From contig OZ024744.1 in assembly GCA_964016885.1 (NCBI GenBank), positions 119,474,001 to 119,538,000 of the forward strand: DNA of 64,000 nucleotides, given 5' to 3'. The DNA comes from Eledone cirrhosa. Lineage: Eukaryota. Positions 1 to 64,000 of the stretch are shown in pieces; position 1 is the first letter of the stretch; each line of letters begins with the position of its first letter. The notes beneath the pieces are model-generated. The model saw only the letters and a program-made list of their open reading frames with translations. It had not been told where the DNA came from and did not search any database. Made by a program: the position numbers and the translations under genes.

Positions 1-81
1 ACGGGGGTTTTCCCACTTGAGGCAAGAGTGGTTGTCTTGCTCGCATGTATATGTATATATATGTGTGTGTGTATAATGGAA

Positions 82-272
82 ATAATTGTTTCTACTTTTG
101 GCACAAGGCCAGCAAATACCCAGTGCGTTACTGGTACTTTATTTTATCGACCCCCGTAAAGATGAAAGGCAAAGTAAACCTCGGCGGGATTTGAACTCAG
201 ATCATAAAGGGAGGTAACTATGCTGCAAAGCATGGCGTCCGACTCTCTACCGATACTGCCAATCCACCACCC
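82..272 (-). mobile_element. tRNA-derived SINE, family A
   Basis: Minus strand reads GGTGGTGGATTGGCAGTATCGGTAG (A-box-like) ... GAGTTCAAATCCC (B-box). The body CTGGTACTTTATTTTATCGACCCC..GATGAAAGGCAAAG recurs at 5616, 15521, 15691 and 29191. Confidence 0.8.
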
Positions 273-294
273 CTGTGTATAATGTAAATAATGA

Positions 295-2060
295 TTTGTT
301 TTGTTTTGGGTTTTTGATATGATGTTGTCGAAGAGATGTCAATTCTAGATTACAGCAGGCACATGCTATAGAAATTCTGCCATTCCTTCCAATCACTCCT
401 TTCCCTGTCAGGTATTCAGTGCCGACAGGTGCATTGAAGTCTCTCATTAGGATATATGACAGTCTTAACTACATCTAACACTGCAGTGACTTCACCATTG
501 AAGTCTCTCATTAACATATATGACTGTCTTAACTATGACTAACACTGCAGTGACTTCACCATTAAAGTGTTTCATTAACATATATGACTGTCTTAACTAC
601 ATCTAACACTGCAGTGACTTCACCATTGAAGTCTCTCATTAGGATATATGACAGTCTTAACTATGTCTAACACTGCAGTGACTTCACCATTGAAGTCTCA
701 TTAGGATATATGACAGTCTTAACTATGTCTAACACTGCAGTGACTTCACCATTGAAGTCTCTCATTAGGATATATGACAGTCTTAACTATGTCTAACACT
801 GCAGTGACTTCACCATTGAAGTCTCTCATTAGGATATATGACAGTCTTAACTATGTCTAACACTGCAGTGACTTCACCATTGAAGTCTCTCATTAGGATA
901 TATGACAGTCTTAACTATGTCTAACACTGCAGTGACTTCACCATTGAAGTCTCTCATTAGGATATATGACAGTCTTAACTATGTCTAACACTGCAGTGAC
1001 TTCACCATTGAAGTCTCTCATTAGGATATATGACAGTCTTAACTATGTCTAACACTGCAGTGACTTCACCATTGAAGTCTCTCATTAGGATATATGACAG
1101 TCTTAACTATGTCTAACACTGCAGTGACTTCACCATTGAAGTCTCTCATTAGGATATATGACTGTCTTAACTACATCTAACACTGCAGGACAAGTGTCTA
1201 CAAATCCTGAGACCTGGCTGCCCTCTTGTACTCTTCAGAGACTTGGACCACCTACAGACATCATATCAAGACATTGGAAAGATTCCACCAAAAAATTTCT
1301 GTAATTTTAACATTAAGTTGCAGTCATTTACACCTGACACTGTTGTTCTTTAGCAGGCCAATACATCCAACATAGAAAAACTACTCATTCGAAACTGTGT
1401 TGTACAGGGTATTTAAGGCTGGGAGATGAGATGTTGCCTAAGAGAATTTGGTATGGAGAGTTAACTTTTGGTAAAAGTCCCAGGCACAAACCCAAGAACA
1501 TTTCAGGGATGTTGTTGGAGGCAACCTGAAGAGTCTTGGTATTAGTGTTGAGGATTGGGAAGATGAGGCAGTGAGTAGATCTGGTTGGAGAAGTCTGGTT
1601 TATGATGGTTGTAATTTCTTTGAGGTCAAAAGGATTGAACATTCGGTGTTTAAAAGAACACTTAGGAAAAGTGATGTGGACTCAGTCCTGGAAAATATCC
1701 AGTTGGCGCATGTCTGTAAAATCTGCAGAAAGGTTGTTCTTTCTTATGCTGGGGTTGCTAGTCATTTAAGAGCTCACAGCAATCAGCAGTATGGAGCCAA
1801 TTATAGTGGTGTCCTCCCTGAAAGACATGCAGGGTTATTTGTGTCAATTTTTGCAACAAAGCCTGTGGGGCTGCTACTGGACTCAAGCGGCACATGAGAG
1901 TGCATAAGGAGCAAGTTATGTTAAGGGTTATACAAGAGCTTCATGTGTGTCACATCTGTTAAACAGAGCAAGGCAGATTTGCGGAGTCATTCACGGGTTC
2001 GTGGCCATTCAGTACAACGTTAAAGAGATGGCCCTCGTCTGTAAAGAAGAGGCAGTTAAA
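295..2060 (+). mobile_element. Decayed RTE-clade LINE 3' fragment with C-terminal C2H2 zinc fingers, interrupted by a 64-bp array
   Basis: Translates LLYSSETWTTYRHHIKTLERFHQ (~1225-1290), LPKRIWYGEL and SRSGWRSLV, then CKIC..HLRAH and CQFC..HMRVH fingers, with frameshifts. Confidence 0.75.
432..1188. repeat. 64-bp minisatellite, about 12 copies
   Basis: Unit CATTGAAGTCTCTCATTAGGATATATGACAGTCTTAACTATGTCTAACACTGCAGTGACTTCAC; period checked 814 to 878. Confidence 0.95.
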
Positions 2061-2076
2061 TATATATAAAGTGGTT

Positions 2077-2543
2077 ATGTAGGTGTCACAACAAAAAATA
2101 CACACTGTAAAGTGGTCATGTAGGTGTCACAACAAAAAATACACACAATAAAGTAGTCATGTAGGTGACATGACAAAAAGTACCCAGTACACTGTAAAGT
2201 GGTCATGTAGGTGTCACAACAAAAAGTACCCAGTACACACTGTAAAGTGGTCATGTATGTGTCACAACAAACAGTATCCAGTACACACTGTAAAGTGGTC
2301 ATGTATGTGTCACAACAAACAGTAACCAGTACACACTGTAAAGTGGTCATGTATGTGTCACAACAAACAGTATCCAGTACACACTGTAAATGTGGTTGGC
2401 ATTAGGAAGGGCATCCAGCTATAGAAACCAAGCCAGAAACAGTTCTGTATGACATAGTCACCTGACTTGGCATTGCTAACAACAGGACAACTCGTCTAAC
2501 CCATGCTAGCGTGGAAAAATGGACGCTAAACGATGATGATGAT
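2077..2543 (+). mobile_element. SINE family B (GGTTGGC-TTAGGAAGGGCATCCAGC core, (GAT)n tail) with about 7 tandem ~48-bp units
   Basis: Units GTAGGTGTCACAACAAAAAGTACCCAGTACACACTGTAAAGTGGTCAT run directly into the conserved core and the AACCCATGCTAGCGTGGAAAAATGGACG..GATGATGAT tail shared with other copies. Confidence 0.8.
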
Positions 2544-3009
2544 ATATTAAATCACCAGTACATTTCGTCAGTTTGGCTTTATATCTTTCTTTATAATTGG
2601 TCTAGGGGAGATAATTCTTATTGAATTATTTTTCCCCACAGTGTTGTGGAAGTTAGGTGGGAATGCTTTTTGTTTCCATTTTTTTCTGGGTGTTTAGGGG
2701 GTGTAGTTGTCTGTGGTCGAGGTATATGTTGCCCTTGGTTGGTCCTGGGTATTTAGTGATCAAAACCGAAGTATATACTTTGTATTGTGCGGCCATGACT
2801 CACAAATCTTATTCCTTGACTTGAGGCAGGAATTTGGCCCCAGCGAATTTCTCTATATAAACCACCTCTCAACCTCTGAACTATCAAGTGCATTTTATTA
2901 TAGCACCAACAACAGGGAAGTTCTCCTGTCTTTGACACAGCTGAAGAGCCCTATGTTTGGCAGGGCTTCTATGACTGCATTCCTTCCCAGATTACAAAGT
3001 TGGGGATCC

Positions 3010-3820
3010 AGACCTAGGTACAGTGGCTTACACTTAGTTAAGTACTTCTTCTGTAGTTGTCTCGGTGGAAAGAGGGCATCAGTAGTACCCTTACCTGACA
3101 TAAATTCAAACTGTGTCGTAACTAACTTAATTCTTTCCCCAGTTACCCTATAACCCTCTCAGCAACTTTCATGACTTGGTCCACCAATTTGATCCCTCTG
3201 TAATAACCTCTCTCCTACCCTTATAGTGCTCAATGATATTGCTGTGCCATTTATTGGATATACCACCAATATACAAGATTAATTATGCATGATGTGTTTA
3301 GCATCTCAGTAACTATACCAGATGGTCCAGTATTGTTCCCTACCTTCATTTCCTTAATTGCTCTATCACACTGCTTTCTCTTTAGCTTTAATCAGGACAT
3401 TTTGATATTTTTCCTCAGTGTTTCAAATTTCTTTAACACACAATCAGGAACACTTCACAACTTTGTCTTCACTATGTACACTATGTACAAACTTCTTTTC
3501 TGCCTTTTCCCTAGCTTCTCTTCTAGCTATTTCATATGCTCTTGGTTTCCTCTTTTCCAGTCATTCCAGGCCTATCTCTTTACATTTAAGGCTATCTCTA
3601 TCATATTCCACCACCAACTTACCCTCTGGCTAGTTGGGACCTTGCTCCAACCTCAAACCTCGTCTAGTTGGGACCTTGTTCCAGCCTCTGACCTCGTCTC
3701 TGCTAGATTGTCTTTATATTGTACCTTGCTTTCCATGTGCAAACTTCTTTTCTGCCCCCTCCCCTCCCCTGCTAAGTACACCTGCCAGTCTAGGACACTA
3801 ACATATTTAGTGGTCTTGAC
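3010..3820 (-). mobile_element. Decayed RTE LINE fragment (RT region)
   Basis: GKGTTDALF..RQLQKKYLTK..PLYL, homologous to the RTE copies at 12350-14480 and 32415-33470. Confidence 0.75.
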
Positions 3821-3859
3821 AGCAGTCTAGGGACCTTGACCAGATGGGCTGCCTGACCA

Positions 3860-4660
3860 GTAAACGTATGCAACATCTACCCTTTCACCTCTAGTGGAGG
3901 GACAGGTTCCACTGGTCAGGCAGTCCATCTGCTGCAAACACCCTTTATGTGGAGGGCGAAGTATACCATGTACAAACATGTGCTCATTTGCAAATATTCT
4001 GGAACAGTGAACATGTGGGGTCATCCTTTGTTAGATAAACTCTACAGACACAGAATTGTTGTCAGACAGACCTGCCCGAGATGCACACACACATGTACAG
4101 TGTCTAAGCATTGCTGATTTATGAAGTTTTATCAAACTGCTGCTATTGCAGCTAGGAAGGATCCAGCTATGGGTGGACTCTATCATGAAGATCACACTGT
4201 CATCTTCTTTTGGCCAGGAAGGGCATCCAGTTTTCTGTCTAGGGGCTGCAGAGAAAGGGGTTATATGGTGGATGTGACTGAAAGGACTGAAGAAAGACAC
4301 CTTCCTCTTCAGCCAATGCCTCAACTTTTTCAAGTTTCACTTGGAAAGGAAGGTGAGGGTGGAGAGGGAAGTGCTGACCCTCAGTATATTTGTTAAAAGG
4401 TGGGTGAATGTTGTAAGGATGGCTTAAGTGAATAAGTCTATTCTGAACATGTGTCTGTAGGTTGGAGAGAAGAGGGGGGGGGGGGGGGCGAGATTTGCTT
4501 GTTGTCCTTGGTATTCAGAGCGATCTCAGATCTGTGGGTTTCTTAAACTACCCCAGGGTGGTGCTCCCCATCTCCCAATTGTGTGGTTATTTCTTGTTAC
4601 TCTTTCCACAATTTTATGTAAATCTCACTGTCTCTGTTGTATTTTCCTCCACCACTTCAG
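3860..4660 (+). mobile_element. Tx1/L1 LINE 3' fragment 1
   Basis: Matches the 3' part of the element at 21785-26890 (CAGGTTCCACTGGT.., TTTTTCAAGTTTCACTTGGAAAGGAAGGTGAGGGTGGAGAGGGAAGTGCTG). Confidence 0.7.
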
Positions 4661-4724
4661 CCTCAATGGCTGATACACAAACATATTGATTTTATGACAT
4701 CAATATTTATTAGATACATCAATA

Positions 4725-5606
4725 CATGTTTCTTCAGCTTGTCTCCTTGATGGAGCTGCAGTCCTGGGTCAAAGATTGAGAGCGAGTGTTTGGAAACTGG
4801 ACAGTATATGTGTAAACTCCATATTGGCGTTCTATAGAGAGTTAGGGACAGGTAGCAGTGACAATGTAGTTTGGCGAGACTCTGGACATCAATGAAAATC
4901 AACGAGCCACTCTTTTCTGGAAGACTTTTGGTCCAGGACCCATAAATAACTTCCAGATTGCCTGGCAGTGCTACTGGGGAGCTTTGCCAGTTCAACATAT
5001 ACGCTAGTGCCATCAGCCAGGCCTGATACACACAGGGCAATAAAACCATCCTACACACCGAGTATTTCTGACTTGTGGGTTTATGTTGAACACTTGCTAT
5101 CACATGTAGGACAGATCTGACTATCAATTGAATCCATCATGAAGATCACCCCACTGTCTTCGAGGAAGAATAGGCAGTTTTTATCTACCTGGTGGCCATG
5201 GTGAAAGTGGTTGTATGGTGGATTCATGTAAAAGGGCTGAAGACAAGCACTTTCCTCTTCGGAGAAACCCAGATTGATTTTTTTCAAGTTTCACTTGAAG
5301 AGGAAAATCAGGGTGGCAAGGGAAATGCTGCCTTCCAACCAGTTTGTTAAAAGGTGGGTGAGAGAGGCAAGTATGGTCTGTTGTAAGGTGGGTGATCAGA
5401 GTGACAGTAGACTTTTGTGGGCTTTCTCCAAGAGTGACCCTCAGAGGTCTCCCCCCACCACCGCCATTGGGGAATATGTTTTTGTTTGTTTGATTTAAAT
5501 GTTTATTTTTCTAGTTTTTTTTTAATCCTTTGTCCCCCCCCCCCACTTCGTCGTCCTGTGCCATCTCTGTTTGCTTAATGTCAGCCCTGTGTGGCTAATA
5601 AAGAAA
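4725..5606 (+). mobile_element. Tx1/L1 LINE 3' fragment 2
   Basis: FFKFHLKRKIRVARE..FVKRWV C-terminus, then a 3'UTR ending TAATAAAGAAA. Confidence 0.75.
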
Positions 5607-5615
5607 CTAGTTGAG

Positions 5616-5782
5616 GGTGGTGGGTTAGCAGAATCTGTGGAGAGTCAGACACTATGCTTTGCAGCATAGTTACGGCCCTTTACGATCTGAGTTCAAATCT
5701 TGTTAGGTTAGCTTTGGCTTTAATCCTTACAGGGTTGATAAAATAAAATACCAGTAATACACTGGGGTTGACTTAATTGACT
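5616..5782 (+). mobile_element. tRNA-derived SINE family A (diverged)
   Basis: GGTGGTGGGTTAGCAGAATC..GATCTGAGTTCAAATC..GATAAAATAAAATACCAGTAA, the reverse complement of the family A body. Confidence 0.7.
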
Positions 5783-6404
5783 TCAGGGCAACGAAATCGT
5801 CCTGCACGCACTCGTCCAGTGCCCGAGCATTGCTAACTTGTGGGTTTATGTCGAACACCTGCTGTCGCGTGTAGGATGGATCCAGCTATCAGCTGAGTCC
5901 ATCGTGAGGATTGACCCGCCCTCCTCCTTTAGCCGGGAAGGGCAGGCAGTTTTTATCTGTCTGGTGGCCATGGCGAAAGAGATAGTATGGTGGACACGTT
6001 TGAAAGGGCTGAAGACGAGCACTTACCTCTTCGGTGATGCCCTGATTAACTTTTTCAAATTTCATTTGAAAAGGAAAATCAGGGTAGAGAGGGAAGTGCT
6101 CTCTTCCCAGCATTTTGTTGAAAGATGGGTGAGAGAGGCAAGAATGGCCCTGAGTATGTGTCTGTAAATTAAAGGTGGAAAACTGGGAGAGGGCACTTGC
6201 CCTGGTGATCAGGGTCACTGTGGCTTTTTAATGGGCTTTCTCCACGAATGTCCCTCAGAAGTCTCCCTCGTATTGGGGAATTTTTTATTGTTATTTTTTG
6301 TTACATCCTCTGTTTTTGTTTTTTACACGCAGAAATGCCCATTTGTACCGTCCTGTATTGTCCTTAATGTCTACTTTATGTAAACCCTTGTGGTTAATAA
6401 AGAA
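5783..6404 (+). mobile_element. Tx1/L1 LINE 3' fragment 3
   Basis: ORF 5838-6167 (VAMAKEIVWWTRLKGL..FFKFHLKRKIRVERE), preceded by E-x-x-x-H-A-L-V-Q-C of the CCHC finger; ends TAATAAAGAAA followed by (TTA/TTG)n. Confidence 0.8.
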
Positions 6405-6405
6405 A

Positions 6406-6461
6406 GTATTATTATTGTTATTGTTATTGTTATTGTTATTATTATTATTATTATTATTATT
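6406..6461. repeat. (TTA/TTG)n microsatellite
   Basis: Direct reading. Confidence 0.95.
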
Positions 6462-6474
6462 CCTCCTTTTGCAG

Positions 6475-6520
6475 GTTTTATACAGTTTTATACATCATCT
6501 TTGACCTAGAGCAAGAAAAA
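6475..6520 (+). CDS. Candidate host micro-exon (FYTVLYIIFDLEQEK), gene unknown
   Basis: TTCCTCCTTTTGCAG acceptor and AAA|GTAAGC donor; one frame open. No homology recognised. Confidence 0.25.
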
Positions 6521-7302
6521 GTAAGCAGCAATTATCTGCAGTCCCTTACATAGGGGGTGTCATAAAAACACCTCATCCACAGAAAAAGATATGTGCTTGA
6601 TATTGAGTACATGTATGAGATCTAATTTAAATCAGGTGAGTCAGGTACTGTAATTCATATTTAGATTGTTATAGTTCTTTATGGTATATATACAGTACTC
6701 TTGAAGAGATAGTTCACTTACGATCCTAACGTACTTCTCACATCCCTTTCTGATCATACTTTCTAACATACCCCAAAGTATCACCTTCCTGCTTCTGGAT
6801 GGTGGCTATTCTTATCTTGTAAAGATGGCATAGCTTTCACAGAAGATATTGGCCTTCTCTGTCATGGCAGTTCTTGTGCTGTCAGTGATAGTCTCAAATA
6901 GAATGGTTTATATTGTTTTATCATAATGGTCAGAATATCTGTATTTAGGTGTTGGTAGTTTCTGTTAAGCAAGTGTTGGTTTTTTTGTTTGTAGCCGGAG
7001 GCATTCGGACTTACCTTGCGTCTCTCTGGTCCACGTGGGGGTACTTTCCGCTTGCGTCTGTCTTCACACGTCCGTCACCTTCCAGGGAATAATCGCTAAG
7101 AGGCCCCTGTTGACCACCTGGTCCCTCGAGTCGCCCCCCGTCCTCCTGCTTCCAGTCAGGCGTCCCCCAACTTCCGGCAATCCCCCTCCCACGGGAGTTC
7201 TATCTCGTGGCAGCCCCACAGTGTTGCCACTATGAACTCTTCTCTCTTAAAATCCTCAGTCACTGAGGTCTACATCAGCCTCTTATCTTTAGTGCAGATG
7301 AT

Positions 7303-7990
7303 ATTTCTACCCTTATCCACCCTACCTACCCTCCAGATCTTTCTACACCAACTTCTACCCTCCTCCACCCTACCTACCCTCCAGATGTTTCTATACCAAC
7401 TTCTACCCTCCTCCACCCTACCCTCCAGATCTTTCTACACCAACTTCTGCCCTCCTCCACCCTACCCTCCAGATGTTTCTATACCAACTTCTACCATCCT
7501 CCACCCTACCCTCCAGATGTTTCTATCCTTATCCACCCTACCTACCCTCCAGATGTTTCTATACCAACTTCTACCCTCCTCCACCCTACCCTCCAGATGT
7601 TTCTCTACCAACTTCTACCCTCCAGATGTTTCTATACCAACTTCTACCCTCCTCCACCCTACCTACCCTCCAGATGTTTCTCTACCAACTTCTACCCTCC
7701 TCCACCCTACCCTCCAGATGTTTCTATACCAACTTCTACCCTCCTCCACCCTACCTACCCTCCAGATGTTTCTCTACCAACTTCTACCCTCCTCCACCCT
7801 ACCCTCCAGATGTTTCTATACCAACTTCTACCCTCCTCCACCCTACCTACCCTCCAGATGTTTCTCTACCAACTTCTACCCTCCAGATGTTTCTATACCA
7901 ACTTCTACCCTCCTCCACCCTACCTACCCTCCAGATGTTTCTCTACCAACTTCTACCCTCCAGATGTTTCTCTACCAACTTCTACCCTCT
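7303..7990. repeat. C/T-rich modular minisatellite (about 28-48-bp variable units)
   Basis: Modules CCCTCCAGATGTTTCT(A/C)TACCAACTTCTA plus optional CCCTCCTCCACCCTA(CCTA); source of the spurious PPPY ORFs. Confidence 0.9.
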
Positions 7991-8502
7991 TTGTGGAAGG
8001 TTTTTACTGTTTATTTATTTATTTCAATGTTTATATTTTACATTCTTTTGTAATTCAATGTAGTTTTGGGGTGGTCTTGTGCTGTAGAACCTGCTGTACT
8101 ATCCAGTCTGTGATATAGACACAAGGCCAATCATTTTAGGGGAGGGGAAAGTCGATTAAATCAACCCCAGATGTATTACTGGTACTTTAGTTGTTAACCT
8201 CCTCATGGTGGGCTCTTGAAACTGACTGCTGATCTTTGATCTTGAAGAGACAAACAACAACAGCCTGAGACAGCAACAGTCATACACAAGGAGAAAAAGA
8301 AGATCTCTGTTTACAGCCAGTAAACTGAGGTGACAACTTAGTTTCAAGTAAAGTTGTTTTCTGCAACTGATGTAACCCCTCTTCATTGTATGTACCTAGT
8401 ACAGAACAGTTTACATCTCCTCTTTATAAACCATAGGAGTTTATCTCCTAAACTAGTTTTGTGTATCTTTCCTTTTTTTGTTCTTTTTTTTGTCTCAAAC
8501 AG

Positions 8503-8612
8503 ATCATTCTTGTGGATCAACAACCAGCGTTGGATTTGGACTTAGGAAGGCTCGGGCACTCATACACAAAAAATTAGAATTCACAGCAAACTCCTCAATT
8601 TTACATATCAAA
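8503..8612 (+). CDS. Candidate host exon (DHSCGSTTSVGFGLRKARALIHKKLEFTANSSILHIK), gene unknown
   Basis: Long polypyrimidine tract plus CAG at 8500-8502, AAA|GTTAGT donor, one open frame, non-repetitive sequence. Confidence 0.35.
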
Positions 8613-8804
8613 GTTAGTTTGGTGCAAGTAATTAGAATTAAAAAGTTATACATACAGGTATTAAATTAAAAAATTATAACCATTATAAAACTAAAAAGCC
8701 CAGCTGAGGACACAAATAAATTGCTACGGTCATTGCTGGTGGGAGCCCCACTGCAGGGGACCTGGGGCAATTACCTCCTTTGCCCCCGATGAAATCTGAC
8801 CCTG

Positions 8805-9083
8805 TCAATAACCATCATTTCCTCCCATTAGTTTTATCTTCAGTGTCCCTCAGATATTGTCATTATATTTTATATTCCATCCACCTATTTCTCTCTTTTC
8901 TGCTCTGACTTTGTCTTTGTAATTGTCAATATTAACCAAATCTGACCTTCTCATATCCAACACAGTTCTGTAGTACTCTTTATATACCAAACTACGTTGT
9001 TTTCTTCTGCCCTCACACAACTTTCACAACCTTTGCCCCTTTTTTCTTTCCTTGTTATGTACAATCTATCAACATCACTCCTT
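8805..9083 (-). mobile_element. R4/Dong-like (restriction-like endonuclease) non-LTR fragment
   Basis: Minus strand SDVDRLYITRKE..CVRAEENN, the post-RT 'RLY..R..GG' motif of RLE elements. Confidence 0.6.
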
Positions 9084-9748
9084 ATAATTATTATTATTAT
9101 TCCTTTTGTCATGCAGTGTAGATAGAAAATGCACCAGCGTACTTAGTCATCTGTGAAGTCTGAACAAGGACCTCAGACAGATAATACTTTCCTTAAAATG
9201 TCTGCAGTACCTAACAAAACCACCTTTTGTATGACACCCAACCTATATGGGATTGACCAATCACAACTGGTATCCCATTCACATTACCCTCTTGCATTCC
9301 AAATACTCTTGCCAGCTCCACTTTCAATTCAGATTACAAAGTGATTTTCTTCAACCTCTTTACTTGTCATTTGGTATGGCCACGTCAATGATCTGACAGT
9401 ATTTGTCTTGTTCAAAATGACAATGTCAGATCAGTGATGCTCAATTACACTCTATCAGTTTGACAACCATAATCCCAGAATATTGTTACTTTCCCATCCT
9501 CCTGCATTACAAGACACTTATACCAATTCTCTATGACTTCATATTGGTATTTATGACACAGAAGCCATTGAAGGTATAGACAGACTTGATCTTAGCAGCA
9601 CTTGTATTTTCTTTGTGCAAAGATCTCACATCTATTTACCATGTGGACCACAATCTCCACATTCTTTCCACAGAGCCTGTATTTCTGGGTGTTAGAACTT
9701 TTGTAGATGTTATACTTCACTGAATTGGTAGCAAGAGCTTCATCTTAA

Positions 9749-11504
9749 CCTTAACATTACTCTCTATATACTATTGTATTTTCACAGTAAAGGCTTTACC
9801 TCACATAATATCTTACATAACATTCACATTACTCTCTATATACTATTGTATTTTCACAGTAAAGGCTTTACCTCACATAATATCTCACATAACATTTACA
9901 TTACTCTATATATACTATTGTATTTTCACAGTAAAGGCTTTACCTCACATAATATCTCACATAACATTTACATTACTCTATATATACTATTGTATTTTCA
10001 CAGTAAAGGCTTTACCTCACATAATATCTCACATAACATTTACATTACTCTATATATACTATTGTATTTTCACAGTAAAGGCTTTACCTCACATAATATC
10101 TCACATAACATTTACATTACTCTATATATACTATTGTATTTTCACAGTAAAGGCTTTACCTCACATAATACCTCACATAACATTTACATTACTCTATATA
10201 TACTATTGTATTTTTACAGTAAAGGCTTTACCTCACATAATACCTCACATAACATTTACATTACTCTATATATACTATTGTATTTTCCCAGTAAAGGCTT
10301 TACCTTACATAATATCTCACATAACATTTACATTACTCTATATATACTATTGTATTTTCCCAGTAAAGGCTTTACCTTACATAATATCTCACATAACATT
10401 TACATTACTCTATATATACTATTGTATTTTCACAGTAAAGGCTTTACCTCACATAACATTTACATTACTCTATATATACTATTGTATTTTCCCAGTAAAG
10501 GCTTTACCTTACATAATATCTCACATAACATTTACATTACTTTATATATACTATTGTATTTTCACAGTAAAGGCTTTACCTCACATAACATTTACATTAC
10601 TCTATATATACTATTGTATTTTCACAGTAAAGGCTTTACCTCACATAATATCTCACATAACATTTACATTACTCTATATATACTATTGTATTTTCACAGT
10701 AAAGACTTTACCTCACATAATATCTCACATAACATTTACATTACTCTATATATACTATTGTATTTTCACAGTAGAGGCTTTACCTCACATAATACCTCAC
10801 ATAACATTTACATTACTCTATATATACTATTGTATTTTCACAGTAAAGGCTTTACCTCACATAACATTTACATTACTCTATATATACTATTATATTTTCA
10901 CAGTGAAGGCTTTACCTCACATAATATCTCACATAACATTTACATTACTCTATATATACTATTGTATTTTCACAGTAAAGGCTTTACCTCACATAATATC
11001 TCACATAACATTTACATTACTCTATATATACCATTGTATTTTCACAGTAAAGGCTTTACCTCACATAATATCTCACATAACATTTACATTACTCTATATA
11101 TACTATTGTATTTTCACAGTAAAGACTTTACCTCACACAATATCTCACATAACATTTACATTACTCTATATATACTATTGTATTTTCCCAGTAAAGGCTT
11201 TACCTCACATAATACCTCACATAACATTTACATTACTTTATATATACTATTGTATTTTCACAGTAAAGGCTTTACCTCACATAATATCTCACATAACATT
11301 TACATTACTCTATATATACTATTGTATTTTCACAGTAAAGGCTTTACCTCACATAATTATCTCACATAATATTGAATCTATGAGATTTTGAAATTATTTA
11401 TTTTGAGAACAATACCTTAACATCAGTATAAGTGGCCAGTTTGAACAGGAAGTGGTGAGAGAATTCTGGCCGGATATGGTTTGGTTGGTTTAAATGCTAA
11501 AGGG
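9749..11504. mobile_element. piggyBac-like non-autonomous element (MITE) flanked by a TTAA duplication
   Basis: TTAA at 9745-9748 and 11505-11508; degenerate TIRs CCTTAACATT / AATGCTAAAGGG; removing it restores a contiguous R4-like reading. Confidence 0.7.
9753..11369. repeat. 72-bp minisatellite (60-bp deletion variants), about 23 copies
   Basis: Unit CATAACATTTACATTACTCTATATATACTATTGTATTTTCACAGTAAAGGCTTTACCTCACATAATATCTCA; period checked 9841 to 9913. Confidence 0.95.
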
Positions 11505-12349
11505 TTAAGCTGCAGTTATAAGGCCTTCAGTGGTACACTTCAAATCACCTTGTTTAAGCCATGATCATGATGTTTTATCCTTGATATCCTGTGTATTTCT
11601 TTCAAAGTGTCTGTGCATTCTCATTTCCAGATCTTCTTTTCTCTTCTACTCTTTGTTTAAACTCTTCCTTTCCAACCATTTTATCTGCATTTATAGCCAT
11701 ATCTTCTGCTGCATATTGCAACAACTCTTCATTTACCAAATATTCTGCAACTACCCAGATATTCATTACAGTGACTAGATTTCTCACATTCAGGTTGGAT
11801 TTTAAAATCATTTTTACTCTTTTTAAATGTCTCTAACTTTTTCTTTCAGTTGTAAATACTTGATCCACTATCTTCCGGTTCTCGTGGTTTCTCCCAATCA
11901 CAGCCTTAGTCCAATACAGGCTGCTTAATATGTATGAGAGTTTTCTTAAAGAATTAATATTTCAGTTAAGTTTCATCAAATAAGCAACAAAACTTCAATA
12001 TATAAACAGTTGATGTGAGGTATTATGAGATATGTAGTGAAAGACTGAAAATGGCTTCATTAATCCTTAAATTCCCCACCTTCCTTCAATATATGGTTTG
12101 TTTTCTGCATAATAAATTGTTTGGTATATATTTCAGATCAGTCAATATACAAGTAGAAAGCCAAAAATAAAACAAAATGAAGTGAAGAATGGTAGAAAAG
12201 TGTAATGCTAAATATATAAAAGGCTAACAAGACTCTTCAGTTGTGTCTAGGGCACAACAACCACCCTGTTGCTGGTGCTATGGTAATATACACACAGTAC
12301 ACTCTGTAAAGTGGTTGGAGTTAGGAAGGACATCCAGCTGTACAAACGA

Positions 12350-14480
12350 CGCCGAGGTGAGAGAACACTTTAGCTGTGTCAGGGACATAACAACCCATGA
12401 TGACATTTACAGGCAATTCCCTCCATTTTCTGCCAATTAAAGAAAGATCTGGAAGCTGAAAGACCCCTCAGCCAGTAACAGATTTAAAGATATTTTACTC
12501 GACGTCTACGACAGTAAAGAAGAACAGATAGAGACATTCAATGTAGAAGAGCACTGGGAGTTCCTAAAAAATAACTTACTAAAGGCGACAGATGTGATCT
12601 GTGGTTGGAGCAAGACCACAGGGAGGAGGAGAGTGACTTGGTGGTGGAACAATAAGGTAGATGAGGCAGTTAAGGCTAAGACACAGGCATGGAAAGAATG
12701 GAAGAACGGGGAAAGCAGGGTACATTTCATAGAGACCAAGAGGGAAGCTAGGCGACAAGTATACTTAGCTAGGAGGGAAGCAGAGGATAAAAAATTCAAG
12801 TTTTGCAACGTGAGGACCAGAAACAGGAGGTGTTCAAGATTGCGAGGCAGTGTGTCAGAGAGAATTGTGATGTCATTGGAGAGAAGTGTATCCGGAATGA
12901 TAAAGGTGAGCTTGCCCTCACAAGTGCCGAGAAGAAAGCTGCGTGGAAGAGCCATTATGAAAGACTACTGAATGAGCAGAATGCATGGGATAAAGAAACT
13001 CTACCCCAAATGGACCCTATAGAGGGCTCAGCAGTAGCATAGTAAGTAAGGTAATTAAAGATATGAAGACTGGGAAGGCAGCCGGTCCATCGGGTAAGGC
13101 TGCCAAGATGCTGAAATCATCTGGGTCGGTAGGTCACACCATAGCCACATGTATTGTTAACCAGGTAATACTAGAGGGTGTCATACCAAAGGATTGGTGC
13201 AGTAGCATCATTGTCAACTGCTACAAAGGTAAAGGTGATGCACTAGATAGAGGAAACTATAGAGGTATAAAGCTGATGGACCAGGTCATGAAAGTAACGA
13301 AAGGAGTTATAACACAGTTGATTAGGGACTGGGTAAAACTAGTTGAGATGCAATTTGGGTTTGTGCCAGGCAAAAGCACCACTGATGCCCTTTTCCTTGT
13401 GAGGCAGCTACAGGAAAAGTACCTAGCTAAAAGTAAGCCACTCTACCTGGCATTTGTCGATCTAGAAAAAGCCTTTGACAGAGTGCCCTGTGCTATAATC
13501 TGGTGGGCTTAGAAAACTACGTGTAGATGAATGGCTTGGGAAAGCTGTACAAGCCATGTTTAGGGGAGCAGTCAGCAAAGTTAGAATTAACAATGACTAT
13601 AGCGAGGAATTTAGCTTACAGGTCGGTGTCCGCCAGGGCTCGGTTCATAGCCCTCTCCTATTTATTATAGTATTGCAGGCAATAACGGAGGAGTTTAAGA
13701 CTGGATGCCGATGGGAACTCCTATATGCAGATGATCTCACATTTATAGCCGAATCTATGTTGGAACTAGAGAAGAAATTCCAAACATGGAAGAAGGGCCT
13801 AGAAAGCTAGAAAGAAGGAGTCTCAAAGTCAACCTGACAAAGACTAAGGTCCTCGTAAGTAGAAGTAAAAACAGAACCCAGATCCCCTCAGTGAAATGGC
13901 CTTGCTCAGTATGTAGGTAGGTGTAGGTAGAAATTCTATCCTCTGCCCCAAATGCAAACAATGGGTACACAAAAGATGTGGTGGGATCTCAGGAAGCTTA
14001 GCTAAGAATGTAGGCTTTAAATGTAGCACCAAACTCTGGGAGGGGTCTGTAGAAACAGTAGACAGCTTCTGCTACCTAGGTGACCAAATTAGCAGTGGAG
14101 GTGGGAGTTCTGAAAGTACAGTAACCAGGGTAAGAACGGGATGGAAGAAGTTCAGGGAGCTACTGCCAGTGGTAGCTGCAAAAGGCTTTTCCCTCAAAAT
14201 GAAAGGCAGACTGTATGATGTGTGCATACGAACAGCAATGTTACATGGTAGTGAGACCTGGGTATTGTGTGTAGAAAACTTGAGTAGATTAGAAAGAAAC
14301 GAAGCTTGCATGCTCCGATGGATGTGTAATAGTAATATACACGAATGGCAAAGAATAAATGAATTGAGAGAGACTGAGCATAAGAGGAATCAAATGCTGT
14401 GTGCAGGAGAGGAGGTTTCATTGGTATGGACATGTGATGCGTATGAAGGATGACAGCTGCATAAAAAGTGCAGAGAAGCC
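12350..14480 (+). mobile_element. RTE-clade LINE, decayed and 5'-truncated (RT with inserted PHD-type finger)
   Basis: GKAAGPSG, NYRGIKL, QFGFVPGKSTTDALF, FVDLEKAFDRVP, QGSVHSPLLF, ELLYADDL, CxxC..CxxCxxWVHxxC, MLHGSETW; several stops and frameshifts. Confidence 0.92.
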
Positions 14481-14547
14481 GATCCCCCCCCCCCCCCGGA
14501 TACAAGCCAAAACTGAAGCATATAGACAATATGCCCCCACCCCCTCC

Positions 14548-14817
14548 CACTGTAAAGTGGATGTGTAGGTGCCACAACAAAAAAGCACCCAGTCTACACT
14601 GTAAACTGGTCATGTAGGTGTCATGGTAAAAAGCACCCAGCACTCACTGTAAATGAGGTTGCTGTTAGGAAGGGCATCCAGCTGTAGAAATCAAGCCAAA
14701 ATCAGTTCCTGTATGAGCAACACATGGTCACCCGACCAGACACTACCCACAACAGGATAACCCGTCTAACCCATGCTAGCGTGGAAAAATGGACGTAAAA
14801 CGGTGATGATGATGATT
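14548..14817 (+). mobile_element. SINE family B with about 2 internal 48-bp units
   Basis: TTAGGAAGGGCATCCAGCTGTAGAAA core and (GAT)n tail. Confidence 0.8.
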
Positions 14818-15436
14818 GACCTTTGTATATAAAGTTTGTGATGACATTGTCATGTAGGCACCCAAGTGCAGAAGATGATGTTTGATTCTATCATTAAGTT
14901 GGTCAGTTAATGTCACTAAAGGTGATCCTCAAAATACTCAAAAGAACAGCCTATGACATGGTTTTTGATAGAAATATTGGTGGGAGGTGGATTATTATGT
15001 CCAATAAATATTACGTGTTCAACTTAACTACCATCTCCTGCCAAATTTAGGGACACGGCTGTTCTTACTGTCTTAGACACACCACCAACAGCAGCTTCAG
15101 CCCAGCATATCAATACTGTACTCATAAATGATCTTGGTCAAAGTTTGAGAGCAGAAAGTCTTTGGAGATTAAAATGACTTCCATATAAGCCATGACATTC
15201 CTGAGCTACCAGATATATGTAAGTGGCAGCCCCTGGACTGGTAAGAGTGAGCCCTATCTAGAATACTCCATTCTATGTGGGATGTTGTTCTCTTAATCTC
15301 TGAGTCACCAGATGAAACAGGACAATGGTGTAGAATTTTTTAACCTCTTGTACCCTAAAGATGTAGCCATTAAGGCCCTACTTATACACATGCACACACA
15401 AATATATATGGATGTTAAACAATGATGTTGATAATA

Positions 15437-15481
<45 letters not shown>

Positions 15482-15520
15482 ATTATTATCATCATTTAAT
15501 GTCCATATATATTTATATAT

Positions 15521-15878
15521 ATAATTGTTTCTACTTTTGACACAAGGCCAGCAATTACTCCAGTGCATTACTGGTACTTTATTTTATCGACCCCGTAAGG
15601 ATGAAAAGCAAAGTTAACGGGATTTGAAGCATATGGCGTCCGAACCTCTACCGATAAGGCGGTGGATTAGCATCCACCGCCTTATATATATAATTGTTTC
15701 TACTTTAGGCACAAGGCCAGCAATTACCCAGTGCATTACTGGTGCTTTATTTTATCGACCCCGTAAGGATGAAAGGCAAAGTTAACCTCAGCGGGATTTG
15801 AACTCAGATCGTAAAGGGACGTAACTATGCTGGAAAGCATGGCGTCCGACCCTCCACCGATACTGCCAATCCACCACC
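15521..15878 (-). mobile_element. Two head-to-tail SINE family A copies (15521-15681 internally deleted; 15691-15878)
   Basis: Both match 82-272; flanked and separated by (TA)n; (TA)n run at 15442-15479. Confidence 0.85.
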
Positions 15879-16039
15879 TTATATATATAATGTGTGTAGC
15901 TTTGAATATCTATACGTGAGAGCCGCGCGTCTAAACAGAGATATCACAGTTAAAAATCTTGGTTACATCTTACCAAACAGCATTAGATGTGTATATAAGA
16001 TTTCTAATACTGTCAGGTAAAGATGTCACTAATATTTGA

Positions 16040-16170
16040 TACCACCATGATATGTAGATCAGACAGTGGATATCAGATATCACCATAATGAGATCAGACA
16101 GTGGATATCAGATATCACCATGATTAGTAAATCAGACAATGGATATTGAATATCACCATGCTATGTAGAA
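16040..16170. repeat. Short degenerate tandem repeat (~35-39 bp, about 3.5 copies)
   Basis: ATCACCATGA..ATCAGACAGTGGATATCAGAT repeated. Confidence 0.75.
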
Positions 16171-16383
16171 CCAATGATGGAGTGTATTTAAAATATTATT
16201 TGGTGGGAAATTAAACTGCTTATTTTCTAACTCTTCTGAGAAAATAAAAGTAAAATCTTTAGTTACAATTGTAAAGACTTAGTTATAATAAATTATTTAA
16301 TTCTATTTGTATTGTCTAATTTCCAGTTTACACTGAGGTATATTAATATTCCATTTATATGTGTGTGTGTATATATATATATA

Positions 16384-16909
16384 TGTAGCGACGCTGGTTG
16401 GTCAGTCTAGTCACTACTGATCAGATCCGAGAATAGTCCTTAGAAGGACTGGTATCGCATACGGTCTGATCAGATATGAAGATAGCCCTTAAAAGGACTG
16501 TTGTCGCATATAGCCCTTAAAAGAACTGTTGAGGATGGACAGACGAGAGCACAAGTTGAAAGGACGAAGCAAGGCGAGATGTAAATTCGATCAGCTATTT
16601 ATTTTCACATGAAGCGACGATACGGGGTACAAGGCGTGTGAGTGACAAAGCATGGCAGAGGCGAAAAACAACGATGCGCTAGCTGACTCTGAAAAAGTCG
16701 ACTGGTGAAAGTGTTTGGAACCACTCTATTTATACAGGAACAATCTTTTGTTGTTTAGTCGATGTGTAGGCGTTTATTCTGGTAGGTTCTTATTCTGGTA
16801 GGTTCTAATTCTGGTAGGTTCTAAGGGTTCTTTTGTTTCACGTTGACTAGCTAGCTAACAGGTAGATGGCGCTGTATATTTCACAGATGTTATTTCCGCT
16901 GGCTGTACA
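16384..16909 (-). repeat. 3' LTR (526 bp)
   Basis: TGTACAGCC...CGCTACA on the minus strand; AATAAA at ~16598-16603; internal (ATTCTGGTAGGTTCT)x3. Confidence 0.92.
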
Positions 16910-17801
16910 TTAGCCCTCTGCCAGATCTTTTGTACAACAAAAGAGCGAAATATCGTATAGTAATGGGCCACTGGTGCATTTGTCATGACAATAGCCCCAG
17001 GAGTGTCCAGCACGTTGTGAAATGTTGTGATCATCGAGTACAGGACAGAGTCGATGTAGAGATGATATGGCAAGATGTGTGTGTCAGGAAGAGAAAAAAG
17101 AAATAAACTATAAAATGACTTTGACCAGATTTATGCAGGCGTGATGAATGAGCCTGTTGCAATTTCGGTTGAGCTGCCTGTGAATTGCGTGACAAAAAGT
17201 CTAACTGGGCAGTGAAGATAACCGTAATGTGTGAACTGAATGGCCGTAAGCATGCTGCCTAAAAGTAACAGTTTGCTCCACAGCATATGACTTGAGCGAA
17301 TGCATGTGGTAAAAAAATAGCGAGGCATTCTCGAGCTATTGAGTGAATGTGTACGTGAAAAAGGAAGGCCAGTGTTTTGAGGTTGCGATTTGTGAAATGC
17401 GTGATCAAAGAGAAAACATTTTGTAGTGTAAGAGTTAGAGGGACACAAATATCTATTGCTCAGTGTATGAACCAAAAGTTGAAACAAATGTGGTTTTGAA
17501 GTGTGCATGAAAAACAGAATATGTACACGCCTTGTATGTATATCACAATTATGGCAATTACACAATCAGAACAATAAAAATAAAAATGTTTGCAAAACGA
17601 GAGAAGAAAAAAAATGTTATACACAATGTTTGTTCTTAAATAGAGTTTGGAATAAATAATGTTCTTCGTGACATGAGCACATGGTCACTAAAAATTGCAA
17701 TTGTTCAAGCAGAAAGTTCATTGTATTTGAAACTGGAAATAGTAAACACAAGAAAAATGGAAATGTTTTGCACGAAGAATGATTAAGAAACTCACTTGAG
17801 G

Positions 17802-20800
17802 TTAACGGTAATTCACATATTGTGCCAACTTTGCGGGCCAATGGACGCGTCGTCCACTTCTCGTGACTGGAGATGAAACAGGTGGCTCGCTGGGACAGCA
17901 ATCTGTCGGAGTTTCTGGTGTAGAGACTGTAACAGTATCCATGGTGGCTTTTTTTAATCTGTCCGCGCTGACAGAATTCTGTTTACCATCTAGATCGAGA
18001 ATAAAATATTTCGGATATTTTTTTAGAACACGATAAGGGCCAGAATATGGAAGTCGAAGATGAGCTGAGATGGTGTCGTTTCGAACGAAAACGTGTGTCC
18101 AATCATCAATGTCTGAAGGGACGTGTGTGGCCGTGTTCTGTTGACGGGTGCTTGCAGGAACAAGGTGAGATATTGTCGAAGACGGTGTACGTATGATCCT
18201 GGATCTGAGGAGAGATGGGAGCAACCATCTGACCAGGTAGAACCAGGGTGGTGCCGTACACTAATTCTGCAGGTGTGTGTCCGAATTCCTCCTTAACGGT
18301 GGATCGAATGCCCAGAAGGATGAGTGGCAGGTATTCAAACCAGTGGGTCTTGTCTGATATGCTTTTATTGCAGCTTTCAATTGGCGATGGAATCTTTCCA
18401 CGAGACCATTAGCTTGCGGGTGATAAGCTGTCGTGCGGATGTGTTTACATCCTAACAGGCGAGTCAGTTCCCTGAAGAGGTGGGAGTCAAATTGGCGTCC
18501 TCTGTCCGTTGTTATCTTCGCTGGGGCGCCATAACGTGATACCCAGTGTAAAACCAAAGTTTTAGCGACTGTTTCCGCTGAGGTATCATTTATGGGAAAA
18601 GCCTCAGGCCAACGAGAAAATCGATCGATGCAGGTGAGCAAGTGTGTGTAGTTCTGTGATGGTGGTAGAGGTCCGACGATGTCGATATGCACATGATGAA
18701 AACGTGCATCAGGTTGCGCGAATGTGCCGAGTGGAGTTTTGATGTGTCTGTGGACTTTGGTTTTCTGGCAGGCAATGCAGCTCCTGGACCAGTCGCACAC
18801 GTCCTTGTTAATGTTAGTCCACACAAAACGAGCAGAGATGAGTTTCTGTGTATACCGGATTCCCGGGTGAGACAAGCAGTGTAAAGCAGAAAAAACTTGT
18901 CGACGATGCATCTGTGGTACGTACGGTCGTTCATGACCGGTAGAAAGGTCGCACCAAATTTGTCCCGGAGAAGAAGGAATGGGAACTTGCTGAAACTCAA
19001 GGGATGGCGAATCTCGGAGCTTGATAAACTCTTCGTCAGTCTCTTGGTCAGCTGCGATCTGTTGAAGGTCGATGCCTGAATGCACATGTATTGCGTTCAG
19101 CTGGATTCGCGACAGGGCGTCGGCTGCTACGTTGTCTGATCCCTTGATATGCCGAATATGTTGAATATTGGGAGACAAAATCCAGGTGTCGGAGTTCTCT
19201 CGGTGAATGTCGATCAGGTTTGGTACGGAACGCATAAACTAGTGGTTTATGGTCCGTGTAGATCACGAAATCTGATCCTTCGAGCATGTGCCGAAAATGC
19301 TTAACCGAAAGATAGGTTGCCAAGAGTTCGCGGCCAAAGGTAGTGTATTTCGTTTCTGCCGGTTGCAACCGCTTAGAAAAGAAGGATAAGGGTTGCCACA
19401 CGCCGTCGACATGTTGTAAAACGCCTCCAACCCCCGTGTCTGATGCATCCACTAGCAGCAAAAGACGAGCGCCAGACCTGGGGAAAACGAGCATGGAAGC
19501 GCTTGCCAACATTTCCTTCAGGCGGTTAAAAGATGTTAATTCTTCCTCGTTTAGAGTGATCTCTTCGTTTTTGCGAGTCCGGTTACGAAGAAGGTCCATG
19601 AAGAGTCTGGCTGCGTCGGAACAATGAGGGATAAACCGCCTATAAAAATTCACCAGACCGAGGAATTCACACAGTTTCCGAAGTGATGTAGGTGCGGGAA
19701 AACTGCGGATAGCTTCTACTTTCTCGGGAAGTGGACGAATGCCGTCTTTATCGATGATGTGCCCGAAAAAGGACAGTGAAGGAACGCCGAGAAGGCACTT
19801 GCTGGGGTTGATGATGATACCGTACTCAGCCAAACGTCGGAAAAGGAGATCTAAGTGCTTCTCGTGTTCATTCTCGGAAGCACTTGCTACCAGTACGTCG
19901 TCAATATACGCGTATACGAAGGGTAGATCGCGTAACACGGTGTCAATAAACCACTGAAAAGTTTGTGCAGCATTGCGCAGACCGAACGGCATTCGCAGGA
20001 ATTCGAATAAACCGAACGGTGTTGTGATTGCGGTCTTCGGAATATCTGCAGGCTCCATAGGTATCTGGTTATATGCACGCACCAAATCTATCTTGGAAAA
20101 GATACGTGCGCATTGCAGAGAGGCAGAAAAGTCATGCAGGTGAGGTACAGGGTAATTATCGGGCACTGTAGAATTGTTAAGTGCACGATAATCCCCACAT
20201 GGTCGCCAATCTTTCTCGTTTTTTTTTGGAACAAGGTGTAGGGGTGCAGACCAGTTGCTGGAGGAAGGGCGAATGATTCCGAGGTCCAGCATGTGTTGGA
20301 ACTCCTGCTTGGCGATTCTCAATCGGTCTGGAGGCAGTCTCCTTGGTCGGGCAGCTGTGGGTGGTCCCTTTGTCTCGATGTGGTGCGTTACACTATGCTT
20401 AATGGGACCATCCTTAAATACCGGGCGAGTGATGTCTGGGTATTTCTGGAGAATGCCGTTGTACCGCGAAGGCTCTGACTGGCAAATTACAGGGCTCACT
20501 GTGGATTGCGTGGTAAATATACCTCTCACAGTGAGGTTTGTGGTGGTGTCAATAAGCCTCCGGTTCTTCATATCCACCAGAAGGTTGTAGTGGTGGAGAA
20601 AATCGGCTCCTAGGATAGGGGTCGGCAGGTCTGCCACGACGAACACCCATTGAAAACGCCGCCTCAGGCCTAAATTGAGAGTCAGTGATTTTTCCCCGAA
20701 AGTCGGAATTGACGATCGGTTCACTGCCTGCAGAAAGGACGGTGTTGGGTGTCTTTTGCCCGAGATTAGTGAAACAGGAATAACACTAACCTGGGCTCCT

Positions 20801-20830
20801 GTATCCACAAGGTAACGGATGCCTGTGGCT
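17802..20830 (-). pseudogene. pol: Gypsy pol (protease, RT, RNase H, integrase with GPY/F motif), broken by frameshifts
   Basis: LVDTGA; [12 protein letters not shown]; YIDDVL; VDASDTGVG and YTDHKPL; H-x3-H..CIACQ; [24 protein letters not shown]; PYSGPYRV. Frame changes near 19165 and 18350. Confidence 0.92.
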
Positions 20831-20884
20831 TGGTCGTTGGTAAAAAATAGACGACTTTTCAGTACCAGGGGTGAACGTCGTCGC

Positions 20885-21172
20885 TAGGCCCTGGGTGGTA
20901 TTCAGGAAAGAGCACGGGGCTTTGCACTTAGATGCCTGTGCGCCAAATTTTGCATGATACCAGCAGAGGTTGCCAGACACACGATTTTGACTGGGACTAC
21001 TGGATCTTCGACTGTGAAAAGGCCTGGATCAACTGTTGCTGCATCGCCGGTGTGTTTGAAAGGTCAAGTTCTCTACTTGATTCGGGAGGGCTTTAATTTG
21101 ACCAGCCCGCTCTCTGATCATAGCCCGCAGCTCTGAAATCTCGGCCTCTGTCGTTGGTTGTGACATGTCCAT
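20885..21172 (-). pseudogene. gag: Truncated gag remnant with CHCC knuckle
   Basis: ATG at ~21172 (MDMSQPTTEAEISELRAMIRE..), one in-frame stop, then CWYHAKFGAQASKCKAPC (C-x2-H-x9-C-x3-C). Confidence 0.75.
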
Positions 21173-21213
21173 GTTGGTATCTTGTTAGGCTTCTGTCTGG
21201 TTGCCAATTCGAT

Positions 21214-21230
21214 TCACGTCGGGGTCACCA
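21214..21230 (-). promoter_or_regulatory. Primer-binding site complementary to the tRNA-Trp 3' end
   Basis: TGGTGACCCCGACGTGA, 2 nt downstream of the 5' LTR; same sequence as the known tRNA-Trp PBS of ASLV and CsRn1-type elements. Confidence 0.9.
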
Positions 21231-21232
21231 AT

Positions 21233-21713
21233 TGTAGCAACGTGGTTAGTCAGTCTAGTCACTACTTTTGATCAGATCCGAGAATAGCCCTTAGAAGGAC
21301 TGTTATAGCATACGGTCTGATCAGATCTGAAGATAGCCCTTAAAAGAACTGTTGTCACTGGTGAGGATGGACAGACGAAAGCACAAGTTGAAAGGACGAA
21401 GCAAGGCGAGAGATGTAGTTTCGATCAGCTATTTATTTTCACATGAAGCGACGATACAAGGTACAAGGCGTGTGTGAGTGACAAAGCGTGGCAGAGTAGA
21501 GGAACAACGATACGCAGGTTGACTCTGCCAAATGTCGACTAGCGAAGTGTTAGGAACCACTCTATTTATACAGAAATAATCGTTTGATGTTTAGCCGCTG
21601 TGTAGGCGTTTTATTTTGATGGCTTCTAAGGGTTGTTTTGGTTCACGGTGAGGTAACTAGCTAACAGGTAGATGGCGCTGTATATTTCACATGTTATTTC
21701 CGGTGGCTGTACA
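21233..21713 (-). repeat. 5' LTR (481 bp)
   Basis: Homologous to 16384-16909; TATAAATA at ~21563-21570 on the minus strand. Confidence 0.92.
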
Positions 21714-21784
21714 TATATACCCATTGATCTATCCCTCTCTCTGTCTATCTTTCTATCTATCTATCTCACTGTCTGTCTATCTAT

Positions 21785-24700
21785 TGTTATGAGTAGACAT
21801 GTGAAGGCTCGCTGGTGAGTTTTTGTTTCTCTAAGTTTCAAGCCCTTAGGGGCAAAAATTTGCTCTGAAATTTCAGAAAATGGAAAAAATATCTGTAAAA
21901 TATAAAATATATAAAAATATAAAATATATAAAAATAAAGACTAGAGAATGTTCCTAGACAAGAGAAGGTGAAAGAAGACGTTATGTCTTCTAGTAGTGCA
22001 GCTATGTTGTATGTTGCCATGACAGTATCATGAAAACTTTTCGTAATGAAGAAATTACGAACAACACAAAGACTAATGCCACAAACAAAAACAACAACAG
22101 CATGAACACAAACCAAATGAAAAACAACAACATGAAAATAACAACCAAAATGACAAAGAATAAAAACAACAACACAAGTGAAAATAAAAATCAAATACAT
22201 ACAAAAAAAATATTTGCAGTGACCCTTGCCAAAGAAACGGAATTCATAGAATTTGACAGCAAATAAAGCACAGCACCTGAAGGACACTGCGCAATATATA
22301 ACTGTTGAGGGGAATGGATTTCAGATCAACACCCTACCAGAGATTAGGGCCACAACCCTAAAGAAAACAATAATAATGTCTCTATAGAATCAAGAAAACC
22401 TACCTCTTTGCCTCAGAATACAGTAGGAAGCGTGTTGAGGTAGGCAATGCCAGACATTGCCTACCTCCAGAGGACCAAGCAGTAAAGGAGCATCTCAGTG
22501 CTCTTTAAAAGTGAGACCCTCGCCCAGAAATACTCGGTGGTTCAAATCAAAAGAAACCATTACATCTTCTAACCCACATACATGGGAAGAACAACACACA
22601 AAATAAGGGTGTCACAGATCCCACCGAACACCAACATTTGGTGGATCCTGGGTGGCTTTTTGGAGGAGGGTGAAGGCACCCTCCTCTTTGAAAAGAAGTC
22701 AACCAAGTATAACTGGAATGGGACTTCAGTGGAACTCCTGATCCAAATGAAACCAGAAAGAGTTTCAAAGATACCCGAAAGGGTACCTGTTGATAACAAC
22801 CATGTTATCAACCTCACAGTGGAGGGCAGAAAACCAGTGTTTTCGATATGGCAAGGATACCTATATAAAAACATTCTGCCTAATGCTAAACACACCACAA
22901 CAAAACAAGGTGTTGCTAACAACACCCAAACCCCAACAACAACAGCCTAAAACAAAGAACACAACCCCCAAACCATCAACATCTACTCCACCATCACAAA
23001 CCAAAAAAGACAACACCAAAAATTCCCCCTGAAGGACTCTATCTTACCCCTTCCCCCTCTGTCTAACACTCCACCACCACACAACATACCCCTCCTACAT
23101 ACCACCTCATTTCCAAGCGAGGATGAAGAGGAGCCCCAAAAATTAAAAAAAGACACCGCAAAAACACAAAAGCGCCAATCACCAACACAGACACCACCAC
23201 AAACGACAACCACACCAACAAAACACACCACCACAACCAAACTACCCCACCCCACCAGAAAAACAAACACCAACACTACCAAAAGAAAACTAAACAACAA
23301 ACAACAGAAACATCACAGCAAAAATTCAAACCACACTACATATACATTAACACCACAAATAAAGACCTAATGGGGGCCATCACGAAAGAACCCTACCATC
23401 CAGACACAAGGGAAACCTTCACCACACCTAAAACTGATACGAGTTCCAACACAAACCCCATGATGTTGGACCCCTGTGCCAAAAACCCCTGAAATGTTTC
23501 CCCTCCCCACCACCAACATGGAGATCAAACAACCCGACCTCCAGGAAACTAAAAGGTAAGTGTTCCTTTTTCTCTCCCTAAATCTTCTTCACCGACATGG
23601 CAACTGTACGAGTTGGATGTTAGAATGTGCGTGACCTGGAAATATCCTGGAAACAGGGCCAACTTTTAAATTACGTTAGCTCAGTGTATAGGTGGGATAG
23701 GGTCTAGGATTCACAACAAGCAGCAGTTAACCCGCATAGTCGATGACTTTGAGATCTATGCATCTCTCTGTCAGGCAGGAGGTGGAGGGGGCGTTGCTGT
23801 TTTGTTTAAAAAAAACCTGGATCTCAAAGTACAGACAATTTACTTGGACCCGGAGGGCAATTTGGTGGTTCTAGATGTGAATAGTAGTGAAAGTGGAGCT
23901 TTCAGACTGGTGGCTGTATATGCCCCGACTGGGACATTGCAACCAGAGTTCTTTAAGCATCTGGAGTCTTTCTTGAGAATGCCTCACTCTTTACTGTTAG
24001 CGGTGGACTGGGATGGCATATTAGACATACGTTGGAACTATGTAGGAGCATGTGATAGTAGAGGGGGTGTGACAGCCTCAGAAATCTCATCAGCCAATTC
24101 CAAATGGCTGATAGATATCGACTAGATTTCCTAAGTGCACCACTGTGGACGTGGAGCAACCACACAGGGTCTTCTAGATCGTATTTAGATAGATTTCTAA
24201 TTAGATAAAACAATAGGGAAACATTAAGCTGCCCACAAATGCACATAGTTGCCTATTCAGACCACAAATAGTCAACTTTGATAGAACACATAGACAGGGA
24301 CCTAGATATTGGAAGCTAAACATGTCGCTTCTGACATGTAAAGCCTACAGTAAACAGATCAGCACTTTAATTAAACACCAGTTGATGGGGGCCATCGTCA
24401 ACAACAGGTGGTGGTGGTCTCTCAAGAGAGCAATTAGAGTAGAATCAATAGTCTTTAGCAAGGAATTAGCTTTAGAAAAGAACAAAACTGAAAAGGAACT
24501 GGTAGCCAAAGTAGAAGAGGCACTACAGCTGGTGTGCTAGCGGCGAGAATGGCTCTAGACTAGTTCTTCAATGTGAAACACGAAGGTTGTATTGTCAGAG
24601 GTAGAACATGCTCTGAGAAACGAAGGAGTGAAAACTGTTAGTTGGGCCTGAGTGGCAGAGGCGAAAAGTGGCAACAAATCCACAATTCAGTCTTTGGAAA

Positions 24701-26890
24701 ACCAAGATGGATGCATGCTACTTGAATACATGAAGATATGCACGGCTTTCCAGCAGCACTTTGCACAACTGTTTGAGCAGAGCAGTGTGTTAGACTGGGT
24801 GATGGACTTCAGTCCCTACCATGACTCTCGGACATAGATGCAGAGAACTGCGAAAGGCCGATCACAACCGCTGAAATACAAGATGCCCTAGGCCACTGTG
24901 GGAAGCATAAATCACTCAGTCTCGATGGTCTACCCTATGAGTTTTACATAGGCATGCCAGACTTGTTCTCTGGTGTCCTCGAAGTGGTCTACTGCAACTG
25001 GCAGCCGAATGGGAGCATTCCCAGTTCTGTAGGTAGAGGCGTAGTAACGCTGATCAAGAAAATTAAGAACAAAGGGGACAAAATAAGCAATGTCAGGCCC
25101 ATAACTCTGTTCAACACAGAGCTGAAGATTTTGGCCAAGGTGTTAGCAACAAGGCTGGCGTTTGTCATTGAGAGCCTGGTAGGAGAAGCACAAACATGAA
25201 ATCCCAACCATGTCCATACACGACAACCTCCACCTCATGCGATACATCATAGAGAGGGTAGGGTGTAAACCTGGCTTTGGTGGGGCTTTGATCAATTTAG
25301 ATCAGTCTAAGGCATTTAATAGGGTCGACCATCAATACTTGGAAGCAGTTCTCATGGTGGCCAATTTCGGTCCCGTCTTCAGAGGCTGGATCACTGCCAT
25401 GCACAGCAACATCTACTCGGCAGTCAAATTGAGTGGCTACCTATCGGAGCCATACCAAATCACGTGTTCTATCCACCAGGGATGTCCTCTCTCCTCCATT
25501 CTGTATGCACTGACTCTCGAACCATTACTGCAGAATTTGGAGCTATTGCAAGTCATCCCTATGGAACCAGGACTGCGAAAAGCAGCATTGGCCTATGCCG
25601 ACGACATGACAGTAATGGTGTTGAAAACCTCTGAAATTGGGGTGATCGGCAACTTACTACAGGAATACGAAACGATGGGAGCAAAACTGAACCACCAGGA
25701 CAAATCTGTCGGTTTGCAACTCAGCACGTAGCGAGGCAAACCCATGCTGTCTGACAGCGTCATTGGACACTGGAATGAATGATCGGTGAAATTGCTTGGG
25801 GTCTGGTTTGGTCCAGACCTCCAGGTGGAGAAAAGCTGGAAAAAGGTCATGGCAAAGGTATTTGCGCTCATCCAGAAGTGGGTTGAGTGCAAACTCTCCT
25901 TAAAAGGTCAAGCAGAGGTGGTGAACACTTACATAGTGTCCGTCATCTGCTACCGCTTGATGGTCATGCCTTGTCCCCATGATCACCTCGCCAAAATGGA
26001 ACGCCTACTCTTCAAGTTCCTTTAGAAGAAACAGGCTCCATTGGTGGGGAGGTCCATCACTGCCAACATCCTTCTAATGGAGGGCTGGGCATGCCGTGGC
26101 TGATGATGCACAAACAGGTATTCCTGACCAGTGAACCAGTGTGGTCGTCGTTTGTGAGACAAGGTTTTTCGCAACTCGTCTCACTAATGGAGCTGCAGTC
26201 CTGAATCAAGCGAAGACTGAAAATGGGTGCCTGGTGCGTTCAGGTGTTCACCATCCTCTATCAGATGGACACAGCAATCAGCAGGGACTCCACGTCAACA
26301 TTCTATAGAGGAATTTCCATCCAGGGCTTATGAATAACTTCCAGAGGTCTCTGGCCTGGCAGTGCTACCGAGGAGCTCTACCAGTTCTAGACAAAATCTA
26401 CAGGCATGGAGACCTGGTAGAGACTCTGCCAAAAGGACCTGTCCAAGATGCAAGCAGGACATTGAAACCATTCTGCACTCAATTGTACAGTGCCCAGGGG
26501 TGACCTATAGAACTATGTCGAACAGCAACTGTCATGTGTGGGACGCATTCAGTTAAGAAGGAGAGGTGGTTTTCCTCTGTCTGGTGGCTATGGTGAAAGA
26601 GGTAATATGGTGGACGAGATTAAAAGGACTGAGGACAAACACCTTCCTCTCCGGACATTCCCTTCTTTACCACTTCAGAAGAGAGTGGAGAGAGGTGCTG
26701 CACCCCAGTAAATTTACTGAAAGGTGGGTGAATGTGGCAAAATTGACCCTTGTCTGTATATAAACCTGTAGGTTATATATACTGTTATTCTATAACAATT
26801 TAAACTTTTTTTACATACTTAAATGTTAAACCCCCGCTACACGTCCTGTAATGTCCCATTTCTTGTGCATCCTTGTGGCAAATAAAGAAA
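21785..26890 (+). mobile_element. Full-length decayed Tx1/L1-clade LINE (ORF1, APE endonuclease, RT, CCHC)
   Basis: ORF1 remnants 22030-23560; ORF2 from ATG ~23597 (VAVYAPT, SYLDRF, SDHK), RPITLFNTELKILAK, LDQSKAF, QGCPLS, AYADDM, CPRC..ETILHSIVQC; AATAAA at 26881; candidate 13-bp TSD at 21772-21784 / 26891-26903. Confidence 0.9.
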
Positions 26891-26959
26891 TCTGTCTATG
26901 TATCTATCTCACTATCTGTCTGTTTGTCTATCTATATCTATCTTATATAAAAACACATG

Positions 26960-27340
26960 GTAAACTGGGATATACCCTTCTAGGTACTCAGAATTTCTCT
27001 AAGCATGCTGATGTTATTGTTGCTTTATTCAGAGATCAGAGAGTCACTCCAGGTAGAGCCGCTACTTCTCCAAATTGAGAGATCACAGCTCTGATACTAT
27101 GACATGTGGTTAGAATGTCTCAGGAAAGAATCTCTGGACAGATTTTATGGACAAAACCAACCAGCAGGAGACTCAGAGGGAAATCCCGAACAAGATGGTT
27201 GGATAACATCCATGAGCTTGGCTGGTCTCACTTGGGGATTCAGTCGGATTAGTTGGAGACACTTGCTTGGAGGGAGTGTTTGAGGACTCTGACCCCATGA
27301 CCTTCTCAGGAATAAGCAGGCGAAGAAGATGAAGAAAAGT
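26960..27340 (+). mobile_element. RTE-type LINE 3' end fragment
   Basis: HVVRMSQERISGQILWTKPTSRRLRGKSRTRWLDNI, matching the 'GHV.RM..R..GRP..RW.D' C-terminal pattern. Confidence 0.65.
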
Positions 27341-27654
27341 ATGAATTAATATCATCATTTAATGTCTATTTTCCACACTTTCTTAGACTAGACAGGTGAT
27401 CACATTGAGACAAGTGGGGTGACCATGTCTTACTCGTACACAACTGTTAGCATTGTAAATATATAAATCATCATGTTTGTTTACAATATGGTGGGGATTG
27501 AAAATTTGAGAATTGAATTAGAACTTTTGCATATTTTGACTACAGAAAATAGTCTATCAGAGCATATACATACATACACAGACACACTGTCCCCTCGTTA
27601 TCGAGTATGCCCATTGCACGATATAACATTATTAATAATTATCAATTAATGCTA

Positions 27655-28012
27655 TAGTGTAATGCCTGTGCGTGAAGATATTTTTAAAAGTGAGGAAAGA
27701 CTGTGCACTGAGCCAATCCCACTCTCTGAGCGACAGTAGCCTTCTCTTAGAAGAATGCCCTGACAAAGGCTAGGGGTCCTTCATTCCCAGTGGTTTAACT
27801 GTGCGATTGGGTATCCAGCCTGATTATTTCTATCTCCCCGCTCATACACATGTATATACATATTTACACATTTTTGGATGGCCGTTGACTCTTATGAGTT
27901 CTTCTGCACTTTGTCAGGTTTTGTTTTTTGTCCTGCAGGGTGTCCAAAATCACCCTCCTCACCAAGTAAACTTGGTGGGGTTGCCGGTTTAGTCACCAAC
28001 AACCCGACCATG
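27655..28012 (-). mobile_element. Short interspersed family C, copy 1
   Basis: Shares GTGAGGAAAG.CTGTGCA..CCCACTCTCTGA and GGTGTCCAAA.TCACCCTCCTCACCAA with 28030 and 29411. Strand inferred from an (ATGT)-like tail. Confidence 0.65.
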
Positions 28013-28029
28013 TGACATACATATGTATA

Positions 28030-28541
28030 AGATGGCTGCAAACTCTGCTAAGAGTATTGCAATCACTTGTCAGATTATAGAGTTTGGTGCACTTTTAGGC
28101 TACGGCCAGCCACACAAACCTGTAACAGATCCTGAACAAGCAATGCCTGTGCTTTGAAGGTTTTTTAAGTGGGGACCAATCCCACTCTCTGAACATCGAA
28201 AACACTTCCTGAAAAGGAGAACTGGTCAACATCATCGAAACCGCAGGTTTTTTTTCAGAGTTTCCCTCTCTTAGAAAGGTGTTGTGACAACAACTGGGGG
28301 GGGGGGGGGGGGGGCCTTTTCAATTCCAGGTGAAAATAAAAAATAAAAAAGTACTATTTAGATGGCTGTTGACCCTGCTGAGTTTCTCCGCCCTGTATTT
28401 AATCCCGCAAGGTGTCCAAATATCACCCTCCTCACCAAGCAAGCTTGGTGGGGTTGCCGGTTTTGTCGCCGACGACCCGACTATGAAACAGGTTGTACTG
28501 GGTTACATGTTACCAGTAGTACTTGAGAGCGACCTGACATA
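28030..28541 (-). mobile_element. Short interspersed family C, copy 2
   Basis: As copy 1; the most complete copy, flanked by TACA repeats. Confidence 0.65.
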
Positions 28542-28559
28542 ATAAATACATACATACAG

Positions 28560-29180
28560 CAATGTGGAAGACATCCATGTACATAATATGAAAGAATTCT
28601 GGTGGAATGTTCCAGTCAAAAGTCCAATTTAATGCAGGCATAACAGACCGGATATAATGATATGGGACAGGGAAAAGAAGGCATGCACAGTAGTGGAAAT
28701 TAGCTGCCCAGCAGATGCCAATATAATATCAAAGATTAGCAAAAAGGAGAATATTTATGTAGAACTAATGAGAAATCTGCAGATACTCCACCCTGATTAT
28801 ACCTTCAGATTTATGCCTGTGATTATTGGGGCACTGGGGTATGTTAGTAACTGCCTCAATACAAATCTTGAGAAGCTAGGCTTCACAGGAACAGAAAGAA
28901 CACAACTAGTTATGAAATTACAAGTACAATCCATTAATGGAACAGTAAAAATATGTAAAACATTCCAAAAATTCTGCATTTAATAACTGCATATATACAT
29001 GTATAGTTACAAAGCATATACACATGCACACATTCAACTCAAAACATTCACATCCACACATACAATAACATCCATACCTACACATGTATATATGCAGACA
29101 TATCTACCTAGTTGATGTGTAAATCCCAATGAGAGAGTCTTGTGTCTATGTTAGAAACAGACTCTCTCTCTATTGGTAAA
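28560..29180 (+). mobile_element. RLE non-LTR retrotransposon 3' fragment (PD-(D/E)xK endonuclease)
   Basis: FWWNVPV..HNRPDIMIWDREKKACTVVEISCP..KENIY..PVIIGALG; ORF 28657-28983 runs to the stop. Confidence 0.85.
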
Positions 29181-29190
29181 CATTTATAAA

Positions 29191-29382
29191 ATAATTGTTT
29201 CTACTTTTGGCACAAGGCCAGCAATCATCTCAGTGTATTACTGGTACTTTATTTTATCGTCCCCGTAAGGATGAAAGGCAAAGTTAACCTCGGCGGGATT
29301 TGAACTCAGAATTGCAAGGGCCGTAACTCTATGCGTCAAAGCATGGCGTCCAACCCTCTACCTATACTGCCAATCCACTGCC
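29191..29382 (-). mobile_element. tRNA-derived SINE family A
   Basis: Matches 82-272. Confidence 0.85.
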
Positions 29383-29410
29383 ACATAGCATTTATAACAT
29401 TACATACATG

Positions 29411-29870
29411 ATGATGGCTGCAACTCAATTTGGAGTAATGCCATCACTTGATACTTAATCATGACCATCACTGACGTGACCTTTTAGTCCTGCTAGGGAC
29501 TTGCCTGTGGCCAGCAATACCATGTATCGCAATAAATGTCACATATCAAGCGATGTCTGTGCTTGAAGTGTTTACAAGTGAGGAAAGGCTGTGCACGGAG
29601 CCAGTCCCACTCTCTGAACATCCAATGTATTTACCCCAAAAAGTAGAACTGGTCTACATTATTGGATACAAATGAAGTCGTAGATTTTATATTAGAGTCA
29701 CCTTCTCCTAGAGAGATGTCTTAATGAAGACTAGGGATCTCTCACTCCACTGACCCCCCCCCCAAAAAAAAACTTTATTGGATGGCTGTTGACTCTCCTG
29801 TGTCCCTCTGCTCTTTGACAGGTCTTGTTTTTCAACCCTCAGGGTGTCCAAATCACCCTCCTCACCAACC
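29411..29870 (-). mobile_element. Short interspersed family C, copy 3
   Basis: Same conserved blocks as 27655 and 28030. Confidence 0.65.
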
Positions 29871-29926
29871 ATTCATACACCGAGTGCCCTGATCTGTAGT
29901 TTCCCCAGTCTCAACACTGCAGACAC

Positions 29927-30525
29927 AGATCATCACCGTTTAACGTCCATTTTCCACATTGGCATGGGTTAGATGAGTTATTCTGTTGTGAGAAATGCCA
30001 AGTCAGGTGACCATGTCATACAGAACTGATTCTGGCTTGGTTTCTACAGCTAGATGCCCTTCCTAGTGCCAACCTCATTTACAGTGTGTACTGGGTACTT
30101 TTTGTTGTGACACCTACATGACCACTTTACAGTGTGTACTGGGTACTTTTTGTTGTGACACCTACATGACCACTTTACAGTATGTACTGGGTACTTTTTG
30201 TTGTGACACCTACATGGCCACTTTACAGTGTGTACTGGGTACTTTTTGTTGTGACACCTACATGACCACTTTACAGTGTGTACTGGGTACTTTTTGTTGT
30301 GACACCTACATGACCACTTTACAGTGTGGACTGGGTACTTTTTGTTGACACCTACATGACCACTTTACAGTGTGTACTGGGTACTTTTTGTTGAGACACC
30401 TACATGACCACTTTACAGTGTGTACTGGGTACTTTTGTTTTGACATCTACATGACCATTTTACAGTGTGTACTGGGTACTGTTTGTTGTGACACCTACAT
30501 GACCACTTTACAGTGTGGACTGGGT
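29927..30525 (-). mobile_element. SINE family B with about 9 tandem 48-bp units (30078-30525)
   Basis: Reverse complement of the 2077-2543 organisation. Confidence 0.85.
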
Positions 30526-30526
30526 G

Positions 30527-31260
30527 CTGTATGACAACTGATAAAAACAATGCCAATCTCCAACTCACAATCTCCAACCAGAAAATTGCTCAGGTTACGG
30601 AGTTTGTATATCTCAGTCACAAACTATCATCAAACAACAATGGAATGGTTGCTGTGCAGTATCACATCACTCTAGATTGGGCAGCTTTCAACAAGAACAA
30701 GGAAGTACTAACATCAAACAACAATAGAATGGTTGCTGTGCAGTATCACATCACTCTAGATTGGGCAGCTTTCAACAAGGACAAGGAAGTACTAACATCA
30801 AAACGAGTTTCCTATCATTTGAAGGCTAATATCTTTGATACTTACATCCTACCAGTTGTGTTATATGGTCTTGACTGTGTTAATTGGACGACAAGGTCAC
30901 TTCAGAAACTCTCTACATTCTAGAACCACATCATGAGACTTATGACTGGCAAGTAGCTCAGCAACTGTATCTGTATCAGTGAGCTGCTCAACATTACCAG
31001 ACTTAGTCCAATTATATCAATTGTCAAGTTAAGAGTACTCAAACTATATGGTCATGTAAAATGATCAACTCATGGTGTGAATAGGTTATATCTGGAAGGA
31101 AAGTTGGCTGGTAAGAGAAGTAGAGGCCAGCAGCCAAAATGATGGCTTGATAATGTCAACTTATAGACTGGACTTGATCTTTGCTCTTTGAACTCTGCTG
31201 TTGGTGATCAAACTTTGTGGAGAGAGATACCACATGTTAATGCGTAGTCTGCAACTGGTG
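30527..31260 (+). mobile_element. RTE-type LINE 3' fragment with an 84-bp internal duplication
   Basis: QVTEFVYL, YILPVVLYGLDC, KLYGHV, GKRSRG; NNxxMVAVQYHITLDWAAFNKxKEVLTS occurs twice. Confidence 0.75.
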
Positions 31261-31494
31261 GAGTTTAGCGTCACAGTGGGTACTTTAGTTTTGGAGAAGT
31301 GGGTATTTGGGTATGAGTGAGGGGCAGAGTGTTAGAACATGGGAGGTAAATTAAAGGGTGGGGTGGAGGTGGTGCACTCTATATTTCAGCCTGTGCTCGT
31401 GGGAAGTCGGGTCTTCTGTATTACTGTGTAATGCCAGAGGTCACAGTCCTTTGAGAAGTGCATTTGGGCAAGATCAGCTTTTGTCACCTCATCC

Positions 31495-31660
31495 CAAGGC
31501 TTCCATCAACTTTTATTGCTCTGCACCTTTTTATGCAGATGTTATCCTTCATACGCATCACATGTCCATACCAACGCAATCTCCTCTCTAGTATACATCA
31601 TTTGATTCCTCTTATGCTCAGTCTCTCTCTCAATTAATTTATGCTTTGCTATTCACATAT
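31495..31660 (-). mobile_element. RTE LINE 3' fragment
   Basis: Reverse-complement match to 14345-14475 (RLRWYGHVMRMKDN..IKRCR). Confidence 0.7.
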
Positions 31661-31715
31661 AAAGTTATGTAAAGTTATGTTGGTCCCACAACATCCAGGC
31701 CGAAACAAATGAGAT

Positions 31716-32414
31716 CGTGTAGGTGTCACGACAAAAAACACACAGTCCACGCTGTAAATGTGGCCGTGTAGGCAACACGGTAAAAACCTCCCAGCCCCAC
31801 ACTGTAAATGTGGTTGGTGTTAGGAAGGGCATCCAGCTGTAGAAAACCCGCCAGACAGTCCACGCTGTAATGTGGCCGTGTAGGCAACACGGTAAAAACC
31901 TCCCAGCCCCACACTGTAAATGTGGTTGGTGTTAGGAAGGGCATCCAGCTGTAGAAAACCCGCCAGACAGTCCACGCTGTAATGTGGCCGTGTAGGCAAC
32001 ACGGTAAAAACCTCCCAGCCCCACACTGTAAATGTGGTTGGTGTTAGGAAGGGCATCCAGCTGTAGAAAACCCGCCAGACAGTCCACGCTGTAATGTGGC
32101 CGTGTAGGCAACACGGTAAAAACCTCCCAGCCCCACACTGTAAATGTGGTTGGTGTTAGGAAGGGCATCCAGCTGTAGAAAACCCGCCAGACAGTCCACG
32201 CTGTAATGTGGCCGTGTAGGCAACACGGTAAAAACCTCCCAGCCCCACACTGTAAATGTGGTTGGTGTTAGGAAGGGCATCCAACTGTAGAAAACCCGCC
32301 AGACAGTCCTATGTGAGCAAGACAACCACTCTTGCCTCAAGTGGGAAAACCCCCGTCCAAACCCATGCAAGCGTGGAACACGGACGCTAAACCTGATGAT
32401 GATGATGATGATGA
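31716..32414 (+). mobile_element. SINE family B subfamily with a 112-bp tandem array (about 5 near-identical copies, 31745-32309)
   Basis: The unit includes the GGAAGGGCATCCAGC core; ORF offsets of 112; single (GAT)n tail. The tail's reverse complement also occurs at 1-45. Confidence 0.88.
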
Positions 32415-33470
32415 TTACTATTACACATCTATCGGAGCATGCAGGCTTCGTTTCTTTCTAATCTATGCAAGTCTTCCACCTTCAGCGCCCAGGTCTCACT
32501 ACCATGTAACATCGCTGTTCGTATGCACACATCGTACAGTCTGCCTTTCATTTTGAGGGAAAAGCCTTTTGCAGCTACCAGTGGCAGTAGCTCCCTGAAC
32601 TTCTTCCATCACGTTCTTACCCTGGTTACTGTACTTTCCGAACACCCACCTCCGCTGCTAATTCGGTCACCTAGGTAGCAGAAGCTGTCTACTGTTTCTA
32701 CAGACCCCTCCCAGAATTTTGTGGTACTTGTTTCCTGTGGCTGTTTGCTGCTTGCTGTCCCAGTACAGCTGCTGCATGTAAAGCCTACATTCCTAACTAA
32801 GCTTCCTGAGATCCCGCTACATCTCTTGTGTACCCATTGTTTGCATTTGGGGCAGAGAATGGAGTTCCTACCTACACCTTTCCTACATACTGAGCAAGGC
32901 CATTTCCCTGAGGGGATCTGGGTTCTGTTTTTACATCTACTTATGAGGACCTTAGTCTTTGTCAGGTTGACTTTGAGACCCTTTCTTTCTAGTCCCTGCT
33001 TCCATGTTTGGAATTTCTCCTCTAGTTCCACCATAGATTCAGCTATAAGTGCGAGATCATCCACATACAGGAGTTGCTATAGGCATCCGGTCTTAAACTC
33101 CTCTGTTATAGCCTGCAAAACTATGATGAACAGGAGAGAGCTATGAACAGAGCCCTGGTGGACACCGGCCTGTATGCTAAATTCCTCGCTATAGTCATTG
33201 CTAACCCTAACTTTGCTGACTGCTCCCCTAAACATGGCTTGTACAGCTTTCACAAGCCATTCAACTGCTCCTAGTTTTCTAAGAGCCCACCAGATTATAA
33301 CGCGAGGCACTCTGTCGAAGGCTTTTTCCAGATCGACGAATGCCAGGTAGAGCAGCTTACTTTTAGCTAGGTACTTTTCCTCTAACTGCCTCACAAGGAA
33401 GAGAGCATCAGTGGTGCCTCTTCCTGGCACAAACCCAAACTGCATCTCATCTAGTTTTACCGTGTCACTC
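32415..33470 (-). mobile_element. RTE LINE fragment (RT with PHD-type finger), same family as 12350-14480
   Basis: QFGFVPGRGTTDALF, FVDLEKAFDRVP, LLYVDDLAL, CSVC..CPKCKQWVHKRC..CSSC, FCYLGD. Confidence 0.92.
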
Positions 33471-33739
33471 ACACAACCACTTTACAGCACAGGCTGGATG
33501 TTTTGTGGTACGAACATAACTTTACAGAGAAAGGGTGGTTTGGGTGGGAGTGGGAAGATGGAGTAGGGGTAGTGGGTTGGGGTGTATATTTGGTTAAGAG
33601 GTGCCTACTGACTGTAGGTTTTGCTTTGTACATTGGCAAGGCGGGTCTTCTGTATTACTGCATAGCACCAAAGGTCTCAGTCCAGTGTCATTGTCTTAGA
33701 GAGGTGCAAGTGTGCAAGGTCAGACTTTATCATATTGTC

Positions 33740-34005
33740 CCAGGTTTTTCTGGGTCTACCTACTCCATAACTTCCATAAATTTTGATCACCTGCACTTTT
33801 TTATACAGCTGTCATCTTTCATGTGCATCACATGACCATACCAACGTAATCTCTCAAGTAAACTGCATCTGATCCCTCTTATTACTAATTTCTCACTTAG
33901 TTCATTTATGTTTTGCCGTTCACGTATATTACTATTACACATCCAACGGAGCATGCATGCTTCGTTCCTTTCCAGTCTACGCAGGTCCTCTGCAGACAAT
34001 GCCCA
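33740..34005 (-). mobile_element. RTE LINE 3' fragment
   Basis: RRLERNEACMLRWMC..ERLRWYGHVMHM. Confidence 0.8.
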
Positions 34006-35827
34006 TATATGCAAAAGGTAAAGAGAAATAAAGCAAATAACACAGTACAATGAAGAAATATATTAGTTTAACGATTGATATAGAAGGAAAAGATTCTTTG
34101 CTTTTTGGACACTAGTCCTTCATCAGAAAATAGAATGAGAAATAAAAGAGAGAAGGTGAAGAAACGGAAAAAAAAAATTTGGGACAAAACACAAGTGTAT
34201 TCTGTTAACCATTTGGAAGAAAACAATTATGTATATTTCAAGGTGATACATTCGCTCCATTTTTGTTCATTATTATTTTGGATTATTCACTGAAAGAAGC
34301 ATTTACAATGTCTGATAGAGATTGTAGAGTTGTTATAGAACCCATGAGGGGATATGACTAAAGGATTTGGCTTAAACTAATGATATCATGCTGATCAGTG
34401 AATCACTGTAGTTGATTGAACATTTATTACACTCTATTTCAATTAATTAATGAAGAATGTTGATGGATTTACTAAAATTATTAATTATTTCATTACTAAA
34501 ATAGTAACTTAATGTAAGGTTTTTAGTGAGTTGGTCCCAGGGTTACTTACTCCAGTAAGTACCACTGGATCCCAACTACTAAATTTAATAAAAATAAGAG
34601 ATAGAAGAATTTTTATACAAATTCATTTCGCATGAAATTATCTCTCACTACATTAGAAGTAATGACTGAAGCATAATAAGTTTCTCAAGACGAGTATCAA
34701 AATAACTTGCATTTAATGTAGTCCATGTTACAAAGGTGGTAAACAAATGTCCTGAACCATAAGATGTGGTTGGAAAAAGGTTAGCATGCTTGCGCTCGAT
34801 GTGATCACTTCCAGGGTTGATCGGCAAAAAGAGAGGGAAATGAACTTCAGTTCACTCTTTTATAAGCCTTTGAACGGAAGTTCAAAGAAGGTTCTAGAAT
34901 TTCAACGGGAAGTAACTCTAGCTACTTCCCTTGTCTAGAGAGCGCTACAGGTTCTTATATAAAATTATGTTGGAAGATTTTAATTTAAATAGGAAATCTT
35001 TAAAATAGGTGGTTTTATTTCATAGAACCAGGGGTGGTTTAGGCTGGGTTGGTAACTAAAGGGTTAAATAGGAACTTGTAGTGGATAAGTGGTATTCTTT
35101 TGATAGATGTTTTGATCAAAAGAATAATGCCATGATTGAGTTGTTAACAACGTTTATTTCATAACAACATATTATAATATTCACTTTGAACATCGAGTAA
35201 TATTATTTATGACATGAATTATCCATACATTACTTTGTTAACTAACTTCTACGAGTTAGTGTAAATGCATGTATCAGAGAAAACGATATAGTAAAAGTTG
35301 TGTTGTATCTTACAGATACAATATGACAGGAAGAATAGAGTGAGCATAGAATGTAAACAATATGAACTTACTATGTGTGTGTGTGCCTATTCTTAGAATA
35401 CATTATTGTCGTAGTATTAGTGGTCAATCTGTCAGGCAGGCATGTCTGGTTGCCTGGCTGTGTTTGTGGCCAAGAAGGTGACAACCAGTAAGGGCCAGAA
35501 GAGAGATAGAGTGAAAGGTCTGCTACATCGTGAACCTTACCATGGACTGCTTGCTTCGGTCTCTCTGGCCCTTAGATTCCTTAACTCCTTGTATTTATAA
35601 TAGTGCTGTAGTTAGAAGGATGTGTATATGAGGTTGATTTATGATCAGCCATGTAGATATCGTCTCCCCAAGAAGCTGGGATCAGAGGTCAAGTGGAATG
35701 TACATTTATCATCCCTGTCTTGACAGGACAATGGTGGGAACCTCCAATGATAGATAGTCCCAGAGGCGAGAAACCTCAGATGCGGTTTCGAATCTTCACC
35801 AGTAAAACATAGGAGTATTCCGTTATA

Positions 35828-36045
35828 AACTCTTTATAATGGGTGGTTTTATTTGATAGAACCAGAGCTGGTTTTGGCTGGGTTGGTAACTAAAGGGTTA
35901 AATAGGAACTCTTTATAATGGGTGGTTTTATTTGTTAGAACCAGAGCTGGTTTTGGCTGGGTTGGTAACTAAAGGGTTAAATAGGAACTCTTTATAATGG
36001 GTGGTTTTATTTGATAGAACCAGAGCTGGTTTTGGCTAGGTTAAA
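35828..36045. repeat. 79-bp tandem repeat (about 2.7 copies) ending in a piggyBac-like AAAGGGTTAA; related single copy at 35005-35076
   Basis: Periods 35828, 35907, 35986; terminus resembles the MITE end at 11495-11508. Confidence 0.75.
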
Positions 36046-36209
36046 TGCCAGCAAAACAAAAATTGTAACAGATAGAATCAATGATGATTATCAAGTCAAA
36101 TCTTTAACTGGTCAAATCATTAATTGGAGAAAGTTCTGGCATGAGCTGCAATAAATCAGCTTGACAAAATATGGAAGTCTAGCCTGAACAGAAAACTGAA
36201 ATTTAGATG

Positions 36210-36410
36210 TTTCGCATTAGCCTCACCATCACCCGAAGCAACGCTGCGAATGTGCTGGCTTGCCTCAAAAATCATTAGAGAGGTTGCCCAGTACTCCTGG
36301 CTGCTGTCTTTTGCTCTGGTGTTGGCTCCGTTGTTCGCCCCTTCCTTTACATTTTCTTTAATATTGTAACATTAAAAGAATATATCCTTCTGAGGGAATC
36401 GCGAGCAATT
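36210..36410 (+). mobile_element. Possible CRE/RLE non-LTR extreme 3' fragment
   Basis: FRISLTITRSNAANVLACLK*, resembling the RISxAIQRGNA C-terminal motif of RLE elements. Confidence 0.45.
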
Positions 36411-38339
36411 TATAATATTGTCTAAGCATTTGTAATGTTATTTATGTATATATTTAAAACATATTTGTTATGTTATTCTTCTGTAAATGTATTTATATGC
36501 TCTGTATCTACTTATTATATTTAAAATGCGGATTATTCCGACTTTTATCTTTTGAACATCAAGCCTTAAAAATCTACAAATAAAAATGTAGAATATATTC
36601 TAATGTTATACAACTCAGGGACTTGGATCATAATATGAAACCTTGTAATAACAATAGATGGATTATATACTAAGCTATTGAGAAGAATTTTTAACATCAG
36701 CTAGAGAGATTATATAAGCAACTAAGAACTATACCAAGGCCTGCCATGGCTATCAGATACCATTTAGTAGAGAATATTACAATTTGCTGAACATTGCCAC
36801 TGAACTGGGGACCAACTGGTTTCTAAGCTTTTATTTTAGTCACCATCAAGAGGTAGGTGGCACAGAGAAGCAGGAATGAAGATCTTTCCAAAAATGCTCA
36901 GAAAGGATACTGGTATATATTCACACACACACATATATGTAGGAGCAAGATATTGTCACCTGTCCTGGCATTACTCACAACAGGACAACTCATCTAACCC
37001 ATGCCAGCTTGGAAAAATGGACGTTAAATGGAAGTGATGATGATATATACTTCAGACAAAAAGTTATTTGTCTCTAATATACTTGGACATCACAATCAAA
37101 AGAATCAGAGAAACATTTATAGCGAAAAATACTTTTGTTAATAATCCACTTTAGCGACATTTGGTTATATACTGTATTGGTAGCAGAAAGTATCCTTAAA
37201 GAATATAGATTGTAAGGCTGCGTGTTCATGTTTCACAGTTGAGGAAAGGATCAGATCAGAAGGCATAATTTGAAACATAATAATTATTTATTTTTGCTTC
37301 ATATTAATACAAGTTGTAGGAGAGTGAATCGTATAATTAAGTTAAACAATAAATGTAATTCTCCTAAGGAAATCTAGAACGTAACTACTTTAATAATACA
37401 TAGTTGTATTGTGAAATATTTCACAACGGAATCACATGAATTAATATTTTGTTATAGTCAAAAGATATGAACAACAAACACGGAGAGAATTTGTGTTGCA
37501 TGAGGAATGTGTGCGAAATATGTTTAGGTAGGAAGAATGTTGCCAAAGTTTTTTTTAAGTGCTACATCTTGCTATCGACTGGGAACACCATTTGTGAGGT
37601 TTGGTGCCAACAAAATGAAAAACCGCAACTGCCGGGTAGAACTGAAAAAAGGTGCGAAACAACTACTGGGCGGAAGTCATCCTTTGTATTCATACGCCAC
37701 CAACCCCAAGGGTTCGCGAGTGACAAAGCATGACCAAATTATTCTGCAGCGATAAAATAGTACCATTGCTTGCTACACATTATAACATACTTTCTTATGC
37801 CAATACATCCACTGAAGGGATACAAGCTTAACAAACTAATATTAGAAAGTTTCACTCATATCATCTCCCTAACTACAGTTTCGGGAATTAAGAAACAATA
37901 TTGATTATGACAGTAAATTAAAACAACCAATATTGGAAGAAATTCCTTCATCAGAGGGATTCTTTGGAAGCAGAAAAAATTTCCTTATTGAACTAGTGTC
38001 ATTTGATTACTAAATGAATATATCAGGACAATATGATATGCTCACAGTGATGCTAGATATAGCACCCATTACAACCATCTATATTAACTCAACAATTACG
38101 GAGTAACAAATGAAGGTAGCTCATCTAGGTGAGACTCCATTAAAAAATAATTGACTGGGGCAGACATGGACTCCCTAAGCTGTAGTGAAGGCAACCCATC
38201 TAGGAGGATAGTGACTCCATTTAAAAATAACTACACATGGCAGATGTGGACTCTGTAAGCCATAGTGAAGGCAACCCATCTAGAGTAGACACTGAATAAA
38301 AACTGAAATAGAGTGGAGAGTTCCAGTAAGACAACCTCT

Positions 38340-41300
38340 CTAGTGCTGGTGGCACAAATAATACACCCAGTACACACTGTAAAGTGATTAGTGATAGGTA
38401 GGGCATCCAGACTGTAAAACCCTGCCACAATTATGGAAAGCACAACAAAAGATTCACACTAAATATGTATAGAGGAGTAACACTATAGATGTTAGTGCTG
38501 AGCTTGGTAGTGGGGTGACTAGGGTAGCCATGTGGGAGACTCCCTTGACCTAACACTATAGATGTTAGTGCTGAGCTTGGTAGTGAGGTGACTAGAGTAG
38601 CCATGTGGGAGACCCCTTGACCTAACACTATAGATGTTAGTGCTGAGCTTGGTAGTGGGGTGACTAGGGTAGCCATGTGGGAGACTCCCTTGACCTAACA
38701 CTATAGATGTTAGTGTTGAGCTTGGTAGTGAGGTGACTAGGGTAGCCATGTGGGAGACCTTGACCTAACACTATAGATGTTAGTGCTGAGCTTGGTAGTG
38801 AGGTGACTAGAGTAGCCATGTGGGAGACCCCTTGACCTAACACTATAGATGTTAGTGCTGAGCTTGGTAGTGGGGTGACTAGGGTAGCCATGTGGGAGAC
38901 TCCCTTGACCTAACACTATAGATGTTAGTGCTGAGCTTGGTAGTGAGGTGACTAGGGTAGCCATGTGGGAGACCTTGACCTAACACTATAGATGTTAGTG
39001 CTGAGCTTGGTAGTGAGGTGACTAGGGTAGCCATGTGGGAGACTCCCTTGACCTAACACTATAGATGTTAGTGTTGAGCTTGGTAGTGAGGTGACTAGGG
39101 TAGCCATGTGGGAGACCTTGACCTAACACTATAGATGTTAGTGCTGAGCTTGGTAGTGAGGTGACTAGAGTAGCCATGTGGGAGACCCCTTGACCTAACA
39201 CTATAGATGTTAGTGCTGAGCTTGGTAGTGAGGTGACTAGGGTAGCCATGTGGGAGACTCCCTTGACCTAACACTATAGATGTTAGTGCTGAGCTTGGTA
39301 GTGAGGTGACTAGAGTAGCCATGTGGGAGACCTTGACCTAACACTATAGATGTTAGTGCTGAGCTTGGTAGTGGGGTGACTAGGGTAGCCATGTGGGAGA
39401 CCCCTTGACCTAACACTATAGATGTTAGTGTTGAGCTTGGTAGTGGGGTGACTAGGGTAGCCATGTGGGAGACCCCTTGACCTAACACTATAGATGTTAG
39501 TGCTGAGCTTGGTAGTGAGGTGACTAGGGTAGCCATGTGGGAGACTCCCTTGACCTAACACTATAGATGTTAGTGCTGAGCTTGGTAGTGGGGTGACTAG
39601 AGTAGCCATGTGGGAGACTCCCTTGACCTAACACTATAGATGTTAGTGCTGAGCTTGGTAGTGAGGTGACTAGGGTAGCCATGTGGGAGACTCCCTTGAC
39701 CTAACACTATAGATGTTAGTGCTGAGCTTGGTAGTGAGGTGACTAGGGTAGCCATGTAGGAGACCATGACCTAACACTATAGATGTTAGTGTTGAGCTTG
39801 GTAGTGAGGTGACTAGGGTAGCCATGTAGGAGACCTTGACCTAACACTATAGATGTTAGTGCTGAGCTTGGTAGTGAGGTCACTAGGGTAGCCATGTGGG
39901 AGACCCCTTGACCTAACACTAGTGATGTTAGTGCTGAGCTTGGTAGTGGGGTGACTAGGGTAGCCATGTGGGAGACCTTGACCTAACACTATAGATGTTA
40001 GTGCTGAGCTTGGTAGTGGGGTGACTAGGGTAGCCATGTGGGAGAACCCCTTGACCTAACACTATAGATGTTAGTGCTGAGCTTGGTAGTGAGGTGACTA
40101 GGGTAGCCATGTGGGAGAACCCCTTGACCTAACACTAGTGATGTTAGTGCTGAGCTTGGTAGTGGGGTGACTAGAGTAGCCATGTGGGAGACTCCCTTGA
40201 CCTAACACTATAGATGTTAGTGCTGAGCTTGGTAGTGAGGTGACTAGAGTAGCCATGTGGGAGACCCCTTGACCTAACACTAGTGATGTTAGTGCTGAGC
40301 TTGGTAGTGGGGTGACTAGAGTAGCCATGTGGGAGACCTTGACCTAACACTATAGATGTTAGTGCTGAGCTTGGTAGTGAGGTGACTAGAGTAGCCATGT
40401 GGGAGACCCCTTGACCTAACACTATAGATGTTAGTGTTGAGCTTGGTAGTGGGGTGACTAGGGTAGCCATGTGGGAGACTCCCTTGACCTAACACTAGTG
40501 ATGTTAGTGTTGAGCTTGGTAGTGGGGTGACTAGAGTAGCCATGTGGGAGACCCCTTGACCTAACACTATAGATGTTAGTGTTGAGCTTGGTAGTGGGGT
40601 GACTAGGGTAGCCATGTGGGAGACCCCTTGACCTAACACTATAGATGTTAGTGTTGAGCTTGGTAGTGGGGTGACTAGGGTAGCCATGTGGGAGACCTCC
40701 TTGACCTAACACTATAGATGTTAGTGCTGAGCTTGGTAGTGGGGTGACTAGGGTAGCCATGTGGGAGACCTTGACCTAACACTATAGATGTTAGTGTTGA
40801 GCTTGGTAGTGGGGTGACTAGAGTAGCCATGTGGGAGACCCCTTGACCTAACACTATAGATGTTAGTGTTGAGCTTGGTAGTGGGGTGACTAGAGTAGCC
40901 ATGTGGGAGACTCCCTTGACCTAACACTATAGATGTTAGTGCTGAGCTTGGTAGTGAGGTGACTAGGGTAGCCATGTGGGAGACCTTGACCTAACACTAT
41001 AGATGTTAGTGTTGAGCTTGGTAGTGGGGTGACTAGAGTAGCCATGTGGGAGACCTTGACCTAACACTATAGATGTTAGTGTTGAGCTTGGTAGTGGGGT
41101 GACTAGAGTAGCCATGTGGGAGACTCCCTTGACCTAACACTATAGATGTTAGTGCTGAGCTTGGTAGTGGGGTGACTAGGGTAGCCATGTGGGAGACTCC
41201 CTTGACCTAACACTATAGATGTTAGTGCTGAGCTTGGTAGTGAGGTGACTAGAGTAGCCATGTGGGAGACCCCTTGACCTAACACTATAGATGTTAGTGC

Positions 41301-44300
41301 TGAGCTTGGTAGTGGGGTGACTAGAGTAGCCATGTGGGAGACCTTGACCTAACACTATAGATGTTAGTGCTGAGCTTGGTAGTGGGGTGACTAGAGTAGC
41401 CATGTGGGAGACCCCTTGACCTAACACTATAGATGTTAGTGCTGAGCTTGGTAGTGGGGTGACTAGGGTAGCCATGTGGGAGACTCCCTTGACCTAACAC
41501 TATAGATGTTAGTGCTGAGCTTGGTAGTGGGGTGACTAGGGTAGCCATGTGGGAGACTCCCTTGACCTAACACTATAGATGTTAGTGTTGAGCTTGGTAG
41601 TGAGGTGACTAGAGTGGCCATGTGGGAGACCTTGACCTAACACTATAGATGTTAGTGCTGAGCTTGGTAGTGAGGTCACTAGGGTAGCCATGTGGGAGAC
41701 CCCTTGACCTAACACTAGTGATGTTAGTGCTGAGCTTGGTAGTGGGGTGACTAGGGTAGCCATGTGGGAGACCTTGACCTAACACTATAGATGTTAGTGC
41801 TGAGCTTGGTAGTGGGGTGACTAGGGTAGCCATGTGGGAGAACCCCTTGACCTAACACTATAGATGTTAGTGCTGAGCTTGGTAGTGGGGTGACTAGGGT
41901 AGCCATGTGGGAGACTCCCTTGACCTAACACTCTAGATGTTAGTGTTGAGCTTGGTAGTGGGGTGACTAGGGTAGCCATGTGGGAGAACCCCTTGACCTA
42001 ACACTATAGATGTTAGTGTTGAGCTTGGTAGTGAGGTGACTAGGGTAGCCATGTGGGAGAACCCCTTGACCTAACACTAGTGATGTTAGTGTTGAGCTTG
42101 GTAGTGGGGTGACTAGAGTAGCCATGTGGGAGACTCCCTTGACCTAACACTATAGATGTTAGTGCTGAGCTTGGTAGTGGGGTGACTAGAGTAGCCATGT
42201 GGGAGACTCCCTTGACCTAACACTATAGATGTTAGTGCTGAGCTTGGTAGTGGGGTGACTAGGGTAGCCATGTGGGAGACTCCCTTGACCTAACACTATA
42301 GATGTTAGTGCTGAGCTTGGTAGTGAGGTGACTAGAGTAGCCATGTGGGAGACTCCCTTGACCTAACACTAGTGATGTTAGTGCTGAGCTTGGTAGTGGG
42401 GTGACTAGAGTAGCCATGTGGGAGACTCCCTTGACCTAACACTATAGATGTTAGTGTTGAGCTTGGTAGTGGGGTGACTAGGGTAGCCATGTGGGAGACC
42501 TTGACCTAACACTATAGATGTTAGTGTTGAGCTTGGTAGTGAGGTGACTAGGGTAGCCATGTGGGAGAACCCCTTGACCTAACACTATAGATGTTAGTGC
42601 TGAGCTTGGTAGTGAGGTGACTAGGGTAGCCATGTGGGAGACTCCTTGACCTAACACTATAGATGTTAGTGTTGAGCTTGGTAGTGAGGTGACTAGGGTA
42701 GCCATGTGGGAGACTCCCTTGATCTAACACTATAGATGTTAGTGCTGAGCTTGGTAGTGAGGTGACTAGGGTAGCCATGTGGGAGAACCCCTTGACCTAA
42801 CACTATAGATGTTAGTGTTGAGCTTGGTAGTGGGGTGACTAGGGTAGCCATGTGGGAGAACCCCTTGACCTAACACTATAGATGTTAGTGCTGAGCTTGG
42901 TAGTGGGGTGACTAGAGTAGCCATGTGGGAGAACCCCTTGACCTAACACTATAGATGTTAGTGCTGAGCTTGGTAGTGGGGTGACTAGAGTAGCCATGTG
43001 GGAGAACCCCTTGACCTAACACTAGTGATGTTAGTGCTGAGCTTGGTAGTGGGGTGACTAGGGTAGCCATGTGGGAGACCTTGACCTAACACTATAGATG
43101 TTAGTGTTGAGCTTGGTAGTGGGGTGACTAGGGTAGCCATGTGGGAGAACCCCTTGACCTAACACTATAGATGTTAGTGCTGAGCTTGGTAGTGGGGTGA
43201 CTAGGGTAGCCATGTGGGAGACTCCCTTGACCTAACACTATAGATGTTAGTGTTGAGCTTGGTAGTGAGGTGACTAGGGTAGCCATGTGGGAGACTCCCT
43301 TGACCTAACACTATAGATGTTAGTGCTGAGCTTAGTAGTGAGGTGACTAGGGTAGCCATGTGGGAGACCCCTTGACCTAACACTATAGATGTTTGTGTTG
43401 AGCTTGGTAGTGAGGTGACTAGGGTAGCCATGTGGGAGACTCCCTTGATCTAACACTATAGATGTTAGTGCTGAGCTTAGTAGTGAGGTGACTAGGGTAG
43501 CCATGTGGGAGACCCCTTGACCTAACACTATAGATGTTAGTGCTGAGCTTAGTAGTGAGGTGACTAGGGTAGCCATGTGGGAGACCCCTTGACCTAACAC
43601 TATAGATGTTAGTGCTGAGCTTGGTAGTGGGGTGACTAGGGTAGCCATGTGGGAGACCCCTTGACCTAACACTATAGATGTTAGTGCTGAGCTTGGTAGT
43701 GAGGTGACTAGGGTAGCCATGTGGGAGACCCCTTGACCTAACACTATAGATGTTAGTGCTGAGCTTGGTAGTGAGGTGACTAGAGTAGCCATGTGGGAGA
43801 ACCCCTTGACCTAACACTATAGATGTTAGTGCTGAGCTTGGTAGTGGGGTGACTAGGGTAGCCATGTGGGAGACCCCTTGACCTAACACTATAGATGTTA
43901 GTGTTGAGCTTGGTAGTGGGGTGACTAGGGTAGCCATGTGGGAGACCTTGACCTAACACTATAGATGTTAGTGTTGAGCTTGGTAGTGAGGTGACTAGAG
44001 TAGCCATGTGGGAGACTCCCTTGACCTAACACTATAGATGTTAGTGCTGAGCTTGGTAGTGAGGTGACTAGAGTAGCCATGTGGGAGACTCCCTTGACCT
44101 AACACTATAGATGTTAGTGCTGAGCTTGGTAGTGAGGTGACTAGAGTAGCCATGTGGGAGAACCCCTTGACCTAACACTATAGATGTTAGTGCTGAGCTT
44201 GGTAGTGGGGTGACTAGGGTAGCCATGTGGGAGACCCCTTGACCTAACACTATAGATGTTAGTGTTGAGCTTGGTAGTGAGGTGACTAGGGTAGCCATGT

Positions 44301-47300
44301 GGGAGACCCCTTGACCTAACACTAGTGATGTTAGTGTTGAGCTTGGTAGTGAGGTGACTAGAGAAGCCATGTGGGAGACTCCCTTGACCTAACACTATAG
44401 ATGTTAGTGCTGAGCTTGGTAGTGGGGTGACTAGGGTAGCCATGTGGGAGACTCCCTTGACCTAACACTATAGATGTTAGTGCTGAGCTTGGTAGTGAGG
44501 TGACTAGAGTAGCCATGTGGGAGACTCCCTTGACCTAACACTAGTGATGTTAGTGCTGAGCTTGGTAGTGAGGTGACTAGGGTATCCATGTGGGAGACTC
44601 CCTTGACCTAACACTATAGATGTTAGTGTTGAGCTTGGTAGTGAGGTGACTAGGGTAGCCATGTGGGAGACTCCCTTGACCTAACACTATAGATGTTAGT
44701 GCTGAGCTTGGTAGTGAGGTGACTAGGGTAGCCATGTGGGAGAGCCCTTGACCTAACACTATAGATGTTAGTGTTGAGCTTGGTAGTGAGGTGACTAGAG
44801 TAGCCATGTAGGAGACTCCCTTGACCTAACACTATAGATGTTAGTGCTGTGATTGGTAGTGAGGTGACTAGGGTAGCCATGTGGGAGACCTTGACCTAAC
44901 ACTATAGATGTTAGTGTTGAGCTTGGTAGTGGGGTGACTAGGGTAGCCATGTGGGAGACTCCCTTGACCTAACACTATAGATGTTAGTGCTGAGCTTGGT
45001 AGTGAGGTGACTAGGGTAGCCATGTGGGAGACCCCTTGACCTAACACTAGTGATGTTAGTGTTGAGCTTGGTAGTGAGGTGACTAGGGTAGCCATGTGGG
45101 AGACTCCCTTGATCTAACACTATAGATGTTAGTGTTGAGCTTGGTAGTGGGGTGACTAGAGTAGCCATGTGGGAGACCTTGACCTAACACTATAGATGTT
45201 AGTGCTGAGCTTGGTAGTGAGGTGACTAGGGTAGCCATGTGGGAGACCCCTTGACCTAACACTATAGATGTTAGTGCTGAGCTTGGTAGTGAGGTGACTA
45301 GGGTAGCCATGTGGGAGACCCCTTGACCTAACACTATAGATGTTAGTGCTGAGCTTGGTAGTGAGGTGACTAGGGTAGCCATGTGGGAGACCCCTTGACC
45401 TAACACTATAGATGTTAGTGTTGAGCTTGGTTGTGAGGTGACTAGAGTAGCAATGTGGGAGACTCCCTTGACCTAACACTATAGATGTTAGTGTTGAGCT
45501 TGGTAGTGGGGTGACTAGGGTAGCCATGTGGGAGACCTTGACCTAACACTATAGATGTTAGTGTTGAGCTTGGTAGTGAGGTGACTAGAGTAGCCATGTG
45601 GGAGAACCCCTTGACCTAACACTATAGATGTTAGTGCTGAGCTTGGTAGTGGGGTGACTAGGGTAGCCATGTGGGAGACCCCTTGACCTAACACTATAGA
45701 TGTTAGTGTTGAGCTTGGTAGTGAGGTGACTAGGGTAGCCATGTGGGAGACCCCTTGACCTAACACTATAGATGTTAGTGCTGAGCTTGGTAGTGAGGTG
45801 ACTAGAGTAGCCATGTAGGAGACTCCCTTGACCTAACACTATAGATGTTAGTGCTGTGATTGGTAGTGGGGTGACTAGGGTAGCCATGTGGGAGACCCCT
45901 TGACCTAACACTATAGATGTTAGTGTTGAGCTTGGTAGTGAGGTGACTAGGGTAGCCATGTGGGAGACCCCTTGACCTAACACTATAGATGTTAGTGCTG
46001 AGCTTGGTAGTGAGGTGACTAGAGTAGCCATGTGGGAGACTCCCTTGACCTAACACTATAGATGTTAGTGCTGAGCTTGGTAGTGGGGTGACTAGGGTAG
46101 CCATGTGGGAGACCTTGACCTAACACTATAGATGTTAGTGCTGAGCTTGGTAGTGAGGTGACTAGAGTAGCCATGTGGGAGACCCCTTGACCTAACACTA
46201 TAGATGTTAGTGCTGAGCTTGGTAGTGGGGTGACTAGGGTAGCCATGTGGGAGACTCCCTTGACCTAACACTATAGATGTTAGTGCTGAGCTTGGTAGTG
46301 AGGTGACTAGAGTAGCCATGTGGGAGACTCCCTTGACCTAACACTATAGATGTTAGTGCTGAGCTTGGTAGTGAGGTGACTAGAGTAGCCATGTAGGAGA
46401 CTCCCTTGACCTAACACTATAGATGTTAGTGCTGAGCTTGGTAGTGGGGTGACTAGGGTAGCCATGTAGGAGACTCCCTTGACCTAACACTATAGATGTT
46501 AGTGCTGTGATTGGTAGTGAGGTGACTAGGGTAGCCATGTGGGAGACCTTGACCTAACACTATAGATGTTAGTGTTGAGCTTGGTAGTGGGGTGACTAGG
46601 GTAGCCATGTGGGAGACCTTGACCTAACACTATAGATGTTAGTGTTGAGCTTGGTAGTGAGGTGACTAGAGTAGCCATGTAGGAGACCTTGACCTAACAC
46701 TATAGATGTTAGTGCTGAGCTTGGTAGTGAGGTGACTAGGGTAGCCATGTGGGAGACCCCTTGACCTAACACTAGTGATGTTAGTGCTGAGCTTGGTAGT
46801 GGGGTGACTAGGGTAGCCATGTGGGAGACCTTGACCTAACACTATAGATGTTAGTGCTGAGCTTGGTAGTGGGGTGACTAGGGTAGCCATGTGGGAGAAC
46901 CCCTTGACCTAACACTATAGATGTTAGTGCTGAGCTTGGTAGTGGGGTGACTAGGGTAGCCATGTGGGAGACTCCCTTGACCTAACACTCTAGATGTTAG
47001 TGTTGAGCTTGGTAGTGGGGTGACTAGGGTAGCCATGTGGGAGACTCCCTTGACCTAACACTATAGATGTTAGTGCTGAGCTTGGTAGTGAGGTGACTAG
47101 AGTAGCCATGTGGGAGAACCCCTTGACCTAACACTAGTGATGTTAGTATTGAGCTTGGTAGTGGGGTGACTAGGGTAGCCATGTGGGAGACTCCCTTGAC
47201 CTAACACTAGTGATGTTAGTGTTGAGCTTGGTAGTGAGGTGACTAGGGTAGCCATGTGGGAGACTCCCTTGACCTAACACTATAGATGTTCATGCTTTAG

Positions 47301-50300
47301 CTTGGTAGTGAGGTGACTAGAGTAGCCATGTGGGAGACTCCCTTGACCTAACACTATAGATGTTAGTGCTGAGCTTGGTAGTGAGGTGACTAGGGTAGCC
47401 ATGTGGGAGACTCCCTTGACCTAACACTATAGATGTTAGTGTTGAGCTTGGTAGTGACGTGACTAGGGTAGCCATGTGGGAGACCCCTTGACCTAACACT
47501 ATAGATGTTAGTGCTGAGCTTGGTAGTGAGGTAACTAGGGTAGCCATGTGGGAGACTCCCTTGACCTAACACTATAGATGTTAGTGTTGAGCTTGGTAGT
47601 GAGGTGACTAGGGTAGCCATGTGGGAGACCTCCTTGACCTAACACTATAGATGTTAGTGCTGAGCTTGGTAGTGAGGTAACTAGGGTAGTCATGTGGGAG
47701 ACTCCCTTGACCTAACACTATAGATGTTAGTGTTGAGCTTGGTAGTGAGGTGACTAGGGTAGCCATGTGGGAGACTCCCTTGACCTAACACTATAGATGT
47801 TAGTGCTGAGCTTGGTAGTGAGGTGACTAGGGTAGCCATGTGGGAGAACCCCTTGACCTAACACTATAGATGTTAGTGTTGAGCTTGGTAGTGGGGTGAC
47901 TAGAGTAGCCATATGGGAGACCTTGACCTAACACTATAGATGTTAGTGTTGAGCTTGGTAGTGGGGTGACTAGGGTAGCCATGTGGGAGACTCCTTGACC
48001 TAACACTATAGATGTTAGTGTTGAGCTTGGTAGTGGGGTGACTAGGGTAGCCATATGGGAGACCCCTTGACCTAACACTATAGATGTTAGTGTTGAGCTT
48101 GGTAGTGGGGTGACTAGGGTAGCCATGTAGGAGACCCCTTGACCTAACACTATAGATGTTAGTGTTGAGCTTGGTAGTGGGGTGACTAGAGTAGCCATGT
48201 GGGAGACCCCTTGACCTAACACTATAGATGTTAGTGTTGAGCTTGGTAGTGAGGTGACTAGAGTAGCCATGTGGGAGACCCCCTTGACCTAACACTATAG
48301 ATGTTAGTGCTGAGCTTGGTAGTGAGGTGACTAGGGTAGCCATGTGGGAGACTCCCTTGACCTAACACTATAGATGTTAGTGCTGAGCTTGGTAGTGGGG
48401 TGACTAGAGTAGCCATGTGGGAGACTCCCTTGACCTAACACTATAGATGTTAGTGCTGAGCTTGGTAGTGAGGTGACTAGGGTAGCCATGTGGGAGACTC
48501 CCTTGACCTAACACTATAGATGTTAGTGCTGAGCTTGGTAGTGAGGTGACTAGAGTAGCCATGTGGGAGACCCCTTGACCTAACACTATAGATGTTAGTG
48601 CTGAGCTTAGTAGTGAGGTGACTAGGGTAGCCATGTGGGAGACTCCCTTGATCTAACACTATAGATGTTAGTGCTGAGCTTAGTAGTGAGGTGACTAGGG
48701 TAGCCATGTAGGAGACCATGACCTAACACTATAGATGTTAGTGTTGAGCTTGGTAGTGGGGTGACTAGGGTAGCCATGTGGGAGACTCCCTTGACCTAAC
48801 ACTATAGATGTTAGTGCTGAGCTTGGTAGTGAGGTGACTAGAGTGGCCATGTGGGAGACCCCTTGACCTAACACTATAGATGTTAGTGTTGAGCTTGGTA
48901 GTGAGGTGACTAGGGTAGCCATGTGGGAGACTCCCTTGATCTAACACTATAGATGTTAGTGCTGAGCTTAGTAGTGAGGTGACTAGGGTAGCCATGTGGG
49001 AGACCCCTTGACCTAACACTATAGATGTTAGTGCTGAGCTTAGTAGTGAGGTGACTAGGGTAGCCATGTGGGAGACCCCTTGACCTAACACTATAGATGT
49101 TAGTGCTGAGCTTGGTAGTGGGGTGACTAGGGTAGCCATGTGGGAGACCCCTTGACCTAACACTATAGATGTTAGTGTTGAGCTTGGTAGTGGGGTGACT
49201 AGAGTAGCCATGTGGGAGACTCCCTTGACCTAACACTATAGATGTTAGTGTTGAGCTTGGTAGTGAGGTGACTAGGGTAGCCATGTGGGAGACCTTGACC
49301 TAACACTATAGATGTTAGTGTTGAGCTTGGTAGTGGGGTGACTAGGGTAGCCATGTGGGAGACTCCCTTGACCTAACACTATAGATGTTAGTGTTGAGCT
49401 TGGTAGTGAGGTGACTAGGGTAGCCATGTGGGAGACCCCTTGACCTAACACTATAGATGTTAGTGTTGAGCTTGGTAGTGGGGTGACTAGGGTAGCCATG
49501 TGGGAGACCTTGACCTAACACTATAGATGTTAGTGTTGAGCTTGGTAGTGGGGTGACTAGGGTAGCCATGTGGGAGACCTTGACCTAACACTATAGATGT
49601 TAGTGCTGTGATTGGTAGTGAGGTGACTAGAGTAGCCATGTGGGAGAACCCCTTGACCTAACACTATAGATGTTAGTGCTGAGCTTGGTAGTGGGGTGAC
49701 TAGGGTAGCCATGTGGGAGACCCCTTGACCTAACACTATAGATGTTAGTGCTGAGCTTGGTAGTGAGGTGACTAGAGTAGCCATGTGGGAGAACCCCTTG
49801 ACCTAACACTATAGATGTTAGTGCTGAGCTTGGTAGTGAGGTGACTAGGGTAGCCATGTAGGAGAACCCCTTGACCTAACACTATAGATGTTAGTGCTGA
49901 GCTTGGTAGTGGGGTGACTAGAGTAGCCATGTGGGAGAACCCATTGACCTAACACTATAGATGTTAGTGCTGAGCTTGGTAGTGAGGTGACTAGGGTAGC
50001 CATGTGGGAGACTCCCTTGACCTAACACTATAGATGTTAGTGCTGAGCTTGGTAGTGGGGTGACTAGAGTAGCCATGTGGGAGAACCCCTTGACCTAACA
50101 CTATAGATGTTAGTGCTGAGCTTGGTAGTGGGGTGACTAGAGTAGCCATGTGGGAGAACCCCTTGACCTAACACTAGTGATGTTAGTGCTGAGCTTGGTA
50201 GTGGGGTGACTAGGGTAGCCATGTGGGAGACCCCTTGACCTAACACTATAGATGTTAGTGCTGAGCTTGGTAGTGGGGTGACTAGGGTAGCCATGTGGGA

Positions 50301-53300
50301 GACTCCCTTGACCTAACACTCTAGATGTTAGTGTTGAGCTTGGTAGTGAGGTGACTAGGGTAGCCATGTGGGAGACCCCTTGACCTAACACTATAGATGT
50401 TAGTGCTGAGCTTGGTAGTGAGGTGACTAGGGTAGCCATGTGGGAGACCCCTTGACCTAACACTATAGATGTTAGTGTTGAGCTTGGTAGTGAGGTGACT
50501 AGGGTAGCCATGTGGGAGAACCCCTTGACCTAACACTAGTGATGTTAGTGTTGAGCTTGGTAGTGGGGTGACTAGGGTAGCCATGTGGGAGAACCCCTTG
50601 ACCTAACACTATAGATGTTAGTGTTGAGCTTGGTAGTGAGGTGACTAGGGTAGCCATGTGGGAGACTCCCTTGACCTAACACTATAGATGTTAGTGCTGA
50701 GCTTGGTAGTGGGGTGACTATGGTAGCCATGTGGGAGACTCCCTTGACCTAACACTATAGATGTTAGTGCTGAGCTTGGTAGTGAGGTGACTAGAGTGGC
50801 CATGTGGGAGAACACCTTGACCTAACACTATAGATGTTAGTGCTGAGCTTGGTAGTGAGGTGACTAGGGTAGCCATGTGGGAGACCTTGACCTAACACTA
50901 TAGATGTTAGTGCTGAGCTTGGTAGTGAGGTGACTAGAGTAGCCATGTGGGAGACTCCCTTGACCTAACACTCTAGATGTTAGTGCTGAGCTTGGTAGTG
51001 AGGTGACTAGAGTGGCCATGTGGGAGACTCCCTTGACCTAACACTCTAGATGTTAGTGCTGAGCTTGGTAGTGAGGTGACTAGAGTAGCCATGTGGGAGA
51101 CTCCCTTGACCTAACACTCTAGATGTTAGTGCTGAGCTTGGTAGTGAGGTGACTAGAGTAGCCATGTGGGAGACCTTGACCTAACACTATAGATGTTAGT
51201 GCTGAGCTTGGTAGTGAGGTGACTAGAGTGGCCATGTGGGAGACCTTGACCTAACACTATAGATGTTAGTGTTGAGCTTGGTAGTGAGGTGACTAGAGTA
51301 GCCATGTGGGAGACCCCCTTGACCTAACACTATAGATGTTAGTGCTGAGCTTGGTAGTGGGGTGACTAGGGTAGCCATGTGGGAGACTCCCTTGACCTAA
51401 CACTATAGATGTTAGTGTTGAGCTTGGTAGTGAGGTGACTAGAGTAGCCATGTGGGAGACCCCTTGACCTAACACTATAGATGTTAGTGCTGAGCTTGGT
51501 AGTGGGGTGACTAGAGTGGCCATGTGGGAGACCCCTTGACCTAACACTATAGATGTTAGTGCTGAGCTTGGTAGTGGGGTGACTAGGGTAGCCATGTGGG
51601 AGACTCCCTTGACCTAACACTATAGATGTTAGTGCTGAGCTTGGTAGTGAGGTGACTAGAGTGGCCATGTGGGAGACCCCTTGACCTAACACTATAGATG
51701 TTAGTGTTGAGCTTGGTAGTGAGGTGACTAGGGTAGCCATGTGGGAGACTCCCTTGACCTAACACTATAGATGTTAGTGCTGAGCTTGGTAGTGAGGTGA
51801 CTAGAGTAGCCATGTGGGAGAACCCCTTGACCTAACACTATAGATGTTAGTGCTGAGCTTGGTAGTGGGGTGACTAGGGTAGCCATGTGGGAGACCTTGA
51901 CCTAACACTATAGATGTTAGTGTTGAGCTTGGTAGTGAGGTGACTAGAGTGGCCATGTGGGAGAACCCCTTGACCTAACACTATAGATGTTAGTGCTGTG
52001 ATTGGTAGTGAGGTGACTAGGGTAGCCATGTGGGAGACTCCCTTGACCTAACACTATAGATGTTAGTGTTGAGCTTGGTAGTGGGGTGACTAGAGTAGCC
52101 ATGTGGGAGACCCCTTGACCTAACACTATAGATGTTAGTGCTGAGCTTGGTAGTGGGGTGACTAGGGTAGCCATGTGGGAGACCCCTTGACCTAACACTA
52201 TAGATGTTAGTGTTGAGCTTGGTAGTGGGGTGACTAGAGTAGCCATGTGGGAGACCTTGACCTAACACTATAGATGTTAGTGCTGAGCTTGGTAGTGAGG
52301 TGACTAGGGTAGCCATGTGGGAGACCTTGACCTAACACTATAGATGTTAGTGTTGAGCTTGGTAGTGGGGTGACTAGGGTAGCCATGTGGGAGACTCCCT
52401 TGACCTAACACTATAGATGTTAGTGTTGAGCTTGGTAGTGAGGTGACTAGAGTAGCCATGTGGGAGACTCCTTGACCTAACACTATAGATGTTAGTGCTG
52501 AGCTTGGTAGTGAGGTGACTAGGGTAGCCATGTGGGAGACTCCTTGACCTAACACTATAGATGTTAGTGCTGAGCTTGGTAGTGAGGTGACTAGGGTAGC
52601 CATGTGGGAGACTCCTTGACCTAACACTATAGATGTTAGTGCTGAGCTTGGTAGTGAGGTGACTAGGGTAGCCATGTGGGAGACTCCTTGACCTAACACT
52701 ATAGATGTTAGTGCTGAGCTTGGTAGTGAGGTGACTAGGGTAGCCATGTGGGAGACCCCTTGACCTAACACTATAGATGTTAGTGCTGAGCTTGGTAGTG
52801 GGGTGACTAGGGTAGCCATGTGGGAGACTCCCTTGACCTAACACTAGTGATGTTAGTGCTGAGCTTGGTAGTGGGGTGACTAGGGTAGCCATGTGGGAGA
52901 CCCCTTGACCTAACACTATAGATGTTAGTGCTGAGCTTGGTAGTGAGGTGACTAGGGTAGCCATGTGGGAGACCTTGACCTAACACTATAGATGTTAGTG
53001 TTGAGCTTGGTAGTGGGGTGACTAGGGTAGCCATGTGGGAGACTCCCTTGACCTAACACTATAGATGTTAGTGTTGAGCTTGGTAGTGAGGTGACTAGGG
53101 TAGCCATGTGGGAGACCATGACCTAACACTATAGATGTTAGTGCTGAGCTTAGTAGTGAGGTGACTAGGGTAGCCATGTAGGAGACCATGACCTAACACT
53201 ATAGATGTTAGTGTTGAGCTTGGTAGTGGGGTGACTAGGGTAGCCATGTGGGAGACTCCCTTGACCTAACACTATAGATGTTAGTGCTGAGCTTGGTAGT

Positions 53301-56300
53301 GAGGTGACTAGAGTGGCCATGTGGGAGACCCCTTGACCTAACACTATAGATGTTAGTGTTGAGCTTGGTAGTGAGGTGACTAGGGTAGCCATGTGGGAGA
53401 CTCCCTTGATCTAACACTATAGATGTTAGTGCTGAGCTTAGTAGTGAGGTGACTAGGGTAGCCATGTGGGAGACCCCTTGACCTAACACTATAGATGTTA
53501 GTGCTGAGCTTAGTAGTGAGGTGACTAGGGTAGCCATGTGGGAGACCCCTTGACCTAACACTATAGATGTTAGTGCTGAGCTTGGTAGTGGGGTGACTAG
53601 GGTAGCCATGTGGGAGACCCCTTGACCTAACACTATAGATGTTAGTGTTGAGCTTGGTAGTGGGGTGACTAGAGTAGCCATGTGGGAGACTCCCTTGACC
53701 TAACACTATAGATGTTAGTGTTGAGCTTGGTAGTGAGGTGACTAGGGTAGCCATGTGGGAGACCTTGACCTTACACTATAGATGTTAGTGTTGAGCTTGG
53801 TAGTGGGGTGACTAGGGTAGCCATGTGGGAGACTCCCTTGACCTAACACTATAGATGTTAGTGTTGAGCTTGGTAGTGAGGTGACTAGGGTAGCCATGTG
53901 GGAGACCCCTTGACCTAACACTATAGATGTTAGTGTTGAGCTTGGTAGTGGGGTGACTAGGGTAGCCATGTGGGAGACCTTGACCTAACACTATAGATGT
54001 TAGTGTTGAGCTTGGTAGTGGGGTGACTAGGGTAGCCATGTGGGAGACCTTGACCTAACACTATAGATGTTAGTGCTGTGATTGGTAGTGAGGTGACTAG
54101 AGTAGCCATGTGGGAGAACCCCTTGACCTAACACTATAGATGTTAGTGCTGAGCTTGGTAGTGGGGTGACTAGGGTAGCCATGTGGGAGACCCCTTGACC
54201 TAACACTATAGATGTTAGTGCTGAGCTTGGTAGTGAGGTGACTAGAGTAGCCATGTGGGAGAACCCCTTGACCTAACACTATAGATGTTAGTGCTGAGCT
54301 TGGTAGTGAGGTGACTAGGGTAGCCATGTAGGAGAACCCCTTGACCTAACACTATAGATGTTAGTGCTGAGCTTGGTAGTGGGGTGACTAGAGTAGCCAT
54401 GTGGGAGAACCCCTTGACCTAACACTATAGATGTTAGTGCTGAGCTTGGTAGTGAGGTGACTAGGGTAGCCATGTGGGAGACTCCCTTGACCTAACACTA
54501 TAGATGTTAGTGCTGAGCTTGGTAGTGGGGTGACTAGAGTAGCCATGTGGGAGAACCCCTTGACCTAACACTATAGATGTTAGTGCTGAGCTTGGTAGTG
54601 GGGTGACTAGAGTAGCCATGTGGGAGAACCCCTTGACCTAACACTAGTGATGTTAGTGCTGAGCTTGGTAGTGGGGTGACTAGGGTAGCCATGTGGGAGA
54701 CCCCTTGACCTAACACTATAGATGTTAGTGCTGAGCTTGGTAGTGGGGTGACTAGGGTAGCCATGTGGGAGACTCCCTTGACCTAACACTCTAGATGTTA
54801 GTGTTGAGCTTGGTAGTGAGGTGACTAGGGTAGCCATGTGGGAGACCCCTTGACCTAACACTATAGATGTTAGTGCTGAGCTTGGTAGTGAGGTGACTAG
54901 GGTAGCCATGTGGGAGACCCCTTGACCTAACACTATAGATGTTAGTGTTGAGCTTGGTAGTGAGGTGACTAGGGTAGCCATGTGGGAGAACCCCTTGACC
55001 TAACACTAGTGATGTTAGTGTTGAGCTTGGTAGTGGGGTGACTAGGGTAGCCATGTGGGAGAACCCCTTGACCTAACACTATAGATGTTAGTGTTGAGCT
55101 TGGTAGTGAGGTGACTAGGGTAGCCATGTGGGAGACTCCCTTGACCTAACACTATAGATGTTAGTGCTGAGCTTGGTAGTGGGGTGACTATGGTAGCCAT
55201 GTGGGAGACTCCCTTGACCTAACACTATAGATGTTAGTGCTGAGCTTGGTAGTGAGGTGACTAGAGTGGCCATGTGGGAGAACACCTTGACCTAACACTA
55301 TAGATGTTAGTGCTGAGCTTGGTAGTGAGGTGACTAGGGTAGCCATGTGGGAGACCTTGACCTAACACTATAGATGTTAGTGCTGAGCTTGGTAGTGAGG
55401 TGACTAGAGTAGCCATGTGGGAGACTCCCTTGACCTAACACTCTAGATGTTAGTGCTGAGCTTGGTAGTGAGGTGACTAGAGTGGCCATGTGGGAGACTC
55501 CCTTGACCTAACACTCTAGATGTTAGTGCTGAGCTTGGTAGTGAGGTGACTAGAGTAGCCATGTGGGAGACTCCCTTGACCTAACACTCTAGATGTTAGT
55601 GCTGAGCTTGGTAGTGAGGTGACTAGAGTAGCCATGTGGGAGACCTTGACCTAACACTATAGATGTTAGTGCTGAGCTTGGTAGTGAGGTGACTAGAGTG
55701 GCCATGTGGGAGACCTTGACCTAACACTATAGATGTTAGTGTTGAGCTTGGTAGTGAGGTGACTAGAGTAGCCATGTGGGAGACCCCCTTGACCTAACAC
55801 TATAGATGTTAGTGCTGAGCTTGGTAGTGGGGTGACTAGGGTAGCCATGTGGGAGACTCCCTTGACCTAACACTATAGATGTTAGTGTTGAGCTTGGTAG
55901 TGAGGTGACTAGAGTAGCCATGTGGGAGACCCCTTGACCTAACACTATAGATGTTAGTGCTGAGCTTGGTAGTGGGGTGACTAGAGTGGCCATGTGGGAG
56001 ACCCCTTGACCTAACACTATAGATGTTAGTGCTGAGCTTGGTAGTGGGGTGACTAGGGTAGCCATGTGGGAGACTCCCTTGACCTAACACTATAGATGTT
56101 AGTGCTGAGCTTGGTAGTGAGGTGACTAGAGTGGCCATGTGGGAGACCCCTTGACCTAACACTATAGATGTTAGTGTTGAGCTTGGTAGTGAGGTGACTA
56201 GGGTAGCCATGTGGGAGACTCCCTTGACCTAACACTATAGATGTTAGTGCTGAGCTTGGTAGTGAGGTGACTAGAGTAGCCATGTGGGAGAACCCCTTGA

Positions 56301-57742
56301 CCTAACACTATAGATGTTAGTGCTGAGCTTGGTAGTGGGGTGACTAGGGTAGCCATGTGGGAGACCTTGACCTAACACTATAGATGTTAGTGTTGAGCTT
56401 GGTAGTGAGGTGACTAGAGTGGCCATGTGGGAGAACCCCTTGACCTAACACTATAGATGTTAGTGCTGTGATTGGTAGTGAGGTGACTAGGGTAGCCATG
56501 TGGGAGACTCCCTTGACCTAACACTATAGATGTTAGTGTTGAGCTTGGTAGTGGGGTGACTAGAGTAGCCATGTGGGAGACCCCTTGACCTAACACTATA
56601 GATGTTAGTGCTGAGCTTGGTAGTGGGGTGACTAGGGTAGCCATGTGGGAGACCCCTTGACCTAACACTATAGATGTTAGTGTTGAGCTTGGTAGTGGGG
56701 TGACTAGAGTAGCCATGTGGGAGACCTTGACCTAACACTATAGATGTTAGTGCTGAGCTTGGTAGTGAGGTGACTAGGGTAGCCATGTGGGAGACCTTGA
56801 CCTAACACTATAGATGTTAGTGTTGAGCTTGGTAGTGGGGTGACTAGGGTAGCCATGTGGGAGACTCCCTTGACCTAACACTATAGATGTTAGTGTTGAG
56901 CTTGGTAGTGAGGTGACTAGAGTAGCCATGTGGGAGACTCCTTGACCTAACACTATAGATGTTAGTGCTGAGCTTGGTAGTGAGGTGACTAGGGTAGCCA
57001 TGTGGGAGACTCCTTGACCTAACACTATAGATGTTAGTGCTGAGCTTGGTAGTGAGGTGACTAGGGTAGCCATGTGGGAGACTCCTTGACCTAACACTAT
57101 AGATGTTAGTGCTGAGCTTGGTAGTGAGGTGACTAGGGTAGCCATGTGGGAGACTCCTTGACCTAACACTATAGATGTTAGTGCTGAGCTTGGTAGTGAG
57201 GTGACTAGGGTAGCCATGTGGGAGACCCCTTGACCTAACACTATAGATGTTAGTGCTGAGCTTGGTAGTGGGGTGACTAGGGTAGCCATGTGGGAGACTC
57301 CCTTGACCTAACACTAGTGATGTTAGTGCTGAGCTTGGTAGTGGGGTGACTAGGGTAGCCATGTGGGAGACCCCTTGACCTAACACTATAGATGTTAGTG
57401 CTGAGCTTGGTAGTGAGGTGACTAGGGTAGCCATGTGGGAGACTCCCTTGACCTAACACTAGTGATGTTAGTGCTGAGCTTGGTAGTGGGGTGACTAGGG
57501 TAGCCATGTGGGAGACCCCTTGACCTAACACTATAGATGTTAGTGCTGAGCTTGGTAGTGGGGTGACTAGGGTAGCCATGTGGGAGAACCCCTTGACCAT
57601 CACACAAACTTTTTCCTATTCAGGAAACTAAATACTGTCTAGTTGCTCATCTAAGGGCTGCCACACTCAATGTTGGCACCTGAAAAGTAGATCAGGTGAA
57701 ATTGTGGAACTGTTAGAAGTGAATGTATGCAGTGTAAAAGAT
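38340..57742 (+). mobile_element. 5' portion of an RTE-like LINE (family-B-like head, UTR, start of APE endonuclease) expanded by the giant satellite
   Basis: Head 38340-38430 (GTAGGGCATCCAGACTGTAAAAC); after the array, 57650-57742 reads LRAATLNVGT/KSRSGEIVELLEVNVC, the RTE APE N-terminus. Confidence 0.55.
38479..57598. repeat. Giant satellite array, 70/72/73-bp monomers, about 265 copies (19.1 kb)
   Basis: Unit TAACACTATAGATGTTAGTG(C/T)TGAGCTTGGTAGTG(A/G)GGTGACTAG(A/G)GTAGCCATGTGGGAGAC(TC)CCTTGACC, uninterrupted. Confidence 0.98.
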
Positions 57743-58760
57743 CAGGTACACTATAACATAGAGGGACTTAGGTCACCTGTATACAGGTACACTATAACAT
57801 ACAGTGACCTAGGTCACCTGTATAGAGGGACCTAGGTCACCTGTATACAGGTACACTATAACATAGAGGGACCTAGGTCACCTGTATACAGGTATACTAT
57901 AACATAGAGACTGCAAAGGACCCTTACCTTCTGATTAAATTTCTCACTGAACTCATTCTTGACCCTCACATTGCTGACTGCACCTCGGCCTACCTGGTGT
58001 AGGACCATCCAGGAGGGGACTGAGACTTTTGAATCCAACCACTGACGTGCTGCAAGGAAGGCCCAGCCACAACCACCACAAACACTCCCCTGGGTCTCAT
58101 AACTCTTCAGGGGTTGACTCAACCTCCACACCACCACTGGGGGATGGAAAAGGAATAAGTATAGAGGATGATGATCCCAGTGCTCAGACAACATGGTTTG
58201 TACAGTACTTACAAATAGTTTGTCTACCCCTAACTTACTCAGTGGAAGCACATAGATGTTATTGTCACCATTCTATTCCCTACAGCTATTCTAAGCTATT
58301 CTGTCACTCTAACTACTTCCTCTCTACTTATTCCTTTTCCATCCCCCAGTGGTGGTGTGGAGGTTGAGTCAACCCCTGAAGAGTTATGAGACCCAGGGGA
58401 GTGTTTGTGGTGGTTGTGGCTGGGCCTTCCTTGCAGCATGTCAGTGGTTGGATTCAAAAGTCTCAGTCCCCTCCTGGATGGTCCTACACCAGGTAGGCCG
58501 AGGTGCAGTCAGCAATGTGAGGGTCAAGAATGAGTTCAGTGAGAAATTTACAGAAGGTAAGGGTCCTTTGCAGTCTCTGTTATAGTATACCTGTATACAG
58601 GTGACCTAGGTCCCTCTATGTTATAGTGTACCTGTATACAGGTGACCTAGGTCCCTCTATGTTATAGTGTACCTGTATACAGGTGACCTAGGTCCCTCTA
58701 TGTTATAGTTTACCTGTATACAGGTGACCTAGGTCCCTCTATGTTATAGTATACCTGTAT
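57743..58760. repeat. Long inverted repeat (arms 57743-58168 and 58317-~58760, spacer about 148 bp)
   Basis: ORFs 57856-58251(-) and 58349-58585(+) encode almost the same peptide; the arms are near-exact reverse complements. Confidence 0.93.
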
Positions 58761-59480
58761 ACAGGTGACCTAGGTCACTGTATGTTATAGTGTACCTGTA
58801 TACAGATGACCTAGGTCACTGTATGTTATAGTGTACCTGTATACAGATGACCTAGGTCTCTGTATGTTATAGTGTACCTGTATACAGATCACCTAGATCA
58901 CTGTATGTTATAGTGTACCTGTATACAGATGACCTAGGTCACTGTATGTTATAGTGTACCTGTATACAGATGACCTAGGTCACTGTATGTTATAGTGTAC
59001 CTGTATACAGATGACCTAGGTCCCTCTATGTTATAGTATACCTGTATACAGATGACCTAGGTCACTGTATGTTATAGTGTACCTGTATACAGATGACCTA
59101 GGTCCCTCTATGTTATAGTATACCTGTATACAGATGACCTAGGTCACTGTATGTTATAGTGTACCTGTATACAGGTGACCTAGGTCCCTCTATGTTATAG
59201 TGTACCTGTATACAGATGACCTAGGTCACTGTATGTTATAGTGTACCTGTATACAGGTGACCTAGGTCACTGTATGTTATAGTGTACCTGTATACAGGTG
59301 ACCTAGGTCCCTCTATGTTATAGTGTACCTGTATACAGGTGACCTAGGTCCCTCTATGTTATAGTGTACCTGTATACAGATGACCTAGGTCATTGTATGT
59401 TATAGTGTACCTGTATACAGGTGACCTAGGTCCCTCTATGTTATAGTGTACCTGTATACAGGTGACCTAGATTACTGTAT
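58579..59480. repeat. 41-bp palindrome-rich minisatellite, about 22 copies
   Basis: Unit GTTATAGTGTACCTGTATACAG(G/A)TGACCTAGGTC(CCTC/ACTG)TAT; period checked 58620 to 58661. Confidence 0.95.
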
Positions 59481-60775
59481 AATAATAATAATAATGAAAT
59501 ATTGTGTACAGTGCTCAGGTGCACTACAACTCATCAAAAAGTGTATGTATAGTACATAGGGTAATGTACAAACGTCAGGAAAATGAACAGTGCATGAGTC
59601 ATGATACACACATGTGTGCATGTGTATGGAAGGGGTACATTTTGGCGTATTTTGGGAAGCATGAGTGTTTTAAAAGATGCAGTCTCTCGGCAGCTAACAA
59701 CTAACGCAGGCAGTTTGTTCCATGCTACAGCAACTCTGAGTGTGAAAAAATGCTTACGAAAGTCATGGGAGCTGTGCTGTTTTCTGATTTTGTAGGCATG
59801 TCCACGTGTGTTAGACACATGGAGATCAAAAAGGCGCTCAGGGTTGTTGTTGGCGAGATGGTTAATAACTTTGTGGGTGTTTACCAAGTCCATTGTCAGA
59901 CGTCGGAGCTTCAATGAATCCATCCTCAGGGAAGCAAGGCATTCAGAGTATGGTACGTGTCTGATGGAGGGTATGCGCTTGTTTGCACGTCTCTGAACAG
60001 TTTCCAGGAGGTCAATGTTCTGAGCAAGATAGGGGTTCCAGACTGATGATGCGAATTCCAAGTGTGGTCGTACCATAGCTGTATACAGTTTTAAATAGAT
60101 GGCTGGAGAGCGGCTAACAAAGGTCTTGCTGAATGATGCCAAGACACTCTCGGCTTCCTTGACACTCTTAGAGACATGCTTTGTCCAACGCAAATCGCTG
60201 CTGACAGTAATGCCCAGGTCACGTTCACAAGAGGACTTCTTGATATCAGTGTTGTGGAGGGAGTATGTGGACGCTGGATTTTTCCTCCCAAAATTCATGG
60301 TGGTACACTTGTCCACAGCCAGCTTCAGTTGCCAGTCTGTGATCCATTGCTGCATTGTGTCCAGGTCTGATTGTAGGAAAGAGTTGTAGATTTCAGGATC
60401 AGTCCTTTTGATTTCAAGGTACAGCTTGATGTCATCTGCATATTTCAGTACTGTGGCATTCTGTAAGTTGGCATCTATGTCATTAATATATGCCACAAAC
60501 AAAAGGGGACCAAGAACAGATCCCTGTGGTACACCAGATGACATCTCATATGGTGAAGAATGCTGTCCTGGAACCGTGACTACCTCTTTTTGGCTGAGAA
60601 TGAAGGATTTCAACCAGTCGAAAAGATCATCCCTCACACCCATTGCAGAGAGTTTTACCATAAGTCTTTTGTGTGGCACAGAATTAAAAGCCTTAGCAAA
60701 GTCAAGGTAAACAACATCCACCCATGAGCCACTGTCAGTGATCCGGGTAATGTCTTCAAGGAACTCGATAAGCTG
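59481..60775 (-). mobile_element. 5'-truncated CR1-clade LINE with an uninterrupted RT-to-C-terminus frame
   Basis: DVVYLDFAKAFNSVPH, SGVPQGSVLGPLLF, KYADDIKLY, ERDLGI, VRPHLEFASSVWNP, NTRGH, FFTLRV..WNKLP; (ATT)n tail at 59481-59496. Confidence 0.93.
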
Positions 60776-61003
60776 AGTACCTGTATACAAATGACCTAGG
60801 TCACTCTATGTTATAGTGCACCTGTATACAGGTGACCTAGGTCACTATATTATAGTGTACCTGTATACAGATGACCTAGGTCACTCTATGTTATAGTGTA
60901 CCTGTATACAGGTGACCTAGGTCACTATATTATAGTGTACCTGTATACAGATGACCTAGGTCACTCTATGTTATAGTGTACCTGTATACAGATGACCTAG
61001 GTG
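60776..61003. repeat. Continuation of the 41-bp array (about 5.5 units, some 39 bp)
   Basis: Same unit and orientation as 58579-59480. Confidence 0.93.
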
Positions 61004-61563
61004 GCATTGCTAGATGTCTAGAAGAGTTAGAAAGAACATGGAGGCAAAATTTGGAGTGCAATATCATCTATGTGAAGTTTTGTGTTGTTATGAAAGAGGA
61101 TGATAAACACGAGAAATACAATAATTTGGGTTAGATATATAGAACTTTAGTCCATTTCAGTAAAACAGGAAAAACTTTGAATCATAAAAAGTATATAGAC
61201 AGTAGCACTCGCAAATACATGCAGTGTTTGAAAAATCATTTGTGTTTTGTTGGGGAATCTTTGTTTACATGAAAAGAAAGATGACTGATGGTTGAAGAGC
61301 CAATGGAAGAATTGTTGGTTCCTTGTCAATGGGGCCGGAATTTATTTTTTGCTAAGTGATACATTTACTAGTAATTCTTCTCTTCTGAGTTACCACAGTC
61401 AACTGAAACAATGGAGGAACTTATCTTGTCTTCACCTCAAGCTGACCAGCCACGCCAGGCAAAATGACACCAATTCAGATGCAGAGATTTTGCAGCCAGA
61501 TGGCATTTGGAGGTCAGTGTGTCTGCAAAGAGATTTTGCAACACATGAAGAAAAATTAGCTTT

Positions 61564-63346
61564 TGTAGGGGTCACAACAAAAAGTACCCAGTCCACACTG
61601 TAAAGTGGTCATGGAGGTGTAACAACAAAAAGTACCCAGTACACATTGTAGAGTGGTCGTGTATATGTCACAACAAAAGGTACCCAGTCTACACGGTATA
61701 GTGGTCATGTAGGTGTCACAACAAAAAGTAGCCAGTTCACACTGTAAAGTAGTCATGTAGGTGTCATGACAAAAAGTACCCAGTACATACTGTAAAGTGG
61801 TCATGTAGGTGTGACAACAAAAATTACCAAGTACACACTGTAAAGTGGTCATGTAGGTGTCACAACAAAAAGTACACAGTACACACTGTAAAGTGTTCGA
61901 ATAGGTGTCACAACAAAAAGTACCCAGTACACACTGTAGACTGGTCATGTAGTTGTCATGACAAAAAGTACCCAGTTCAAACTGTAAAATGGTCATGTAG
62001 GTGTCACAACAAAAAGTACCCAGTACACACTGTAAAGTGGTCATGTAGGTGTCACAACAAAACGTACCCAGTACACACTGTAAAGTGGTCATGTAGGTGT
62101 CACAACAAAAAGTACCTAGCACACACTGTAGACTGGTCATGTAGTTGTCATGACAAAAAGTACCCAGTTCAAACTGTAAAATGGTCATGTAGGTGTCACA
62201 ACAAAAAGTACCCAGTACACACTGTAAAGTGGTCATGTAGGTGTCACAACAAAACGTACCCAGTACACACTGTAAAGTGGACATGTAGGTGTCATGACAA
62301 AAAGTACCCAGTACATACTGTAAAGTGGTCATGTAGGTGTGACAACAAAAATTACCAAGTACACACTGTAAAGTGGTCATGTAGGTGTCACAACAAAAAG
62401 TACACAGTACACACTGTAAAGTGTTCGAATAGGTGTCACAACAAAAAGTACCCAGTACACACTGTAGACTGGTCATGTAGTTGTCATGACAAAAAGTACC
62501 CAGTTCAAACTGTAAAATGGTCATGTAGGTGTCACAACAAAAAGTACCCAGTACACACTGTAAAGTGGTCATGTAGGTGTCACAACAAAACGTACCCAGT
62601 ACACACTGTAAAGTGGTCATGTAGGTGTCACAACAAAAAGTACCTAGCACACACTGTAGACTGGTCATGTAGTTGTCATGACAAAAAGTACCCAGTTCAA
62701 ACTGTAAAATGGTCATGTAGGTGTCACAACAAAAAGTACCCAGTACACACTGTAAAGTGGTCATGTAGGTGTCACAACAAAACGTACCCAGTACACACTG
62801 TAAAGTGGACATGTAGGTGTCATGACAAAAAGTAGCCAGTACACACTGTAAAGTGGTCATGTAGGTGTCACAACAAAATGTACCTAGTACACACTGTAAA
62901 GTGGTCATGTAGGTGTCACAACAAAATGTACTCAGTACACACTCTAAGGTGGTCATGTAGGTGTCATGACAAAAAGTACCCAGTACACACTGTAAAGTGG
63001 TCATGTAGGTGTCACAACAAGTACTCAGTACACACTGTAAAGTGGTCATGTAGGTGTCACAACAAAATGTACCTAGTACACACTCTAAGGTGGTCATGTA
63101 GGTGTCATAACTAAAAGTACCCAGTACACACTCCAAAGTGGTCATGTAGGTGTCATGACAAAAAGTACCCAATACACACTGCAAATGTGGTTGGCATTAA
63201 GAAGTGCATCCAGCTGTAGAAATCAAGCCCAAACCTGTTCTGTATGAGCAAGACATGGTCACCTGACCTGACTTGTTTCACAATGGGGCAACTCATCAAA
63301 GACATGCTAGTGTGGTTAAATGGACATTAAACAGTGATGATGATGA
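61564..63346 (+). mobile_element. SINE family B with about 34 tandem 48-bp units (61564-63185)
   Basis: The array runs into GTGGTTGGCATTAAGAAGTGCATCCAGCTGTAGAAA and a GATGATGATGA tail. Confidence 0.88.
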
Positions 63347-64000
63347 AAACAGGACCCTGACACCATTGTTAAAGGGGTCCTGTTCATTATGTAGAAAAAG
63401 GGGCAATACGGTGCAGCAAGGGTAAGTTATGTGTTGTGAGAGACTGACAGAAAATGTAAACTTTGTAAATGGAGAATACACAGGTGTAGTTTCTATTACA
63501 TGGGTAATCTAATGATAAGTGGATGGGATTTACTGAAAGTAGACAGAATAAGAATGGGTGAGGGTGGAGGGAGATATTATTTTTGTTGGTAGTAAAAGGT
63601 TTCTATGTAGTCGCCTTCTTTGTCGAAAAACAAAGAAGGTCAAGAATTGATGAATTCCTAGTTTCACTTTAGAGATCATCAGGGCTTTGCGTTTCTAGAT
63701 ACACCACTCTTGGGTCCGAAATAACAGCTGGGGTGAAATAGATGGTATGGAACAAACGGGGTGGAATGGAATAAGTAGGTCTGGGTTGGAAAATCAGTAA
63801 TTTTTTCTAGGTTGTCTCTATTGATATTTTAAAAAAACAGAATTAGTCGTTTAGTTTACATATTGAGACCCAACCCATCCTATTTATTTTATAACATATG
63901 GTATTTCTAATAATGTACTTTTTTCGTCATGTATAATGTTTTTTAATGTCTAAATGAAAATTGTCACAGGAATGCTACCACTTAAAATAACATTTATCAG

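What the first reader, a model, noticed from the sequence alone, without database searches (positions are those of the whole stretch)
58501..61060. A palindromic satellite built from the catalytic YADD region of a reverse transcriptase gene
Seen: upstream of the 41-bp array the + strand reads GAVSNVRVKNEFSEKF..KVRV. The last unit runs directly into LYTDDLGGIARCLEELERTWRQNLE (60983-61060). The RTE copies in this window read GAVSKVR..SEEFS..SPLLFIIVL..ELLYADDLTFIAESMLELEKKFQTWKKGLE. The unit therefore looks like CTCTATGTTATAGT (L-F/Y-V-I-V) fused to CTGTATACAGATGACCTA (LY[A>T]DDL), amplified about 30 times. It carries two overlapping 14-bp perfect palindromes (ACCTGTATACAGGT, GTGACCTAGGTCAC). 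Inference: a deletion and mutations created palindromes in the RT active-site codons, which seeded hairpin-driven amplification.
Basis: partly seen in the sequence, partly recalled or inferred. Interest (0 to 1): 0.75.

Follow-up and report, generated by a model that had tools for sequence, protein, structure and literature searches.

The report
Minisatellite grown inside a dead LINE
About 30 copies of a 41-base repeat, found only at this spot, sit inside a decayed retrotransposon and half of each unit is its reverse-transcriptase active-site codons; the array likely grew by ordinary local duplication, since the same element copy and other copies in this genome carry arrays without palindromes.

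Summary
The observation mostly holds. The array is real (about 31 units, split by a LINE insertion) and locus-specific: 27 of 27 exact hits of a unit core lie here. It sits in register in a decayed RTE-like LINE: upstream and downstream pieces map in order to an RT profile. Only the second half of the unit (LYADDL codons) is traceable; the claimed L-F-I-I-V half scores no better than shuffles. The palindromes are real and unusual as a pair, but both 14-bp forms occur together in 4 units only; the unit joined to the RT continuation has 10- and 8-bp cores. Hairpin-driven amplification is not supported. The same LINE copy also seeded a 265-copy 73-bp array from its 5' end. A second YADD-seeded array on another contig has no palindrome over 4 bp. 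The longest control arrays are palindrome-poor. The scan noted LINE-derived arrays in this genome before, one at the RT motif. Verdict: an ordinary transposon-derived minisatellite, a new member of a known kind.

The parts
38111..38477 (+). 5' region of an old RTE-like LINE copy
   Evidence: 38111-38550 matches L180 at 70.6% over 449 columns, E 2e-65; sequence
38478..57598 (+). 73-bp array, 265 copies; unit is a piece of the same LINE's 5' region
   Evidence: unit aligns in register with 7 of 7 old-subfamily copies shown; 80.8% to L180, E 2e-14
57599..57741 (+). Start of the LINE ORF (endonuclease N-terminus), with small deletions
   Evidence: 77.6% to L181, E 1e-25
57743..58168 (-). Inverted duplicate arm: about 4 units of the 41-bp repeat (one 23-bp deletion unit), RT left flank, second-element fragment
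   Evidence: 99% over 233 nt plus two 2-bp indels; contigs of one public sample hold the arm at about twice single-copy depth and the inner junction
58191..58244 (-). RT piece that lies just before the left flank in the element (profile positions 43-96), now inverted
   Evidence: nhmmer E 3e-4; 0 of 300 shuffles
58253..58331 (-). Endonuclease-region piece of the same LINE family, inverted; overlaps the inner junction
   Evidence: 79.5% to L181, E 5e-14
58318..58499 (-). 3' end of a second, unrelated RTE-like LINE nested in the RT
   Evidence: 68-86% to four dispersed loci; their ORF is only 21-35% identical to the host LINE
58500..58568 (+). RT left flank (GAVS..VRV..EFSE.F), profile positions 100-170
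   Evidence: E 1e-8; genome search
58574..59480 (+). 41-bp array, main block, 22 units, 11 variants among the 21 full units; second half of unit = LYADDL codons, first half unassigned
59481..60776 (-). 5'-truncated high-copy LINE (CR1-like; label recalled from motifs) with an ATT-repeat tail, inserted into the array; 9 array bases missing at the site
   Evidence: RVT_1 E 1e-25; junctions; depth about 10^4 times single copy and family continues past 60776
60777..61002 (+). 41/39-bp array, right block, 5.6 units, forming an 80-bp dimer
60981..61058 (+). Last unit's second half running into the RT continuation, profile positions 257-343, 9-nt deletion
   Evidence: E 0.014 in window; genome hits are RT YADD regions; single-copy contig 60973-61250
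61564..63191 (+). 48-bp array, 34 copies; unit matches the 3' UTR of the young RTE-like family
   Evidence: 79% over 67 nt, E 2e-11
63333..63604 (+). Further post-RT pieces of the LINE, within a larger tandem duplication (6 near-identical copies in 30 kb)
   Evidence: E 4e-4 and 2e-7

Best explanation
This is a single-locus minisatellite lying in register inside a decayed RTE-like LINE, with half of its unit made of the reverse-transcriptase LYADDL codons, and it likely arose by an ordinary short tandem duplication followed by local slippage or unequal exchange. Shown: collinearity, locus specificity, unit variants, the LINE insertion, the inverted duplication. Inferred order: (1) an old LINE copy decays by point changes and many small deletions and takes up a fragment of a second LINE; (2) about 39 bp ending at the DDL codons is duplicated with a 2-bp joint; (3) the array expands and variants spread between neighbours; (4) a CR1-like LINE inserts into the array; (5) a two-step template switch inverts and duplicates the left part (order of 4 and 5 unknown). 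The palindromes are likely by-products: one substitution in LYA gives the 10-bp core, and the joint and a later A>G change lengthen both. They may have shaped some variants and one junction but are not needed for growth. No function is expected.
For: Collinear profile hits in order 43-96, 100-170, 257-343, with 5' region, endonuclease start and post-RT pieces on either side. Locus-specific: 27 of 27 hits of a 21-mer here; 28 of 34 hits of a 19-mer here, 6 in one unrelated 23-bp array; contig depth about 15-25 times single copy, in line with the assembled copy number. The same copy seeded a 265-copy array whose longest perfect palindrome is 6 bp. An independent 32-bp x 16.2 array at the YADD codons of another copy has a longest palindrome of 4 bp. 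Simple two-copy duplications occur both at YADD (1 locus) and at a control RT motif (2 loci). The five longest arrays by copy number among 18 families in 474 kb have palindromes of 2-6 bp. The YTDD change also occurs in ordinary copies L059, L062, L109. Distinct unit mutations do not favour palindromes: 3 of 13 versus 12 of 123 possible, p 0.13. In human, 23% of mini/satellites derive from TEs and expand locally (PMC3389668, passages).
Against: The palindrome pair is unusual: two of that length arise in 0.55% or fewer of shuffles for 13 of 14 variants, and four-unit folds give z -1.4 to -4.4 for those 13; 12 bp is the longest palindrome among the 18 families. Three of the four widespread variants add self-complementarity (post hoc, n=4). 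The 39-bp variant perfects a quasi-palindrome and another change extends the first palindrome to 16 bp. The outer inversion junction falls within a palindrome arm. Control units fold slightly better than shuffles on average (mean z -0.77, p 0.03), though two of them are internally dimeric. About 25 nt, including the unit's first half, has no proven source. The only expanded arrays found are at YADD (2, versus 0 at the control motif), a sample too small to read.
Confidence: 0.75

Rival explanations
1. Hairpin- or fold-back-driven origin: palindromes created in the YADD codons stalled synthesis, caused the first duplication by template switching, and drove expansion.
For: Palindrome pair rarer than shuffles; the 2-bp joint CA extends an 8-bp palindrome to 12 bp; palindrome-extending variants and an inversion junction in a palindrome. 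Fold-back palindrome elongation is a described process (PMC5677150, abstract and opening paragraphs).
Against: Unit joined to the RT continuation has only 10- and 8-bp cores; local hairpins not more stable than shuffles in 13 of 14 variants; mutation spectrum not biased; palindrome-free arrays at the same codons and in the same copy grew as long or longer; 12 units carry a CC joint that shortens the palindrome.
Confidence: 0.15
2. The RT YADD region is a recurrent seed for arrays for a sequence reason other than palindromes, such as short direct repeats around the LLY codons.
Against: Tandem duplications: 2 loci at YADD, 2 at the control motif; the family is very abundant (66,459 first-look candidates), so some arrays at any position are expected.
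Confidence: 0.07
3. The unit is foreign DNA (or the structure is an assembly artefact) that happens to lie in an RT remnant.
For: First half unassignable; a 23-bp array on another contig shares 19-20 nt; read support comes from one sample that may be the assembled one.
Against: Second half matches LYADDL in register and runs into the RT continuation; the shared 19-mer is within chance for a 3-Gb genome once all 41 offsets are allowed (my estimate); contigs support arm, inner junction and right junction.
Confidence: 0.03

Closest known systems
TE-derived minisatellites formed in place (human Alu/L1/LTR; Ahmed and Liang 2012, PMC3389668, passages seen)
   Same: Tandem array whose unit is part of the TE copy in which it lies, expanded by local duplication; initiation mechanism mostly unexplained.
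   Different: Here the unit comes from RT active-site codons of an RTE-like LINE, is partly of untraced origin and is palindrome-rich; 'palindrom' has 0 occurrences in that paper.
Satellites related to LINE ORF2: chicken HinfI (CR1), Phodopus PROsat and seal Pvc 20 (L1), as reviewed in PMC9659126 (section 2.2 and passages seen)
   Same: Repeat unit contains LINE coding sequence; the review concludes that any part of a TE can seed repeats.
   Different: Those are listed as satellites containing or resembling LINE pieces; this is one 1.3-kb locus with a 41-bp unit still in register with its source.
Quasi-palindrome correction and palindrome elongation by template switching (yeast rad27; PMC5677150, abstract and opening paragraphs seen)
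   Same: Some unit variants lengthen or perfect palindromes; an inverted duplication has a junction in a palindrome.
   Different: No statistical bias among the 13 distinct mutations here; that work concerns mutations, not array growth.

Membership tests
TE-derived minisatellite | Head-to-tail units of 10-100 bp | tested here: met
   Period 41, 94% matches
TE-derived minisatellite | Unit homologous to a TE segment | tested here: met
   Second half only: 1 of 300 shuffles; first half 219 of 300
TE-derived minisatellite | Array in register with TE sequence on both sides | tested here: met
   Profile positions 100-170 before, 257-343 through and after
Satellite DNA family (dispersed or very long arrays) | Long arrays or many loci | tested here: not met
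   About 31 units at one locus
RTE-clade LINE (source family) | Single ORF with endonuclease and RT (as described for octopus RTE in PMC9115989, passages) | tested here: met
   1040-aa ORF in two full copies; Exo_endo_phos and RVT_1, plus a PHD hit
RTE-clade LINE (source family) | RT groups with RTE references in a tree | not tested
   No reference set was fetched; the clade label rests on structure and recall
CR1-clade LINE (inserted element) | RT phylogeny; short-repeat 3' tail | tested here: inconclusive
   RVT_1 and ATT-repeat tail seen; clade label recalled from motifs, no tree
Hairpin-driven repeat | Unit forms a more stable local hairpin than shuffles | tested here: not met
   z -1.7 to +0.8 for 13 of 14 variants, -2.3 for one
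Hairpin-driven repeat | Array is self-complementary across units | tested here: met
   Four-unit folds z -1.4 to -4.4 in 13 of 14 variants
Hairpin-driven repeat | Expansion depends on the palindromes | not testable with these tools
   Indirect controls argue against need

The most novel reading that the evidence does not exclude
The array records fold-back template switching in action: a joint templated from the opposite strand started it, variants that lengthen the palindromes spread preferentially, and the palindromic array then served as the switch point for the inverted duplication, so one dead LINE shows a self-reinforcing path from RT codons to a structure-prone array.
Probability: 0.15. 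Interest if true: 0.45.

Novelty: new member of a known kind. Interest (0 to 1): 0.2.

Why it matters
Little on its own: TE-derived tandem repeats are well known and common in this genome. Its use is as a tidy worked example. One LINE copy carries two arrays in register (73 bp from the 5' region, 41 bp from the RT), two nested insertions and an inverted duplication, so the order of events can be read. With the palindrome-free YADD array on another contig it gives a natural pair for asking whether palindromes matter for minisatellite birth, which PMC3389668 (passages) calls largely unexplained.

Tried and rejected
Pfam finds nothing in the 37-aa and 28-aa locus peptides; they are too short, so profiles from genome copies were used. 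The first alignment test used copies selected with the flanks themselves and is biased; one search repeats it with 11 copies selected otherwise. In some searches the collapsed locus was cut at slightly wrong places, so only one search is quoted. L052 shows a deletion with the same spacing between FIIV and LYADD, but it was found with the locus peptide as query, so it is not counted as support. An internal-dimer origin for the unit was considered; the halves share only about 6 bases (by eye). The 23-bp array L013 lies in a non-RT context and is treated as chance. blastn did not detect the 41-mer's LINE origin in the control, so the LINE-derived share there (3 clear and 2 weak hits among 18 families) is a lower bound; the 18 families are what was left of 671 TRF rows after filters on period, copy number, identity and simplicity. 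RAD-seq runs X4-X6 do not cover the arrays, so there is no second individual. No RNA holder listed. The YADD pattern is exact and misses diverged copies, including this locus. Literature: searches listed no paper on an array from RT active-site codons, but none was a dedicated search for that and only listings were seen for most; supplements were not read.

Full report
Setting. The window lies in a 3.0-Gb genome, contig C28, 119474001-119538000. It is rich in tandem arrays (45 TRF rows) and in pieces of one LINE family whose intact members have a single 1040-aa ORF with endonuclease, RT and PHD hits. That structure matches the description of octopus RTE elements (PMC9115989, passages); no tree was built, so 'RTE' is a structural and recalled label. 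The family is very abundant (66,459 first-look candidates, 150 scored).

The array. TRF gives 58574-59470 (21.9 copies) and 60777-61002 (5.6 copies). Between them is a 5'-truncated minus-strand LINE, 59481-60776, with an RVT_1 hit, an ATT-repeat tail and 9 array bases missing at the site; it belongs to a very high-copy family. About 4 more units lie in an inverted copy at 57743-57909. An exact 21-mer of the unit has 27 hits in the genome, all here. A 19-mer has 34 hits, 28 here and 6 in a 23-bp array on C21 with no RT around it. Contig depth over the unit is about 15-25 times single copy, so no large hidden array is indicated; these runs are one sample and may be the assembled one.

Is it RT? 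Yes, in part. With 11 RT copies chosen by the element's 5' end or by the window's young copy, the left flank scores above all 300 shuffles, and the second half of the unit, alone or with the right flank, is reached by 1 of 300. The right flank alone (81 of 300) and the first half of the unit (219 of 300) are not significant. Profile hits fall in order: 43-96 (58191-58244, minus), 100-170 (58500-58568), 257-343 (60981-61058). Genome searches with each flank peptide return RT regions in the loci examined, though at weak E-values. So 87 model positions before LYADD are replaced by about 25 nt of uncertain source. Small deletions occur all along this copy, so the deletion is not special.

38111-38477 is the 5' region of an old subfamily, the 73-bp unit (265 copies) is its next segment, and 57599-57741 is the endonuclease start. 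Post-RT pieces follow at 63333-63604, inside a larger tandem duplication with 6 near-identical copies. The 48-bp array matches the 3' UTR of the young subfamily. 58318-58499 is the 3' end of a second LINE, antisense, set between two adjacent RT pieces. The inverted repeat (57743-58168 against 58318 onward; 99% over 233 nt, two 2-bp indels) reads as two template switches: from the endonuclease start into the array on the opposite strand, back through the RT and an endonuclease piece, then forward again at a short CT-rich match near 58318 (inferred). The array already had at least 4 units then. Contigs hold the arm at about double depth and the inner junction.

Palindromes. They exist, but as cores: the 10-bp core occurs 31 times and the 8-bp core 29 times; the 14-bp forms 16 and 5 times, together in 4 units. 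The unit joined to the RT continuation has 10 and 8 bp. One G>A change in the LYA codons yields the 10-bp core, and YTDD occurs in ordinary copies too. For a role: the pair is rarer than 0.55% of shuffles in 13 of 14 variants and multi-unit folds are stable; three of four widespread variants add complementarity; the outer inversion junction lies in a palindrome arm. Against: local hairpins are unremarkable; 3 of 13 distinct mutations raise palindrome content versus 12 of 123 possible, p 0.13, and folding energy shows no shift, p 0.51.

Controls. In 474 kb of C28 (window, 210 kb adjacent, 20 spaced 10-kb stretches), 18 array families passed the filters; 3 have palindromes of 10 bp or more, and the five with most copies (99-334) have 2-6 bp; mean folding z is -0.77, p 0.03. 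Three of the 40 stretches fetched for this test are array from end to end. A search for tandem YADD motifs found 2 loci: a two-copy 48-bp duplication and a 32-bp x 16.2 array in another decayed copy on C12, longest palindrome 4 bp. A control RT motif also gave 2 loci, both two-copy. So YADD-seeded arrays are not unique and do not need palindromes.

Comparison. TE-derived tandem repeats are established: 23% of human mini/satellites, expanded locally (PMC3389668, passages); any TE part, LINE ORF2 included, can seed them (PMC9659126, passages and section 2.2). Palindrome elongation by template switching is known (PMC5677150, abstract and opening paragraphs). PMC13282606 (passages) added only that RTE and CR1 families are active in octopus. 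Earlier notes of this scan, read after my tests and unchecked by me, report many LINE-derived arrays in this genome, one at the RT motif; none covers this place.

Verdict. Observation partly confirmed; RT origin supported for half the unit; hairpin-driven growth about 15%. New member of a known kind, interest 0.2.

Noticed in passing
window 38478-57598: The 19-kb 73-bp array is an in-place expansion of the 5' region of the same old LINE copy; a 6-bp-stem quasi-palindrome at the unit start is already present in dispersed copies.
   Followed up: yes
window 57743-58757: Recent inverted duplication with a 149-nt spacer, joining endonuclease and RT pieces; likely two template switches.
   Followed up: partly
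L234:1499-2018 (G000 C12 near 36.98 Mb): Independent 32-bp x 16.2 minisatellite starting at the LYADDL codons of another decayed copy, without palindromes.
   Followed up: partly
window about 61500-64000 and C28 up to 119.566 Mb: Larger tandem duplication (spacing 3.4-7.7 kb) carrying the 48-bp array and LINE 3' pieces; 6 copies at 99-100% identity.
   Followed up: partly
L053, L056-L058, L060, L061, L063, L064, L066-L070: Many LINE copies are 5'-truncated at the YADD tyrosine codon and abut TA microsatellites; the query favours such hits, so frequency is unknown.
   Followed up: no
window 38343-38427: The old subfamily's 5' region contains a stretch similar to the young subfamily's 3' UTR and the 48-bp unit.
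   Followed up: no
window 31742-32309: 112-bp x 5.1 array that also matches the LINE 3' UTR (84.6% over 117 nt).
   Followed up: partly
L013:1357-1890 (G000 C21): 23-bp array sharing 19-20 nt with the 41-bp unit, in a non-RT context; a short exon-like piece nearby is repeated in tandem between CA runs.
   Followed up: partly
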